IMG/VR virus record: IMGVR_UViG_3300021431_000076
Span: 160,001 to 224,000 of that record
DNA from: a virus
Lineage: Duplodnaviria > Caudoviricetes
Reading direction: 5' to 3' (one strand)
DNA length: 64,000 bases
Shown here: positions 1-64,000 of the stretch, in pieces
How positions within the stretch are numbered: position 1 is the first letter of the stretch
How the letters are laid out: each line of letters begins with the position of its first letter
The notes under the pieces: generated by a model
What the model saw: only the letters and a program-made list of their open reading frames with translations
Database searches by the model: none
What the model was told of the DNA's origin: nothing
Made by a program: the position numbers and the translations under genes

Positions 1-80
1 AAATAAGAACACATATAAATGGGATATGGGAATAATCCCATATCCCAAATTTTAGTAAAAGAAAGAGAAAGGAGAGAAAA

Positions 81-1679
81 ATGGGTACATTTTTTACTGC
101 TGATGTAATAAATATGAAGGCACAATACGCCTCAAAATTAATCAGTTCTAGTCGGAATTATTCAATAGTTGTAATACCAAACCACTACTCCTATCATGAT
201 GATGAATTAATATATAATAACACAGAAATTTATCAACCACATACTCATAGTAGTGTTAATATACCCAATATATATTTTTATATTGAAAAAGCTCCAAACT
301 CTATTGAAGTGCCTACAGAGTTTTCGCCTTCAATTAAAACAATAAATTTTAACTCTAATGATAGAAAATTCATCAATATTCCTTTACCATATAATTTTAA
401 TGATAGTAACATAACACAAATAGATACAAAATATAGCTCTTTATCAATATTAACAAATCCAATATTATCAACTAAAGATCCAAAGTATTTTGAAGATCAA
501 TATTCTTTTCCAGTGAAGCATTTTAAGTTTTCATTAGAATTTGCAGTTTTAAATAGTACAAATTGGGTTAATACAAACTTATTTAAAATCAGCCAATTTA
601 AATCACCTATTAATAACAATTTTGAATATATTAGTGGCATTTCTGCTTATTTGATAAAAGGAAAAATTTATTTTAATATAACATATTTTAATTCAAAATC
701 ATTAACATATCAAGCTCAAAACACGATATTTGATTCAATAAGTAGTCAAAACGAATATATTGTTGGTATTACAATTGATACATGTAATTTAAATGGGGAG
801 TGGTTTATTGAAATAGATGCCACAACAAGTACTAATGGTACATATTTTATAGGGAAGTCTGCATTGATTAAAGGATGTATTTCAGAATTTTCAGATGTTG
901 ATAGAATTTCAGAATCAATATTAGAAAATAACAGATATTTTGATAACAAATTTTCATCACCTATTAATGAATTAGATGGTAATATTGATTATACGAATGC
1001 AATAAAATTATTTGACAATACTCCTTATATGAATTCAAATGAACCATTAGAAGGTGAAGAGTTATTAGAATCTGAAAGTATTGATCATGGTATTATATCT
1101 TCTTTACCAGTTACATATGGTATTGACAATATAGATGATTATATATATTTATCCATTGGGAGTGGAACAGATCCGAGTACGGTAAATCTTCCTTCAGTTA
1201 TTTATTCTAACACAGATTCTATATTCAGACCAAGATTCTTTTTAGTAACTTGTAATGATTATGAAGAAACTGTTGAAAGCAACTTGAAATGCATTCAATT
1301 AAATAAACTGGTATTTTATACTAGTAAATATAAGGAAGATATAGAACAAGATATATTGAATCCTATTACTATATCTATTCCTCAACAAATTATCCCAGTA
1401 GACCCATTCAATATATCTATTACTACTACTAGTAATCTTAAACCATTAGCAGAAGTAGAGGATTATATAAATAAAACCTATCTTGGTACTCAACAAGCAG
1501 CAGAAGATTTCCAGTTACTGATGAAAGTAACTAAAACTTCATATTGGCCTGTAGAATATACTATAGATACGGATTATCATATACATATTAAACCAGATCC
1601 TATGTATATAGGAGTTGAATTGTATGCTTGTACTAATAAGCAATTCTTATATTGTAAATATGACATGATGAATATATAA
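81..1679 (+). CDS. Putative virion structural protein (532 aa), function unknown
   Basis: Long ORF with AGGAGA RBS. First of four co-oriented structural-looking genes. Shares the DILNP(I/V)(T/S)(I/V) motif with the next ORF. Confidence 0.55.
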   Translation: MGTFFTADVINMKAQYASKLISSSRNYSIVVIPNHYSYHDDELIYNNTEIYQPHTHSSVNIPNIYFYIEKAPNSIEVPTEFSPSIKTINFNSNDRKFINIPLPYNFNDSNITQIDTKYSSLSILTNPILSTKDPKYFEDQYSFPVKHFKFSLEFAVLNSTNWVNTNLFKISQFKSPINNNFEYISGISAYLIKGKIYFNITYFNSKSLTYQAQNTIFDSISSQNEYIVGITIDTCNLNGEWFIEIDATTSTNGTYFIGKSALIKGCISEFSDVDRISESILENNRYFDNKFSSPINELDGNIDYTNAIKLFDNTPYMNSNEPLEGEELLESESIDHGIISSLPVTYGIDNIDDYIYLSIGSGTDPSTVNLPSVIYSNTDSIFRPRFFLVTCNDYEETVESNLKCIQLNKLVFYTSKYKEDIEQDILNPITISIPQQIIPVDPFNISITTTSNLKPLAEVEDYINKTYLGTQQAAEDFQLLMKVTKTSYWPVEYTIDTDYHIHIKPDPMYIGVELYACTNKQFLYCKYDMMNI

Positions 1680-1695
1680 GTGAGGAGGTGAGATA

Positions 1696-4527
1696 ATGAG
1701 TCTACGTACATTATTTTCTTTAGATAAAACATTTAATTTTGAAAATAACTCTAATTTATTGAGGTCGACAGATAATACCACCTCTCTAACTTCTTGGGGA
1801 GGATTTCCAAGCGATGGAGAATATTATGATAATATAAAACCAACACTAGTTCAAGCTTCCACATCAGAATTTAATTCTGGGAGTAATTCATTAAAAATGG
1901 ATACTGTCTGTGGCATATGGGGATATACCAGTGTTGATGGTACAATCATATATAGGTCTAATAATTATTCTCCTGGATTTACCAAATATAATTATTATTA
2001 TAGAAATGATGATAAAGCCTGGGCATATGAAGAACTTGATATATCCTTTGATATTAAAATAGATTATCATTCTTCATATGATGGAGCTATAGGTTTTTTT
2101 ACTCTAAGTGATAGCTATCTAACTTTAACAAGTGCAATACCAACATTAGTGCACTATCCTAATAAAGCTATTTTAAAGTCATTAGAATTAGTTTATGCTA
2201 AAAATAGTTCCGATTTTAGGATATTCATGTTATGTAATTTTTTCTTAAATTATTCAGGAACTGCAAAAAGTATAAATACAAGATTTGATCTATGTGGAGC
2301 TAGTGCAGTCAATTTAGGATCAAAGGCCAATATTAATATAAAAAGAAATCTTGATGATACTCTACAAATATTAATAAATTCCTCAGAAGTCATAAAATTT
2401 ACTGATATATATACTGGTCCTATTACATCTGATACAAATTTAGCTAATAGTATAGGACCATCTGTAAATAAAATGATAAAGAATAATCAATCATCTAATG
2501 ATAATGATTTAATAAAACCATTTTTACCAACTACAGCATACAAAAACCTAGTAAGTAATTTTACTAAAACTACTCCAAGCACTGAGACTAAAATATGGAA
2601 TAAAACTGGAAGTGGAAATTCTACTGTATTTACAGCAACAGATGGAACTGTAACTCTTAATGGAAAATCTCAATATACAACATATTTTACCAATTTAAAG
2701 AATAAATACTATCCTAATATTTATATAGATAATCTCAGAATGAAACAAACATTATATGGCGAAGAACTTCCTGTTGATATACTCAATCCAGTATCAGTAA
2801 CAGTAGAGCCTCTTCAAACAGATTTTTCTGAAGATTTAATGAACCCAGTATCAATTTCAGTAAAAGAAGATGTAGAAAAAGATTTATTTCCTGTTTCTGT
2901 AGATGCTGCCAAAGATTTAATTACAGACTTCAATACATCAATAGACGTAAAGAAAGATGTTTATTATGAAAAATTACCTATTTCTTTAGAAGTAAAATTG
3001 AATGAGTTAAATCAAGATTTGTTCAATATTGATTTTACTGTAAATGCTCCTGTGTATCAATTAGAACTAGGACCAGAATTTAGATCTGGATGGGATGATA
3101 GAAAGTATCTTATCTTTAGAAATGGTGCTCTGCTTCCTAAACAGACTTACAATATCATTATTCCATCTCCTTTTAATAACTACTTAAAGAAAATGATATA
3201 CTCTACAGTTCCCTTCTGGAAAGAAGATAGAATTGAAGTATTTTATATAGAGAATCAGCAAAACTTTGCTAATGTACCATTCAATAGAGAAGTTAGAGTT
3301 GGTAGTTATATATATTATGCTAAATCAGAGAATCAGAAACTTATTAAGATTCCTTATCCAAACTCTTCTTATAGAAGATCTGCTGATGCATTCTTATTAT
3401 TCAATGATTTAGGAGAACATCTAGATTATAGATATGACTACACTGTATCTGCTGATGGAAGATATGTTACTTTAACTGATGCTAATGCATTAGAAGAAGT
3501 AATGGTAAACTATGTAGTATTTACATTCTGTTATGTAGGTAATAGATCTATTAATGGTCAGGAAGAAGAAACTGATCCAACTGATACAGTAAATCTGTCT
3601 GAAATCAAATACTCTTATTCTTATTCTAATGATAATCCTACTGATACTAGTGGATTAGTTACATTCTCTCCAACATTTGCCGATTGGCCTAATATGATTA
3701 AAGAGAACTATATGTTATTTGGTGATACTGTATTCATAGATCAATCTAGATATGATGTGGTTTCTAACAATCAAATTCAGTTTATAGACACTAATGAAAA
3801 ATTTATAGCAAATCAAAGAAGATATGTAATGTGCATTCCTGTAAAGGATACTAAACCTCAAAAATTAGCATCTAACCAAACCAGATATGAGGTAGTATTG
3901 ATTCCAAATAATGGTTCTACTGATCAATCTATATTTACATTACAACCTCCTTCTAATGGTGATTGGTATCCATATTTATTATTCAGAGGATCTAGACTCA
4001 TGGATGTCAAGAATGAGTATACTTATGATGAGACCACTAAGGTTCTAAAAATAACTGATTCTTCATGCTATTTACAGCCAGGAAGAAATTTAACTGTAGT
4101 ATACTTCAATAAATCTTATACTGATCTCAAGAAAGAAAACATTTATATCAAAATGCAATTTAAAGCCAGCTCTACTGGAACAACCGAGATACCTAAATCA
4201 TTGTATCAGAATAATGGTAATATACAATTTGATTATACTAATCTCATTGTATTCCTTAATGGTGTATATCTAGAACCAGATAGATACACAATAGAACCAG
4301 GAAATTGGATTAAATTTAATCCTAATATCAGCATAGCTGGTTATGGTCCACAACCATACGAAACCAAAATGTTTACAGCAATATATTTACTGGAATATGT
4401 AGATCCAGATGCTAATGCTGAAGAATTTAATGATGAATATAGTCAAAAAGAAGTGGATCCTTCTGAAGATAATGATGAGACTAGATTTGAAGAAGTGTAT
4501 GTTTATGTGAAGAAAAAACCAGTTTAA
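1696..4527 (+). CDS. Putative virion structural/tail-associated protein (943 aa)
   Basis: GAGGAGG RBS. Beta-rich. Central D-x-x-P-V-S-V repeats. The C-terminal half has repeated (L/V)F(R/L)NG..(L/Y)...Y modules of the kind seen in jumbo-phage baseplate/tail proteins. Confidence 0.55.
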   Translation: MSLRTLFSLDKTFNFENNSNLLRSTDNTTSLTSWGGFPSDGEYYDNIKPTLVQASTSEFNSGSNSLKMDTVCGIWGYTSVDGTIIYRSNNYSPGFTKYNYYYRNDDKAWAYEELDISFDIKIDYHSSYDGAIGFFTLSDSYLTLTSAIPTLVHYPNKAILKSLELVYAKNSSDFRIFMLCNFFLNYSGTAKSINTRFDLCGASAVNLGSKANINIKRNLDDTLQILINSSEVIKFTDIYTGPITSDTNLANSIGPSVNKMIKNNQSSNDNDLIKPFLPTTAYKNLVSNFTKTTPSTETKIWNKTGSGNSTVFTATDGTVTLNGKSQYTTYFTNLKNKYYPNIYIDNLRMKQTLYGEELPVDILNPVSVTVEPLQTDFSEDLMNPVSISVKEDVEKDLFPVSVDAAKDLITDFNTSIDVKKDVYYEKLPISLEVKLNELNQDLFNIDFTVNAPVYQLELGPEFRSGWDDRKYLIFRNGALLPKQTYNIIIPSPFNNYLKKMIYSTVPFWKEDRIEVFYIENQQNFANVPFNREVRVGSYIYYAKSENQKLIKIPYPNSSYRRSADAFLLFNDLGEHLDYRYDYTVSADGRYVTLTDANALEEVMVNYVVFTFCYVGNRSINGQEEETDPTDTVNLSEIKYSYSYSNDNPTDTSGLVTFSPTFADWPNMIKENYMLFGDTVFIDQSRYDVVSNNQIQFIDTNEKFIANQRRYVMCIPVKDTKPQKLASNQTRYEVVLIPNNGSTDQSIFTLQPPSNGDWYPYLLFRGSRLMDVKNEYTYDETTKVLKITDSSCYLQPGRNLTVVYFNKSYTDLKKENIYIKMQFKASSTGTTEIPKSLYQNNGNIQFDYTNLIVFLNGVYLEPDRYTIEPGNWIKFNPNISIAGYGPQPYETKMFTAIYLLEYVDPDANAEEFNDEYSQKEVDPSEDNDETRFEEVYVYVKKKPV

Positions 4528-4545
4528 AGGAGGTGAATCTTGTAA

Positions 4546-7500
4546 ATGATGATAGTAGTGCCTGTAAAGTATAAATCTATAAAAGACTTAAACGGATCTT
4601 TATTTATAATCCCTTCTTCTAATCTAGACGGTTGTTTAGAAATAAAATCACGGTCTGATCTAGATGGTTCTTTGTCAATAAAAACATATGAAAACTCAAT
4701 AGATTTAGATGGAACATTAAATATTATATATTATGATTTTTCAGATTTAGATGGTTCTTTTAAAATAGATTTAAAAACAAGAGAAGCTGATTTAAATGGA
4801 GCTATTTCTTTTACTGGATATACAGATTCATCTTATTTAAATGGATCTTTCTATATCTCAGAAAAGACATATCTGAATGCTGCCATAGTCATATCTCAAA
4901 ATATGGATTCTAATGATTTATCTGGTAAATTAGAAATTAATCATCATTCTGACTGTGTAGATTTAGAAGGATCTATAAATATTCCAGTTGAAAGACAAAG
5001 TTATATTAATGGTAGATTTGAAATAAATAGATATACTGGGATAATTCAAGATTTAGATGGCTCAATAACTGTAAAAACATTTTATAGATATCTCTATTTT
5101 GATGGTATGATCAATATACAATACTATTCAGATAGTGATAATCTTAATGGATCTTTATTTATTAACCAATCAAACGGAAATAATGATCTAGAATCTAGAC
5201 TAGAAATTTCTAGAATTATAGATGATATTGATCTCAATGGTTCTATTGATATACCTTTAGAAAGGCATATATACTTGCCTGGTAGTTTAAATATAAACTC
5301 AGACAACGATTCAACTGACTTTGAGGGTTCACTTGAAGTAGTATATAATAAATTCTTAAATGGTACCCTTTCAATAGATTCTTATGAAGAATCTGATGAT
5401 TTTGATGGTAAATTATTTATCTCTTTTGATAGGTCAGCAAATTTACCAGGTTTATTAGAAATAGACTATTTTTATCAATATGATGATTTTAAAGGTTCAT
5501 TAAATATTATCCATCATGCCGATATCAACGGTTCTTTAGAAATCAATTCTTATAAAGATATAAATACTGATCTAAATGGTGCATTAAAAGTAAGCCTAGA
5601 TACAAACAGACTAGATTTGAAAGCTAGAATCTATATACCTTTAGAAAGATCAAAAGAATTATCTGGTTCTATAAAAATTCCATATTATTCTAAGGATCAA
5701 ACTGATTTAGAAGGATCAATATATATACCTTCTAAAAAAGATATTGCTGGATCTTTGATAATCACTGGAGAAGAATCAGATCATGAAGATCTAAATGGTA
5801 CTATTAATATACCTAGTCTTAGAAATATAGATCTATATGGTAATTTAAAAATTCCTAAATACTATGAAAGAAAAGGCAAATTCCTAAATGGTTCATTAGT
5901 AATAAGATATTCTGATAATCGCAATGATATTGATGGTAAGCTACATATCTATATTAAAGATAATTTTGATTTAAATGGTACATTATCAATTAAGCAGATA
6001 TCAATAACAGATGTACCGATATCAGTAACTATTCCTAGACCACAAATTGATCTAGAAGGTCAATTAGCAATTAGATACCCATTTGAAAATACTTTATTAC
6101 GAGATATAGAAATAACAGTTCCTAATCCAGAAGTAGATCTAGATGGTAAACTAGAAATTGTATATCCATTTGAATATACTTTATTACGAGATATAGAAAT
6201 AACAGTTCCTAGACCACAAATTGATCTAGATGGTAGACTAACTATTAGTCGTCCATTTGAAGATATTTTATTTAAATATATTAAAGTTACCGTACCAAAT
6301 CCAGAAGTAGACTTAGAAGGTTCAATATTAGTTGTATACCCATTTGAAAATACTTTATTACGAGATATAGAAATAACAGTTCCTAAGCCAGAAGTAGATT
6401 TAGAAGGTCAATTAGCAATTAGATATCCATTTGAAATAGATTTAATATCAATAAGTGTAGGGGTTGCAGTCACTGTAAGACCAGAACAATACGAACCAAT
6501 TGTTGGTGATTATATAGTAGAAATACCATGGCCAAATCCTCAATTAACTAATGAAGCCTTTACAATGTATCAAGTTAAATATCCTCCTGGTCAAACACCA
6601 TTTAAAATGGATCTTACTCTATTTAGCACAGGTTCTCCAGATAATTTATTTATTCCTAGAAGATTCTATGAAAAATATGATGAAAATCATGTAATTGTAT
6701 CTAATGAACTAGATCTAAATGAAGGAGACGAAATAAGATTCCTCTTCTGTCATAATGATGGTAAATATCATGTACAAAAACTAGAGTTCTATTATAAAGC
6801 TCAAGGTAATGCATCTTATTACTACTTAGATATGGATTCACCATATAAGAAAAATATTAATAACAGTACAGCTAAGTTCTTAGTGTTTGTAAATAGAAGA
6901 CTAGTTGTTCCTTATAAAGATTATGTTATAGATGATGAATTGGGAAGATTGACTTTTGTTAATGATACCCTTGCTAAAAATCCAGAAGATAAAATAGACG
7001 TTGTATGTTTCTTTACTGGTATAGATGATACTGCAGTTGCAGATCTTCCTATGAGTGGATATATTTATCTAAAGAGAAATATGATAGATAGAAACTATAA
7101 TAACAATCTTATGGCTACATTTATCAATGGTAGATTGATTCGAAGAGATAAGATTCTCCATATTTCAAATAATATTTATAAGATTAAAGAAGATATCAAG
7201 TCTAGACATGATCTACAAATACTGAATATGAGCAACTGTATAGATTGTATGGTTCCTTTCTATAAGCAATCTTCAAAATTCCCATATACAAAAACTAGTA
7301 TGCTAGATAGTGGGCAACTTCTATTCAATAAACGTGCTAAATATATTGAATGGGAATTCCCAGTAAGTATAACTATACCTGCACTTGCTACATATGGAAG
7401 ACAACATTTAACTATGTATCATAATCCAGTATACTTTAGTCCAGAATTCTTATTAGAAAATAAGAATAACTATCTATCTATAGTTCATGTAGCATCTCCA

Positions 7501-7986
7501 GCAGATTTAAATTATACTCTTACTTTCTATGCTAATGATACTGATCCAAATCCATCTACAATGAATATTAAAGTAGAACTTCATTTAAAGACTCCATTTG
7601 AAGAGCAGAAAGAAGAATCTAGATCTCCAATTCTATTATGTGTATTACCAGCTCAAGTAACAGCAATTCATAGTGATTATTGCTATTGCTCTTTACAGAT
7701 AAAGCAGATTATCAATCTAGATTTTTGGAATAAACAATTCTTAGAATCTTGTGATGGCATAACAATAAGAATGGAACCTGGTGTTACTCATTATGAACAA
7801 CCGTCTGAAGTATACTTTAATATGCAAGCAAATCAATTTGAAGACTTTGAGAAAGAGCAAATAAGTGTATTTGAGTATAGAATATCTGATAGTTATGATG
7901 GTCTAGGGAATATTAATTATATTAAGCATATTACATTCAATCCAGAAGAGAGTAATAAAGCTAATATAAGAAATTCCTATGATTGA
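4546..7986 (+). CDS. Repeat-rich putative virion structural protein (1146 aa)
   Basis: AGGAGG RBS. N-terminal ~630 aa made of short DL(D/N/E)G(S/K)(L/I)xI repeats. C-terminal part has FVNRRL/FINGRL modules like the upstream ORF. Confidence 0.55.
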   Translation: MMIVVPVKYKSIKDLNGSLFIIPSSNLDGCLEIKSRSDLDGSLSIKTYENSIDLDGTLNIIYYDFSDLDGSFKIDLKTREADLNGAISFTGYTDSSYLNGSFYISEKTYLNAAIVISQNMDSNDLSGKLEINHHSDCVDLEGSINIPVERQSYINGRFEINRYTGIIQDLDGSITVKTFYRYLYFDGMINIQYYSDSDNLNGSLFINQSNGNNDLESRLEISRIIDDIDLNGSIDIPLERHIYLPGSLNINSDNDSTDFEGSLEVVYNKFLNGTLSIDSYEESDDFDGKLFISFDRSANLPGLLEIDYFYQYDDFKGSLNIIHHADINGSLEINSYKDINTDLNGALKVSLDTNRLDLKARIYIPLERSKELSGSIKIPYYSKDQTDLEGSIYIPSKKDIAGSLIITGEESDHEDLNGTINIPSLRNIDLYGNLKIPKYYERKGKFLNGSLVIRYSDNRNDIDGKLHIYIKDNFDLNGTLSIKQISITDVPISVTIPRPQIDLEGQLAIRYPFENTLLRDIEITVPNPEVDLDGKLEIVYPFEYTLLRDIEITVPRPQIDLDGRLTISRPFEDILFKYIKVTVPNPEVDLEGSILVVYPFENTLLRDIEITVPKPEVDLEGQLAIRYPFEIDLISISVGVAVTVRPEQYEPIVGDYIVEIPWPNPQLTNEAFTMYQVKYPPGQTPFKMDLTLFSTGSPDNLFIPRRFYEKYDENHVIVSNELDLNEGDEIRFLFCHNDGKYHVQKLEFYYKAQGNASYYYLDMDSPYKKNINNSTAKFLVFVNRRLVVPYKDYVIDDELGRLTFVNDTLAKNPEDKIDVVCFFTGIDDTAVADLPMSGYIYLKRNMIDRNYNNNLMATFINGRLIRRDKILHISNNIYKIKEDIKSRHDLQILNMSNCIDCMVPFYKQSSKFPYTKTSMLDSGQLLFNKRAKYIEWEFPVSITIPALATYGRQHLTMYHNPVYFSPEFLLENKNNYLSIVHVASPADLNYTLTFYANDTDPNPSTMNIKVELHLKTPFEEQKEESRSPILLCVLPAQVTAIHSDYCYCSLQIKQIINLDFWNKQFLESCDGITIRMEPGVTHYEQPSEVYFNMQANQFEDFEKEQISVFEYRISDSYDGLGNINYIKHITFNPEESNKANIRNSYD
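6030..6450 (+). repeat. ~5 copies of a 90-bp (30-aa) coding tandem repeat, e.g. IDLEGQLAIRYPFENTLLRDIEITVPxPE
   Basis: gaaataacagttcct recurs with a 90-nt period (about 6110 and 6200); the protein repeats are visible. Confidence 0.85.
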
Positions 7987-8014
7987 TAATAAGACTTAAG
8001 TGAGGTGATATATA

Positions 8015-8956
8015 GTGTATTCACCTAGAAAATATTTTAGTGTGGTTAAATTTAAACCTACTGGTAGTAATGTAGATGATATGATATCTACCAATACATG
8101 GACTAAAAATGGATCATTAAATTTTACTCAGTCTAGTAAATTCAATGCTCTTAAGTATGAAACAAGGTCATGTTTAAGATATGAATTAAAACAAGCTGGA
8201 TATATTCAAAACACTGCTGGATTTACAATAGGAAATGAATATTCTCTGTCATTCTGGTTTAAAGTAGATAGAGAGTTACTAATACATCATTATGATTATT
8301 TAAAGAGTACTAAAACACCAGTTCCACTAATATCTTGGGGATCTAATACAAAGATATCTACATTTGAGCAAACTGGAATAGAAGATATGCCATATGGTAT
8401 GAAATTTGTAATGGGTGGAACATCTATTATTATTCCATACGATCCATTAGAATTATTAGATGAATGGTTTCATGTTCTAATAAATAAAGATACTTCAAAT
8501 AAATTTAGGATATTTATAAATGGCATAAAATATTGTGAACGTCCAGCAAACTTTACAATAGAACCTTTCACCAATATCAAGATAGGTAATCCAAGTAATA
8601 ATTCATTTACACATGACAATCCAATATATGTATATATAGATGAAATCTCTATATGTAATTCATGCATAACTATAGATCAATTCTGGCCATTCCCAAAATA
8701 TTTAATTGGTCTATATCCATCAGTAGATGTAAAAGATTTGAAAAAACGTCAATTACCAGCAGGTAAAACAAGATATGATATTTGTAACGATGCAGTAATG
8801 ATAGCAAGATCAAGGCATTTCAAACATAGCCACGAATGGAAAGATAATATGGTTACTAAATATAGATTTGATAGAAAAGAACCATATGCCAGCTCATTTT
8901 ATGAAAGTTGGATGGATAATCTAGATAGACCAGGAAACGAATACAAAAAACAATAA
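8015..8956 (+). CDS. LamG/concanavalin-A-like domain protein, putative virion component
   Basis: YSLSFWFK...DEWFHVLI...FRIFING...IKIGN...YIDEISI pattern characteristic of LamG-like beta-sandwiches. GTG start with GAGGTG RBS. Confidence 0.65.
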   Translation: MYSPRKYFSVVKFKPTGSNVDDMISTNTWTKNGSLNFTQSSKFNALKYETRSCLRYELKQAGYIQNTAGFTIGNEYSLSFWFKVDRELLIHHYDYLKSTKTPVPLISWGSNTKISTFEQTGIEDMPYGMKFVMGGTSIIIPYDPLELLDEWFHVLINKDTSNKFRIFINGIKYCERPANFTIEPFTNIKIGNPSNNSFTHDNPIYVYIDEISICNSCITIDQFWPFPKYLIGLYPSVDVKDLKKRQLPAGKTRYDICNDAVMIARSRHFKHSHEWKDNMVTKYRFDRKEPYASSFYESWMDNLDRPGNEYKKQ

Positions 8957-8990
8957 TCATAGGAGTAGGCTTTATGCCTACTCCTGATTT
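8957..8990. terminator. Bidirectional intrinsic terminator between convergent genes
   Basis: aggagtaggc-tttat-gcctactcct hairpin between the stops at 8956 (+) and 8990 (-). Confidence 0.8.
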
Positions 8991-10039
8991 TATTTCATCA
9001 TAAAATATTCTATGATTGGACTGTAATACGCCATTTTAATTCTACAGTAATATCCTTCTCTATCTTCACTACCAACCATGGGACACCCACCACGGCATAA
9101 TGGTTCTACAAAACAGTATTTACATCTATTTCTATAATTATTACATACTGTATCTGTTCTCAAAACAGTATTAAGAATTTCTTCTTCATCATCATCAACT
9201 GTTCCAAAAATATCTGAACTGTTATGACATTTATATATATTTCCTTCTTTATCTACATTCCATATAACTTTACCATTTTGGCATCCAAGTTTATTAAGTT
9301 CTTCATCTTTATCAGAAGCTATAATTCTATTTGTAGTTACAGATCTTTTCTTAGAATTTATATAGTTTCTACTTAGATGGTTGAATATGCTTTTATATGA
9401 AGATATTTCATCTTTATGATTTATCACATACCTCATTTGACTTTCTATTTTATTACAATCCATTTTTCTAAGTTCTTCACAATTATTGCATAAATCCATA
9501 ATTGTATCTATATTTAATCTTATATCATGATTGTGTATTTTTTTATATCTTCGATTTATTATTTCTACTGCATTAAGAAAATCTAATGGATAAGTATAAG
9601 AACTTAATACAGCAGATAGACCTAAAGTGTTAATATTAAGAATAGATGGGTTTTCTTTTACTACATCATATCCACGAACCTGTTCAGAATTAATACCATC
9701 CCATGAAACTGTGACTGACATATTATGGTTATTAATATATTCTATTTTCTCTTTATCTAACAATTTTCCATTTGTTATCATTCCATATGCTATATTGCCT
9801 TCAGTATTTTCTACTATATCCTTTATAGCATCCCAATAAATAAGAGGTTCTCCACCATAAAAAACTACAGCAAGTTTACGATCCTCTCTTTTACTATGTT
9901 TTTCTAAAAATTCCTTTACTTTTGAATCAACTTTAGAAGGGTCTGTATAATCTAAATCATGTTGTGCACAATATTTACAATTTAAATTACACTTTGGGCC
10001 AAGCATTATAAATATTCTATTTATTCTAACATCACCCAT
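8990..10039 (-). CDS. Radical SAM protein with C-terminal SPASM domain (peptide/protein maturase type)
   Basis: CNLNCKYC (CxxxCxxC), YGGEPL, ITNG, SWDG. SPASM cysteines C..GNIYKC..CKYC-x5-CRGGC..C (7 Cys). No N-terminal extension/RRE. Confidence 0.92.
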   Translation of the reverse strand: MGDVRINRIFIMLGPKCNLNCKYCAQHDLDYTDPSKVDSKVKEFLEKHSKREDRKLAVVFYGGEPLIYWDAIKDIVENTEGNIAYGMITNGKLLDKEKIEYINNHNMSVTVSWDGINSEQVRGYDVVKENPSILNINTLGLSAVLSSYTYPLDFLNAVEIINRRYKKIHNHDIRLNIDTIMDLCNNCEELRKMDCNKIESQMRYVINHKDEISSYKSIFNHLSRNYINSKKRSVTTNRIIASDKDEELNKLGCQNGKVIWNVDKEGNIYKCHNSSDIFGTVDDDEEEILNTVLRTDTVCNNYRNRCKYCFVEPLCRGGCPMVGSEDREGYYCRIKMAYYSPIIEYFMMK

Positions 10040-10041
10040 TA

Positions 10042-11406
10042 TTATTCATCTCCTCCACAATCCATATCACCCATATCATCACTCATACAGTCAGTTCCAA
10101 TTTCATCACAATCTTGACATTCGCAATCTTCTGGAGTGTCACAGTTCAACCATATTTGTTCTTGGTTTTTCTTCCAGTTATCAAAATATGCATCAGCTTC
10201 AGCTTGTGTGTGAGAAATATGTTCTATCAATTTTTCTGCAGTGGTTCCATTGCTAAAATATGCTAAATATCCTTTTTTAGACTCTTTTAAAAATGTTACA
10301 GTTTCTGTTTCTTCTCCATAATATGTAGTATAAGTTATATCTCTAGTATAATATGTTTCAGTATTTATTGGAGTTAGATTAACAATACTATTTGCTGTAC
10401 CTGTAACTGATATTTTTCCATCTGCAGATATAGATATTCCAGATCCTATTTTTACTCCACCTAATGTTGTAGAGCTTGCTATTGGAAGATTATATTGAGA
10501 GCTAGTTGGTATTTCTGTTTTCTTAGCATAAGTTGATTCTGCATGAGATTTAGTTTCATATGGATCAAGATTAGGTAGTTCTGTTTTCTTAGCATAAGTT
10601 GATTCTGCATGAGATTTAGTTTCATATGAAGACAAATCAACAGTATCAGTTTTCTTAGCATAAGTAGCATCAGCATATGAATGTAATTCATATAAAGAAA
10701 AGTCTGGTAACTGAGTTTTTTTGGCATATGTAGAATCAGCATATGAATGTAATTCATATGGAGCAAGATTAGGTAGATTAGGCAATTCTGTTTTTTTAGC
10801 ATATGTAGAATCAGCATATGAATGTAATTCATATGGAGTAAGATTAGGCAACTGAGTCTTTTTAGCATATGTATTATCAGCATATGAATGTAATTCATAT
10901 GGAGCAAGATTAGGTAGTTCTGTTTTTTTAGCATAAGTTGATTCTGCGTGTGTTATTTTTTCATATGGATCAAGATTAGGTAGATCTGTTTTCTTAGCAT
11001 AAGTTAATTCTACATGAGATTTAGTTTCATATGGAGTAAGATCAGGTAGTTCTGTTTTCTTAGCATAAGTTGAATTTGCATATGAGTGTAATTCATATGG
11101 ATTAAGATCAGGTAGTTCTGTTTTTTTAGCATATATAACATCAGCATATGAATGTAATTCATATGGAGTAAGATTAGGCAACTGAGTCTTTTTAGCATAT
11201 GTATTATCAGCATATGAATGTAATTCATATGGAGCAAGATTAGGTAGTTCTGTTTTCTTAGCATAAATATCTAAATCTGTTTTAAGGGCAAATAAACTAA
11301 AATCTGGCAATTTAGTTATAGCATCTAACCCTCTGAGAATTAACTCTTGAAGTGATGGTGCTAATTCATCCCATACAACACGATCTTCATAATGAAAATT
11401 TCCCAT
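10042..11406 (-). CDS. Tail-fibre-like repeat protein with Cys/Asp-rich C-terminal tail; putative substrate of the adjacent radical SAM enzyme
   Basis: N-terminal FHYEDRVVWDELAPSLQ is shared with the ORFs at 22588 and 27990. ~12 x 22-aa repeats. Fibre motif LPIASSTTLGGVKIGSG. All six Cys lie in the last 33 aa. AGGAGG RBS. Confidence 0.7.
   Translation of the reverse strand: MGNFHYEDRVVWDELAPSLQELILRGLDAITKLPDFSLFALKTDLDIYAKKTELPNLAPYELHSYADNTYAKKTQLPNLTPYELHSYADVIYAKKTELPDLNPYELHSYANSTYAKKTELPDLTPYETKSHVELTYAKKTDLPNLDPYEKITHAESTYAKKTELPNLAPYELHSYADNTYAKKTQLPNLTPYELHSYADSTYAKKTELPNLPNLAPYELHSYADSTYAKKTQLPDFSLYELHSYADATYAKKTDTVDLSSYETKSHAESTYAKKTELPNLDPYETKSHAESTYAKKTEIPTSSQYNLPIASSTTLGGVKIGSGISISADGKISVTGTANSIVNLTPINTETYYTRDITYTTYYGEETETVTFLKESKKGYLAYFSNGTTAEKLIEHISHTQAEADAYFDNWKKNQEQIWLNCDTPEDCECQDCDEIGTDCMSDDMGDMDCGGDE
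10510..11270 (-). repeat. ~12 copies of a 66-bp (22-aa) coding repeat YAKKTELP(N/D)LxPYE(L/T)xS(Y/H)A(D/E)xT
   Basis: Visible in both DNA and translation. Confidence 0.9.
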
Positions 11407-11433
11407 TAATGTATATCCTCCTTCTTAGAAATT

Positions 11434-11484
11434 CTTACCCAAATGTCTCGATAATCCTTTAACATACAAGGCACATCTATATAA
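11434..11484. promoter_or_regulatory. Divergent pair of late-type phage promoters: GACA-TTTGGG-TA on minus (fibre/rSAM unit) and CACA-TCTATA-TA on plus (phoH)
   Basis: Both match the AC(A/T)-N6-TA motif that recurs upstream of many transcription units in this window. Confidence 0.6.
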
Positions 11485-11520
11485 AGGTATAAGTCTCTTC
11501 TATTATTTTTAAAAAGGGAT

Positions 11521-12234
11521 GTGTTTTATATGAGTAATACGAATACCTCCGGTGTTGATTTCATCAGCAAAGAAATTGAGAATCTGAAAAAGAAATTAGA
11601 TGGAACACAATTGAAGCTATACAACTCTATGATTGATAATTTGGTCACTTGTTGTAATGCTAAAGCAGGCACTGGAAAAACTACCGTAGCTACCATGGCA
11701 GCATTTGATTTGCTGCAAAAAGGAATCGTTACAAAAATTTATTACGTTCGTTTTCCAGATCAACTTATGCAGTCTCTTGGCGCGCTCCCTGGCGACATAG
11801 ACGAAAAAGAAGACTATTATTTCCAACCATTCTATCAAGCATGTGAAGAAATTGGCTTGGATAGATATCATTTAGAACGAGACTATGTACCTCAGAATAC
11901 TGTTAATCTTGAAACTATAATTACTATGCGTGGTATTAATATTAAAGAAGCAGCTGTTATCGTAGACGAAACACAGAATGCTTCTTTTAAAGATCTTAAA
12001 CTGTTGCTTACTAGATTACATGATGATTGTCATGTTGCTTTAATTGGTCATACTGCACAGATTGATAATGATAACTGTGTAAAAGAGAAAGCATTCATTC
12101 ATTATATGGAACATTTCTGCAAAAAACAATGGGCACAGAGAGTAGATCTAAAAAAGAATTATAGAGGAAAGATTAGTGCATATGCAGATGCACTATACTT
12201 AGATAATAATGATAAACCATTCGTTGTAGAATAA
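11521..12234 (+). CDS. phoH: PhoH family ATPase
   Basis: Walker A AGTGKT, LGALPGDIDEK, MRG, IVDETQN, LLTRL, GHTAQID: all PhoH motifs. Confidence 0.9.
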   Translation: MFYMSNTNTSGVDFISKEIENLKKKLDGTQLKLYNSMIDNLVTCCNAKAGTGKTTVATMAAFDLLQKGIVTKIYYVRFPDQLMQSLGALPGDIDEKEDYYFQPFYQACEEIGLDRYHLERDYVPQNTVNLETIITMRGINIKEAAVIVDETQNASFKDLKLLLTRLHDDCHVALIGHTAQIDNDNCVKEKAFIHYMEHFCKKQWAQRVDLKKNYRGKISAYADALYLDNNDKPFVVE

Positions 12235-12237
12235 AAA

Positions 12238-12266
12238 ATGAGGAGTCCTATTGCAGGACTCCTCAT
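12238..12266. terminator. Bidirectional terminator
   Basis: atgaggagtcct...aggactcctcat hairpin between convergent genes. Confidence 0.75.
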
Positions 12267-12269
12267 ATA

Positions 12270-12479
12270 TTACTTGATTTCATCAAGCGGCAAAGCAGTT
12301 TCCATCTGCTTTGCCATCAATTTCAAAACATCCCTTGAGATGTTGTCGTTATTGATATTATCTACTAATACCTTTATGCACTTCAGGTAAGCCTGAGAGC
12401 AATTTGCTGATGCTTCCTGTGCATCAGACAAAAGCTCAAGTTCTTTCTCCTTGTTTGCTATAAACTCGCTCCACTTCAT
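12270..12479 (-). CDS. Small hypothetical early protein (~69 aa)
   Basis: GAAAGGAG RBS before the ATG at 12479; early-type promoter TATATTAT upstream on minus. Confidence 0.6.
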   Translation of the reverse strand: MKWSEFIANKEKELELLSDAQEASANCSQAYLKCIKVLVDNINNDNISRDVLKLMAKQMETALPLDEIK

Positions 12480-12548
12480 GATAAGACACTCTCCTTTCAA
12501 TTATACATGTCTATGCCTAATCTCTGACATAGATCTATCTTATCGCTG

Positions 12549-12607
12549 CTATAATATACAATTATAATTATCTAAATTTTCAAATAGTTATATACTATAT
12601 ACATGAG
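12549..12607. promoter_or_regulatory. Divergent early-type phage promoters (TATATTAT on minus, TATACTAT-N5-TGA on plus)
   Basis: Match the recurrent TATAYYAT-N5-YGA motif, which resembles the phiKZ early consensus TATATTAC. Confidence 0.6.
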
Positions 12608-12668
12608 TTAGCATTAGGAAACATACAATTCTATTCTAAACTCGATTTATTTAAAGGAGGACTATTAT

Positions 12669-12962
12669 ATGAAACTGACTGAAGAATTGCTGGAAACCAT
12701 TGGAGAAAAGGTGGAAGACGATTTGGAATTGTACTATGAGCAAGATAATTTCGAGCTCAATAGTTCTATCTCTCCAAGAATTGCTAAATATGAAGACGGC
12801 ACTTTCACCATTAATATTGGTATTGATTGGACCGATACTGATACCGGTGAAAAACATGAGGAAATTTATCAAATGCAAGACTTTACAGAAGATGATATTC
12901 CTGATCTTAAAGAAAAGATGGTAGAAACCATCTTGGATAATATCCGTGGTGAATTTGACTAA
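12669..12962 (+). CDS. Small highly acidic protein (97 aa), possible DNA mimic
   Basis: AAGGAGG RBS. About 29 D/E versus 8 K/R by hand count. Has its own early promoter and terminator. Confidence 0.7.
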   Translation: MKLTEELLETIGEKVEDDLELYYEQDNFELNSSISPRIAKYEDGTFTINIGIDWTDTDTGEKHEEIYQMQDFTEDDIPDLKEKMVETILDNIRGEFD

Positions 12963-12983
12963 TAAGGAGTAATCCTTAACTTG

Positions 12984-13019
12984 ATAGAATACTACCGTTA
13001 TGGTAGTATTCTATTTTTT
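12984..13019 (+). terminator. Intrinsic terminator
   Basis: atagaatactacc-gttat-ggtagtattctat followed by a T run. Confidence 0.8.
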
Positions 13020-13069
13020 GTCAAACTTTTATATAAGATTCTTTTTCAATTATAAGGAGGGTACACATT

Positions 13070-13366
13070 ATGATCACGAAAAGCACCTACATTATCATTT
13101 ATGACAACTATGATTCTGTTAAAAAGGAGTATAGGGAAAAAGATCGTATCTTTGCTGCTACAGCTTTTAGTACCTGGGATCTTGTTAAAGCTGCTATGAC
13201 TAAGATTTCTAATCTATATGATAGTGAGCAAATCTTTGAGTTTGATTTTGATGATGAAAATGAGTTGTTTACTCTTAAAGTGCATGTATTATATGGATAT
13301 GATCTGTATTTTAGAGTAAGCAAGCTTGTTTATGAAGAAGATATAGAAGGCTTACAAGTACAATGA
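13070..13366 (+). CDS. Hypothetical protein (98 aa)
   Basis: AAGGAGG RBS; AACT-TTTATA-TA promoter motif at 13024-13035. Confidence 0.65.
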   Translation: MITKSTYIIIYDNYDSVKKEYREKDRIFAATAFSTWDLVKAAMTKISNLYDSEQIFEFDFDDENELFTLKVHVLYGYDLYFRVSKLVYEEDIEGLQVQ

Positions 13367-13581
13367 AAAAAGAAAAAGATGCTATATCGAAATCAAGTGA
13401 TATAATAAGAATGGACAAAATGACTAAACTAGTTAATGAAATAAACATTGTGTTACGACCTTATACTTTATATGATGAAGGTGGAGCATGGGATAGAGAA
13501 TTAACTGGGAAAACTTTAGAAGAGTCTGAAAGAGAAGCTAAAATAGATTTATATTACTATCGTAAATACGGAAAAAGATAA
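13363..13581 (+). CDS. Hypothetical protein (72 aa)
   Basis: ATGA overlap with the upstream gene; followed by a terminator. Confidence 0.55.
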   Translation: MKKEKDAISKSSDIIRMDKMTKLVNEINIVLRPYTLYDEGGAWDRELTGKTLEESEREAKIDLYYYRKYGKR

Positions 13582-13586
13582 TTTAT

Positions 13587-13626
13587 TATCCCTAGTCCTT
13601 AATTGGACTAGGGATTTTTATTTTTT
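13587..13626 (+). terminator. Intrinsic terminator
   Basis: atccctagtcc-ttaatt-ggactagggat followed by a T run. Confidence 0.8.
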
Positions 13627-13669
13627 CCGACATCAAGTAACCAAATACTTATTAAGGAGGTTTACTGTT

Positions 13670-14275
13670 ATGCGAGAAGTAGATTTGACTGAATTGATGG
13701 ATAATGCATATGCTTCTAAGTGGAACTTAGAACAAAAAGCAGCTGCTAATGGGAGAGATGTAAAGATATATTTACATTGGACTGCATGTCCTTATGGAAG
13801 ATATTATGGTAGTTATCATGTTAATATTGATGATGATGGTACTATAATTTTAACTGCTGACTTAGATGAAACATTATCTCATACATATATGAGAAACTCT
13901 GGTTCTATTGGATTGACTCTATGTTGTTGTTATGGTGCTACTACAGATGATCCTGGTCCTTATCCACCAACACAAGAACAGATTGAAACTATGGCTAAAT
14001 GTATTGCTGTATTAAGCGAAGCATTAGATATTCCTATAGATAAACAACATGTGCTCACTCATGGTGAAGTTGCTGATTGCGAAGATGGCTCACCAGAATA
14101 TTTTGATGGATTATATGGTCCTAAGAATGGAGCCACACGCTGGGATTTAGAGGTGCTTTGGGACGAGAATGATGAATCCCCTGTATTTGATCCCTATGAT
14201 GAAGAACATCGTGGGGGAACTATACTAAGAGGAAAAGGCAATTACTATAAATATCAATTCTATGGTCATTACTAA
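13670..14275 (+). CDS. N-acetylmuramoyl-L-alanine amidase (Amidase_2 family), probable endolysin
   Basis: IYLHWTA, YHVNIDDDG, HTYMRNSGSIG, VLTHGE Zn-amidase motifs; AAGGAGG RBS. Confidence 0.85.
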   Translation: MREVDLTELMDNAYASKWNLEQKAAANGRDVKIYLHWTACPYGRYYGSYHVNIDDDGTIILTADLDETLSHTYMRNSGSIGLTLCCCYGATTDDPGPYPPTQEQIETMAKCIAVLSEALDIPIDKQHVLTHGEVADCEDGSPEYFDGLYGPKNGATRWDLEVLWDENDESPVFDPYDEEHRGGTILRGKGNYYKYQFYGHY

Positions 14276-14281
14276 AAAATA

Positions 14282-14309
14282 ATAGGGAAGCTCATATGAG
14301 CTTCCCTAT
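14282..14309. terminator. Bidirectional terminator
   Basis: atagggaagctc-atat-gagcttccctat; near-identical to the hairpin at ~29965. Confidence 0.8.
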
Positions 14310-14325
14310 ATATTATTCTTTTAGT

Positions 14326-14667
14326 TTATATTTCATCTATCTTTTTATCATACATTTTCACTTCATCTTCTAACCATTCTTGGTCTATCTTAACTGTAAC
14401 TTGATCATCAGACACACAAGCAAAGTTTTTCATATTATCCCAAAGATCTATTAATAATCCTTCACCATATCCATTTTTAATTTGTACTTGGAAGCTAGCA
14501 AATTTTTCATCTAGCGGATTCTTAAATACAAATATCACATAATTTTTATTATATGTATTACCAGTATCAGGATCAAATACAGGTTCTCTATGAGTATGGA
14601 TATTTACTAAATCCATAACAGCTATAGTTATACCAACTTTGTCTTTTTTCATTACTTCAAATTTCAT
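14326..14667 (-). CDS. Hypothetical protein (113 aa)
   Basis: ORF track; GAAGGAG RBS; last gene of a minus-strand small-gene cluster. Confidence 0.6.
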   Translation of the reverse strand: MKFEVMKKDKVGITIAVMDLVNIHTHREPVFDPDTGNTYNKNYVIFVFKNPLDEKFASFQVQIKNGYGEGLLIDLWDNMKNFACVSDDQVTVKIDQEWLEDEVKMYDKKIDEI

Positions 14668-15008
14668 TTTTTCATTACTCCTTCATATACATCCTTTACT
14701 AATTCTTCTAAATCACTTTTAGAGATATCATACATTTTAAATATTCCTTCATGTAATTTTTTAAGCAAACTTTCTGTTTGATTTTGATCAAGCTCTTCAT
14801 TAATAATATCATATATATAAATGCTATGAACCTCTTTCTCATTGACAACAGAAACAAATCTAAACACAACATTTTTCTTTGGTGAATTATTATTTGCTGG
14901 AATCAATCCTATCTCTTCAAGATCAACTCTACCTATATAAATATTATCACCTGAAAAGAAACCACCATTATAGATTAATCTAAATTCTTCATTGTGCTTA
15001 TCTGACAT
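14664..15008 (-). CDS. Hypothetical protein (~114 aa; likely start MSDKH)
   Basis: GGAGGAG RBS before the ATG at 15008; overlaps its neighbours. Confidence 0.6.
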   Translation of the reverse strand: MSDKHNEEFRLIYNGGFFSGDNIYIGRVDLEEIGLIPANNNSPKKNVVFRFVSVVNEKEVHSIYIYDIINEELDQNQTESLLKKLHEGIFKMYDISKSDLEELVKDVYEGVMKK

Positions 15009-15546
15009 TTTGCTTCTCCTCCGTATTATTGACATAATTATTTAAATTGAAACCAAGGGTATGAACTACATTTCTTATACTAGTTTTAAACTCATCCATC
15101 CATTCATCAGCAGTTTTTACATACTTATCATCCACCATATCATTAAATTCAAAATAGAATAAGTCTATTATGAATCCAGAAGTGTGTTTGATATGACCAT
15201 TACTGTAGTTTAGCTCTAAACATATATTACCATCTCCAACATATGTCATTCTAAACTCCAAACAGTCTTCATTGTACATTTTTCTATAAATATTACCAAG
15301 CTTTTTTACATAGCCATATCCAAACTCATCTATGCAAGCATTAATAGTTTCATATGTTTGACTATTGATCATATCATGAAGAACCTCTTTAGCATCATAT
15401 ATATCCTGTGTTTTAGTAAGTCTCATGTAAAGATTATCTACTGCTTGCTCATCTACACCTTTAGCATAGTTGAATAACACATCGATTTTTTGTATTTTTA
15501 GTCCTTCCATTGCAAATCCCCCATTTTCTATTTCTAAAGTTCCCAT
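14998..15546 (-). CDS. Hypothetical protein (up to 182 aa)
   Basis: ORF track; phage-like composition. Confidence 0.6.
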   Translation of the reverse strand: MGTLEIENGGFAMEGLKIQKIDVLFNYAKGVDEQAVDNLYMRLTKTQDIYDAKEVLHDMINSQTYETINACIDEFGYGYVKKLGNIYRKMYNEDCLEFRMTYVGDGNICLELNYSNGHIKHTSGFIIDLFYFEFNDMVDDKYVKTADEWMDEFKTSIRNVVHTLGFNLNNYVNNTEEKQNVR

Positions 15547-15627
15547 GCAAGCCTAAACCTGACATCAATATTTCTTAAAAACCTCCACAGGGCAGTTGCC
15601 CTGTGGGAGTACACACACCATATCGTT

Positions 15628-15972
15628 TTAACCATCATATTCAACATATCTTAGATATTTCACTAAAGTTCTACCATAATTCTTCTTTTCTGTTATATGG
15701 AATATTAAATCTCCATTATCACAAAATGTTACTTGGATATGGTATTTTGGAAATACTATTCTCATTACAGCGAATGGATCATCTTCTTTTGCAACCAAGT
15801 CCAGTATTGTTTTACAATCCTCCAATGTAAATCCTTCTGGATAATCAAATAAGTATTTAAAATTAAGCATTTCATCACTCCTTATAGGTCTTTTATGATG
15901 TGCTTCTTCTTCGTTATGTTTATTAATATTAAATAACTCATAATCAAATAAAGAATATTTAACACGTCCCAT
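15628..15972 (-). CDS. Hypothetical protein (114 aa)
   Basis: AAGGAG RBS in the upstream gene end; hairpin ctccacagggca/tgccctgtgggag downstream at ~15583-15609. Confidence 0.6.
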   Translation of the reverse strand: MGRVKYSLFDYELFNINKHNEEEAHHKRPIRSDEMLNFKYLFDYPEGFTLEDCKTILDLVAKEDDPFAVMRIVFPKYHIQVTFCDNGDLIFHITEKKNYGRTLVKYLRYVEYDG

Positions 15973-15975
15973 TTA

Positions 15976-16539
15976 TTACTCCTTCTTTAACCACTGAGGA
16001 TATGGACTAAATACTTTTATAGTTTCATATTCCTCTAACTTAGTCTCCTTAGTGTTAGAATAAATAGGATCTCCATTCTCATTTGTTCCAACTATTTCAG
16101 GAGATTTAATAGTTCCACCTGGTATTGTTCTTTTGATAAAAGACACATCACTCTTTTCTCTTCCTCCTAGAGACATCTTTCTTCCAGTATGCATATAAGA
16201 ATTGATAAACTCTTTAGAGAATGATATCATTGCTTTAGCATCATTAGTACTAAATTCATAATTATCCATTATTCTCTTAGATTCATTTGGTTGAACTCCA
16301 GTAGTATTAGTAATTATACCACCTATCATTTTTCTAATTTCTTTAGATGGATTATATACCCCTATACATCCACTCTTATCATAAACAGAAACTTCATATG
16401 AGGGATCATTCAATATTCCCTTCATTACAGCAACTTCATCTTTTTGAGATCTAGTTTCATACTTTTTCCCTGTAGTAGATTCTATACGTTTCTTCTCTAT
16501 CTCTTTAATGATTTCTTTTACATCTTGCAACTTCTTCAC
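15976..16539 (-). CDS. Hypothetical protein (187 aa)
   Basis: ORF track; tightly packed within the operon. Confidence 0.65.
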   Translation of the reverse strand: MKKLQDVKEIIKEIEKKRIESTTGKKYETRSQKDEVAVMKGILNDPSYEVSVYDKSGCIGVYNPSKEIRKMIGGIITNTTGVQPNESKRIMDNYEFSTNDAKAMISFSKEFINSYMHTGRKMSLGGREKSDVSFIKRTIPGGTIKSPEIVGTNENGDPIYSNTKETKLEEYETIKVFSPYPQWLKKE

Positions 16540-16541
16540 CT

Positions 16542-16760
16542 CTAATCATCAAAGAAGTATCTATATACTAATACGAATGGTAATAAGATCAAACAAATTA
16601 TAAGGAATACAGAACCAAAACCAAGTATTAAAGCTACTAGAATAGCTCCTACTAAAACCATTGCTAATAGCTCTAAGAATAGTTTAAGACCAAAATATAA
16701 AATGGGACAAATCACAAAGATTAATAAGAGAAAGCCAGAAATGATAAGTATATCATCCAT
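16542..16760 (-). CDS. Small, very hydrophobic membrane protein (~72 aa)
   Basis: Almost entirely hydrophobic; likely start MDDIL at 16760 with an AGGTG RBS. Confidence 0.6.
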   Translation of the reverse strand: MDDILIISGFLLLIFVICPILYFGLKLFLELLAMVLVGAILVALILGFGSVFLIICLILLPFVLVYRYFFDD

Positions 16761-16917
16761 TCTTATCACCTGTCTTTCTCTTGTCATCTTTTGGTAGTCT
16801 TACAAAATACACTGGTGAGATTGGTTTCTTTTTGGCATTTTTAGACTCTAATATTTCTCTTATTTGATCTCGATCCATTCGACTTATTTCTTCTAAGAAT
16901 TTTGATTTACTCATCAT
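16753..16917 (-). CDS. Small hypothetical protein (54 aa, MMSKSKFLEEISRMDRDQ...), not in the ORF track
   Basis: Hand translation; GAGGGGG RBS; late-type AACA-ACATTA-TA motif at 16947-16958 on minus. Confidence 0.55.
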   Translation of the reverse strand: MMSKSKFLEEISRMDRDQIREILESKNAKKKPISPVYFVRLPKDDKRKTGDKNG

Positions 16918-16975
16918 AATTCCCCCTCATAAGCCCGAATCTGGATTATAATGTTGTTCCTCCCCTCATTATAAA

Positions 16976-17500
16976 TTACATACAGAGTTCTTGTTTGAAT
17001 AATTTTTCTTTGATTTTATCCCATAACCCTTTCTTAGTTCCATAAAGTTCAATTACTGTACTAGAATCATCATGCACCTTTACATATCCTTCAGATTCTT
17101 TATTTGCGCATTTTATTTCTGTAGAATCGTCATCAGTAATTTTGTCTGCATAATAAGCACAATAGATTTCATATTCTTTGAAATCATTGTATTTGCTCTT
17201 CAAAACTAATACTTGATCTTTCTCATTAAGAAGTTCATTATAATCGTGATATCTACTAAAAGAAGGATTATTAGGACAATAACTACATTTAGGAGTATTC
17301 TTATCAATAATTTCTGGATTATACCATCCATAAATTTTAAGAAAGAAAGTTTGCATACTAGCTATTTTAGGGCTTTCTGATGCTGCATCTGAATCTTGTA
17401 TTTTCATTAATTCTTTATACAACTGCCTCACTGTCCAATAACCAGTAAATTTAATTTTTCCTAACGGTTCCTGACCAATTCTTACCTTTACATTATTCAT
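16976..17500 (-). CDS. Hypothetical protein (174 aa)
   Basis: ORF track; AGGGAG RBS; contains a CxxC. Confidence 0.6.
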   Translation of the reverse strand: MNNVKVRIGQEPLGKIKFTGYWTVRQLYKELMKIQDSDAASESPKIASMQTFFLKIYGWYNPEIIDKNTPKCSYCPNNPSFSRYHDYNELLNEKDQVLVLKSKYNDFKEYEIYCAYYADKITDDDSTEIKCANKESEGYVKVHDDSSTVIELYGTKKGLWDKIKEKLFKQELCM

Positions 17501-17655
17501 TTTTTCTTCTCCCTTTCTCTTTTGACTTTCGTTCTCCTCATTTGACGAAGTCTTTTTAACTTAGCTTTATAAATACCACATGTTTTACAGCTATCTTTCA
17601 TTACAGTATTGCTGCATTTGACAAGTGGATTATGAGGACATTGTTCTGTTGGCAT
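17497..17655 (-). CDS. Small Cys-rich basic protein (52 aa), possible zinc-binding nucleic-acid binder; not in the ORF track
   Basis: Hand translation MPTEQCPHNPLVKCSNTVMKDSCKTCGIYKAKLKRLRQMRRTKVKREREKKK; AAGGTG RBS; ATGA overlap with the next gene. Confidence 0.55.
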   Translation of the reverse strand: MPTEQCPHNPLVKCSNTVMKDSCKTCGIYKAKLKRLRQMRRTKVKREREKKK

Positions 17656-17679
17656 TATACATCACCTTTTCTGTGTATC

Positions 17680-17950
17680 TCCTCTAACTCACCCTCAATA
17701 GAATAGTATATCTCTATTTTTTCTTTTACTTATAAAAAAATAGATAGGGTGGACAAATCCCTATCTATTTAAATAAAGTGGAAGTCTTTAGGGTAATATA
17801 AGAGAAAAATATTGGGAAGTATATTCCTCCCTCAAACTACCTCAATAGAATAGTATATAACTGAAATTTTAAACCCTCTTCAAAAATTTAATTTGTCTAT
17901 TCCTTCCTCAGACTCATACTCATAGGAATGGTATATAACTGAAAAATTTT
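17680..17950 (-). promoter_or_regulatory. Three tandem early-type promoter + RBS cassettes, with a terminator at ~17738-17771
   Basis: Minus strand reads TATACCAT-TCCTA-TGAG...GAGGAAGG, TATACTAT-TCTAT-TGAG...GAGGGAGG and TATACTAT-TCTAT-TGAG...GAGGAG. Confidence 0.6.
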
Positions 17951-17974
17951 TTACTTTACAAAAACTAGGTAGAT

Positions 17975-17986
17975 CACATTAGAATA
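17975..17986 (+). promoter_or_regulatory. Late-type promoter CACA-TTAGAA-TA upstream of the RNAP subunit gene
   Basis: Match to the AC(A/T)-N6-TA motif. Confidence 0.55.
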
Positions 17987-18016
17987 ATCAGGAACTATTT
18001 AAGGAGGAGAAACTAA

Positions 18017-21000
18017 ATGGCTTTAATGATTGATGAACTTCATCCTCTAAAGTTATATTCTGGTAATTATTTTTATAATATTCAGAAAGAGGATAGAAAG
18101 AAAGGTTCATTAGTATATCTAATGACTCCTAACAAACAATCTTCTATAAATGTAATAAATCATAAACTAGGAAAGAGAAATAATATTCTATTCCAATCTT
18201 ATTTCTTAGATAGGAATATAGATTTTGTTATAAATGGTAATCTAAGTGAGAGTAAGACTTACAATATCAATGATGAAGAAGTTATACCAGAAATAGGTAT
18301 AACTGAATCTCTTATGATAGATAATAGAAATGAAATAAGTTTAACTGAAAATGCTCTTATCTATAATGGAGAAGATTATAAAGAGAGAATCTTATTTCCA
18401 GATGATGTAGATGAGATATTATCTGAAGCATCTCAATATAAGACTAAATATGGATCTTATAATCTTACAGCTATATTTAAGAATATGCTATATAAGCATA
18501 GACTTAAAACAAATAAAGATGTATTGAAGATATATGAAGAGATAAAGAAGTCTTGTGATCTGATTAAGTTTACTTATGTAGATCCTAGATTATATAAAGG
18601 AAGAAATCTATTCTATGATTGGTCTTATTATACAGAGATATTCTTCAAGGAGAATTCGAAGTTCCAACAAGAAAGAGGATTAGACGTATTCTTCAGTTTT
18701 ATGGATAAATTTATAACTGATAGAAGATTCCCTGATTATAGTATCAAGACTATAGTTATACCAGTAAATGATTGGTGTAAAGGATTAGAAGATCCATATG
18801 ACTTCAAAAAGAATATAAATCCAATCTCTTTATTCTTTAGAAGATTTAGAATGAACTTTACTCAATTTGGTAATTGGAGTAACCATAACATTCTCTTCTT
18901 GGGAACTAATGGATTCTTTACTATGAAATTAGATAATTTTGATCCTAATAAACAACTATCTAGATTTAAGATGTGCTGTGATAAGCTTATTAGGGAAGAT
19001 TATAGCGATGCGGAGGTTGTTGATACTGATTCTAAGACTATGATGATGAGCTTTATTGCAGATAAATTAGCTCAAGGTGGTATAGAATTAGACAATATAT
19101 CTGGTGCTACTAAGCATTTCTCTAGAGAAGAGATTAAAGATATGGGAACAATGAATAATCCTACTCTAGAGAAAGATAAATCTATTAAGAAAGCTATCTT
19201 AGTACAGAAATTAGAAAAGATAGTAAATCAAGCTAAAGATACAAATGAAGTTCTTAAGAGATTTGAAGATAATGATGATAGTGAAGAAAATGAGCAATTA
19301 AAAGAACTATTATTAGATATCCAATCTGATGATGGTGTTAAGATGAATCAGGCTAGAACTGATAGAATGCAAGCTACAAGAAAAGAACTATTAAAGAAAC
19401 AGATCAATGGTAAATCTGTAGCAGATCTAATGGATCAATTCTCTAAGAATTATGATCTTAAAGAAGCAGGTGTAGAGATAGATTCTATTGATGAAACTTG
19501 GAAACATCTTAAGTTCCCTTCATTCTATTCTTCTTATACTAAAGAAGATATGGAAGCAGATATAGTTGCTGTATTTAAACACTATACAACTGTAACTCAT
19601 CCAATGAATATCTTAGATATCAATGTAGAGAATACTTCTACTGCTGAAGATTATGTGAATACTTGGACTGTTAAGTATGAAGATGCTGAAACAGGTAAAA
19701 GATATACAATGGTAGTAGATATGCCTAGATTGATTGATAATCGTTTCATGATGTTAAGAGGTAATGAGAAGGTATTGATTTCTCAATTCATGCTTATGCC
19801 TATTATCAAAACATCAGAATTTGAATGCCAGATGGTGTCTAACTATAACAAGATATTCATTAGAAGAAAATCTCCTACAGGTAATGGTAAATCTACTGTT
19901 ATTATCAATAAACTTATGAGAGTTTTACTTAAATATGATGGAACTGATTTCAAAGTAAATACTGGTGATAATAGAAAAGTAGCATCTAGATATGAACTAC
20001 CAATAGATTTTATTGATATGACTACTACCTTTGATTCTATCCAATTTAATGATGGTTCTTATATCTCTTTCAATATGAAGACTCTATCAGAAATTCCAAT
20101 AGATAGAACTCTATTAGGAAATACTAAACTTACTGATGAAGAATTAAACCGTAAATATATGGCTATCTATGTAAATAAGAATGGTAAAAGAGTTCCTATA
20201 TCAGAGGAATCCTGTGATCATTTTATTTTAAGAACTATTCAAAAGTATGATAAATCAGGAAGATTCCAAGAATTATATGACGTATCTTCTGTATCTAAGA
20301 AGCTTATGTATGCTGAAGCATCTATCTTGGGTATCAAAATACCAGTAATAGTATTGCTTTCATATAATATAGGATTGCAAAAAGTATTATCTCGTCATAA
20401 TATCGAGTACGAATTCACTGAGAAGAGACCATCTAAAGATCAGTTCTATATCAAATTCTCTGATGGATATTTAGTATATGAACCTAAATCTGAAGCAGAT
20501 AATCTATTAATAAATGGATTAATGCAATTTGATACATCTGAATATTCTATATCTGATATAAATTCTAAAGACATGTGGATTTCAGTATTAGATGAATTTG
20601 GTGGTAGAATTAAAGCAGATGGTTTAGATAACTTCTATGACCTCTTTATGGATCCTATTACTACAGAGATTTGTAGACTTACTAATCTACCAACTGATTA
20701 TGTAGGAGCTATGCTATATGCCAATGATCTATTGATAGATAATAAGTACAATCGTCATACTGATATTACTGGTAATAGATTAAGAACTAATGAGATTATA
20801 GTAGGTCACTTATATCTAGTAACTTCAAGAGCATTTGGTGATTATAGAAAGACTATTAAGAAGAATCCAAATCTAGCTCAGTTTACAGTAAAGAAATCTG
20901 CTGTAATTGATTCTATCTTAACTCACGATCAGACTTCTTCAGACTTATCTACATTGACTCCACTTCTAGAATCTGAATCTGGTGGTAAAGTAACATTTAA

Positions 21001-22483
21001 AGGTCTATCAGGTATGAACTCAGAAAGAGCATTCTCTGTAGATAAGAGAACTTATGATAAGTCTATGCTAGGTATAGTAGGTATTTCTACTGGTTTTGCT
21101 ACAACTGTAGGTGTTAATAGACAGCTTACCATAGATGCTAATATTAGAAATAAGAGAGGATTTGTTGGTAATACAGAAGCAAAGAATCTGAACAGTACTA
21201 ATGGATTCTCTATGTTTGAAGCATTATCTCCAATGGCTATTAATCATGATGACCCATTCCGTACAGCAATGGCATATACACAAACTGGTCAACATCAGAT
21301 GACTACTAGAAAATCTATGCCTAACTTAGTAACTACAGGAGCAGATCAGGCTATAGCTTATCTTACTTCTAATAAATTTGCTTATAAATTTAGAGGAAAT
21401 AGAGGTATAGTTAAAGAGATTAACAATGATTATATGATTATTCAAGATCTAGATACTAAAGAATGTGAATTTGTTGATCTTAGAGAAACAATTAGAAAGA
21501 ATTCTGATGGTGGTTTCTATCTTACTACTAAACTTACAGCTACAGAAGGATTGAAGAAAGGATCTAAACTAAAACAAAATGAGATAGTAGCATACGATAG
21601 AAAGAACTATTCTAAATCTGTTGGTACTACTGGAGATCCTCATGATATTTCTTATAATATTGGTACTCTTGCTAAAGTAGCTATCATGAATACAGATATG
21701 GCATTCGAAGACTCTTGTGTAGTAGATGAATATGTATCTGATGCATTGACTACCAATCTATGCTATATGAAAGATATCAATCTAAATAAACTTTCTAACG
21801 TATATAATCTAGTAAAACCAGGAGATAAAGTAGAAGCAGATGATAGTCTATTAGTATTCCAAGATTCATTTGATGAAGAAGAAGCAAATGAACTATTAAG
21901 AAATATCTCTATGGATCAAGAATTCATTTCAGATATTGGCAGAAAACATATCAGATCTAAAACATCTGGTGTGGTACAAGATGTAAAGATATATAGAACT
22001 TGTGAGATATCTGAACTCTCTCCCACATTACAAAAGATTTGTAAAGAACATGATGCTAGAATCAATAAACTTAAGAAAGCTATGAGAGATAATAAGATAG
22101 AAAGAGAATATACTCTTGAACCTACTAAAAAATTAGAAGCATCTGGTAAACTAAAAGGTTTAGAAGGTGTAAGAATAGAGATCTATGTAAAAGCAGTAGA
22201 TAAGTTTGGTATAGGTGATAAACTTGTATTCTATCAAGCTCTAAAAGGTGTATGTTCTTATACTATTCCTAAAGAAGTATCTGGTTATACAGATTATAGA
22301 CCTAATGAGAAAGTAGGAGCTTATCTATCTCAGATTGGTACATTCAAACGTATGGTTCCTTCTTGTTATCTATTAGGATTCACTAATAAACTATTAGTAG
22401 AACTTACTAGACAATGCCAAGAAGAACTAGGAATTAAATGGAGACCAATACAAGAAATAATGGAAGATGAACCAGAAGAATAA
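18017..22483 (+). CDS. rpoB: Phage multisubunit RNA polymerase beta-like subunit (large part of a split beta; probably virion RNAP, phiKZ gp178-like)
   Basis: Beta motifs KVTFKGLSG, HDDPFRTAMAYTQ (cf. HDDANRALMGSNMQ), AFEDSCVV, GDKL..ALKGV, KRMVP. Long phage-specific N-terminus. Ends before the bacterial C-terminal GQRFGEME region. Confidence 0.85.
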   Translation: MALMIDELHPLKLYSGNYFYNIQKEDRKKGSLVYLMTPNKQSSINVINHKLGKRNNILFQSYFLDRNIDFVINGNLSESKTYNINDEEVIPEIGITESLMIDNRNEISLTENALIYNGEDYKERILFPDDVDEILSEASQYKTKYGSYNLTAIFKNMLYKHRLKTNKDVLKIYEEIKKSCDLIKFTYVDPRLYKGRNLFYDWSYYTEIFFKENSKFQQERGLDVFFSFMDKFITDRRFPDYSIKTIVIPVNDWCKGLEDPYDFKKNINPISLFFRRFRMNFTQFGNWSNHNILFLGTNGFFTMKLDNFDPNKQLSRFKMCCDKLIREDYSDAEVVDTDSKTMMMSFIADKLAQGGIELDNISGATKHFSREEIKDMGTMNNPTLEKDKSIKKAILVQKLEKIVNQAKDTNEVLKRFEDNDDSEENEQLKELLLDIQSDDGVKMNQARTDRMQATRKELLKKQINGKSVADLMDQFSKNYDLKEAGVEIDSIDETWKHLKFPSFYSSYTKEDMEADIVAVFKHYTTVTHPMNILDINVENTSTAEDYVNTWTVKYEDAETGKRYTMVVDMPRLIDNRFMMLRGNEKVLISQFMLMPIIKTSEFECQMVSNYNKIFIRRKSPTGNGKSTVIINKLMRVLLKYDGTDFKVNTGDNRKVASRYELPIDFIDMTTTFDSIQFNDGSYISFNMKTLSEIPIDRTLLGNTKLTDEELNRKYMAIYVNKNGKRVPISEESCDHFILRTIQKYDKSGRFQELYDVSSVSKKLMYAEASILGIKIPVIVLLSYNIGLQKVLSRHNIEYEFTEKRPSKDQFYIKFSDGYLVYEPKSEADNLLINGLMQFDTSEYSISDINSKDMWISVLDEFGGRIKADGLDNFYDLFMDPITTEICRLTNLPTDYVGAMLYANDLLIDNKYNRHTDITGNRLRTNEIIVGHLYLVTSRAFGDYRKTIKKNPNLAQFTVKKSAVIDSILTHDQTSSDLSTLTPLLESESGGKVTFKGLSGMNSERAFSVDKRTYDKSMLGIVGISTGFATTVGVNRQLTIDANIRNKRGFVGNTEAKNLNSTNGFSMFEALSPMAINHDDPFRTAMAYTQTGQHQMTTRKSMPNLVTTGADQAIAYLTSNKFAYKFRGNRGIVKEINNDYMIIQDLDTKECEFVDLRETIRKNSDGGFYLTTKLTATEGLKKGSKLKQNEIVAYDRKNYSKSVGTTGDPHDISYNIGTLAKVAIMNTDMAFEDSCVVDEYVSDALTTNLCYMKDINLNKLSNVYNLVKPGDKVEADDSLLVFQDSFDEEEANELLRNISMDQEFISDIGRKHIRSKTSGVVQDVKIYRTCEISELSPTLQKICKEHDARINKLKKAMRDNKIEREYTLEPTKKLEASGKLKGLEGVRIEIYVKAVDKFGIGDKLVFYQALKGVCSYTIPKEVSGYTDYRPNEKVGAYLSQIGTFKRMVPSCYLLGFTNKLLVELTRQCQEELGIKWRPIQEIMEDEPEE

Positions 22484-22490
22484 AACAAAA

Positions 22491-22637
22491 ATACCAGTAG
22501 GAAACTCCTACTGGTATATTCTTTATTGAATAATTATTTTAAGACTTTTAGATAAGTTGTAATAAATAGAAGAAAGGAAGGAATCACATGAGCGTATTTA
22601 ATCCCGAAGATAAGATTACCTGGAATGAATTAGCTCC
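22491..22637 (+). repeat. Copy 1 of a ~150-bp duplicated module: terminator + late promoter + RBS + first ~17 codons
   Basis: Near-identical to 27891-28039 (ataccagtagg..cctactggtat..aagacttttagataagttgtaataaatagaagaaaggaaggaatcacATGagcgtatttaatcccgaagataagattac). Confidence 0.9.
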
Positions 22638-25600
22638 TTCATTACAGCAAAAGATAATAACGCTTATAAAAGATACTGTTAGTGATGATCTTAAAGATAG
22701 AAACAGCAAGATCTATAAAGCATTAATAGAAACTCTTGTTGCTAGTATTTATACTAATCCTAATACAGATTTAAGAAATGCTATTAGAAAAGCTATCAAA
22801 CAAGATTTATTAGATAGAAATACCATTGTCTACACAGCATTGATTGATACTTTAGTAGCTAGTATCTATACTAATCCTAATTCAGATTTAAGAAATGCTA
22901 TTAGAAATGCTATCAAACAAGATTTATTAGATAGAAATACCATTGTCTACACAGCATTGATTGAAACCCTTGTTTCTAGTATTTACGATAATCCTAATGC
23001 AGATTTGCGTAATGCTATTAGAAAAGCTATCAAACAAGACTTATTAGATAGAAATACCATTGTCTACACAGCATTGATTGATACTTTAGTAGCTAGTATC
23101 TATACTAATCCTAATTCAGATTTAAGAAATGCTATTAGAAATGCTATAAAGCAAGATTTGCTTGATAGAAATACTATAGTATATACAGCATTGATTGAAA
23201 CTTTAGTAGCCAGCCTAAATCTAAGTACTCCTAATAATGCGTTAATAACGGCAGTTAGAAATCTTTTAATAGCAGATCTTGGAAATAAATCAAGTGATGT
23301 GTATAACGCATTAATTAATACACTAGTAAGTACTATCAACGATACTGGTAGTAATACATTTAAAACTACTCTTCTTAACTATATATCTAAATGTATCAAA
23401 GATTCTATTAATGACCCCAATTCTGAGTTATATAAAAATTTAAAAGATTTTATATCTAAGGCTATCAAAGATGCAGTAGCTGATACTTCATCAGAATTAT
23501 ATAAAAATTTAAGAGAGCTTATAAGCAAAACTGTAAAAGAAGCCATCAATGATTCTAATTCAGATTTACATAAAAATCTTAAAGACTTTATAACCAAAGC
23601 TATAGATGAAGCTATAAATGATACATCTTCTGCATTGTATGAAAAACTCAAAAAACTTATAAGCACAACGATTAAGCAAGCTACTTCAGATTCATCATCT
23701 GAGTTATATAAGAATTTAAGAGATTTTATTTCTAAAGCAGTAAAAGATGCTGTAGCTGATACATCATCTGAACTATATAAAAATTTAAGAGAGCTTATAA
23801 GTAAAACTGTAAAAGAGTCTATTAGCGATTCCAATTCAGATTTACATAAAAACCTTAAAGACTTCATAACTAAAGCTGTGGATGAAGCTATAAATGATAC
23901 ATCTTCTGCATTATACGAAAGACTCAAAAAATTAATTAGCACAACAATCAAACAATCTACAACAGATCCATCATCTGAGTTATATAAAAATTTAAGAGAT
24001 TTTATATCTCAAACTGTAGAAGATGCAATGAAAGATACATCATCTGATTTATATGAAAATTTAAGAGCATTTATTGCTAAAACTATAAAAGAGGCTATTG
24101 ATGGTACTGATAAATCTAGTGGATTATTTGAAGTGATTAGAACATTGACTTTCAATAATTTACCACCTAAAGTTGGATTCCTTGATGATACAAAAGTTAA
24201 TCTTCAAGGCGTATATAATATGTCTTATATGGGTGGTATGGCCGGCCCATATTTTATATCAGATGCTGAAGGTCGTGAATGTTTATTTGCTGTTGCATCT
24301 GGTAACTCGTATGCTGATAGTGATCCTAAACCAAGTATGATAAATAGACCTGGTGTATATCGTGCTACTCGTATGACTACAGTAGAAGATTTTGTATGGG
24401 AAAATAATGCTGTGCGTCCTGAATTTATCAAAAATATGTCTGGATATATACAAAGTAGCAATGGTCCAACATTTGATAATATTCGTGCAACTTCTATTTG
24501 GGGTTTATCATCTGATTGGATAGGCCTTACAGTTACATGGCATAATAGTACTACTGCAGAAACTACATCTGCTAAATATTATTTGGTGTTTACAAATGGT
24601 TCTGGATCTCCACAAAATTGGGGTAATGCTAAACAGGGTTATGTTGATATGACTCCTTATACTAGTGGTGGAAATGATATATCTGGTTTGGCTAGAATTG
24701 AATTGACTACAGGAGAAGTATATTATATCATCCCAAAAGTTACAAATGTTGGTGTAGCTACAATAGATCCGCATAATGGAGAATCTATAACTGACTATCA
24801 AAATACTTTATATTTTGGCATTTATAAAGCTACGGAAAATAGAGTTACTGATCATACTGTTACTCTAACAAAAGTTAGAGAAGATAATGTTGGTCATTCT
24901 GGATGGGATTTTATGACCAGTGGTTCTATATATGATAATAGTTCTTCTAAATCTTCATATAATACTCTAGGCAATCCTAGATTAGTTTATATTAAACATA
25001 TGAAATGTTTATTACTTGTTGCACGTTCAAATTGCAGAGGATATTTTTATAATAACTCTAACCAACGAGTTGTAAATTTCCATTCAGGATATGTTCATTA
25101 TCATCATGGATTGATAGATATTTCAAATACTGATTCAGCTTTAAAATCAGCAACATCTAACTTTTTTGGAATCAAAACCAATTGGACTGCATTTCATTTA
25201 GGTTATGAATATAATATGTTTAGATATAACACACCTAGATCATGGCAAATTCCAACACCAAATATGACATATGATGAATTAAAAAGAACAGTTTCTGCTG
25301 TACTGCATGAATATAATCAATGGGGAGGAGGATATCCATCCAGATCTAGACTAACAATATTTGGGCTAAATTCTGATAATGCTCAATCTCAATTTATAAA
25401 TTATATGAAAAGCACTGATATTATACCTTCTAGTTTTCCATGGAGTTTTGGTATTAATCAAACAACTTATCCAGACTTTAAAAAAGAAGTAGAATGCATG
25501 GATAAGTATATTCTTAGTGATGACACAGCTCCATGGTCTAAAACTATGAAATATTTATATATTATACACGATATATTTGTATTATACTGTGGATCTAAAA

Positions 25601-26934
25601 AACACAATGGAGATCAATGGACACATATAACTCCTACTCTTCTAAAAAATCCAGTAACAAATACTCCATACAATAAAAATGTTTTTACGTGTGACGTTGG
25701 TCAATGGCAAGTTACAAGTGGTGGATACAATTCCTCTAGTTATTCTATGGTATACACTGGAGGTGACTATTCAGAATTATATTACTATGATTATAACACT
25801 AGAGAAGTTAAGAAAAATGTTACTACTACAGTCACATTAGAAAATGGTTCAACAGTACCTACTATTCGCCCAACTGTTGATATGGAGTTATTTACAACTT
25901 TCCCAGATCATGATCCTAGAACAATTCTAGAAACTTATTATGCCTCTCAAATAAGTTCTCATGGTGTAACTATACTTGATTATCAACGAGCAAGTTCTGT
26001 ATATGGTAATTGTTCTGTATTAGGTGGAGAATTTATAGCACATGTTGGATGTTTGAGATGCAAAATACATGATAGTTCTCCTCGTGCTGTTAGTACAGTA
26101 TCCGGTCAAAATGATGATGATTTAACATTATTTTATCCAACAATAGTATTGTTTTTTAAATCTGGTTCATATAAAGTATATAATATGTATGAAATGGCTA
26201 TTAATGGTGAACAAACATCTTTAGCAGCAGCTATAAAAGCACAAATATTGGATAATATGAAAAATAAACACAATCAGAATCAAACAGGAAGCACAGGAAG
26301 TTCATATTATCTTCCATTTTTCGATCCAGCTGGATCTTTCTGTCATACTTATTATGCTGCTTCTGCTAATTCAGATTATAGCGGTCCATCAAATGGGTTA
26401 TATGACCTAAAAGATAATAAAATGTATTTAGCGAGTGAATTAATGACTACTTGGACTGGTCATGTGGCTGGATATAGTAAATCTCTTGGATATTATATGA
26501 CTAACTGTACATTTGAATATACTTGCATGTATATAGCATGCCAAAAAGACTATCTAGGTACTGAAGCTCCAAAAACTTGCACTTCAATAATAGATATGTT
26601 TAGAAATACAGGTTATTATGCTAAAAAAATGTATACTAGTGCATCCACTGGTAGAGTAGCATATTTATCTAAAACAGCTTTATATCTTGGTGGTTATTTT
26701 TCATACCTAGAACCAAAAGAATTATACCTCGAAAACGGAGATAATTATATCTATATTACTAGAGATGCAGCAAGTTATGAATTAACTGTAGATATATATG
26801 ACCATCAAATAGGTGTTCCTGGAGAATCTCAATTTAACCGTATACTTATTTCGCATATAATTGTAACAAATGGAATGATAGCAACTCAAGCAGATTATGA
26901 TATCGCATATTATTCTATGAAATCTTTAGTATAA
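22588..26934 (+). CDS. Large tail-fibre/receptor-binding-like protein (1448 aa)
   Basis: Shared N-terminal FNPEDKITWNELAPSLQ motif. 39-aa and ~22-aa helical repeats, then a long beta-rich C-terminal region. Confidence 0.65.
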   Translation: MSVFNPEDKITWNELAPSLQQKIITLIKDTVSDDLKDRNSKIYKALIETLVASIYTNPNTDLRNAIRKAIKQDLLDRNTIVYTALIDTLVASIYTNPNSDLRNAIRNAIKQDLLDRNTIVYTALIETLVSSIYDNPNADLRNAIRKAIKQDLLDRNTIVYTALIDTLVASIYTNPNSDLRNAIRNAIKQDLLDRNTIVYTALIETLVASLNLSTPNNALITAVRNLLIADLGNKSSDVYNALINTLVSTINDTGSNTFKTTLLNYISKCIKDSINDPNSELYKNLKDFISKAIKDAVADTSSELYKNLRELISKTVKEAINDSNSDLHKNLKDFITKAIDEAINDTSSALYEKLKKLISTTIKQATSDSSSELYKNLRDFISKAVKDAVADTSSELYKNLRELISKTVKESISDSNSDLHKNLKDFITKAVDEAINDTSSALYERLKKLISTTIKQSTTDPSSELYKNLRDFISQTVEDAMKDTSSDLYENLRAFIAKTIKEAIDGTDKSSGLFEVIRTLTFNNLPPKVGFLDDTKVNLQGVYNMSYMGGMAGPYFISDAEGRECLFAVASGNSYADSDPKPSMINRPGVYRATRMTTVEDFVWENNAVRPEFIKNMSGYIQSSNGPTFDNIRATSIWGLSSDWIGLTVTWHNSTTAETTSAKYYLVFTNGSGSPQNWGNAKQGYVDMTPYTSGGNDISGLARIELTTGEVYYIIPKVTNVGVATIDPHNGESITDYQNTLYFGIYKATENRVTDHTVTLTKVREDNVGHSGWDFMTSGSIYDNSSSKSSYNTLGNPRLVYIKHMKCLLLVARSNCRGYFYNNSNQRVVNFHSGYVHYHHGLIDISNTDSALKSATSNFFGIKTNWTAFHLGYEYNMFRYNTPRSWQIPTPNMTYDELKRTVSAVLHEYNQWGGGYPSRSRLTIFGLNSDNAQSQFINYMKSTDIIPSSFPWSFGINQTTYPDFKKEVECMDKYILSDDTAPWSKTMKYLYIIHDIFVLYCGSKKHNGDQWTHITPTLLKNPVTNTPYNKNVFTCDVGQWQVTSGGYNSSSYSMVYTGGDYSELYYYDYNTREVKKNVTTTVTLENGSTVPTIRPTVDMELFTTFPDHDPRTILETYYASQISSHGVTILDYQRASSVYGNCSVLGGEFIAHVGCLRCKIHDSSPRAVSTVSGQNDDDLTLFYPTIVLFFKSGSYKVYNMYEMAINGEQTSLAAAIKAQILDNMKNKHNQNQTGSTGSSYYLPFFDPAGSFCHTYYAASANSDYSGPSNGLYDLKDNKMYLASELMTTWTGHVAGYSKSLGYYMTNCTFEYTCMYIACQKDYLGTEAPKTCTSIIDMFRNTGYYAKKMYTSASTGRVAYLSKTALYLGGYFSYLEPKELYLENGDNYIYITRDAASYELTVDIYDHQIGVPGESQFNRILISHIIVTNGMIATQADYDIAYYSMKSLV
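22690..24100 (+). repeat. Coding repeats: ~5 x 117 bp (39 aa; DLLDRNTIVYTALI..LVASIYTNPNSDLRNAIR) followed by ~10 x ~66 bp (SSELYKNLRDFISKAVKDA-type)
   Basis: Visible in DNA and protein. Confidence 0.85.
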
Positions 26935-26953
26935 TATATAGGGGATATTTAAT

Positions 26954-27187
26954 ATGGTAGATTTAAAAGATGAGATATTGGAAGCATTTAAAGATATCAA
27001 TTCAGATAAAGATTATCTAACTTTCAATATACCTTTATATAAATTAAAAGAAATGTATACAATAGATGAGGATTTACTTCCAGATCCTTATCCAATAGTG
27101 ATTAAAAAAGATTATTTAGTGGACTTAATAAAAAATAAATATATAGGTCCAGCTTTAATTCAAGGATTACGCAATGGAGTTGGATAA
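26954..27187 (+). CDS. Small protein (77 aa), paralog of 27627-27887; possible fibre chaperone
   Basis: LTFNIPLYKLKE..LLPDPYPIVIKKDYLVDLIK aligns with ITLNLPKDKLLA..LLPDTIPINISMKDLLDIVK. Confidence 0.6.
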   Translation: MVDLKDEILEAFKDINSDKDYLTFNIPLYKLKEMYTIDEDLLPDPYPIVIKKDYLVDLIKNKYIGPALIQGLRNGVG

Positions 27188-27199
27188 GGAGGAATTAGT

Positions 27200-27634
27200 A
27201 TGGAATTTATTTATGTAATGGATAATGTAGATTGTTTTATGTCTATGCCTAAATACATCATTATTGATGGTAAACAAGATGAAATCAGGAATATCCTTCA
27301 TGATATATCAGATTTCCATATGTACTATAATAAGAAAGATAAGTATATATTTACTTACATTATACCAGATTTATTTCCAATAGGAGATACTATTAGAGCT
27401 GTTTCTTGTTGTGGTTTAATTGAAACTCTTGAAGTTGCTAAGATTCAAGATGAAGAGTATATTAAAGAGGTTCAAGATAATTCAGTAAAAAACTATCAGA
27501 ATAGAGTAGATGAACATACTATGTTTACAGATATGCTCTATTCTATTCTTACAACAAATCAACAACTGGTCCATACTGGAACTCCAGATGGGCATGGTAA
27601 TATTATTGTGGATGGAGGATCTATAAATGTCTAA
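27200..27634 (+). CDS. Hypothetical protein (144 aa), possible fibre-associated factor
   Basis: AAGGAGG RBS; located after a fibre gene. Confidence 0.6.
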   Translation: MEFIYVMDNVDCFMSMPKYIIIDGKQDEIRNILHDISDFHMYYNKKDKYIFTYIIPDLFPIGDTIRAVSCCGLIETLEVAKIQDEEYIKEVQDNSVKNYQNRVDEHTMFTDMLYSILTTNQQLVHTGTPDGHGNIIVDGGSINV

Positions 27635-27887
27635 TACTATTTCTCTTGAAAAAGAACTGTTAACTGCTTTAGCTAATAAGAAACCAGAGGAAGATAAAAT
27701 TACTCTAAATCTTCCAAAAGATAAATTATTAGCTTTAACTAAAGATGCTTTTAAAGATTTGGAACCAGAACTTTTGCCAGATACGATTCCTATCAATATC
27801 TCTATGAAAGATTTGTTAGATATAGTAAAAAAAGAAAATCCTGATTTTCTTAAAGATCTTGTTATAGATCTTCAACTCAACAAATAA
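27627..27887 (+). CDS. Small protein (86 aa), paralog of 26954-27187
   Basis: GGAGG RBS; sequence similarity to the 77-aa ORF. Confidence 0.6.
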   Translation: MSNTISLEKELLTALANKKPEEDKITLNLPKDKLLALTKDAFKDLEPELLPDTIPINISMKDLLDIVKKENPDFLKDLVIDLQLNK

Positions 27888-27890
27888 AAT

Positions 27891-28039
27891 ATACCAGTAG
27901 GGATAAATTCCCTACTGGTATATTTTATTGAATAATTGCTTTAAGACTTTTAGATAAGTTGTAATAAATAGAAGAAAGGAAGGAATCACATGAGCGTATT
28001 TAATCCCGAAGATAAGATTACTTTGGATGAATTAGCTCC
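27891..28039 (+). repeat. Copy 2 of the terminator/promoter/RBS/N-terminus module
   Basis: Near-identical to 22491-22637. Confidence 0.9.
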
Positions 28040-28799
28040 GTCACTTCAAGGATTACTTAAAGACTTACAGACTCAGATTACTAGTGAAACTAATGCTCGT
28101 ATTGCAGCAGATAATCAAATTAAATCAGATCTAAATGATATTAATACTAATCTTACTAATAAGATTACTAGTGAAACTAATGCTCGTATTGCAGCAGATA
28201 ATCAAATTAAAAGTGATTTGAATACATTAAATACTGACCTTACAAATAAAATTACTAGTGAAACTAATGCTCGTATTGCAGCAGATAATCAAATTAAATC
28301 AGATCTAAATGATCTTAATACTAATCTTACTAATAAGATTACTAGTGAGATTACTAATGAAGCTAATGCTCGTATTGCAGCAGATAATCAAATTAAAAGT
28401 GATTTGAATACATTAAATACTAATCTTACAAATAAAATTACTAGTGAGATTACTAATGAAGCTAATGCTCGTATTGCAGCAGATAATCAACTTAGAAATG
28501 ATTTAGATGCTCTTAATACTAATCTTACTAGTGAAACTAATGCTCGTATTGCAGCAGATAATCAAATTAAATCAGATCTAAATGATCTTAATACTAATCT
28601 TACTAATAAGATTACTAGTGAAACTAATGCTCGTATTGCAGCAGATAATCAACTTAGAAATGATTTAGATGCATTAAATACTACTCTTACTAATCTTTTA
28701 AATACTAAAGTAGCACAGTTAGAAACAAAAATAAACAATCTATTTGATTCTCAAGGAAGATTAGTATTTCCTAATGGGGATAAATTCTGGATAGGGTGA
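27990..28799 (+). CDS. Coiled-coil tail-fibre-like protein (269 aa)
   Basis: Shared N-terminal motif; ~7 ITSETNARIAADNQIKSDLN repeats; C-terminal FDSQGRLVFPNGDKFWIG cap of the type seen in phage fibres. Confidence 0.7.
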   Translation: MSVFNPEDKITLDELAPSLQGLLKDLQTQITSETNARIAADNQIKSDLNDINTNLTNKITSETNARIAADNQIKSDLNTLNTDLTNKITSETNARIAADNQIKSDLNDLNTNLTNKITSEITNEANARIAADNQIKSDLNTLNTNLTNKITSEITNEANARIAADNQLRNDLDALNTNLTSETNARIAADNQIKSDLNDLNTNLTNKITSETNARIAADNQLRNDLDALNTTLTNLLNTKVAQLETKINNLFDSQGRLVFPNGDKFWIG

Positions 28800-28807
28800 T
28801 ATAAATA

Positions 28808-29956
28808 ATGGTACCACAAAAATTATATTATATCAAAAATGGAACAACAGATGTTAAATATGGTTTATCATGGAAAAAATCTGAACTTGATTCTGGTACT
28901 AAACCAGTACTACCATATGATGAAGATATAGATGGTCCTAGAAGCATATCTATTAAATCTAACAATGAATATAGAACTTGGGGACTAAATGAAGATGCAT
29001 CTAATCAACAAGCTGCTATAGATACTATAAATAATACTCCTACTAATACTCAAGTAACTGGCAATACTAACACTACTACTATTGGTGCTAGTGGTGAAAC
29101 AATTCTAAACACTAAAGCCATTGTTGCTCATACTACTGGAATAAGTAGTGGCCAATATCGTGCTATAACTTGTTTATGGAAAATGCCCCTTCAAATATTT
29201 AATAATGGAGTAAATTATGAAGCTCATGTAAAAGGCAAAGTTAGATACTATTATCCTGGTGGTGGAGATAATCTATATAATAATGGCCCTTTAATATCAT
29301 CAGATCCTACATTCGGTGCACCAATGGGTCAATTTGGTAATCTTGGAGAACACAGTGGGTTGTTTGTTTTATGTTGTGGTAATGATGTATTTACCAGTAC
29401 TAACACTATAGCAATTACTAGAGATTATCCTTGGGAATTTCCATATGTATCTGGATTTGATTCTAAAATTAATGGAACATTGTATTCTGCCTGTGATAAA
29501 GCAAGAAAGATAAATTCTATAACTGGATTTTTAGGCCCAGCTAATGAAATAACTGGTGGTGGTGGAGCTCAAGGAACACCTCCTGGATCATCTGCTAATT
29601 GGGGTAGGTTATTTGATATAGATGTAACTGTTCCTATTGGAGGAGATTGGAATGCAGACTTATCTATAGTAATTGGAGTTAATACTCATGGATGGGGAAG
29701 TAATGGTGGTGATGGTTACTATGGTGATGGAAATATCCATTTATGGTTTCAATTACAAGATCTTTCTGCTTATTATACTGCTGGTTGGAGTGATGAATCC
29801 AAACAAGACACTCAATCATCAGGAGCATATGTAATATCTCAAGATGTAGGAAAAGATTTGTCGTCTTTGAATTATAAAAAATCAAGTTCTTCTACTTCAT
29901 ATAGATTATTTACAGATCCTACTCAAGGTGGAGGAGGAAGATTAATTAAAAAATAA
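28808..29956 (+). CDS. Gly/Thr-rich beta protein (382 aa), putative distal fibre/receptor-binding subunit
   Basis: Directly follows the coiled-coil fibre gene; Gly-rich loops. Confidence 0.5.
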   Translation: MVPQKLYYIKNGTTDVKYGLSWKKSELDSGTKPVLPYDEDIDGPRSISIKSNNEYRTWGLNEDASNQQAAIDTINNTPTNTQVTGNTNTTTIGASGETILNTKAIVAHTTGISSGQYRAITCLWKMPLQIFNNGVNYEAHVKGKVRYYYPGGGDNLYNNGPLISSDPTFGAPMGQFGNLGEHSGLFVLCCGNDVFTSTNTIAITRDYPWEFPYVSGFDSKINGTLYSACDKARKINSITGFLGPANEITGGGGAQGTPPGSSANWGRLFDIDVTVPIGGDWNADLSIVIGVNTHGWGSNGGDGYYGDGNIHLWFQLQDLSAYYTAGWSDESKQDTQSSGAYVISQDVGKDLSSLNYKKSSSSTSYRLFTDPTQGGGGRLIKK

Positions 29957-29963
29957 CTAAAAA

Positions 29964-29992
29964 TATAGGGAAGCTCAAATGAGCTTCCCTAC
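29964..29992. terminator. Bidirectional terminator
   Basis: tagggaagctc-aaat-gagcttcccta between convergent genes. Confidence 0.8.
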
Positions 29993-29994
29993 TA

Positions 29995-30120
29995 TTATTT
30001 CTTATCACTAAATAATCCACCAAGAATATCTAATAGTATTAAGACTAGGAATCCTCCAAATATTACCATGGCCCAAAATATTATATCATCTATAAATTCA
30101 TTTTCAAATCCCACTATCAT
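29995..30120 (-). CDS. Small membrane peptide (41 aa, MIVGFENEFIDDIIFWAMVIFGG...)
   Basis: AGGGAG RBS; ATGA overlap with the upstream micro-ORF; one TM segment. Confidence 0.55.
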   Translation of the reverse strand: MIVGFENEFIDDIIFWAMVIFGGFLVLILLDILGGLFSDKK

Positions 30121-30206
30121 CTCTCCCTTGTCACATAGTCTAACACTTTTCCTAGAATGTATGATACTCCTATAACCATACACCAGAAGAGAAACTCATC
30201 AATCAT
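30117..30206 (-). CDS. Membrane micropeptide (29 aa, MIDEFLFWCMVIGVSYILGKVLDYVTRER)
   Basis: Hand translation; GAGGGAG RBS; resembles the downstream peptide. Confidence 0.5.
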   Translation of the reverse strand: MIDEFLFWCMVIGVSYILGKVLDYVTRER

Positions 30207-30219
30207 TTTATAACTCCCT

Positions 30220-30351
30220 CTAATCCGATAAAGATTCTAATATAGCTCCTAAGATATCAAAGATAGCTTCAAAGAATCCTATCTTTATTAAAAACCAAAT
30301 ACCTCCTATGCATCCTGCTCCTATTAGTCCATATAACCAATATACATTCAT
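30220..30351 (-). CDS. Membrane peptide (43 aa, MNVYWLYGLIGAGCIGGIWFLIKIGFFEAIFDILGAILESLSD)
   Basis: Hand translation; GAGGTG RBS; early promoter TATATTAT-ATTTA-TGAG at 30362-30378 on minus. Confidence 0.55.
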   Translation of the reverse strand: MNVYWLYGLIGAGCIGGIWFLIKIGFFEAIFDILGAILESLSD

Positions 30352-30388
30352 ACTACATCACCTCATAAATATAATATATGGATAAAAT

Positions 30389-31255
30389 TTACTTTTCTAA
30401 TTCTAGTATTCCGCCTTGTTTTCTATGGATTGTTCCTTTCTCAGTTTCTATTGTAAATTCATCTTGAAGAGTATCCATTATATTAATCTGAGTGAGATAT
30501 GCAGGTAATGTATGCATTTGAATCTTATCTACTAGATCTCTTAGTTCTATAGCTTCTCCATTGTAAGTACAAGATTTTACTTCTTCTAGTCCATTATCTT
30601 TCATAAACTTTTCTACTATATCAAATTCTGTTCTAATCTTTCCCATCTCTTCTTTTCTAACTGTTAATATATCTCTAACCATTATATCTTCAAACTCTTG
30701 TTCATTTTCATCTATAGTTTTTACCATAAGTTTAGTAAGAGATTGAGATAGTATTAAAGCTTGGACTTTTCTTACTTCATCTTCTTCTCTCTTTAGCTCT
30801 TTCTCTATTTCATCTCTTTTATTTTGATATTCTATATAGTTTTCCATTATATCTTCATTTACCTGACGATTTAGAATTTCTATTTTATCATCAGTCATTT
30901 TATTAAAATCATGAACTACGTATATCTGACCATTAGCAGTCATGATATAAAACTTTACTTCTATATCATGATTAAGCAAATCTACTTCATGATTATCTAT
31001 TTCATTATAAATATCTGCTAAAAAATATCCTCTCACATCTGCTTCTTTTATAGCATCAAATGCACAAAAGGAATTAAAAGTATAATTTCCATTTTGAAGC
31101 CATTTATATTCATCTTCAGGATCGATATTTGCATTTTCATATATAAAACCTTTAAGTTTTTTAACAATTCCTGGAGTACCATCACAAAGAGAATAAAATA
31201 CATCTTCATCTAATAACTCAGTATTAGTAATAGCATAAATATGAATCTTGATCAT
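30389..31255 (-). CDS. Hypothetical acidic/coiled-coil protein (288 aa)
   Basis: AGGAGGAG RBS; AACT-TTAAGA-TA promoter motif at 31284-31297 on minus. Confidence 0.7.
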   Translation of the reverse strand: MIKIHIYAITNTELLDEDVFYSLCDGTPGIVKKLKGFIYENANIDPEDEYKWLQNGNYTFNSFCAFDAIKEADVRGYFLADIYNEIDNHEVDLLNHDIEVKFYIMTANGQIYVVHDFNKMTDDKIEILNRQVNEDIMENYIEYQNKRDEIEKELKREEDEVRKVQALILSQSLTKLMVKTIDENEQEFEDIMVRDILTVRKEEMGKIRTEFDIVEKFMKDNGLEEVKSCTYNGEAIELRDLVDKIQMHTLPAYLTQINIMDTLQDEFTIETEKGTIHRKQGGILELEK

Positions 31256-31357
31256 GTTGTTCTCCTCCTATATAGTCTGTTTTCTTATCTTAAAGTTTGC
31301 CTTATAATAATTGGTCACATTTAGATAATGAGAACAACGAAGGAGGTTAATAAGAAA

Positions 31358-33094
31358 ATGCCTATTCTACAATATTATGGAAATGATATTCTTGATATAG
31401 ACGTATCTACTCCTAATAACTATCCAAGAGTTATGGGAGTAGTTTTAATGATGGGTAAAGTTAAACTAATCCCACCATCTAGATTAGACTATTCTTTTTC
31501 AGGAACAGTAAGTATGGTTCCAGAAATGCTAATCCCATCAGAATTAGACGGAACAGTAACTTTACAACAATCTCAATATGGTCCAGGTAATAATAGTAAT
31601 CCTGGAAATATAGTAATAACAGGAAGTTGGATAGATGGAAAAGTAACATTCTCAAATGCTAAAGTTGTTATACCACCTGTTACTATTGATGGTATGGTGC
31701 AATTAACAACTACAGTTCTAGACGAGCCATTATTAGATCCTATAGAAATAGACGTTCCTCAAGAAGTAGGAACTGATGTATTAACTGGATCTGTAACTTT
31801 ACAACAAGAATTTTATGATGAACCATCTAATGATATAACTGGATCTGTATTTTTAACATATTATTTATATAAAAAAGATGGTGTTACTGGATTTGTAACA
31901 CTTCCTAAAATAGAAGTGGTTCAAGATATTGATGGAGACGTAAGTATCTTAAAAGAAGACTATGAAGAAGAATTATTTGATATAGCAGTAAGAGTTCCTA
32001 GATATGATGTAAGTGTTTATATTGATACTAGAATCATAGTTCCTAAGTTTAGAGTACAATATTCTATTCCTATAGATATTCAAGTAGTTCCTTGGGTATG
32101 TGCTTGTTTTGACGTAGATATAGATGTAGTAAATGAATGTATTTGGGAATTTGATGGTGATGTATCTCTTCCTAAAATAGATACAGAGGATGATATAGAT
32201 TCTACTGTAACTTTATTACCAGAAGCATATGAAGATATAGATTGCTCTGTTACTATGAATAAATTAGCTACATACAGACAACTTGATTGCTCTGGATTCT
32301 TAATCGGAAGAGTTATAGAAGAATTTGATATAGATATAACTACAGAACCATATGAAGCTCCTATATATGATTTCAGTGAAGATATTATGGATTGTGTAGT
32401 TCACTTTGGTGGAAAATCTATATTTGATTTTGATATATCTGTAAAAGCTAAAGCTATTCCTTTATTTGATTTCAAAGAAGATCTTATTGATGGTATAGTT
32501 CATTTAAGAGACTATAAGAGAATTGGAATAGTTGTAGATCCAAGATGGAACTATGATGCTTATGTATTCAAATCTTCTCTATTGACTCTATTTGATAAAT
32601 ACTATGATAAGACTGTATTAGATATAGTTTATGGTGGTAATCCTAGATCAGATTGGGATATAGAGCATTTAGGATATGTATTCCATAATAAGCTTACTAA
32701 AGTTCCTATTGTATTTGATCCTATTCATCCAGATCATACTAAAAGAACTATAGAGCATTATATCTATCATTTATCTGATACTCCTATAGATGTACCTATA
32801 GCAAAAGTATTCTTATTTACAGATAGACCAGACTATATTGCTTCTAATCCATTATCATTAATTACTCAATTCTGTAAGGATAATGATATAGACTTTGCAA
32901 TTATTACATCTAGTGGAGAGTTTATAGATTATCATGATAATCAAGCTTTCTCTACTACTAATAACCCATTAAGAACGGAACCTCATTCTGTTTTAGGACC
33001 TTTATCGGTTATACCTATGGATCATTTCAATAGAGTTGCCAATCCTAGTGATCCTAAACACCCATATTATCATCCTACTAAGATTATATACTAA
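31358..33094 (+). CDS. Acidic beta-repeat protein (~578 aa), possibly with a degenerate YspA/SLOG-like C-terminal domain; putative virion protein
   Basis: AAGGAGG RBS before MPILQ at 31358; late promoter CACA-TTTAGA-TA at 31316-31327. D(G/C/I)x(V/I)x(L/V) repeats; KRIGIVVDPR..IVYGGNPRSD. Confidence 0.55.
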   Translation: MPILQYYGNDILDIDVSTPNNYPRVMGVVLMMGKVKLIPPSRLDYSFSGTVSMVPEMLIPSELDGTVTLQQSQYGPGNNSNPGNIVITGSWIDGKVTFSNAKVVIPPVTIDGMVQLTTTVLDEPLLDPIEIDVPQEVGTDVLTGSVTLQQEFYDEPSNDITGSVFLTYYLYKKDGVTGFVTLPKIEVVQDIDGDVSILKEDYEEELFDIAVRVPRYDVSVYIDTRIIVPKFRVQYSIPIDIQVVPWVCACFDVDIDVVNECIWEFDGDVSLPKIDTEDDIDSTVTLLPEAYEDIDCSVTMNKLATYRQLDCSGFLIGRVIEEFDIDITTEPYEAPIYDFSEDIMDCVVHFGGKSIFDFDISVKAKAIPLFDFKEDLIDGIVHLRDYKRIGIVVDPRWNYDAYVFKSSLLTLFDKYYDKTVLDIVYGGNPRSDWDIEHLGYVFHNKLTKVPIVFDPIHPDHTKRTIEHYIYHLSDTPIDVPIAKVFLFTDRPDYIASNPLSLITQFCKDNDIDFAIITSSGEFIDYHDNQAFSTTNNPLRTEPHSVLGPLSVIPMDHFNRVANPSDPKHPYYHPTKIIY

Positions 33095-33098
33095 ATAA

Positions 33099-33130
33099 CA
33101 AGGAGAGCTCATATGAGCTCTCCTGTATAT
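33099..33130 (+). terminator. Intrinsic terminator
   Basis: aggagagctc-atat-gagctctcct hairpin. Confidence 0.75.
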
Positions 33131-33169
33131 TTTGTAATCATTAAAAATTTTAAGCATATATTATAGTAG

Positions 33170-33486
33170 TGAAAGAATATAGGGGCTTTAGATGAAAACG
33201 TCGGCCCAGGTTCGGAAAGTGCAGCATACCCACGGTGGTAGCCTGACCACAAAAAGGGAGATAGCACTTGCGTGCTGGAAGGGAGGAGATTCCATTGCAC
33301 TAGTTTAATTAATTTAAAAGGAAACCAAAAAAATTAATTAAATGAAAATGAAAAATGTGAATCAAAAAAGTAAAAGAAAAAAAGAAGATTAGTTAAGAAC
33401 AAGCGTACTCCGTGAGAGCCGGAGCTGGAATCTTTATAGATTCTGGGAAAGGAATAGTTCTGATCAAACTATTTCTTTCTTTTTTA
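33170..33486 (+). ncRNA. Candidate structured non-coding RNA (family not recognised)
   Basis: GC-rich island with an early promoter (TATATTAT at 33157-33164), nested helices, a likely pseudoknot and a 3' terminator. No credible ORF. Confidence 0.55.
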
Positions 33487-33545
33487 TTTTATTCTCTCAA
33501 AGACAATAGAATAGCATTTATTCTATTTATAAGGAGAGGATCAAA

Positions 33546-34880
33546 ATGGCAGGATTCATTTTAGAAAAGTTCAAATCTCTTTTTTCTTCTAATAAAGATA
33601 AGAAGAAAGAAATCAAAGCAGAACAGGTAGATAGATCATCTGTTCATGTACTAAGTGTTTCTCCTAATGTGTATTTAGCATGTAGAGCTGCTAAATTATG
33701 TATTGGTAAAACAGTAACTGGTACTATTACAGATAGAATGAAGTACATAGAAAAAATAGTAGGTATGGGTCATGAGAGTATCCTAGAACATACCAATGTG
33801 GTTGCTATGATTATCTATTACAGTCCTATCTCTAAACCAGAGCAGTTTGCTGAAATTATTGCTAATGGTAAATATCTAGATATTATTCCTAAACAAGATG
33901 ATGAAAAAACTGTTGTTCTTATTGGTGGTTCTATTAGAGCTTATATGCATCTAGTAAGAGAAACAGATCAGAATAATATATACTTAGAAGATATTAAGAA
34001 GATTATGTATCAATCTATTGAGAAATGCTTCTTGAAATCTCTTATTGAAAAAGGATTACTTGATGAATCTGAATGTAACTTTATGACATATGCTACAGTA
34101 GATAAACATGTAGAAGATGATCAAGAACCATTACCAGAAATTATAGAAGATCCTAAAGAGAAAGAAAACAAAACTTCTGATCTTATATATATTACTGATT
34201 TTGATAAACTGTATAGAGATGTATTCTTACTCACTGATAGATATACTAAGAGAGAAGTAGTAAGAATGTGTCACTTTACATTCTTATTCCATGATATTTC
34301 TAGATCTTGTGGAAATCAGTTATGCAGACACCGTAATGGTATTACACAGGAATCTCAGAGATATGTAACTCATGAATATACTAAAGAGAAAGACTTTATT
34401 GATCCTATTAGAATGCAATTAGATGATAGATATAAGAATTTAGCTCCAAATCTTATAGAAAAATTCAATAAAGTAGACTTTAAGACTTATAAAGATATGA
34501 TTTCTGCTGGTATATTTAAAGAAGATGCTAGAGCATGGTTGCCAATGAATGTTACTACTAAGATTATGATGACATTCAATGGATTTACTTTAGCTAAATT
34601 CTTACATCTTAGAACTGCTAAAGGAGCACAATTAGAGATTAGAAATATGGCTAATGAAATGGTTCATCAGCTATTTACTAGTACAGAAGCATATATAGAC
34701 TTTATGGATACAGTATTAAAATTTGGATATGAAGATATAAAACCAGTATATACTCCTGATGCTATAGATGAGGAAATTGAAATTAAAACTGAATCATTTG
34801 AAGATTCTAAGATAGATGCAAATGAAGCAGAAAGACTTCTTAAAGTAGAAGAAGAATATAAGAATTTAGAAAAACATTAA
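33546..34880 (+). CDS. thyX: FAD-dependent thymidylate synthase ThyX (extended, tandem-type, 444 aa)
   Basis: GHESILEH, ISRSCGNQLCRHRNGITQESQRY, EDARAWLP, LRTAKGAQLEIR motifs; late promoter GACA-ATAGAA-TA at 33502-33513. Confidence 0.88.
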   Translation: MAGFILEKFKSLFSSNKDKKKEIKAEQVDRSSVHVLSVSPNVYLACRAAKLCIGKTVTGTITDRMKYIEKIVGMGHESILEHTNVVAMIIYYSPISKPEQFAEIIANGKYLDIIPKQDDEKTVVLIGGSIRAYMHLVRETDQNNIYLEDIKKIMYQSIEKCFLKSLIEKGLLDESECNFMTYATVDKHVEDDQEPLPEIIEDPKEKENKTSDLIYITDFDKLYRDVFLLTDRYTKREVVRMCHFTFLFHDISRSCGNQLCRHRNGITQESQRYVTHEYTKEKDFIDPIRMQLDDRYKNLAPNLIEKFNKVDFKTYKDMISAGIFKEDARAWLPMNVTTKIMMTFNGFTLAKFLHLRTAKGAQLEIRNMANEMVHQLFTSTEAYIDFMDTVLKFGYEDIKPVYTPDAIDEEIEIKTESFEDSKIDANEAERLLKVEEEYKNLEKH

Positions 34881-34931
34881 CAAATGATTAGTCTTGTTAA
34901 CTCTATTATATATGAAAAAGGAGATTTCAAA

Positions 34932-35963
34932 ATGGAAAACACTGAAATCAAAAACGAACAGCAAGTCAATGAAAGAAAACCCTATTATCGTAAAAACAAC
35001 TATCGTCGTCATCAATGGAGAGAAAAGCCTCAGGCTATTTCTTATATTAAATCCTTTGATAACTTCAATGATGGTTTTACTGAAGTGATTCGGTTCAATC
35101 CTGAATTGAAGAACTATTGTGGTGATTTTGGTTCTTATGATGCAGTAATTGCTTCTATGACTAAAGCAATTAACGATAACATTCCTTCTCCAAACAATAT
35201 TAATTATCCTAATACTCTTTCTCTTAGTATTGATGCTAATGAGGTAGGATTTAAGACAGATACTAATATTGCTCTTGGTTGGAGAATACGTTATTCTTAT
35301 AAAGAAGCTAAGACTTATTATAACTTTCGTGTAACCTTCATCTCTGTTCCTGTATACAAGCATAGTACCATCTCTGATATGGTAGCAGCAGGTTGGAAGA
35401 AGCTTATTAAGAATAACAATCGTCAGAATCGATATTGGAATCATATTGAAGGGAAAGATAATTCTGAAGAATCCAATGAAGGTTTTAAAGTAAAAGAACT
35501 TATTGGAGAACAAAAGATCAATACTTCTCATCCTATGAGTATGCCTAAAGCATATAATGAAGATGAATATGATGATGTTGAAGATTCTGTAGCAGATCAT
35601 CAAGAACTTCATACTGTTGATAATACACCTGAAGAAGAATTAGTAGAAGCTTCTACTCAAATTGAATTTGATGATACTTCTATTGTTGAAAATGAATCTT
35701 CAGGCGTAGAAGATATTATCAAAGAAGAAGCAACTGAAAAGGTAGAAGAAGTATCTACTGGTTTTGTAGAATCTGGAGATGGTATTTCTAAAACTGCTAA
35801 TCCCAATGTATTTGTTGTTGACTACAAAGGTGAACGTCGTGTCATTAATGTAGAAGAAGATGATATCCCTTATGGTGATATGCTGATTGACAAAGAATCT
35901 GGAAAGATTAGCTTTGCTGACGGTACAGTTTTTAACTATAAAGACTTACAAATAATGCATTGA
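34932..35963 (+). CDS. Hypothetical protein (~343 aa) with basic N-terminus and acidic C-terminal half
   Basis: AAGGAG RBS before MENTE at 34932. Confidence 0.65.
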   Translation: MENTEIKNEQQVNERKPYYRKNNYRRHQWREKPQAISYIKSFDNFNDGFTEVIRFNPELKNYCGDFGSYDAVIASMTKAINDNIPSPNNINYPNTLSLSIDANEVGFKTDTNIALGWRIRYSYKEAKTYYNFRVTFISVPVYKHSTISDMVAAGWKKLIKNNNRQNRYWNHIEGKDNSEESNEGFKVKELIGEQKINTSHPMSMPKAYNEDEYDDVEDSVADHQELHTVDNTPEEELVEASTQIEFDDTSIVENESSGVEDIIKEEATEKVEEVSTGFVESGDGISKTANPNVFVVDYKGERRVINVEEDDIPYGDMLIDKESGKISFADGTVFNYKDLQIMH

Positions 35964-36001
35964 TATGCATCTCCTTAATTCATAATAAACACCTCACAAC
36001 T

Positions 36002-36040
36002 CCCCCTAGAGCTTAATTGCTCTAGGGGGTGTTATTTGTT
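36002..36040 (+). terminator. Intrinsic terminator
   Basis: ccccctagagc-ttaatt-gctctaggggg hairpin. Confidence 0.75.
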
Positions 36041-36096
36041 TTCCGAGACATAGGTGTAAGTCTAGACTAAATAAAAGACTATGAGAAAGGAGGAAA

Positions 36097-39000
36097 TTGA
36101 TATTTATGGCAAGCAATAGCATTATGGACTATCTTAAAAATGTTGGAGAATCTGTTAAATTTGCTGCTATTGAAAGTGTAACTGAAAAAACACCTAATTT
36201 ACGAAAAGTATTTAGTGAAAATAATAAAAAATATATTCAAGAAGTATATAAAGATGTTAATCAACATAGACAAGAACTAAATATGATTGATCGCATTAGA
36301 AATGCGACTGTTTTTAAACAAATATCTGTAGGTTGGGACAATTTAAAGGATTCCATTAAAACTGGTAAATTCAAAGATGATTCTAGAAGTACTGGTTTTG
36401 ATGAGATGGAAATGATGTTCGCAATGATGGGTGATGACTTCTTAGGTGGAGATTCTGATCTTATAGAATCTGAAATGAATGGAGAAGAAACAGGCTCAAC
36501 AAATGAACATAGAGTCCGTGGTATCCCAGAAATCACTAAAGGTGATGCTCTTGTTGCAACAGCATCAGCTACAGCAACTAGAAATGCAGCTTCTTCAATA
36601 TCTAAAGCTATTGTCAGATCTGCTGAATTAACAGATATGACAGCTAGAAAGTCCACAAATTTACAATTAAGGGCCCTTCAACAACAAGCAAACATTTTAT
36701 CTGGTGGTTTTCAACAACTATCTAGTTCATTGCATACCATAAATCAATTTAACGAACAAGTAGTTTTAACCCATGCTCAAAATTCTAGGATGTTTTATGA
36801 ACAAGCTACTCAATTAGCTCAAGAAAGAAATGCAATACTCAAAGAAATGCTAGAAATGCAACGTGAAACATTCGGTGCTACAATGAGATCTAATCTATCT
36901 TCTGATGCAAATGATTTGTCTAAAATGAGTAAAATCTTTGATAAAGAAAAAGGATTTGACTTAAGAGCATATATGAATCTAATGCAAAAGAGAATGAAAG
37001 AGACTCCTATCGGAATGGTAATGATGTCTATCAAGATGTTGCCTATGATGATAGGAGAAGTAGTTCAAAATCCATTGCATTATATTGCTAAGATGGGTAT
37101 AGATTCAATTATAGATAATAGTCTTAAAAAGGCTATATATAATATAGATCAATCAATAAGTGGTATGATATCTACTGGATTGACTAAGTTAGCTAACTAT
37201 GGTAAAGATAAAGCTACCAAGAATACATTACTAGGTCAAATAGCTGGTTTTTTTGGTCTACGAGATGAGAATACCAGACTATCTGCAGTAGATACTTCTA
37301 AGTATAATAAAGAAGCTATGCAATGGAATGGCATTGCTCAAAAAGCATTAGTAGAAGTAATACCAGGTCATTTAAGAAGAATAGAAGCTGCTCTTACTGG
37401 TGAAGCTGAAAGAGTTTTTGATCTTCAATCTGGTAAATGGTCTACAATGAAAAATGTAGCAAATGTAGAAAAAGATATAGATAGAAAAGTATTCAAAGAA
37501 ACTTTTTCTAAAGAAAAGAATCAACTTCTTAATATGATGAATTTCAATAGTAGAGAAGATAAACGAGGATGGATAAATGCTCTTGATAACTTCTTTAAAG
37601 GAGTTAAAAATAGAGGTATGATTGATTATAACCATATTAGAGAAAAATCTAGTGAATATGGTGATAATGAAAATATAGTCAAAGCTATAGCATATTTAAT
37701 ACATTCTGGTGGATTAGATTCTTCTCAAATTTTTAATCTTACAAATAAGATCAATGAAGGTAATGCTAAGAAAGCTGCAATGATAAGAAATTTAAACCCA
37801 TCTAATCAATCTCTTGTAACTGAAGCAGTTAATAATTCATATAATGCTAAATGGGCTGCTGGTACTGGAGCTCAATATAAAACTATAACTAATGAAGATG
37901 GTTCTACGAGAACTTATCAAAAAGCTGACAAGAATGGAAGATGGACTTCTTTACCTATCAATGATTTATCCAAACTTACTGATACCAGAGGATATACATT
38001 GTATGATTATCAATATAATATAATGAATCTTCTTATGGATATCAGAAGTGGTGGAGGTTTTGGTTCTGGAGGAGGATCTGGAAGAAATAAAAGGAGTAAA
38101 CAAAAAACCATACCTTCTACATTTGTACCAGTTCAAACAGGAAATCCATATGAATATACAGATGAAGAATTAGATGATTTAAAAACATCTCCTAATAGAC
38201 AACATGCTGCCAACTTAGTGCAAAAAGCTCAAGCTAAATCAGAATCTAAACGATTATTATTGCATCCAGACAAAAGTGGGTTAGATGAAGAAGTCAAACT
38301 TCCTTTCTCTATAGAAGATATAAAAAATGCAAATGAAGAACAGCTTGCAGCAATTATATCTCATATGAATTTTGCTGGTCAAACTAGTAAAGAATATAGA
38401 GCTAATAAGAAAGTAGATTCTTCTGGTGGAATATTTGGTAATCTTAAATCTGCTGCTAGTGGTCTAGGTATTGATAGTTTAGATAGCTTCATGGAAGATA
38501 TGCAAGAAGCCACTTCTATTGCAGATAAGTTCAATGTTGTTGGCGAAGCATTAAGATCAATGACTTCTGCTCCTCAAAAGATATTAACTTCAGTTCTTAC
38601 TGAAGCAGATAGATTTATGTATGAATTTATGTTTGGTAATCCTGCTGGTACTGAAAAGGATGAGAATGGTCAACCAATAGAAGGATTCTTTGGTAAAGTT
38701 ACTAATGAATTTGGAAAGACCATGAATAATCTTAATAATAAATTCAATGAGTGGTTCAAAGACACATTCAAAAAAGGTGCTGGAGGAATTGCTGGATTTT
38801 TCAAAGGAGTACTTGAAGATTATTTTGATATTGATATAGATAAAAAAGTTGAAAATGCTGAACGTCATGTAAAGAAATATGCAAATAAAGTCAAAAAAGG
38901 AGCTTTGTCTGCTGGTGCTGATTTATTTGGCATTGCCAAAGAAGCAGTATTAGGAACAGCTCAAGATATGGGTATTTATGAGCCAGACGAAGAAGAAAAT

Positions 39001-42000
39001 CAATCATCACCACCTCCTACTACTGCATATAGAGGTATTAGAAAATATGATTCTAAATATGGCTTAGGTATAGTAGGTCCTGGAGAAAAGATTATATCTC
39101 CAGGTAGAGGAAAAGTTTTAGATAATACTACTGGTTATAAAGGTTATCTATTACATGAAGGAGATTCTGTAATTCCTTCTTATTTAAATCCATCAAATGC
39201 AGGAAGAGGAAGAGTAACATCTCAATCTTTAGAATCTCAAGCAAGAAATGAAAATGCACTAAAAGACAGATATATGTCTGGTGGTTCTATTCCATTTGTT
39301 GGCACTTTTGCTCAAGGTGGAACAGTTAGAAAAAAAGTAGGTGGATGGATAGATGATCTTATAGATTCAGAAAATAAAGAAGATAACACTCCTGATTTAG
39401 ATAAGCAAAAGAAATCAAGAGGATTTTTCCACAACTTCAGAAATTGGCTTACTGGTTACAATGAGCCAGAGTTCAATGAAGATCAAATTAAAATGCAAGA
39501 ATTTATCAAAAATATAGTAAATAGTGCTACTAAAGCTGCCATTGAAGCTAATGGTGGTATGTTTGAAGATGAAGAATCAAAAGGAAAATCTATAACTCAA
39601 GCTGGCTTTGAAATGGCTGGTAAATTAAGGAAAAGCAAAGTCGATCTTAATACTAATGAATTCCAAGAAGCATTAAAAGAAGTTCTCGCTATGAGTGAGA
39701 ATATCAAAGATCCAGATTTTAGAGATACACTTCAATTTATTTTAAATACTGCTGGTTATAAAGGTGAATTTGATACTGTAGATGAATCTAAGAAAGTAAG
39801 AAGATCAAGAAGAAATAATCTATTTGTCGGTGTAAATCAATTTATGGATACTGCTTTTGGTATTGACTCTCAAAAGGCAATTAAAGAAGCAGATAAAACT
39901 ATAAGAAAGAATCTACCAGAACTTGCTAAAGGTGGTACTCTTGGTGCTCTATTAAGTACAGTTCTTCCTCTTGGTGGACCTTTAATGGGTGCACTTGTTG
40001 GTGCTGGTGCTTCTGTATTAACTAATAGCAAATCGTTCCAATCTTATATGTTTGGTTCAGAAATAACAGATAAAGATGGAAATGTAATAGATAGAAAAAA
40101 TGATGGTATCGTATCAAGAAAAACTGTAAAAGCTATTCAAAGATATATGCCTGATGCTAAAAAATATGGTATCACAGGTGCAATAGCAGGTCTCGTTCTT
40201 CCCTTTGGTCCACTTGGTGGTTTGATGCTTGGTGCTGGTGCTTCTTTCTTAAAGAACAACAGCAGATTCCAGGAATTCATGTTTGGTGAAGAAGGAGGCT
40301 TAATCAATAAGGATAGAAAAGAAAGAATCAAGAAAGCTCTTCCAAATATAGGTGTGGCTACACTAGGAACGTTATTCCTCGGACCTTTTGGTATCGTAGG
40401 TAACGCTATGCTTGGTGCTGGTTTAGGTATTTTATCTACCACAGAATCATTTAAACGTATTATGCTCGGTGCAAAAGACAAGAATGGCGTAAGACGTGGT
40501 GGTTTAGCTGATATTATTAGAAGACAAATTACAGATCCATTTAAGAAGACAATGGATGATGCTAAAACAAGATTAGCCGCTTGGTTTAAAGACGATCTAT
40601 TTAATCCTTTAGCTAAAACTATTAAACCTCTTGCTAGAGTAATGACTGGAGAAGTTAAAGATATAGCAAGAAAAGCAGCTGAGTTTGTTTTTGGCAAAAA
40701 AGGTGAAAATCAAAAATCAATATTTGGTAGATTAGGTCTCAAATCTGTAGATAGAATGCTAGGATTAGTAAGAAATGCTGGAGGACTTGGAGCCTTTGGT
40801 TTACAGCAAATTGGTAATGTAATAGGTAAAGGTGCCCATTGGGCTGAAAAGAATATTGGTCAAAAAATGGAAAAACGAGCCTTTAGAAAAGGCTATATTG
40901 AAGGAGATACTACTGCTCAAGAAAGATTAGATAGAGCAGAAGAATTAGGTGTAAATGCAGATGATGCAAATCAATATGCTCTTGGTGGTCTAGATAAAAC
41001 TATTGCGAATATTTCTGCTGGACCAGATTCAAAAACTAAATTACAAGATCTATCAACTGCTATTAGTATGATGCAAGATCATCTTAATGGTACTCCGCAA
41101 AACATTAATCGACAAATTGTAGCTGAGAAAGATAATATAGAATCAATGTCAGAGAAAGCATATCAAGATTATATGAGAAAGAATCCAAACGCTAAGAATC
41201 CTCATGATATGCATAGAACTATAGAAAAATTCATTAATAAGATGAATAAAATTGGTGCTTCTGATGATTTCGATTTAGAACTTTCTAAAGGAGAAATTGC
41301 TAAAGAATTAGCAGATTCTGATCTTCCAGAAGAAGTAAAAGATCAACTCATGGCAGTCTGGGAAGAATCTGGTTCTAACATAGATAAATTAAGAAAAAGC
41401 AAAGCTCAATTAAATATCAATGGTGGTAAAGATGCATATAACTATATGGAAAGAATGGCTGCAAATGCCCTTGGCTATGAAGGAGAACTAAGTGACGAAC
41501 AAAAAGAAAGAATTAAAAAGATTCTTCAAAATCCAAACGCATTAGAAGCAATAACTCAAGAGCAAAGATTAAATAAAGAAAAAGAAGCTAATGATGATTC
41601 TGTTAATTCGCAATTAAAGAAACAACTCGACAATCCTGCAGATCAACTTATAACAAATAATCAGGAATTACAGATCAATGAATTGCAAGTAATGAATACA
41701 ACTCTATCTTATATTTCTAATCTATTAGCTGCTACATCTCAAGAAGATAAAGATAAGATAATTCAAGAATTCCAAAAAACAATGGATAAATATAATGGTG
41801 TTGCTAAGAGTGAAAAATTACAGAAGACCATAGAAGAATCTAAAGCATATGCTAATTCTATAGCAGCTCAAAAAGACAAAGATGATTTCAATACTGATAT
41901 AGGAGCAGGAGCAAATCAAAAAATTTACAATGATAGAAAATTCAATAGAGAAAATGCTTATCAAAATGACAGATTTGTTGAAATTATCAATAGAGAAAGA

Positions 42001-45000
42001 GAAGAAAAAGCTTATCTTGGTGAAAACTTAGATAAATATATAGAATCTATAGAACCAGAAGTATGGAAATTAGTTATAAACGAATCAACGTGGGATAAAT
42101 TTAAAAGAAATGCCAAAGAATTAGCTAAAGATCTTAGTGATGATATCACTCATATTTCTCAACAAGGTTATGCTGCTTTACTTACTGCAGATTTATATGC
42201 ACAAGATAAAGTTAATAAAGCTGCTAATTATGTGATGGATAATAAAGATGAAATAGCAAATGCTCCATTAGTAATCTTAAATGGTGTATTAGATGCAATA
42301 GCAAAATTAGGAGATAGTGGTATAGAACAGTTGGCTCAATTAAATGCTAAACTCCATGGAGATTTTTATGAAACTAAAGAAAACGCTATAACAAGAACTT
42401 TAGGAGAATTCAAATCATTCGATTCTTTATCTGATGATGAAAAAGCTGAATTAACTGGAAAAGATAAACCAGAACCTAATTCTATTAAAGCCATGAATAA
42501 CACTAAAACAACTTCTATGGTTGAAGATAATGGAAGAGTTGTTTTTGGTGATCCTAATGAAAACAAAAAACAAGAAGAAAATAAAAATCAAGAACAACCT
42601 AAAAAAGACGAAGAACCTAAAGAAGAACCTAATGCTCTTCATAGAATTCAAGAAGGTATAAAAGAAAAAGCAAAAGAAACTAAAGATGAAGTTAAAGAAA
42701 CTCTTAAAGACGAAGTAGAGAAAATAAAAGAAACTACTAAAGAATTAGTGGTAGAGCCTATAAAAGATGCAGCTACTAAAGTAAAAGATGAATTAGAATC
42801 ATTAGCAAATAGTATAAAAACTACTGCTCAGGTATTTTCAAAATTTGGAAATCCAATAGAAAATGTTGAAAAAGATACACATGATCAAATAGATAATAAA
42901 ACTGATAAAAACCCTCCAATAGCTACATATGGATTACCATTCTTTGATACATTTGCTGCTGGTGGAATAGCAGCAGCAGCTGCTAGTAGTGGTGGTGGAT
43001 CTCTAATGGGATCAATTTTCAAAGGTGCTGTTGGTGGAGCATTAGATCATTTCACTGGCGGTGATTCAAAAGATAAAAAAGAAGATTCTAATAATACAAA
43101 AGAAACTCAATCTAAATCAACTCCACAATCACCAGATATATCTTCTAATGATATAAAATCTGTTGGTGGATTAATAAGTTCATTAGTAAGTAAATCATCT
43201 GGTGGAGCTCCAGATATAAATTCAAAAGACAATATTTCTTATACATCTGATGCTGATGGTAATCCAATTGCTATCACTAAAGGTCCAGATGGAACTCCAA
43301 TGAAAGTTCGTAACAAAGACAATGCAATGATAGAAGAGAAACATAAAAAAGAATTCTCATTCAAAGAAAGATCAGCAAATGCATTAGAAGCAATTGCAGC
43401 TTCTATTGGAGCAAAAGCAAAAGATGCGGCTGGTACATTGGGTAAAGGTGCTGCTAAAGCTGGTGGAGGATTATTTGGAGGATTATTAGATTCTATTGGC
43501 GGAATATTAAATATGCTATGTTTAGGTTTGCCAGTAGGAACAATGCTAATTGGTGCTCTAAAATCATTACCAGGAAAAATATTCAAGTTCTTTGGTGGAA
43601 AGCTATTTGATAAATTCAAAGATAAATTACCTGATTCTATTTCTAAGAAAATAGGAAAAATGCTAGGCAGAGATGAAGATGACGAAGATGATGAGGATGA
43701 AGACGACGAGGATGATTCAAAGTCAAAAGATAAGAAATCAAAAAAAAAGAAAGATAAAAAGAAATCTAAGAAAGATAAAGATGATGAAGAATCTAATTCT
43801 ATAAAATCAGAAGCTAAGAAAAAGAAGAAGAAAAATGGTAAGAAAAAGAAAAAAGGTAAAAAAGCTGATTCTGTAGAAAATAATGAAAATGAAAATCAAC
43901 AAGAAGAATCTAATTCTATAAAATCAGAGGCTAAGAAAAAGAAGAAGAAGAAAGGTAAGAAATCTAAAAATAAGAAAGCAGACTCTGCAGATTCTGTAGA
44001 AAATAATGAAAATGAAAATCAACAAGAAGAATCTAATTCTATAAAATCAGAGGCTAAGAAAAAGAAGAAGAAGAAAGGTAAGAAATCTAAAAATAAGAAA
44101 GCAGACTCTGCAGATTCTGTAGAAAATAATGAAAATGAAAATCAACAAGAAGAATCTAATTCTATAAAATCAGAGGCTAAGAAAAAGAAGAAGAAGAAAG
44201 GTAAGAAAAAGAAACAGCAATCAACTAAATCAAATAATAAAGATAGTAAAGAAGAATCTAATTCTATAAAATCAGAAGCTAAGAAAAAGAAAAAGAAGAA
44301 AAAGGATAAGAAAAAGAAATCAAAAGGATCAAATTTAGTAAATGGAGGATTAGCAGCTTTATCCACTGCTGCTAGTTTAATAGCTACAAATGATAATTCA
44401 TTATTTGGTTCTATATTAGGATTTGATGATGAAGATGATGAAAAAGAAGATGACGCTAAAGATTCTGATGAAAATTCAGAAGATGATGATGAAAAAGAAG
44501 CTGAGAAACCTAATCATTATGCTAATATTTTCAATAATTTAAGTAAGATTATAGATAACAGTGATAAAGAAGAAGTAGATATAGATCCTTATATGGCTAT
44601 AATGCAATCTATAAATTCTATTTTACTTGGTGACGAAGAAGAAGAAAATGACGAAGATGATGACGACGAAGAAGAAGAAGAGGAAGAAGAAGTCAAAAGT
44701 AAAAAGAAAAAGAAGAAAAATAAAAAGAAATCTAAAAAAGAAACAAACGCAATCAAAGAAGAAGCTAAGAAGAAGAAGAAAAAGGGTAAGAAAAAGGCAG
44801 ACTCTGCAGATTCTGTAGAAAATGATGAAAATCAACAAGAAGAATCTAATTCTATAAAATCAGAGGCTAAGAAAAAGAAGAAGAAGAAGAAGAAAGGTAA
44901 GAAATCTAAAAATAAGAAAAAGAAAAAATCAAAATCTAGAAGTTCAATAGCAAATATAGCTGAATCAGGAGGAGCTGCTGCAGCAATTATTGATATATTA

Positions 45001-48000
45001 GGACCTGATGATGAAGAAGAAGAAGAAGAAAATGATGGTTCAAATTCAATTAAAGATATGATTGAAGAAGCTGATTTTTCAACTGGAACAGAAAAAGCAA
45101 AAGGGCGCAAAAAGAAAGGCAAAGCTTCAGAAGTAGCATCAAAAATAGATGAAATGACAAATTCTTCAAAAGCAGAGCAAAAATCTGCTGTTCAAATGGC
45201 TATTGGAAAAATAAAATCAACACTACAGACTGTTATTTCTGCAGTTGGAAAATGGTTCCCTGGTAAAGAAACAGCAACTGCTATAGATACTTTTTGTAGA
45301 AAGATTATAGGTAAAATAGCAACAGAACAAGGTGAACAGGCTATTGCTAAAGCTGTTGCAAAACAAGCAGCTTCTGCATCTGCTGGTGCAGCTACTATGG
45401 GAATTGGTACTGCTGTAGTTACTATTGGATTTGCTGCTACTGAATTTATTCATGGTTTTAATAATGCATCTGAATTGTTTAAAATAGCTGAAGCTGTTGT
45501 AACATTTGGAATGAGAACCTTAGCTGGTTTAGTTTGTGCAATTCATGCTGCACTCACTTCTATTCCTGTTGTTGGTATAGCAGTAGCTATATTTGTAGAT
45601 CCGGATAAATTATTAGAAGATGCTATAGATATAATTGGTCCTGCTGTTGGTATAACTAGACAAGATCTAGATAATTTGCGCAAAAGTGGACAAGATAAAA
45701 TTGATCAAGATGTAGCAGATGCTGCTGAACAAACAAATCTAAGCCCATCATATACAGATTCTATTAAAGCAGCTGCAGGTTCTGCAGTTGGTATGGTAGT
45801 ACAAGGAGCATCAAGTTTTGCTGGAATACTTGCTGATAAAGCTAAAGATGCTATGTCTAGTATTGGAGATGCTACAGGAAAAGCAATGAGTTTTGCTAAA
45901 GATACAGCAGCTGGTGTTGGTAACTGGATAAAAGAAAATGCATCTAAAGGTTATCAATTCTTATCAGATACTGCTTCTTCTGCATGGCAAACTGCTAAAA
46001 ACTATGGTTCAAAGGCATATGATACTGTTGCTAGTGTTGTAAGCGGTGCTAAAGATAAATTCTCTGGACTAGTAAGTTCTGCTAAAAGTTATGCTTCAAA
46101 TTTATTTGGTAAAGGTAAAAATGATCAAACCGATAATGGTTTATTTGGAACTGGAATACATTCTCAATTAGATCCTAAAATAGCAGGAATGCCATTCAAT
46201 AAAGCAGGAGATACAGAAAAACAAACTGTTAGAGATTCTGCTTGTGGTCCAATGGCTATGGCTAATGCTCTTGAGGGTTTGGGATATTCTATAAATGATA
46301 CAGATATACTCAAAAAGACTTTAAATGGTAAAGAAACTAATGGTGGTATGCCAGATTATGTATTATCTGAATATGCAAATAGACAAGGAGCCTCTACTAG
46401 AAATATTGGAACAAGTTATCAAGATCTAAAGGAATCTTTAATGAGTGGAAATCCATTAGTTTTAATGGGTCAAAATAATATAGGTGAGACAGATAAAGAT
46501 CCATTTGCTGAGAATCCTCACTATGTGACGGCTCAAGGTATAGATAAAGATGGATATGTAACAATCAAAGATCCAGAATCATATAATCCAATTAAGAAAT
46601 ATAAATTATCCGATATAGCTAAAACAACTACACTTGCTACTGAAGTAGGAAAAGGTAAATTTGGTAGATCTAGATATGGCAAAGGACCAACATTAGATGA
46701 GAATCCACCATTTGGTTCAATTGCTGCTGAATTGGCTAAGAGAACAGGTTCAAAACACCCCGAATTCTTCTGGGCTCAAATGATGCATGAAACTGGTGGA
46801 CCAGAAAACGAAAAGAAATGGAATGCTAAACATCCAGAATATGGTGATATTCATAACTATGGTGGATTTACATGGTATTCTGGTATGGGCGAAGAATATA
46901 AAGGACCTCCTCGTCCAAAGAGTGAAGGAGGATATTACGCTAAATTCAAATCAGATGCTGAATATGCTGATATGGCATTCAGAAAAGTCTATAAATCATA
47001 TGCAAATGAATTGGCTAAATGCAATACTGTAGAAGAATTTGCTGCAGTTCTTAAGAAACATGGATACTATGATGATACTGAAGCAAACTATGTAGCATGC
47101 CTTAATAGATGGCTAAATCAATATAAAGGAAAACTTGGCAATATTTCTGGTATGAGTATATCTGGAGATGCATCTAACACTTCTGCATCATCAAATGGAA
47201 CTTCTTCTACTGGAGGTAAATTTGGTGATAATAATGGTCAAAGTGTAGCTGGTTTCTTCAAAGCTATTTCTGATTCTTCAAAAATAATCAAGTCTAGTAT
47301 AGAAGCTGGAACTAAAAGAATATTTGGTAAAGGTAAAAGTAAATGGGGTAGAGAAAAATCAAATGGTACTGGAGAAGATATATATGCTTATCTAAAATCT
47401 AAAGGATTATCAAATCAAGCTATAGCTGGAATAATGGGCAACTGGTACGCAGAAAGTAAATGGAAATCATCTCTAGTTGAATGTAAAAAACCACCCTGGA
47501 GAGAAATCAGTTCTGATACAATGACTATAGACGGTAACACTGGATATGGTTTAGCTCAATGGACTTATATAACTAGACAGCAAAAATTACATGAATTTAT
47601 GAAATCAAAAGGTTTACAAGATTCAGATTACAAAGGTCAAATAGATTTTGTGTTCTCTGGACAAGATGGAGATATAAATCCTGTTATAAAATCTATGGAT
47701 AAAATGTCTCCAGAAGAAGCAGCAAGAGAATTTTTAGATAAATATGAACATAAAATATTAGATACAAAAAATACAGAGAGGTATCATCTATCAGAAAGAC
47801 AAAAGGCTGCAAAAGAAGTATTTGAAAAACAAGGAAAAGGCATGAGTGGTGTTAGCTCCTTAACAGGATCCTCCTCAGGATCATCTTCTAATGCTTCTGC
47901 AGATGTTCAAGATGAAAAAGAAACTGGAATTTTTGGAGCATTAGCTCAATTAGCAAAAAGAGTAGGATCTATTATCAATATTTTTGGTAGTGGAGATAAC

Positions 48001-51000
48001 GGTAGTTCTGGTGGAGGTAGTAATAGTATTGGTGGAGGAGCAAATGTAACAGAAATTGCCGATAAAATCATAAAAATGGCTAATGCCTATGCAAATTCCC
48101 CAATAACATATGCGATGACAAATCCTGTAGCTGTACCTCCAGCCAAAGGATCATGTGATTGTTCAGGAATGGCAATGTCTTGCTATAAAGCTGGTGGAAT
48201 AGATATAACTAGAACTGCAGATACTCAATATGAATTTTTCAAGAAACATAATGCAATATACAAAGGCGATATTAAAAGTTTACAACCTGCTGATCTGGTA
48301 TTTACAAGAGATTCTAGTGGTCAAATAGATCATGTATTTGTATACATTGGTAATGGAAAAGCTGTAAATATGGGTCAGAATCATAGAGAGCGTGGAAATT
48401 TAGCAGGATTAAATTCTGCAGGTGGAGATGCTGTCTATTATAATGGATGGGAAAAAATTCAAGCTGGTATAGATTATCATAAAGGTGGAGCAGAATTTGG
48501 TAGCTTAACTAAACTTTGTTCTGCATTAGGCCTTGGATCTTCATCTTCTGGAGGATATCATGGCGGAGATAAGAGATCAAAGACTACTAGAATTATTATA
48601 CACCATACAAGTGGTTCTAAGACAAGTGATCCAGATCCATCAGCAGCAGAAATCAATAAATGGCATACCGCTCCTCCAAGAAATTGGAATTGCATAGGAT
48701 ATCACTATGTAATTCGTAAAAATGGTTCAATAGAAAAAGGTCGAAATGAAGATGAAATAGGTGCTCACGCAGAAGGGGCTAATAATGATTCTATTGGTAT
48801 TCATGTTGGTGGGGAATTCATGTATTTCAAACCAACTGAAAAACAGATAGAATCTCTTATCAAATTGATACAACAACTTTGCAAGAAATATAATATTCCT
48901 ATAGATCGTAAACACATTTTGGGTCATAGAGAAGTAGGTCAAACTGATTGCCCTGGGGATAATCTATATAATCAATTAGATTCTATAGTTGCTAAAGCAG
49001 CTGGTAGCGGTAAAGGTAAATATAGATTTGGTAGAGGCAAACCAAACGTACCAAGTCTAATAGAAAAGAAATCAAATAGTTTTGGTAAAGGAAAATCAAA
49101 ATATGGTAGAGCTGGATATCTTAATTCAACTGGAAATGTTGGATTTGCCAATTATGACTATTTAAAATCAAACACAATCAATCCTCCTACTAATAATTCA
49201 GATTATAAATTCACAAATACAGATTTAACTCAAAAGCATTTAGATGCTGCTCTTAAAGGAGAGACATATCAAAGTCGTAAAGATCCTATTACTGGTAAAC
49301 TTCTAACAGCTAAAGATATGGAAACTGCTGCAAAAGCAGGTGTAACTCAAAATGTTAAAAAAGAAGATATCAAATCTCTAGAAGAATGGAATAAAGCTAA
49401 AGAAGAAGGAAGAGAAGTTCAAGTATCAGCTCCAGAAAATTCTGTAATTGATATAGCTGAACAAGGTAAACAAGAATCTCAAACTAATTTAATGGATCAA
49501 TTCTTTGGTGGTGTTGGAGAAAAATTAAATGCAATAGAACAAAAATTAGCTCCTATTAAATCTGGAATTCTAAGTAAACTTGGATCAGTTATAACAGAAA
49601 AATTTGGCAAATTCTCTAATCTAATTGGAGATCCTTTAGGAATGTTTAAAGGATTCTTTGGTTCAAAAGATAATTCATCTTCTTCAAGTGCTGATGGTTC
49701 ACATGGTGGTGGAGGAGGAACCTTTAATGGTGATGCTACAGCTATACCAGCTACAGGTTCTGCTGCTGCTGCTTTAAAGAAAGCCCTCAATTGTGAAATT
49801 ACTAGTCAATTTGGTCCACGTGATGGAGGAGTTCACCATGGTATAGATTATGGTATTGGTACAGGAACTCCTGTTCCTACTGTAACTGATGGTGTAATTG
49901 ATGATATAGGATCTCAAGGTGGAGCTGGATATGGTAACTATGTTGTCGTAAAAGATAAGAAAGGTATGTATCATATCTATGCACATTTAAGCAAAAACGA
50001 TCTAGCTAAAAAAGGCGATTCAGTTAAAGCTGGTCAAATTATAGCTAAATCTGGTCATAGTGGTCATTGTATTCCAGATGGTCCTAATGGATCACATTTA
50101 CACTATGGAATCTATAATAATCCTAATTGTGCTGCTGGTGACGGATGCATTAATCCAAATTCTTATAAAATAGATGGATTGAGCTCTTCAGGTCAAGGAA
50201 AATATGGTAGAGGTAAATTAATCAAGATAAATCCTGTCAAAACTAAAGGTTCTGATAGAGGTGGAGTCGATACAAAGAAATATGTTCCTAAGAGTGGTAG
50301 AGGCAAATTCAAATCTACTGGATTAGAAGATCTAGATATTACTAGAACTGCTACATATCCAGATTTCCCTAAAGAAGCTAAAAGTCCAGATAACAATTTT
50401 GGTATATCTGATGAGATGATCAAACAATCTAAATTTGGTCAAGGTAAATATGGTAGAGGATTTGATCTAAATAGTGTATTAAACGTACTAGGAACAATAG
50501 CACAATTTGCAAATCTTAATAGGAATCCATTTATTGTGGGTGGTGGATTTGCTGGAAACAATGCTCAACAGAAACCACAGAATAATATAAAACAAAATCA
50601 AAGCAAAAAGAAAGAAGTAGATAAGAAGCTCATAGCTCCTAATGGATTGCAATATACACAAAATGATATTGATTATATACTCAAGAACTCTGATAAATTT
50701 GGTGGAGCTAAAACTATAGATGATGCTATAAAGATTCTAGAAAAAGACAAAAAATATACAGAAAAACAAGAAGACACTAAGAAACAGATTGCTCCTAATG
50801 GATTGCAATACACTCAAAATGATATTGATTATATACTCAAAAATCCTAACTTATTTAATGGGGCTAAAACAGAAGAAGATGCTATTAAGATTCTATCTAA
50901 AGATAAGAAATATACCGAGAAACCAAAAGATACTAAGAAAGAAGAAAAGAAAACTGCGACTCAAGAACAAAAAGAAACAGCTCTTAAAGAATATAAAAAA

Positions 51001-52707
51001 CGAATAGAAACATTCTCCAATGTGCCAGTAGCTCAGCAGAGATTGATGTTGCAAATGGGTCTTGGTCCAAAAGTTCCTCAAATTCTATTAGAAGAAGAGG
51101 AAAAAGAAAAACAACAAACCAAAGAAGAAAAGAAAGAAAATAATGCAATAGCTCAAGAAGTAAAGAAAGCAAAAGAAGAATCTAAAGATAAAGATGCTAA
51201 ATCTGCTCCTAATGGATTGCAATATACACAAAATGATATTGATTATATACTCAAGAATTCTGATAAATTTGGTGGAGCTAAAACAGAAGAAGATGCTATT
51301 AAGATTCTATCTAAAGATAAGAAATATACAGAAAAACAAGAAGACACTAAGAAGGAAGAAAAGAAAACTGCGACTCAAGAACAAAAAGAAGCGGCTCTTA
51401 AAGAATACCAAAGGCAAGTAGAAACATTCAAGAATGTTCCAATAGCTCAACAAAGACTAATGGCACAAATGGGTATAATTCCTCAAGTACCAGATATACT
51501 AAAAGAAGAAACAGAGCAAAATAAAGAAAATAAAGATGTATTAGAAAAGCAAAAAGAGAAAGCTAAAACAATCACAAAAGAAAAGAAAGACTTAGGACCT
51601 TTTGGAGGTTTTGCTAATTCAATAGATAAACTAGAAGAAGTATTTGGTAGAATCTTTGGTAAAAAGAAGAAATCAAATAAAAAAGATGAAAAGAAAACTG
51701 GATCTGAATCAATAGATAAAGCTCAGAAAGAAGCAAAAGAAGCTAAGAAAGCAGAAGCTTCCATAGATAATAAAATCAATGAGAAAGATGCTCAAGCTAA
51801 GAAAAATAAATATAAAGAATACTTTGATAAGATCAATGATGATACTCCAATAGAAGATGTAAAAGAAATGATCAAAGATATTCCAAAAGATGGTATTTCT
51901 AAAGATAATATTATTGATTGGGATAATGATGATAAGAGTGTAATCAGAGCTAAAGCAAAAGCTCAATTAAAAGCTTATAATATCAAATTAGAAGAAGATG
52001 CTAAGAAGAAAGCCAATGAGAATAAAACTAAAAATGAAGAAATTAAGAAAGATCAAAATTCTATTACTAAAGCTCAAGATGATTCTAAATTTAATTTAGG
52101 ACAAGAAGGTTCTCATGGTGAAGGTCCTAATGGAAAGAAATATACAAACAATGATATAGCATACATACTCAAGAATTCTGATAAATTTGGTGGAGCCAAA
52201 ACAGTAGAAGATGCTATCAAGATACTAGAAAAAGATAAAAAATATACTGAAAAATCAGAAGAGGCTAAAAAAGATGATAAACCATCTCCAGATTCTACCG
52301 ACACTGGTAAAACGGAGAAGGGTGAAACTAAAGAAAACGAAAAATCTAAGGATGGGGTTACTACTTCCACACAAAAGTCTTCTCAAGAGGCTTCTCAGCC
52401 TGTTTCTACTCAAGATAAGCTTGATATATTAATTGCAGCACAAAATAAGACTAATGAACTATTATCTGCTATACTCAATATGGCAACTAAAGCAGTAGAT
52501 GCTAAGCAAACAGATATTAAAGCAGCTGAAAAGAATACAAAAGCAAAAGATAAGAAGAAACTTGATGAAACTGCTGCTATGACTAAATTGAATTATTTCT
52601 ACAATAATTCTATGAAGAATAGTGGTGTAGATACAAGCTTCTTTAATCCTGATTCAGGAGATTTCATAGATATATCTAAACGTATGCAAAATATAGCTTC
52701 AATGTAA
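36097..52707 (+). CDS. Giant tape-measure-like virion protein (5536 aa) with C39-like peptidase, glucosaminidase, tail lysozyme, NlpC/P60, Amidase_2 and M23 domains
   Basis: Helical/Gly-rich N-terminal 3000+ aa. SACGPMAMA..HYV..IKDP (C39-like); AQMMHETG..HNYGG..GYY (glucosaminidase); AIAGIMGNWYAES..GYGLAQWT (phage tail lysozyme); CDCSG..DLVF..HVFVY (NlpC/P60); IIIHHT..IGYHYVI..GAHA..GHRE..CPG (amidase); HHGIDY..YAHL..HLHY (M23). Late promoter GACA-TAGGTG-TA at 36047-36058. The start may be the ATG at 36106. Confidence 0.85.
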   Translation: MIFMASNSIMDYLKNVGESVKFAAIESVTEKTPNLRKVFSENNKKYIQEVYKDVNQHRQELNMIDRIRNATVFKQISVGWDNLKDSIKTGKFKDDSRSTGFDEMEMMFAMMGDDFLGGDSDLIESEMNGEETGSTNEHRVRGIPEITKGDALVATASATATRNAASSISKAIVRSAELTDMTARKSTNLQLRALQQQANILSGGFQQLSSSLHTINQFNEQVVLTHAQNSRMFYEQATQLAQERNAILKEMLEMQRETFGATMRSNLSSDANDLSKMSKIFDKEKGFDLRAYMNLMQKRMKETPIGMVMMSIKMLPMMIGEVVQNPLHYIAKMGIDSIIDNSLKKAIYNIDQSISGMISTGLTKLANYGKDKATKNTLLGQIAGFFGLRDENTRLSAVDTSKYNKEAMQWNGIAQKALVEVIPGHLRRIEAALTGEAERVFDLQSGKWSTMKNVANVEKDIDRKVFKETFSKEKNQLLNMMNFNSREDKRGWINALDNFFKGVKNRGMIDYNHIREKSSEYGDNENIVKAIAYLIHSGGLDSSQIFNLTNKINEGNAKKAAMIRNLNPSNQSLVTEAVNNSYNAKWAAGTGAQYKTITNEDGSTRTYQKADKNGRWTSLPINDLSKLTDTRGYTLYDYQYNIMNLLMDIRSGGGFGSGGGSGRNKRSKQKTIPSTFVPVQTGNPYEYTDEELDDLKTSPNRQHAANLVQKAQAKSESKRLLLHPDKSGLDEEVKLPFSIEDIKNANEEQLAAIISHMNFAGQTSKEYRANKKVDSSGGIFGNLKSAASGLGIDSLDSFMEDMQEATSIADKFNVVGEALRSMTSAPQKILTSVLTEADRFMYEFMFGNPAGTEKDENGQPIEGFFGKVTNEFGKTMNNLNNKFNEWFKDTFKKGAGGIAGFFKGVLEDYFDIDIDKKVENAERHVKKYANKVKKGALSAGADLFGIAKEAVLGTAQDMGIYEPDEEENQSSPPPTTAYRGIRKYDSKYGLGIVGPGEKIISPGRGKVLDNTTGYKGYLLHEGDSVIPSYLNPSNAGRGRVTSQSLESQARNENALKDRYMSGGSIPFVGTFAQGGTVRKKVGGWIDDLIDSENKEDNTPDLDKQKKSRGFFHNFRNWLTGYNEPEFNEDQIKMQEFIKNIVNSATKAAIEANGGMFEDEESKGKSITQAGFEMAGKLRKSKVDLNTNEFQEALKEVLAMSENIKDPDFRDTLQFILNTAGYKGEFDTVDESKKVRRSRRNNLFVGVNQFMDTAFGIDSQKAIKEADKTIRKNLPELAKGGTLGALLSTVLPLGGPLMGALVGAGASVLTNSKSFQSYMFGSEITDKDGNVIDRKNDGIVSRKTVKAIQRYMPDAKKYGITGAIAGLVLPFGPLGGLMLGAGASFLKNNSRFQEFMFGEEGGLINKDRKERIKKALPNIGVATLGTLFLGPFGIVGNAMLGAGLGILSTTESFKRIMLGAKDKNGVRRGGLADIIRRQITDPFKKTMDDAKTRLAAWFKDDLFNPLAKTIKPLARVMTGEVKDIARKAAEFVFGKKGENQKSIFGRLGLKSVDRMLGLVRNAGGLGAFGLQQIGNVIGKGAHWAEKNIGQKMEKRAFRKGYIEGDTTAQERLDRAEELGVNADDANQYALGGLDKTIANISAGPDSKTKLQDLSTAISMMQDHLNGTPQNINRQIVAEKDNIESMSEKAYQDYMRKNPNAKNPHDMHRTIEKFINKMNKIGASDDFDLELSKGEIAKELADSDLPEEVKDQLMAVWEESGSNIDKLRKSKAQLNINGGKDAYNYMERMAANALGYEGELSDEQKERIKKILQNPNALEAITQEQRLNKEKEANDDSVNSQLKKQLDNPADQLITNNQELQINELQVMNTTLSYISNLLAATSQEDKDKIIQEFQKTMDKYNGVAKSEKLQKTIEESKAYANSIAAQKDKDDFNTDIGAGANQKIYNDRKFNRENAYQNDRFVEIINREREEKAYLGENLDKYIESIEPEVWKLVINESTWDKFKRNAKELAKDLSDDITHISQQGYAALLTADLYAQDKVNKAANYVMDNKDEIANAPLVILNGVLDAIAKLGDSGIEQLAQLNAKLHGDFYETKENAITRTLGEFKSFDSLSDDEKAELTGKDKPEPNSIKAMNNTKTTSMVEDNGRVVFGDPNENKKQEENKNQEQPKKDEEPKEEPNALHRIQEGIKEKAKETKDEVKETLKDEVEKIKETTKELVVEPIKDAATKVKDELESLANSIKTTAQVFSKFGNPIENVEKDTHDQIDNKTDKNPPIATYGLPFFDTFAAGGIAAAAASSGGGSLMGSIFKGAVGGALDHFTGGDSKDKKEDSNNTKETQSKSTPQSPDISSNDIKSVGGLISSLVSKSSGGAPDINSKDNISYTSDADGNPIAITKGPDGTPMKVRNKDNAMIEEKHKKEFSFKERSANALEAIAASIGAKAKDAAGTLGKGAAKAGGGLFGGLLDSIGGILNMLCLGLPVGTMLIGALKSLPGKIFKFFGGKLFDKFKDKLPDSISKKIGKMLGRDEDDEDDEDEDDEDDSKSKDKKSKKKKDKKKSKKDKDDEESNSIKSEAKKKKKKNGKKKKKGKKADSVENNENENQQEESNSIKSEAKKKKKKKGKKSKNKKADSADSVENNENENQQEESNSIKSEAKKKKKKKGKKSKNKKADSADSVENNENENQQEESNSIKSEAKKKKKKKGKKKKQQSTKSNNKDSKEESNSIKSEAKKKKKKKKDKKKKSKGSNLVNGGLAALSTAASLIATNDNSLFGSILGFDDEDDEKEDDAKDSDENSEDDDEKEAEKPNHYANIFNNLSKIIDNSDKEEVDIDPYMAIMQSINSILLGDEEEENDEDDDDEEEEEEEEVKSKKKKKKNKKKSKKETNAIKEEAKKKKKKGKKKADSADSVENDENQQEESNSIKSEAKKKKKKKKKGKKSKNKKKKKSKSRSSIANIAESGGAAAAIIDILGPDDEEEEEENDGSNSIKDMIEEADFSTGTEKAKGRKKKGKASEVASKIDEMTNSSKAEQKSAVQMAIGKIKSTLQTVISAVGKWFPGKETATAIDTFCRKIIGKIATEQGEQAIAKAVAKQAASASAGAATMGIGTAVVTIGFAATEFIHGFNNASELFKIAEAVVTFGMRTLAGLVCAIHAALTSIPVVGIAVAIFVDPDKLLEDAIDIIGPAVGITRQDLDNLRKSGQDKIDQDVADAAEQTNLSPSYTDSIKAAAGSAVGMVVQGASSFAGILADKAKDAMSSIGDATGKAMSFAKDTAAGVGNWIKENASKGYQFLSDTASSAWQTAKNYGSKAYDTVASVVSGAKDKFSGLVSSAKSYASNLFGKGKNDQTDNGLFGTGIHSQLDPKIAGMPFNKAGDTEKQTVRDSACGPMAMANALEGLGYSINDTDILKKTLNGKETNGGMPDYVLSEYANRQGASTRNIGTSYQDLKESLMSGNPLVLMGQNNIGETDKDPFAENPHYVTAQGIDKDGYVTIKDPESYNPIKKYKLSDIAKTTTLATEVGKGKFGRSRYGKGPTLDENPPFGSIAAELAKRTGSKHPEFFWAQMMHETGGPENEKKWNAKHPEYGDIHNYGGFTWYSGMGEEYKGPPRPKSEGGYYAKFKSDAEYADMAFRKVYKSYANELAKCNTVEEFAAVLKKHGYYDDTEANYVACLNRWLNQYKGKLGNISGMSISGDASNTSASSNGTSSTGGKFGDNNGQSVAGFFKAISDSSKIIKSSIEAGTKRIFGKGKSKWGREKSNGTGEDIYAYLKSKGLSNQAIAGIMGNWYAESKWKSSLVECKKPPWREISSDTMTIDGNTGYGLAQWTYITRQQKLHEFMKSKGLQDSDYKGQIDFVFSGQDGDINPVIKSMDKMSPEEAAREFLDKYEHKILDTKNTERYHLSERQKAAKEVFEKQGKGMSGVSSLTGSSSGSSSNASADVQDEKETGIFGALAQLAKRVGSIINIFGSGDNGSSGGGSNSIGGGANVTEIADKIIKMANAYANSPITYAMTNPVAVPPAKGSCDCSGMAMSCYKAGGIDITRTADTQYEFFKKHNAIYKGDIKSLQPADLVFTRDSSGQIDHVFVYIGNGKAVNMGQNHRERGNLAGLNSAGGDAVYYNGWEKIQAGIDYHKGGAEFGSLTKLCSALGLGSSSSGGYHGGDKRSKTTRIIIHHTSGSKTSDPDPSAAEINKWHTAPPRNWNCIGYHYVIRKNGSIEKGRNEDEIGAHAEGANNDSIGIHVGGEFMYFKPTEKQIESLIKLIQQLCKKYNIPIDRKHILGHREVGQTDCPGDNLYNQLDSIVAKAAGSGKGKYRFGRGKPNVPSLIEKKSNSFGKGKSKYGRAGYLNSTGNVGFANYDYLKSNTINPPTNNSDYKFTNTDLTQKHLDAALKGETYQSRKDPITGKLLTAKDMETAAKAGVTQNVKKEDIKSLEEWNKAKEEGREVQVSAPENSVIDIAEQGKQESQTNLMDQFFGGVGEKLNAIEQKLAPIKSGILSKLGSVITEKFGKFSNLIGDPLGMFKGFFGSKDNSSSSSADGSHGGGGGTFNGDATAIPATGSAAAALKKALNCEITSQFGPRDGGVHHGIDYGIGTGTPVPTVTDGVIDDIGSQGGAGYGNYVVVKDKKGMYHIYAHLSKNDLAKKGDSVKAGQIIAKSGHSGHCIPDGPNGSHLHYGIYNNPNCAAGDGCINPNSYKIDGLSSSGQGKYGRGKLIKINPVKTKGSDRGGVDTKKYVPKSGRGKFKSTGLEDLDITRTATYPDFPKEAKSPDNNFGISDEMIKQSKFGQGKYGRGFDLNSVLNVLGTIAQFANLNRNPFIVGGGFAGNNAQQKPQNNIKQNQSKKKEVDKKLIAPNGLQYTQNDIDYILKNSDKFGGAKTIDDAIKILEKDKKYTEKQEDTKKQIAPNGLQYTQNDIDYILKNPNLFNGAKTEEDAIKILSKDKKYTEKPKDTKKEEKKTATQEQKETALKEYKKRIETFSNVPVAQQRLMLQMGLGPKVPQILLEEEEKEKQQTKEEKKENNAIAQEVKKAKEESKDKDAKSAPNGLQYTQNDIDYILKNSDKFGGAKTEEDAIKILSKDKKYTEKQEDTKKEEKKTATQEQKEAALKEYQRQVETFKNVPIAQQRLMAQMGIIPQVPDILKEETEQNKENKDVLEKQKEKAKTITKEKKDLGPFGGFANSIDKLEEVFGRIFGKKKKSNKKDEKKTGSESIDKAQKEAKEAKKAEASIDNKINEKDAQAKKNKYKEYFDKINDDTPIEDVKEMIKDIPKDGISKDNIIDWDNDDKSVIRAKAKAQLKAYNIKLEEDAKKKANENKTKNEEIKKDQNSITKAQDDSKFNLGQEGSHGEGPNGKKYTNNDIAYILKNSDKFGGAKTVEDAIKILEKDKKYTEKSEEAKKDDKPSPDSTDTGKTEKGETKENEKSKDGVTTSTQKSSQEASQPVSTQDKLDILIAAQNKTNELLSAILNMATKAVDAKQTDIKAAEKNTKAKDKKKLDETAAMTKLNYFYNNSMKNSGVDTSFFNPDSGDFIDISKRMQNIASM
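43660..45120 (+). repeat. Low-complexity poly-Lys / poly-Asp-Glu region with a 123-bp tandem repeat (..ENENQQEESNSIKSEAKKKKKK..)
   Basis: gattctgtagaaaataatgaaaatgaaaatcaacaagaagaatc recurs at a 123-nt period from ~43867; ESNSIKSEAKKKK occurs about 6 times. Confidence 0.9.
50630..52255 (+). repeat. Four dispersed ~45-aa repeats PNGxxYTxNDIxYILKN..F.GAKT.EDAIKIL.KDKKYTEK
   Basis: Visible at ~50635, 50790, 51205 and 52125. Confidence 0.85.
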
Positions 52708-52714
52708 TCAAATA

Positions 52715-52746
52715 AACCAGTAGGGATTAATCCCTACTGGTTTTTA
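52715..52746 (+). terminator. Intrinsic terminator (same ccagtaggga family as 22491 and 27891)
   Basis: accagtaggga-ttaa-tccctactggt followed by a T run. Confidence 0.85.
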
Positions 52747-52797
52747 AATTTAGCACAAATGTATAATGAGAAGTTTAAAGGAGGAATATATAATACT

Positions 52798-54933
52798 ATG
52801 ATTAGTTATAAAAGACCTACTCCTTATATTATAAAAGGTAGACCTGTAAAGGTATATAGTGAAGCATCAGCAGTAACAGGAAAAGTTATAAATGCATTAC
52901 CTCCAGAAACTACTGTATATGCTGTAGGAGAAGATAATGGTTATATTCAATTATATGAAGATGGTGGATTTATACTTAAAAACAATAATGTTATTTTAGA
53001 TAGGCAAACTATAACTCAAAATGCTATAACAAAGAGAATTCAGGAAGCTAGAAAAAGAAAAATAAGGTCTGCATCTCTTGCTATGCCAGCATCTCCACTT
53101 CAAGGACAAACACTCCAAATTAAAAAAGGAATACAAACTGATGCATATGGTAACCAAATACCATCAGATGTCCAAGGAGGAAGATTTCTAGCATATGATT
53201 CAACAGCATCTGATGGCGGTATAATAGTAAAAGATGCAACTACTGGTTATAAATATAAATTAAGTTCGAATAATATAGATGTAATTTATACAAGTGCTGG
53301 TCAACCAGTAGATCCAGAAAGTCAAGATTATGCACTAAGTCAAGCTGGAGTAGATAAGATATCTGCTGATGTTTATATTAAAAATGCACAATCAGCAGCT
53401 GAATCTAAAGAAGAAGCTACTGCTAAAGCTGTAGAAACGGCTCAAACTCAATCCAGTGCAACCCAATCAAGCGATAATAAATCTAAAAAGAAATCAACTT
53501 TAGGAAGTATACTTGATTCATTAAGAGAAAGTATATCTAGTGCAACATTATTAAGTCTTGTTGGCTATGATCATGATCAAGATAAATCTCAATTCCAAGT
53601 AAATAATACTAGATCTGTATTTGGATTTCCATATCAATTTGAACCTTGGGTTGATAATAGATTAGATGGTAGTATGGATTGGGAACCATTTGGTAGAAAA
53701 TTTTCACAAAAAATAGTAACCAGAGCACCAATATTAATTATGCAAGCAGGTGATCCTAAATTCTTAGCAGGATTTTCTGATCAAGATAGAAAAGGTACAA
53801 TAGAAGGATTGCTCAAAGGCAAAGGAACTACTGCAGATACTATTGCTAATCAAGCTGGTAAATATTATGCATTCTCTGATAGTTCAGTAGAATATTATAG
53901 AGCTGTAAATGATATGTGTAAATCCGTAGCTGCTATGATGGGTGTTGGCGATAGAAAAATAACTGTAAATGGTCATGGTCCTTATCCAACATCTAAATTT
54001 GATTGGAGTGACGCAGCATCTGGTGATGGTGGCTCTCATAACTTTTTTGGGTATTATAGACAAGCAGTGGCATTTTATGTAAATGCAGAACCTACCATGC
54101 AAGATGCTTTTACTAATGGATCTAGACCATCTCAGTTAGCTGGTAAAGTAAATCAATTATCTGATCAAGCTGCAGAACTTCAATTTATATTAGGTGGTGC
54201 TGAAGGTTATGATCCAACTGGATTAGCTGGAGCATTACATAGAGAAAGTAAAGAAGTAGTACAAGGTGCTGGAGCTAAAGATGGATCTGGTAGTACTGGT
54301 ATATTAGGAACTCTTATAGATAGAATAGATACACTTATGTCTGGTGGTAGATTAATCTTTCCAGAGATATGGTCTGATTCACAATATACAAAGAACTATA
54401 ATGTTACTATCAAATTAGACTCTCCAGATTGTGATCCTTTGTCTATTTATCTAAATATATTTGTTCCTCTTATTCATATTATAGCATTTTGTATGCCTAG
54501 ATGGTCTGCACCAAATGCATATGTATCTCCATTCATAGTAAGAGCATATCTAAGGTCTATGTTCCATGTAGATATGGGAATAATTACATCATGTGATATT
54601 ACTAGAGGCACACAACAAGGATGGACTCAAGATGGATTACCGACAGAGGTAACTGTAAATCTTACTATTAAAGATTTATACAATGTATTATCTATGATAT
54701 CTGGTGAACATAGCAATGATGTTATTTCTAATCCAGCACAATTAGATTATCTTGGTAATCTTTGTGGTATTAACGTAGCAGTTCCAGATTTTTCTAGAAC
54801 TCTTACTCTTTGGGCAGCATGTAGAAATCCAACTACAGCGATATCTGAAGCTGTATTAAGACTACAATCTAGAGCAGCTCGTACAGTTAATAGTGCTTGG
54901 CAAAATCTATTCAATTCATATTGGAGAATGTAA
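52798..54933 (+). CDS. Putative baseplate/tail protein with N-terminal SH3-like segment (~711 aa)
   Basis: Follows the tape-measure-like gene. VYSEAS..GKVINALP..TTVYAVGEDNGYIQL is SH3b-like. AAGGAGG RBS precedes MISYK at 52798; the track's ATG at 52759 lies inside the late promoter CACA-AATGTA-TA. Confidence 0.55.
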   Translation: MISYKRPTPYIIKGRPVKVYSEASAVTGKVINALPPETTVYAVGEDNGYIQLYEDGGFILKNNNVILDRQTITQNAITKRIQEARKRKIRSASLAMPASPLQGQTLQIKKGIQTDAYGNQIPSDVQGGRFLAYDSTASDGGIIVKDATTGYKYKLSSNNIDVIYTSAGQPVDPESQDYALSQAGVDKISADVYIKNAQSAAESKEEATAKAVETAQTQSSATQSSDNKSKKKSTLGSILDSLRESISSATLLSLVGYDHDQDKSQFQVNNTRSVFGFPYQFEPWVDNRLDGSMDWEPFGRKFSQKIVTRAPILIMQAGDPKFLAGFSDQDRKGTIEGLLKGKGTTADTIANQAGKYYAFSDSSVEYYRAVNDMCKSVAAMMGVGDRKITVNGHGPYPTSKFDWSDAASGDGGSHNFFGYYRQAVAFYVNAEPTMQDAFTNGSRPSQLAGKVNQLSDQAAELQFILGGAEGYDPTGLAGALHRESKEVVQGAGAKDGSGSTGILGTLIDRIDTLMSGGRLIFPEIWSDSQYTKNYNVTIKLDSPDCDPLSIYLNIFVPLIHIIAFCMPRWSAPNAYVSPFIVRAYLRSMFHVDMGIITSCDITRGTQQGWTQDGLPTEVTVNLTIKDLYNVLSMISGEHSNDVISNPAQLDYLGNLCGINVAVPDFSRTLTLWAACRNPTTAISEAVLRLQSRAARTVNSAWQNLFNSYWRM

Positions 54934-54934
54934 T

Positions 54935-54969
54935 ACCAAGGGAGAATTCTCCCTTGGTAAACTTTTTTT
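54935..54969 (+). terminator. Intrinsic terminator
   Basis: taccaagggag-aatt-ctcccttggta followed by a T run. Confidence 0.8.
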
Positions 54970-55015
54970 CACTTATATACTATTCCTATGAGTATGAGTT
55001 GAAGGAGGAATACAT

Positions 55016-55183
55016 ATGCCATTATTTTTAGCATTCTTAGCAGGAGGATTGTTTGTTTCTATAGCATCAAAGTCTACTAGAAATAATCTTAAAACAGCAA
55101 AAGATGATCTAGATAAAGTTTTAGACGACAGACAAGAATTGCAAGAAAAAGTAGAAGAAATACTAAGACAAAAAGATTTATAA
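55016..55183 (+). CDS. Small membrane-anchored coiled-coil protein (55 aa, MPLFLAFLAGGLFVSIASK...), not in the ORF track
   Basis: Hand translation; early promoter TATACTAT-TCCTA-TGAG at 54976-54992; AAGGAGG RBS; own terminator at ~55191-55221. Confidence 0.65.
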   Translation: MPLFLAFLAGGLFVSIASKSTRNNLKTAKDDLDKVLDDRQELQEKVEEILRQKDL

Positions 55184-55256
55184 AATAAAGATAATACCTG
55201 GAATTTCAGGTATTATTTTTTATCTTATTTTTTACTTATACATAATCAAGAAAGAG

Positions 55257-55985
55257 GTGATAATTATCAAAACTAGAAAACAAAAGAAAAATCTTTATGA
55301 TTCTAAATACTCTCATATTCCTAGAGATTATAATGAGAGATTATCATGGATGTATGACACACTTCATATTACTCCAGACAAAGAGAATTATATTCTTCAA
55401 GCAAGAGATCAATATATTCAAAGTATGGCATTTAGTCCAGAAATATTAGTTATATTATATGAAGAACCAGAAGGTTCTCCAAGACCAAGAGCTAGATTTG
55501 TTAACAAAGGAAATCTATCTGCTAGTGCTAAAGCAAATCCAGGATTTATACAAGTATATTCTATTACTGGTGCTGCAGATAGAAAGTTTATGAAACAATT
55601 TATATCAGATAATGATTTTTTGCAATTAGATCAATTAATATATACTCCATGTAATATAGAATTCGATGCATTCTTTAAAACACCAAATTCATTTAATAAC
55701 ACAGATACATTTTTAGCAGAACTTGGATGTATACGACCGATATCAAAACCAGATTTTGATAATATTGAAAAGAAATATGCTGATATGTATAATGGAAATG
55801 TTTGGATAGATGATGCTCTAGTAGTAGATGCGGTAGTTAGGAAATACTATTCTATTCTTCCTAGAGTTGAGATTCATCTTAGATTTCTAAACATGCTTTA
55901 TAACAAATACCAATACAAATCTATATCTAATAGAGTAGATAGCACTAACGTAAATTATTTCAATACTATATATAAAAAGGAATGA
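55257..55985 (+). CDS. rusA: RusA-family Holliday junction resolvase
   Basis: SPRPR and KPDFDNIEKKYADMYNGNVWIDDALVV..KYYS..PRVEI match the RusA catalytic pattern. Confidence 0.8.
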   Translation: MIIIKTRKQKKNLYDSKYSHIPRDYNERLSWMYDTLHITPDKENYILQARDQYIQSMAFSPEILVILYEEPEGSPRPRARFVNKGNLSASAKANPGFIQVYSITGAADRKFMKQFISDNDFLQLDQLIYTPCNIEFDAFFKTPNSFNNTDTFLAELGCIRPISKPDFDNIEKKYADMYNGNVWIDDALVVDAVVRKYYSILPRVEIHLRFLNMLYNKYQYKSISNRVDSTNVNYFNTIYKKE

Positions 55986-56359
55986 TTTACATGTTAAAAG
56001 TTTATCCATCTGGTTTAGATTTAAATATGAAGAATAATATTCTAACAGCTCAATATATGAAACAAAAACTAACACGAATGGGATATCTAACAACCCAGTC
56101 TATTTATAATACTATAAAGGAGTTCTTTCCTCAGTTTAATGAGAATGCTATAGGATATATGAATACAGAAATAACTATATCATTATCAGGAGAAACTATA
56201 TATCAAATAAGAAGTATATTAGTAGAGTTATTTAATAGATTAAGTAGTAAACTAAGTGGAATAGTTAGTTTAGATGAACAGAATATATTGATCAGTAGGC
56301 CTGAGTTATTTTATACTATTCAAACAGTTAGTCCAAACATATATATAATCAGAATATAA
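55982..56359 (+). CDS. Hypothetical protein (125 aa)
   Basis: ATGA overlap with the rusA-like gene; AAGGA RBS. Confidence 0.6.
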   Translation: MIYMLKVYPSGLDLNMKNNILTAQYMKQKLTRMGYLTTQSIYNTIKEFFPQFNENAIGYMNTEITISLSGETIYQIRSILVELFNRLSSKLSGIVSLDEQNILISRPELFYTIQTVSPNIYIIRI

Positions 56360-56636
56360 GATAAGATTTGGCGAGCCTTATCTTAGTTTTGTTTGACATA
56401 ATGAATCCTCCTAAAATACTCCTTTCATGATGTTTGTTCGTTGTTTCTCCTTTTTCATAAAACTTCCCTAATACACTCCCTAGGTAGAAATACCTAGGGA
56501 GATTCTATGTTTTAGGGAAATTTACTGTGATAGAAGATAGTCAAAAATATGCCAATTTTGGCCATTTAATCTTTTTTTTAGTTATATATTATAGAGGTGA
56601 TTTAGTCATATAATCTATTGAAGGGAGGAATATTTT

Positions 56637-57398
56637 ATGGCTAATAAAAAGAAAGCTGAAGAAGCTAAATCACAGCCTGATAACGTTAAGGTTATCATTC
56701 AACCAGATGGAACCAAATACTCTCTGGGTTTTCTTGATGAATTAGATGCTTTGGTTTTGGCTATATATGAAAATAAATTGCCGGATCAAGATAAAGCAAA
56801 AATTGATCAAGACCCAGTCTTCCTGAGTAAACTGGAAAGTTATATCAGGAACGGCATCATTCAATTGGATATGCCACCAAACAATATCCAGTTGAATGAA
56901 AATCAGAAGAAGATCAGAGAATATTGGTTCAAAGATGCATCTGAAGATGCAATCAGAGAACAGGTATTGGGCACTGAAAGGTACCAATACTGGAAGCAAA
57001 CTGGTTCTATTGAACCACCCCCACAAAAAGCACAGGCATCTCCTGCTTCTGAAAATATGGCAGAAGCAAATACCACATTAAATGTGGAAACAAACATTCA
57101 CGTTGAAAAAGAGGAAAAGACAGAGGAGGAAAAAGTTATGTTTAACAACACTCAGAACAATCAGAATGGTCAGCAGGCACAGGCACAGCAGCAGAATGGT
57201 CAGCAGCAGCAGGGCAATATCCTGACAGATGCTCTTGGCGCAGTGGATGAGTTCACTGATCATTGGTATGGGAAAGCCGCTATTGCCGGTGGTGCGGCAT
57301 TCGCAACCTATAAGTTCCTTAGCAGTAAGTCTGAAGATCCAGACTATAGCTCTGCTGGGGATGATGCAGTATCTGACTATGGCGGAAATTTCTTCTAA
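56637..57398 (+). CDS. Early hypothetical protein (253 aa) with a Gln-rich segment and a C-terminal hydrophobic helix
   Basis: Early promoter TATATTAT-AGAGG-TGA at 56585-56600; GGGAGG RBS; visibly higher GC than its neighbours. Confidence 0.7.
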   Translation: MANKKKAEEAKSQPDNVKVIIQPDGTKYSLGFLDELDALVLAIYENKLPDQDKAKIDQDPVFLSKLESYIRNGIIQLDMPPNNIQLNENQKKIREYWFKDASEDAIREQVLGTERYQYWKQTGSIEPPPQKAQASPASENMAEANTTLNVETNIHVEKEEKTEEEKVMFNNTQNNQNGQQAQAQQQNGQQQQGNILTDALGAVDEFTDHWYGKAAIAGGAAFATYKFLSSKSEDPDYSSAGDDAVSDYGGNFF

Positions 57399-57417
57399 TA
57401 GTTTCTAACCATACTTA

Positions 57418-57450
57418 AAAGGAGCACCAGAAATGGTGCTCCTTGTTTTT
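57418..57450. terminator. Bidirectional terminator
   Basis: aaggagcacca-gaaa-tggtgctcctt between convergent genes. Confidence 0.8.
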
Positions 57451-58466
57451 TATTGTTTACCAATAGATTTCTTCATATCATTCAGCATCTTAGTAATATA
57501 ACCCTCATTAATAGGAATCATATTCAATGTACTCAAGCATTCTAAGAATGAATACATAACTTTAGTATCATTTACTACTTTACCAAAGTTTACTTTATTA
57601 TATTCAGTACTATATGCTTCTTTTAATACATCTACACTATGAATAGATTCTAGCATAATTTGGGTCATACTATTAAATACATTACATGGAGATTCTAAGA
57701 TAGCTCTTTCTTTTCTTTTTGCTATTCTTACAGCTTCTTGTTGCATTTGCTGAATATCTTCAGGAGAATTGGATACTATATTTTGACTACCATCCATAGT
57801 ATTCTCTGCAGCATCAAGTTCATCTATTCTTTGTTTAGCATTATCATAAATCTGCTTAATAGCATACTTATTTTTTTTATTAAAGTCAATAAAGTCATCT
57901 ACTGAATCTTGTACTCTATTTGCAATGATCTTAGTTACATCTTTAGGAATTGAATCTTTAATATCTACTACAAAGCTTTCAATATCATGATCTTCAATCT
58001 TATAAGCATCTTCTTCAGGTAGACCTTCTTTGATTTTTTCTTTAGTATCTTCAAGAAGTCTATCTAGATGATTATCAATTGTTCTAGAAATATCAGATAG
58101 ATAAATAGATTTGTGAGACCATTCATTTAATAAAAGTGGAACATTCTGTTCATTCACAAAATCATTAATAATACCAACAGCAAGATTTCTTTCATGACTA
58201 TTAGCAGCTTGTTCATTTAATACTGGTTCCATTATAGCATAATAAATACCATTTGTCATCAAAGTTTTCTGAGCTTCCTCAGCAAAGGCTAACCAACCAT
58301 GATTAAATCTTTTATTATTCTTCCAAGCATCATATGCTTGTTCTCCATAAGCTTTAGGTTTTTCTTCTTTCTTAGGATATAGATCAATAGTCTGCTCCTG
58401 TAAATTTTTTAAATATTCTAATTTCACAGAGGCATTAGATTTAGGTGCACGTTTAAAAGTATACAT
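57450..58466 (-). CDS. Putative virion (head-associated) protein (338 aa)
   Basis: AGGAGG RBS; helical; last gene of a three-gene late operon. Confidence 0.5.
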   Translation of the reverse strand: MYTFKRAPKSNASVKLEYLKNLQEQTIDLYPKKEEKPKAYGEQAYDAWKNNKRFNHGWLAFAEEAQKTLMTNGIYYAIMEPVLNEQAANSHERNLAVGIINDFVNEQNVPLLLNEWSHKSIYLSDISRTIDNHLDRLLEDTKEKIKEGLPEEDAYKIEDHDIESFVVDIKDSIPKDVTKIIANRVQDSVDDFIDFNKKNKYAIKQIYDNAKQRIDELDAAENTMDGSQNIVSNSPEDIQQMQQEAVRIAKRKERAILESPCNVFNSMTQIMLESIHSVDVLKEAYSTEYNKVNFGKVVNDTKVMYSFLECLSTLNMIPINEGYITKMLNDMKKSIGKQ

Positions 58467-58484
58467 TATGTCTTTACCTCCTTA

Positions 58485-59726
58485 TTAGAATAATGGACCA
58501 CCAGTAGAGCTCATAGCAGTATCTGGATTAGTATTTACATCATCAATTCTATATTTTCTACTATCTGCTTTAATCTGATTAGTTGCTGCTCTTTCATTCT
58601 TATTATGATCAATAGCAATCTTATCAGCTATTTTACGGAAAGCAGATGCAATTTTAAGTTGTCTTCTAACAACAGAAGATTTATCTCCAATAGTTCTAAT
58701 ATCCTTAGAGCTATTTAACTGATTAGCATTCATTTCTAATAGATCTGCTTGAATATCTAAATATGTAGATACTCTAGCTCTAGAAGCATAGAAATAATAT
58801 ACTAAATCTTTTAGCATAGATACACATGCTAATACTACACCAACAATAGATACTGCTGCACCTATACCAACTAATACAGTTAAAGGATCAAAGCCTTTAG
58901 CTTTGGCTTTTATAAGAGGTCTAAGAGAATTCTCTACATCACCCTTACGAGCAGCTTCATTAAATTTAACTAAGCTTTCATACATAAGAGATTCTTTAAC
59001 TTTAGAAATGCCAGCTTTATCAAGAGCAATATCCATACCATCATTCTTAGGAGACTTAATATACTCAATACAAGTAGCAATCATATAAGAGATAGAAGAA
59101 ATAATACCTAAAACTATATTATTATACATAGCAATACCAAGAGAGATCTTACCAGCAAAGCAAGCCATAAAAAGGTCTTTATTGTATTCTACATACTGCA
59201 ATGCATTCTGAATTTCAATGATAGGTTTAGTATCTTCTTTATACTGAGTAAAGATTTGTTTAAGAATATTAATACATTGCTCAATCTGTTCATATTTTGG
59301 AAGTCTGGTAATATCACCTTTAGAATTAGGAATATCGCCATAATCAACTTCATCTACTTTATCAATCATCATTTGATAAAGTTTATTAGTAAGAGATACA
59401 ATAAGTGCATTCTGTTCTGCTTCATCTAAAGCAAAGATAGCAGTATTGGTTTTAATATCATGATAATCAAAATACTCATTAACAATAGCTAAGAAATCTT
59501 CATGGAATTTAGCAGTATCGTTCTTTTGAGAAAGATCATTCATATTTTTATAAGGTTCATATTTATTAATAACCATACCTTTGTTTTCCTCCTCCTTCTT
59601 ATCTTTTTTATCATCAGAAAGTTCTGTATCATTAAAAAGATCTTCTGTATTTACATCAGGAATTATCATGTTATCCTGATCCATTATTCCAGTTTCTGAG
59701 AGTTTAAATAGTGGCATTATATTCAC
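58485..59726 (-). CDS. Putative virion protein (413 aa) with hydrophobic helices
   Basis: Late operon; acidic N-terminus; hydrophobic stretch LTVLVGIGAAVSIVGVVLACV. Confidence 0.5.
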   Translation of the reverse strand: MNIMPLFKLSETGIMDQDNMIIPDVNTEDLFNDTELSDDKKDKKEEENKGMVINKYEPYKNMNDLSQKNDTAKFHEDFLAIVNEYFDYHDIKTNTAIFALDEAEQNALIVSLTNKLYQMMIDKVDEVDYGDIPNSKGDITRLPKYEQIEQCINILKQIFTQYKEDTKPIIEIQNALQYVEYNKDLFMACFAGKISLGIAMYNNIVLGIISSISYMIATCIEYIKSPKNDGMDIALDKAGISKVKESLMYESLVKFNEAARKGDVENSLRPLIKAKAKGFDPLTVLVGIGAAVSIVGVVLACVSMLKDLVYYFYASRARVSTYLDIQADLLEMNANQLNSSKDIRTIGDKSSVVRRQLKIASAFRKIADKIAIDHNKNERAATNQIKADSRKYRIDDVNTNPDTAMSSTGGPLF

Positions 59727-59729
59727 CTC

Positions 59730-61178
59730 TTATCTCTTAGAAACCATATTGATAACTTTCTTATACATACCTGAACTTTCTTCACGTTCAAGACTCATAA
59801 AGGAATAAGTTTCAAAATTCTTACCACCATCATCCCAAAGCATATCTACTCTTTCCATTGCTTCATCTACAATGACAGCACACATAAAACTATATCCTTT
59901 CATAATAGAAAGAAGAGTTCCTGGATTATGAATATCTAATCTATGATACTTCTTAATCAAATCTGCTTCTTCTTTAGAAATAACTATAGTAGCAATAGCA
60001 GAACAAGAAGCATCATTTCTAAACAGTTGTCTATTTCTCTTAGCTTGATTGGCTCTAAGTTCTAGAAGTTTCCAAATAGATGATGTAGATCCTTTACCAA
60101 CTTTAGATAAAGCATCTACTTTAGCTCTATCTACTGAGAACAAGAAATCTTTAAAGAATGAAATTTCTCTAGTAGTAGCTCTAATGAAATTAAATAATCC
60201 TCTACGATCTGAATTCTTAAGCATAATCTTATTGACCATATCTTCAGATTTAACATAGTGGATCATTGCCTTAACACCAATAACACAAACATTTTCTACA
60301 CTATTAGATCCATGAGTTCCAACTGGACCACCGACTGTGGTGAATCTCACTATAATAAGAGAAGGCATAGCTTCATTAGCTTTCTCTACATCAGATTTTA
60401 TAATAGATTTACTTATAGCGTCATAAGCATTTTTAACATTTGTGGTCTGAATTTCGTCTGTATCTTGATATGTTACAGTTGTTTGATTATCATCATCATC
60501 ACGAGTAGTATATTGCGTTGTAGATTGTCTAACACCATTTCTACCAACAATTGCTTCACCAAATACTTGTTTTACAACATAATCATTTATAGAAGATTCA
60601 TTCAAACACTCACCAAGATAATATCTGCAATTCTGTTTTAAATCTTCTTGAACTGCTTTAATACCATCTCTAACTGCAATTTCTGTAGCAGCATTTAGAT
60701 TAGTATTATTATATACAGTACCACCAGCATTAGCATCCATCACATCTACACCAGCAGCAAGAATATCGTCTATATTAGCATTGGACCAATCAAGCTTAGA
60801 ATCAATATTATTATGAAATTTAGAAAGATAGTCATAAGCATTAGTAGCAGAATCAATAGATGCAGAAGCAAACAACATTTCTAACATACCAACACATTTT
60901 CTTTCTACAGCTTTAGAGATCATAACAGCTTGATCAAGTGGTGTAGCTTCTGTTACAATAACTGGAAATACAGCTGTTAAGCCTTTTGCAGCTGTAGCAA
61001 TATTTCTACTTATGACTTGATCAAATTTAGATCGGTCATTTACTTCTGTCATGTTTTTCCTAGATCTTTGCATAAAACTATCCCATACTGTGGGACTCTT
61101 GGCTACATCAGCAGCCATAGTGATAATATCACGAAGAAACCCTTCGTGAATAGTAGTAAAGTCTGTGTTAGAACTCAT
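59730..61178 (-). CDS. Putative virion structural protein (482 aa)
   Basis: AAGGAGGAG RBS; late promoter AACA-TTAGAT-TA at 61236-61247 on minus. Confidence 0.5.
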   Translation of the reverse strand: MSSNTDFTTIHEGFLRDIITMAADVAKSPTVWDSFMQRSRKNMTEVNDRSKFDQVISRNIATAAKGLTAVFPVIVTEATPLDQAVMISKAVERKCVGMLEMLFASASIDSATNAYDYLSKFHNNIDSKLDWSNANIDDILAAGVDVMDANAGGTVYNNTNLNAATEIAVRDGIKAVQEDLKQNCRYYLGECLNESSINDYVVKQVFGEAIVGRNGVRQSTTQYTTRDDDDNQTTVTYQDTDEIQTTNVKNAYDAISKSIIKSDVEKANEAMPSLIIVRFTTVGGPVGTHGSNSVENVCVIGVKAMIHYVKSEDMVNKIMLKNSDRRGLFNFIRATTREISFFKDFLFSVDRAKVDALSKVGKGSTSSIWKLLELRANQAKRNRQLFRNDASCSAIATIVISKEEADLIKKYHRLDIHNPGTLLSIMKGYSFMCAVIVDEAMERVDMLWDDGGKNFETYSFMSLEREESSGMYKKVINMVSKR

Positions 61179-61310
61179 TGACTTACTCCTCCTTATTAAT
61201 TTTATTTTAGCATAATATTAATATAAGTAAATACTTAATCTAATGTTTCTCAAAATAGGCTTTTAAGGACCAATTAGTAAGACAACCTGTTAAGAAAAGG
61301 GGGGAATAAG

Positions 61311-62369
61311 ATGGCAAAAACTACAATTGGAGGATCAACATACGGATCAGGTATAATATCAGAAGATGAAAAAAATATACTGCTTAAAGCAGACAAAGAT
61401 GGAAATACTGCATACAAAAATGCTATGTTAGATGATGCATTGCTTTTAAAACAAATGAGATCTAATGGCTATTTCCAACCATCAGATATGAAATATAGAA
61501 GATCTTTTTATCCAGTTAAAAGAATGGACCCATATAATAGGGTACAAGGGACTAAAGAATATGTATTTTTTACAAAACCACGTATTCCTATAGTGGCAAA
61601 TAATGATTTGACTGATCAATTTAAAGCTATACCATATTATAGAAATTTATGGTCTTCTGGCTATGCATATCAAGAAATACTAAAAGATTTATCTGCTTAT
61701 GGAGATATATGTCCGTTTGTGCAAATGCTTACTAATAGAATAACTTCTAATATAGATATTCCTGGAATAAATGTAGATGTATTAGAAACTGCACAAAACT
61801 TTTGGGGAAGTAAAATAGTGTATCCTAAAACATCTATGTCTTCAGATGAAGGAATAGAATTCACATGTGAGTTTGAAGAAACTAAACATCTTGAAATATA
61901 TCATTTTTTTAAAGCCTGGGATTTATATAGACAAATGAAATGGTGGGGTATTATTAGTCCACCAGATTATTGTATTAATCATAAAATTCTAAATGATCAT
62001 ATTGCTGTATATAAATTTATTGTTGCTGAAGATGGAGAAAGATTATTATATTGGTGTAAATGGACTGGAGTATTTCCATCAACTATAGGAAGAGATACAT
62101 TTTCTGAAATACCAGTAGAAGGTCCATTAAAACTAACAGTTACATTTAAGGTTAGTGGATGGTTTGAAGATATGGAGCCTAATATACTTTCAGATTTTAG
62201 GCAAATAGTATCTACAGGCTTAAATAGAAATTATAATAGATGGAAGATATGGGATATTGATGTTGGAGGAATTGAACAAGAGAATATGTATTTGCCTTGG
62301 GTTGAAGCTGCTGGTAAATTAAACAGTGAAAACTTTACTGATGTTTATTTTGAATGGTTAGAATTTTAA
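61311..62369 (+). CDS. Putative tail tube-like/baseplate protein (352 aa)
   Basis: Late promoter GACA-ACCTGT-TA at 61281-61292. FTCEFEE..IYHFFKAW..WTGVFPSTIG..LTVTFK pattern recalls T4 gp19/gp48/gp54-type tube folds. Confidence 0.5.
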   Translation: MAKTTIGGSTYGSGIISEDEKNILLKADKDGNTAYKNAMLDDALLLKQMRSNGYFQPSDMKYRRSFYPVKRMDPYNRVQGTKEYVFFTKPRIPIVANNDLTDQFKAIPYYRNLWSSGYAYQEILKDLSAYGDICPFVQMLTNRITSNIDIPGINVDVLETAQNFWGSKIVYPKTSMSSDEGIEFTCEFEETKHLEIYHFFKAWDLYRQMKWWGIISPPDYCINHKILNDHIAVYKFIVAEDGERLLYWCKWTGVFPSTIGRDTFSEIPVEGPLKLTVTFKVSGWFEDMEPNILSDFRQIVSTGLNRNYNRWKIWDIDVGGIEQENMYLPWVEAAGKLNSENFTDVYFEWLEF

Positions 62370-62382
62370 AAGGAGGTAGAAC

Positions 62383-64000
62383 ATGGCATCTGAATCAACC
62401 ACTATCCTAAATACTGATATTTATAAAGTCAGTCAATTTGTAGATAGTATTAAAGCAAGATATGTTGATATTCCAGAAGATACTCTAGTATTAGGTGTAT
62501 ATGGTTATCTATCTTCTGTTATATCTAATGCATTAGAAAATACAGCTATAATGGCATCTGAATATTCTAATGAAGCAATTCCTACTAAGGCAAAGTTTGA
62601 AAGAAATATAATTTCTCATGCTTTATCTTTAGGTATAAATAAAATCTTTGCAGTTCCTTCGTATATTGATATTACTTTAAATTTACCAGAATCTAAACTA
62701 CTAGAAAATCTAATAGAAGATCCTGATGTAGTAAATTCTGCTAGTTATACTGGTGGTGCTCCTAAAGATACATTTATTGTAGATAAAGATTGTGTATTTC
62801 GTATAGGGCAAGATGAAGAATATGAATATCATTTAGATTATGATATCAAAATTAAAAGAAGTACATTAGCCAATGGTACATATGTTTATAATGCTATGTA
62901 TATGACTGACAGCTGGCATAATGAAATGGTTACTTTAAATAACCCATATTTACCAGCTATAGGATTGGTTAATGTAGAAGGAGATAACATGTTGTCTATT
63001 AAGACAACAATAAGACAATATACACATACAGAAATATATTCTAAGATTATAATAGAGAATCCATTGGAGAATAAGATATTAAACTTTACATGGGAAGATC
63101 AATTAATCTTTTTCTATATAGAAGTAGATGAATCCAATGATTCTGGTGGTACTGATAAACATATTCTTGTTCCAGTATATGATGGTCTTTATAATAATAC
63201 TACTGCATCTCAAGAATACGTTAATTTCTTATTCTTAGATGATAAAAATATAAGAGTAAAATTCAATAGAGATGTATATCAACCTAGAAAGAATTCTGAT
63301 GTCACAATTCATGTGATAACTTGTTTAGGTGACGAAACCAACTTCATGTTATCTCCTACATATTATAAGGTAGGGCCATTAAATTCTTCTAGATTTAATT
63401 ATGCATCTATGTATTATATGATTACTCCTGTGGGAGATTCTATAGATGGTCAGAATAAGTTATCTATAGAACAACTTAAACTTATTATTCCTCAAGAAGC
63501 TATATCTAGAGGATCTATAGCGACTTATACAGATCTTAATAATGCATTCAATTCAGTTCAAACTCCAGATATTAAAATGACATTTCTTAGAAAAGTTCAT
63601 AATCAGGTAGAAAGATTATATTATGCCTATTTATTATTAAGAGATTCTAATAAGAATATAATACCAACTAACACCGTTACATCTTATTTAGAAAGAGATG
63701 CATTTGATTCTATTACTAAATATAGTTTTATTTTAAAGCCAGGAGCTTTATTCTATTTAGATCTAAAGGATAATAAAGTAAAAGTACTAGCTCAAGGAGA
63801 TTATTCTCAATCAAATATAGATAATATGGATAATACTTCTTTCTTATATACTTGCCCATATCTTATGGTTATGAACAAATCTCCATTTTATGTATCTTAT
63901 TATATGACTATGATACATTATACAAGAGATCTATACTTTAGATATATAAATGATAAATCTCTTCTTCAATTTATAACACTTAGTTATTCTTTCCATAGAG
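62383..64000 (+). CDS. Baseplate wedge-like protein, 3'-truncated by the window end
   Basis: AGGAGG RBS; open frame MASESTTILNTDIY...; NEAIPTKAKFERNIISHALSLG resembles the T4 gp6-type wedge N-terminal motif. Confidence 0.6.
   Translation, partial: MASESTTILNTDIYKVSQFVDSIKARYVDIPEDTLVLGVYGYLSSVISNALENTAIMASEYSNEAIPTKAKFERNIISHALSLGINKIFAVPSYIDITLNLPESKLLENLIEDPDVVNSASYTGGAPKDTFIVDKDCVFRIGQDEEYEYHLDYDIKIKRSTLANGTYVYNAMYMTDSWHNEMVTLNNPYLPAIGLVNVEGDNMLSIKTTIRQYTHTEIYSKIIIENPLENKILNFTWEDQLIFFYIEVDESNDSGGTDKHILVPVYDGLYNNTTASQEYVNFLFLDDKNIRVKFNRDVYQPRKNSDVTIHVITCLGDETNFMLSPTYYKVGPLNSSRFNYASMYYMITPVGDSIDGQNKLSIEQLKLIIPQEAISRGSIATYTDLNNAFNSVQTPDIKMTFLRKVHNQVERLYYAYLLLRDSNKNIIPTNTVTSYLERDAFDSITKYSFILKPGALFYLDLKDNKVKVLAQGDYSQSNIDNMDNTSFLYTCPYLMVMNKSPFYVSYYMTMIHYTRDLYFRYINDKSLLQFITLSYSFHR

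Follow-up and report, generated by a model that had tools for sequence, protein, structure and literature searches.

The window analysed here, a stretch of 64,000 nucleotides from a 333-kb phage genome, contains a unit of two minus-strand genes located between plus-strand flanks. Gene 1 codes for a fibre-like protein and gene 2 for a radical SAM (rSAM)/SPASM enzyme. The features of the unit and its surroundings are the following:

8015..8956 and 11521..12234, plus strand: flanking genes, both opposite to the two-gene unit
8960..8986, both strands: bidirectional intrinsic-terminator hairpin (11-bp stem with 6 GC pairs, scoring on either strand)
8990..10039, minus strand: gene 2, radical SAM/SPASM enzyme without an RRE, 349 aa
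9044..9283, minus strand: SPASM 7-Cys motif of gene 2, C253-x12-G-x4-C271...C306-x2-C309-x5-C315-x3-C319...C332 (from the homologue alignment)
9968..9991, minus strand: CNLNCKYC, the CxxxCxxC radical SAM cluster motif of gene 2, residues 17-24 (40 homologues)
10040..10056, minus strand: junction of gene 1 and gene 2, read from the sequence
10042..11406, minus strand: gene 1, fibre-like protein and presumed substrate, 454 aa
10045..10146, minus strand: Cys/Asp-rich C-terminal tail of gene 1, residues 421-454, in which the dipeptide (N/D/E)-Cys occurs six times
10147..10395, minus strand: C-terminal domain ahead of the tail, residues 338-420, found in the relatives P0185 and P0120 only
10444..10488, minus strand: LPIASSTTLGGVKIG fibre motif, residues 307-321, common to PF11133 proteins
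10508..11266, minus strand: shaft repeat of 66 nt (22 aa), 11.4 tandem copies (TRF score 676)
11335..11406, minus strand: N-terminal 24-residue motif, common to the fibre-like genes at 22588 and 27990 on the plus strand
11434..11447, minus strand: promoter-like motif GACATTTGGGTAAG, 28 nt 5' of the gene 1 start codon

The inverted orientation of the pair and the tight junction between its genes, both pointed out in a preliminary description of this DNA, are borne out. In particular, the ribosome-binding sequence of gene 2, GGAGGA (10056-10051), coincides with the closing Gly-Gly codons of gene 1, the stop codon TAA of gene 1 occupies positions 10044-10042, and the ATG of gene 2 (10039) follows after a spacer of 2 nt; in relatives, the junction spacers also include lengths of 6-18 nt, with outliers of -19 and 54 nt. 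The two genes would be co-transcribed and translated in close succession. The terminator proposed for 8957-8990 was found as the hairpin listed above, which separates the rSAM gene from a convergent LamG-like gene. The late-type promoter proposed for 11434-11447 fares less well: a degenerate form of GACATTTGGGTAAG does recur, being present only 3 times in the whole 333 kb and always 28-32 nt ahead of one of the three genes with the common N-terminal motif, but it does not match a sigma-70 promoter, and its copies are not independent because two of the three sit in a duplicated cassette. A promoter role of this motif is, accordingly, partly and weakly suggested.

The body of gene 1 shows the fibre features originally ascribed to it. 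Over its N-terminal 24 residues, blastp finds 54-57% identity to the beginnings of the genes at 22588 and 27990 (E 2e-5 and 5e-4), and the 22-aa repeat shaft is followed by the LPIASSTTLGGVKIG stretch, which is present in 61 proteins, most of them with PF11133 (Head fiber), and shows 55-86% identity to PF11133 proteins. Since gene 1 itself reaches 13.8 bits (E 0.038) against the PF11133 cut-off of 24.6 bits, and does so over this stretch only, the likeness is, as judged from sequence, that of one module and does not amount to family membership. Residues 287-344 show weak tail-fibre and head-fibre PHROG/Pfam matches. For the C-terminal domain ahead of the tail, a search of 5.8 billion proteins returned P0185 as the sole, near-identical relative, and a second relative is P0120, the partner of the L003 enzyme; an AlphaFold2 (AF2) model of residues 300-454, built on a 3-row alignment, is of low confidence (pLDDT 45). 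The matches obtained with region 300-454 share the generic fibre motif only, and four of these proteins (P0124, P0139, P0177 and P0180) have no Cys tail. The fibre motifs, the common N-terminal motif and the LamG-like neighbour point to a virion context for gene 1, and from these we infer that its product is a virion fibre. Other partner proteins with (N/D)C tails match tail-fibre and head-decoration PHROGs.

The product of gene 2 belongs to the radical SAM superfamily (55.1 bits to PF04055, cut-off 29.5), and C17, C21 and C24 of its cluster motif are invariant in 40 homologues. It also matches the SPASM pattern CX9-15GX4C - gap - CX2CX5CX3C - gap - C; the seven cysteines of this pattern show 95-100% conservation, and the family conserves no eighth cysteine. 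The Pfam SPASM model PF13186 gave no match at E <= 1, only Fer4_12 being reported; by its sequence, nevertheless, gene 2 has the SPASM motif and fold although the HMM fails to match. The AF2 model of the enzyme (pLDDT 90.2) finds CteB (rank 1), ChlB and anSME as the top Foldseek matches. CteB is, likewise, the best match of the family profile in the PDB (E 6e-33), in an alignment that covers the CX2CX5CX3C block of the CteB SPASM region. Among phage protein families, phrog_1802 matches over the full length (E 2.5e-30, residues 9-344 against profile positions 46-400 of 556; PHROGs carry no curated cut-off). The best NCBIfam matches are PapB (NF047865, 103.1 bits against a cut-off of 340), the nif11 maturase, QhpD (TIGR03906, 81.7 against 453) and the SCIFF maturase (TIGR03974, 70.2 against 425), with the anaerobic sulfatase maturase, anSME, further down (TIGR03942, 48.6 against 349, E 6e-13). 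Because every curated family cut-off is missed, the enzyme represents a new family, and its reaction cannot be transferred by homology. No RRE was detected with Pfam on gene 2 or beside it, the rSAM motif beginning at residue 17 and the unit comprising just two genes, bounded by a divergent intergenic region on one side and by the terminator on the other; neither a leader protease nor an exporter is present within the unit. This agrees with the initial assignment of the enzyme as an RRE-less rSAM/SPASM protein. Its 7-Cys SPASM motif is complete, and its closest affinity is to Cys-thioether maturases. The phage genome has no other rSAM gene.

The unusual part of gene 1 is its very end. All of its cysteines (residues 422, 428, 430, 433, 440 and 450) are confined to the tail, which is also strongly acidic (14 D/E among the last 33-34 residues; 41%), as had been described. 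Given a Cys content of 1.16% in the phage ORFs, the probability of at least six Cys within 33 aa is 2e-6, and gene 1 has the highest C-terminal Cys count among the 352 ORFs of the phage. The tail and its cysteines are kept in the close relatives P0120 and P0185. The translation confirms that five of the six cysteines fit C-x3-(D/E) and that each of the six follows an N, D or E; by a binomial estimate, however, the frequency of C-x3-D/E alone in such an acidic tail is close to chance (~0.05).

The family of the gene 2 enzyme is found almost exclusively on phage and metagenome contigs. Its members were recovered by an alignment-based scan of IMG/VR, a scan with the single enzyme sequence having yielded no match; at E <= 1e-30, the family counts 726 representatives there. 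In GenBank phages, blastn of the two-gene unit found no match, and all near-full-length tblastn matches of the enzyme were at or below 27% identity. In species-representative genomes, the best enzyme match (32%) is in a Parendomicrobium MAG and has no Cys-tailed neighbour; the remaining full-length matches do not exceed 25%, so that these genomes gave no host link. The association of the enzyme with Cys-tailed genes, on which the preliminary description had made its proposal depend, was assessed among the same-strand ORFs of each locus for 41 enzyme sequence clusters formed at ~80% identity. A neighbouring same-strand gene with a Cys-rich tail of the (D/N)C or CQ type is present in 34 of the 41 clusters, as compared to 4 of 352 ORFs of this phage, and, on inspection, three of the seven negative clusters (L012, L005 and L019) have tailed genes too. 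When an ORF with five or more Cys among its C-terminal 45 residues was sought within two genes on either side, 25/41 clusters had one. Tail type tracks enzyme clade: in the supported clade of 10 that includes the window enzyme, a (D/N)C tail lies directly upstream in 8 and a CQ tail in none. The pairing persists down to ~30% enzyme identity, and its recurrence in dozens of other phages indicates that these phages probably modify a virion surface protein chemically.

Several neighbouring cases were set apart. The rSAM genes of the Campylobacter CP220 type and of Ralstonia RP12, which are found in a nucleotide-sugar context or in an rSAM array without Cys tails, belong to a different system; the Hint-domain protein in L005 is tape-measure-like and unrelated; and the long family members P0235, P0250, P0286 and P0317, considered as substrate-enzyme fusions, are tandem double-rSAM fusions. 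In the clade members L004, L005 and L019, the partner ends in just one N-Cys or E-Cys and would make a strange substrate for intramolecular stapling. Distant relatives have partners of 82-134 aa.

What exactly is shared by these tails was examined in six tails from the clade of the window enzyme, with 50 Cys in total. D/E is found at position +4 of 34% of these cysteines, whereas position -1 is D/N/E/Q in 94% and D/N in 84%; in the close relative L003, C-x3-D/E is found at only 1 of 5 Cys. Thus the C-x3-D/E spacing, initially taken for the core feature, is not conserved and was rejected as the defining motif, and it is the (D/N)-Cys dipeptide that recurs. The number of cysteines per tail varies from 1 to 19, and the spacing varies as well, so that, combined with the largely constant -1 residue, a repeated local enzyme motif fits better than a fixed metal site. 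Furthermore, enzymes that are 50% identical follow unrelated partner bodies of 175-447 aa that have the tail alone in common, which suggests that the enzyme recognises the tail, as a portable element, and not the body of the fibre. The earlier view that an enzyme without an RRE has to recognise the fibre protein itself should, accordingly, be modified: the body is probably not recognised.

Here we propose, with a probability of roughly 0.55, that the gene 2 enzyme introduces thioether bridges into the Cys/Asp tail of the fibre-like protein. That the tail is the substrate seems very probable, given the gene pairing; the thioether nature of the product, argued by analogy to the nearest characterised enzymes, is somewhat favoured. 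The enzyme would hold three [4Fe-4S] clusters, namely the SAM cluster and two auxiliary clusters of the SPASM domain, and would read the short, repeated (D/N)-Cys motifs of a flexible tail. In the envisaged reaction, a hydrogen atom would be abstracted from a carbon of the neighbouring Asp, Asn or Glu, and this carbon would then be joined to a Cys sulfur bound at an open iron site of auxiliary cluster I, a site that is suggested solely by the count of conserved cysteines and would have a parallel in CteB. The resulting non-reducible thioether bridges, of the ranthionine or sactionine type, would knot the distal fibre tip before or during virion assembly. A more tentative extension, which we consider somewhat doubtful, is that C-S bridges, formed inside the C-terminal tail of each fibre chain or linking the tails of different chains, hold the receptor-facing tip of the virion by enzyme-made, non-reducible cross-links. 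A prediction of the complex, made from the enzyme family alignment with residues 340-454 of the fibre, SAM and three 4Fe-4S clusters, scored 0.02 against a mark of 0.32 and speaks neither for nor against the proposal. The suggestion that such bridges substitute for disulfides in an anaerobe is weakened by distant rSAM homologues that adjoin fibres with (N/D)C tails in phages infecting Achromobacter and Ralstonia, both of them aerobes. In Achromobacter phage JWF, the sequence NCNCDCNCNCS precedes a Hint domain, and an rSAM gene follows two genes downstream; in Ralstonia phage RSP15, a side tail fibre has NCQCGN as its end.

How does this reading compare with the other possible roles of the tail? 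The enzyme might act on it by radical chemistry of a non-thioether kind, such as conversion of Cys to formylglycine, epimerisation, C- or S-methylation, or formation of links between chains instead of within one chain. One precedent is anSME, which aligns with gene 2 over the full length (E 6e-13 in NCBIfam; E 3e-23 for the family profile against the PDB), shares its RRE-less architecture of ~350-370 aa and oxidises Cys rather than cross-linking it; the partners ending in a single terminal Cys and the missed cut-offs of all curated thioether families point in the same direction. Still, the anSME substrate motif C/S-x-P/A-x-R is missing from the gene 1 tail, which contains no Arg at all, the gene 2 family conserves seven auxiliary-cluster cysteines as opposed to the eight that anSME uses, and CteB and PapB outscore anSME in every search, so we regard chemistry of this kind as unlikely. 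Alternatively, the tail could keep its thiols free and form a tip that binds metal or Fe-S, in the manner of metallothioneins and phytochelatins, with the rSAM enzyme acting elsewhere or with the tail serving as a cluster or metal donor. Acidic Cys runs are, indeed, good metal ligands, (Asp-Cys)n-Gly resembles known thiolate/carboxylate chelators, and metal ions occur in phage fibre tips. The protein CrpA, a substrate of a thioether-forming enzyme, has also been discussed by its authors as a possible metal binder (PMC13692751). Against this, neither number nor spacing of the cysteines is conserved in the tails of related enzymes, a dedicated rSAM enzyme is not required for a metal site although the pairing is kept to ~30% identity, and the unit offers no other plausible substrate gene for the only rSAM enzyme of the phage; this explanation appears distinctly improbable.

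A C-terminal Cys-rich core beside an rSAM maturase is also the classic RiPP layout, and the small partners of the distant relatives look more precursor-like, so that the tail might be a RiPP core that is cleaved off its fibre-like carrier and set free as a bioactive peptide, for instance one directed at rival bacteria or phages. However, a repeat fibre of 421 aa that carries a virion docking motif would then have to serve as the leader, the terminator-bounded unit lacks protease, exporter and RRE alike, and tails are borne by proteins of tail-fibre and head-decoration families as well; there is little to recommend such a scenario. Finally, the adjacency of the two genes could be fortuitous and the tail a functionless, low-complexity acidic end, as might be argued from the near-chance frequency of C-x3-D/E in a tail that is 41% acidic. 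This is hardly credible in view of the probability of 2e-6 for the Cys content, the conservation of the tail cysteines in close relatives and the pairing in 34/41 clusters.

The proposed thioether chemistry on the tail can be placed among several characterised systems. CteB of Clostridium thermocellum (PDB 5WGG/5WHY; TIGR03974) resembles gene 2 in the rSAM core and in the SPASM domain with two auxiliary clusters, and its substrate CteA (SCIFF) has, similarly to gene 1, a Cys-rich end. However, CteB possesses an N-terminal RRE of ~96 aa without a counterpart in gene 2 (the profile alignment begins at CteB residue 97), and its substrate is a bacterial six-Cys peptide of ~45 aa, as opposed to a 454-aa phage protein. 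PapB, which acts on the freyrasin ranthipeptide precursor PapA, joins the Cys sulfur to the carbon adjoining an Asp/Glu carboxylate and is a largely sequence-agnostic ligase (PMC12373016). The acidic Cys-repeat core of PapA is comparable to the window tail, but PapA has regular C-x3-D spacing that the clade tails do not keep, and here the context is that of a phage structural gene. Modification of whole proteins is exemplified by QhpD, the third-best NCBIfam match, an rSAM/SPASM enzyme that links Cys to Asp/Glu within a protein subunit, QhpC, which remains in a larger assembly instead of being secreted as a peptide; QhpD needs an RRE and a leader (PMC13692751) and, unlike gene 2, serves a bacterial periplasmic enzyme and not a virion. 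CrpC (TIGR04463) has been shown by experiment to put ranthionine bridges into CrpA, a 29-kDa Cys-rich protein of Methanococcus voltae (PMC13692751). As in the present case, the substrate of CrpC is large, Cys-rich, repetitive and encoded next door, and is engaged in a partly RRE-independent manner; nevertheless, CrpC is archaeal and has an RRE, the CrpA motifs are C-x-x-Q/D within 17-residue repeats, and TIGR04463 is absent among the best 25 NCBIfam matches of gene 2. As for anSME (PDB 4K36-4K39), it is similar to gene 2 in size and in acting directly on a protein without an RRE, and differs in turning the Cys/Ser of its motif into formylglycine.

The known substrates of rSAM/SPASM maturases are small bacterial peptides (RiPPs) and a handful of cellular proteins (QhpC, CrpA), and a search of the literature for such enzymes on phage fibres or virion proteins found no report. 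If the proposed scenario is correct, the small-precursor rules of RiPP genome mining would overlook protein-sized substrates, and a portable tag of ~30 residues, together with a compact, RRE-less enzyme of 349 aa, would become available for placing non-reducible cross-links on whole proteins. A function would be obtained for a family that forms several hundred clusters at 50% identity and now bears only the label "radical SAM domain protein". For phage biology, this would be the first case of a virus particle modified post-translationally by a radical SAM enzyme, and the system would be widespread among phages, comprising hundreds of enzyme clusters together with portable tails of the (D/N)-Cys or Cys-Gln type that are borne by fibres, decoration proteins and small proteins. 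Should the fibre tips be stapled by thioethers, phages would have a new route to stable receptor-binding tips in reducing, protease-rich habitats.

The IMG/VR record (332,775 bp, 31% G+C; the window comprises bases 160001-224000) itself encodes a multisubunit RNA polymerase and, therefore, belongs to a jumbo phage. The two genes considered here form a minus-strand pair (8990-11406) that is flanked on both sides by plus-strand genes:

Two-gene unit and its flanks (window coordinates)
8015-8956, plus strand: LamG-like lectin gene (PF13385), upstream flank
8990-10039, minus strand: gene 2, radical SAM (rSAM)/SPASM enzyme
10042-11406, minus strand: gene 1, fibre-like protein of 454 aa
11521-12234, plus strand: PhoH-like gene, downstream flank

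A strong hairpin at 8960-8986 closes the unit, and gene 2 starts 2 nt past the stop of gene 1, with GGAGGA lying within the final Gly-Gly codons of the latter; inversion, terminator and gene junction are thus as the preliminary description had them. Given this inversion, the promoter of the unit has to lie within 11407-11520; the need for a promoter there stands, but the specific motif named for it is weakly supported. Elsewhere in the window, the 1,488-aa product of 18017-22483 (plus strand) hits families of the phage RNA polymerase beta subunit (phrog_3148, E 2e-142), 36097-52707 (plus strand) is one uninterrupted reading frame of 5,536 aa, and a 1,146-aa protein directly upstream of the LamG-like gene (4546-7986, plus strand) consists mostly of ~20-residue repeats with the motif DLxGS/DLDGxL and had no match in a PHROG search.

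The shared N-terminal motif and the repeat shaft attributed earlier to gene 1 were both found: its 24-residue N-terminal motif also begins the fibre-like genes at 22588 and 27990 (54-57% identity), and the 22-aa repeat is present in 11.4 copies. The product further contains a LPIASSTTLGGVKIG module, widespread among PF11133-type phage fibres, and, ahead of the tail, a domain of ~80 residues with counterparts elsewhere limited to two close relatives. The regions 22491-22637 and 27891-28039, which precede two fibre-like genes having the same N-terminal motif, are near-identical (GACTTTTAGATAAG motif, RBS and first codons). The tail itself, 34 residues long, holds every Cys of the protein (six, at positions 422, 428, 430, 433, 440 and 450) along with 14 Asp/Glu. 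Given that Cys makes up 1.16% of residues across the phage's ORFs, the probability of six in 33 residues is 2e-6, and none of the phage's 352 ORFs has a C-terminal Cys cluster richer than this one.

The product of gene 2 contains CxxxCxxC at residues 17-24 and a full 7-Cys SPASM motif; in 40 homologues these ten Cys are 95-100% conserved, and no eighth conserved SPASM Cys is seen. The confident AF2 model (pLDDT 90.2, pTM 0.89) retrieves CteB, the SCIFF maturase, first in Foldseek, followed by ChlB, anSME, TigE and SuiB. The family profile aligns with CteB only from CteB residue 97, and the window enzyme is too short N-terminally for a RiPP recognition element (RRE), the absence of which had been noted correctly. 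The top NCBIfam matches are PapB (103 bits), the nif11 maturase, QhpD and the SCIFF maturase; the anSME model scores lower, yet aligns over the full length, as does phrog_1802. Since CteB- and PapB-type matches lead but every curated NCBIfam cut-off is missed, at least 3-fold in each case, these comparisons identify gene 2 as encoding a peptide- or protein-modifying SPASM enzyme that is nearest to the Cys-thioether formers and constitutes a separate family of its own.

Outside phage and metagenome contigs this family is hardly seen. Some 57 full-length relatives, all metagenomic, came from a search of 5.8 billion proteins, and an exhaustive profile search yielded 726 representatives at 50% identity (E <= 1e-30); the best match among bacterial and archaeal species-representative genomes was just 32% identical, and GenBank phages contained nothing above 27% identity over near-full length. 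Four metagenomic proteins of 615-800 aa (P0235, P0250, P0286, P0317) carry two rSAM domains fused in tandem, which fits with the paralogous rSAM gene arrays of some loci. Two metagenome contigs of 232 kb and 56 kb (L010:1-8141 and L011) show the enzyme/Cys-protein module in much enlarged form: seven rSAM genes in a row, next two proteins of 89 and 100 aa (14 and 12 Cys), and after these a ThiF-like gene. In the nearest enzyme clade, an RlaP/Pol-beta-type nucleotidyltransferase-like gene of 250 aa overlaps the rSAM stop (L002:6028-6783, L004:6007-6777, L005:6020-6799); it is not found beside the window's enzyme, and in the same phage a weak homologue is located ~67 kb off (G000:C1:237622-237933; 31% over 107 aa).

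Do homologous enzymes keep Cys-tailed neighbours? This had been set as the refuting test, and the association was found. ORFs were called in 87 loci (7 from assemblies, 80 from IMG/VR), and in 74 of these a same-strand ORF ended in a Cys tail of the (D/N)C or CQ type, as compared to a chance expectation of ~9% of loci (about 8.5 same-strand ORFs per locus). Such an ORF accompanied 34 of the 41 enzyme clusters at ~80% identity, against 4 of 352 among the phage's own ORFs, and in 25/41 clusters an ORF no more than two genes away, on either side, carried at least 5 Cys among its final 45 aa. Upon inspection, three of the seven negative clusters proved positive or homologous: one locus (L012) has two small Cys-rich genes, and in two others (L005, L019) the partner is homologous and carries just one terminal N-Cys or E-Cys. 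A quick maximum-likelihood tree places the window enzyme with nine others in a supported clade; in eight of the ten the directly upstream gene has a (D/N)C tail, and in none is there a CQ tail; partners in the largest clade (82-150 aa) bear Cys-Gln ladders ending CNCDC..GDD, and fibre-like partners in a deep third clade end NCNCNC..GDD. That tail type follows enzyme clade is supportive rather than proof, because shared ancestry alone could yield such clustering.

The tail-bearing proteins are unrelated to each other, so the tail is a portable module. The window fibre has only '..PEDC..C..' in common with a 198-aa protein whose paired enzyme is 50% identical; another partner, of 447 aa, has 14 of its 19 Cys in the last 45 residues, and further ones are tail-fibre and head-decoration family proteins. 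Hence, direct recognition of the fibre protein, as previously envisaged, would probably not involve its body, and the tail is the likely recognition element. Nor is C-x3-D/E, the rule of PapB, the conserved feature of these tails. Among 50 Cys in six tails of the window clade, D/E occurs at +4 in 34%, no more than predicted from the acidity of the tails, whereas the preceding residue is D in 64%, N in 20% and, with Q or E included, one of these four in 94%. The three close relatives of the window fibre, with 2-3 shaft repeats versus 12, keep the first five Cys together with what precedes each, E or Q before the third and D or N before the other four, but have altered +4 residues.

The evidence speaks best for modification of the tail Cys residues by the enzyme, and we would put the probability that the tail is its substrate at roughly 0.8. 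A metal-binding tail is a less likely alternative: Cys number (1-19) and spacing vary across tails, which argues against a fixed metal-binding fold and agrees with a recurring local motif for the enzyme, of the kind seen in freyrasin or CrpA. Also less likely are inter-chain links between tails and an anSME-type oxidation of the tail Cys, for which the full-length alignment speaks and the lower NCBIfam score does not. Under modification of the tail Cys, one iron of auxiliary cluster I would be available to the substrate thiolate, since seven auxiliary Cys are conserved instead of eight; in CteB, this cluster has one iron free to bind the substrate thiolate, and a parallel for an Asn acceptor located upstream of Cys is found in NxxC ranthipeptides. 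By analogy with CteB, PapB (PMC12373016), QhpD and CrpC (PMC13692751), the most probable product would have the Cys sulfur joined to a carbon of a neighbouring Asp, Asn or Glu. The full statement, with the tail as substrate and a thioether as product, we consider only slightly favoured.

Both the class of enzyme and its probable chemistry have been described before; novel are the family, with its lack of an RRE, the tail module built on (D/N)-Cys and the setting in a virion protein. Full-text searches turned up no account of rSAM/SPASM enzymes that act on fibre or virion proteins of phages. Distant homologues (~24% identity over 90% of the length) occur in tail-fibre modules of cultured phages:

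Cultured phages with distant homologues
L176:649-2100: Achromobacter phage JWF, fibre-like protein PJWF_00028, in which NCNCDCNCNCS leads straight into the Cys of a Hint autoprocessing domain
L176:2806-4170: phage JWF, rSAM/SPASM gene (454 aa), two genes downstream of PJWF_00028
L177:236-1108: Ralstonia phage RSP15, annotated side tail fibre, ending ..SNTNCQCGN
L177:2806-4146: phage RSP15, rSAM/SPASM gene, three genes downstream of the side tail fibre

Both phages provide experimental handles. As the hosts of JWF and RSP15 are aerobes, the idea of an anaerobe-specific replacement for disulfides is weakened.
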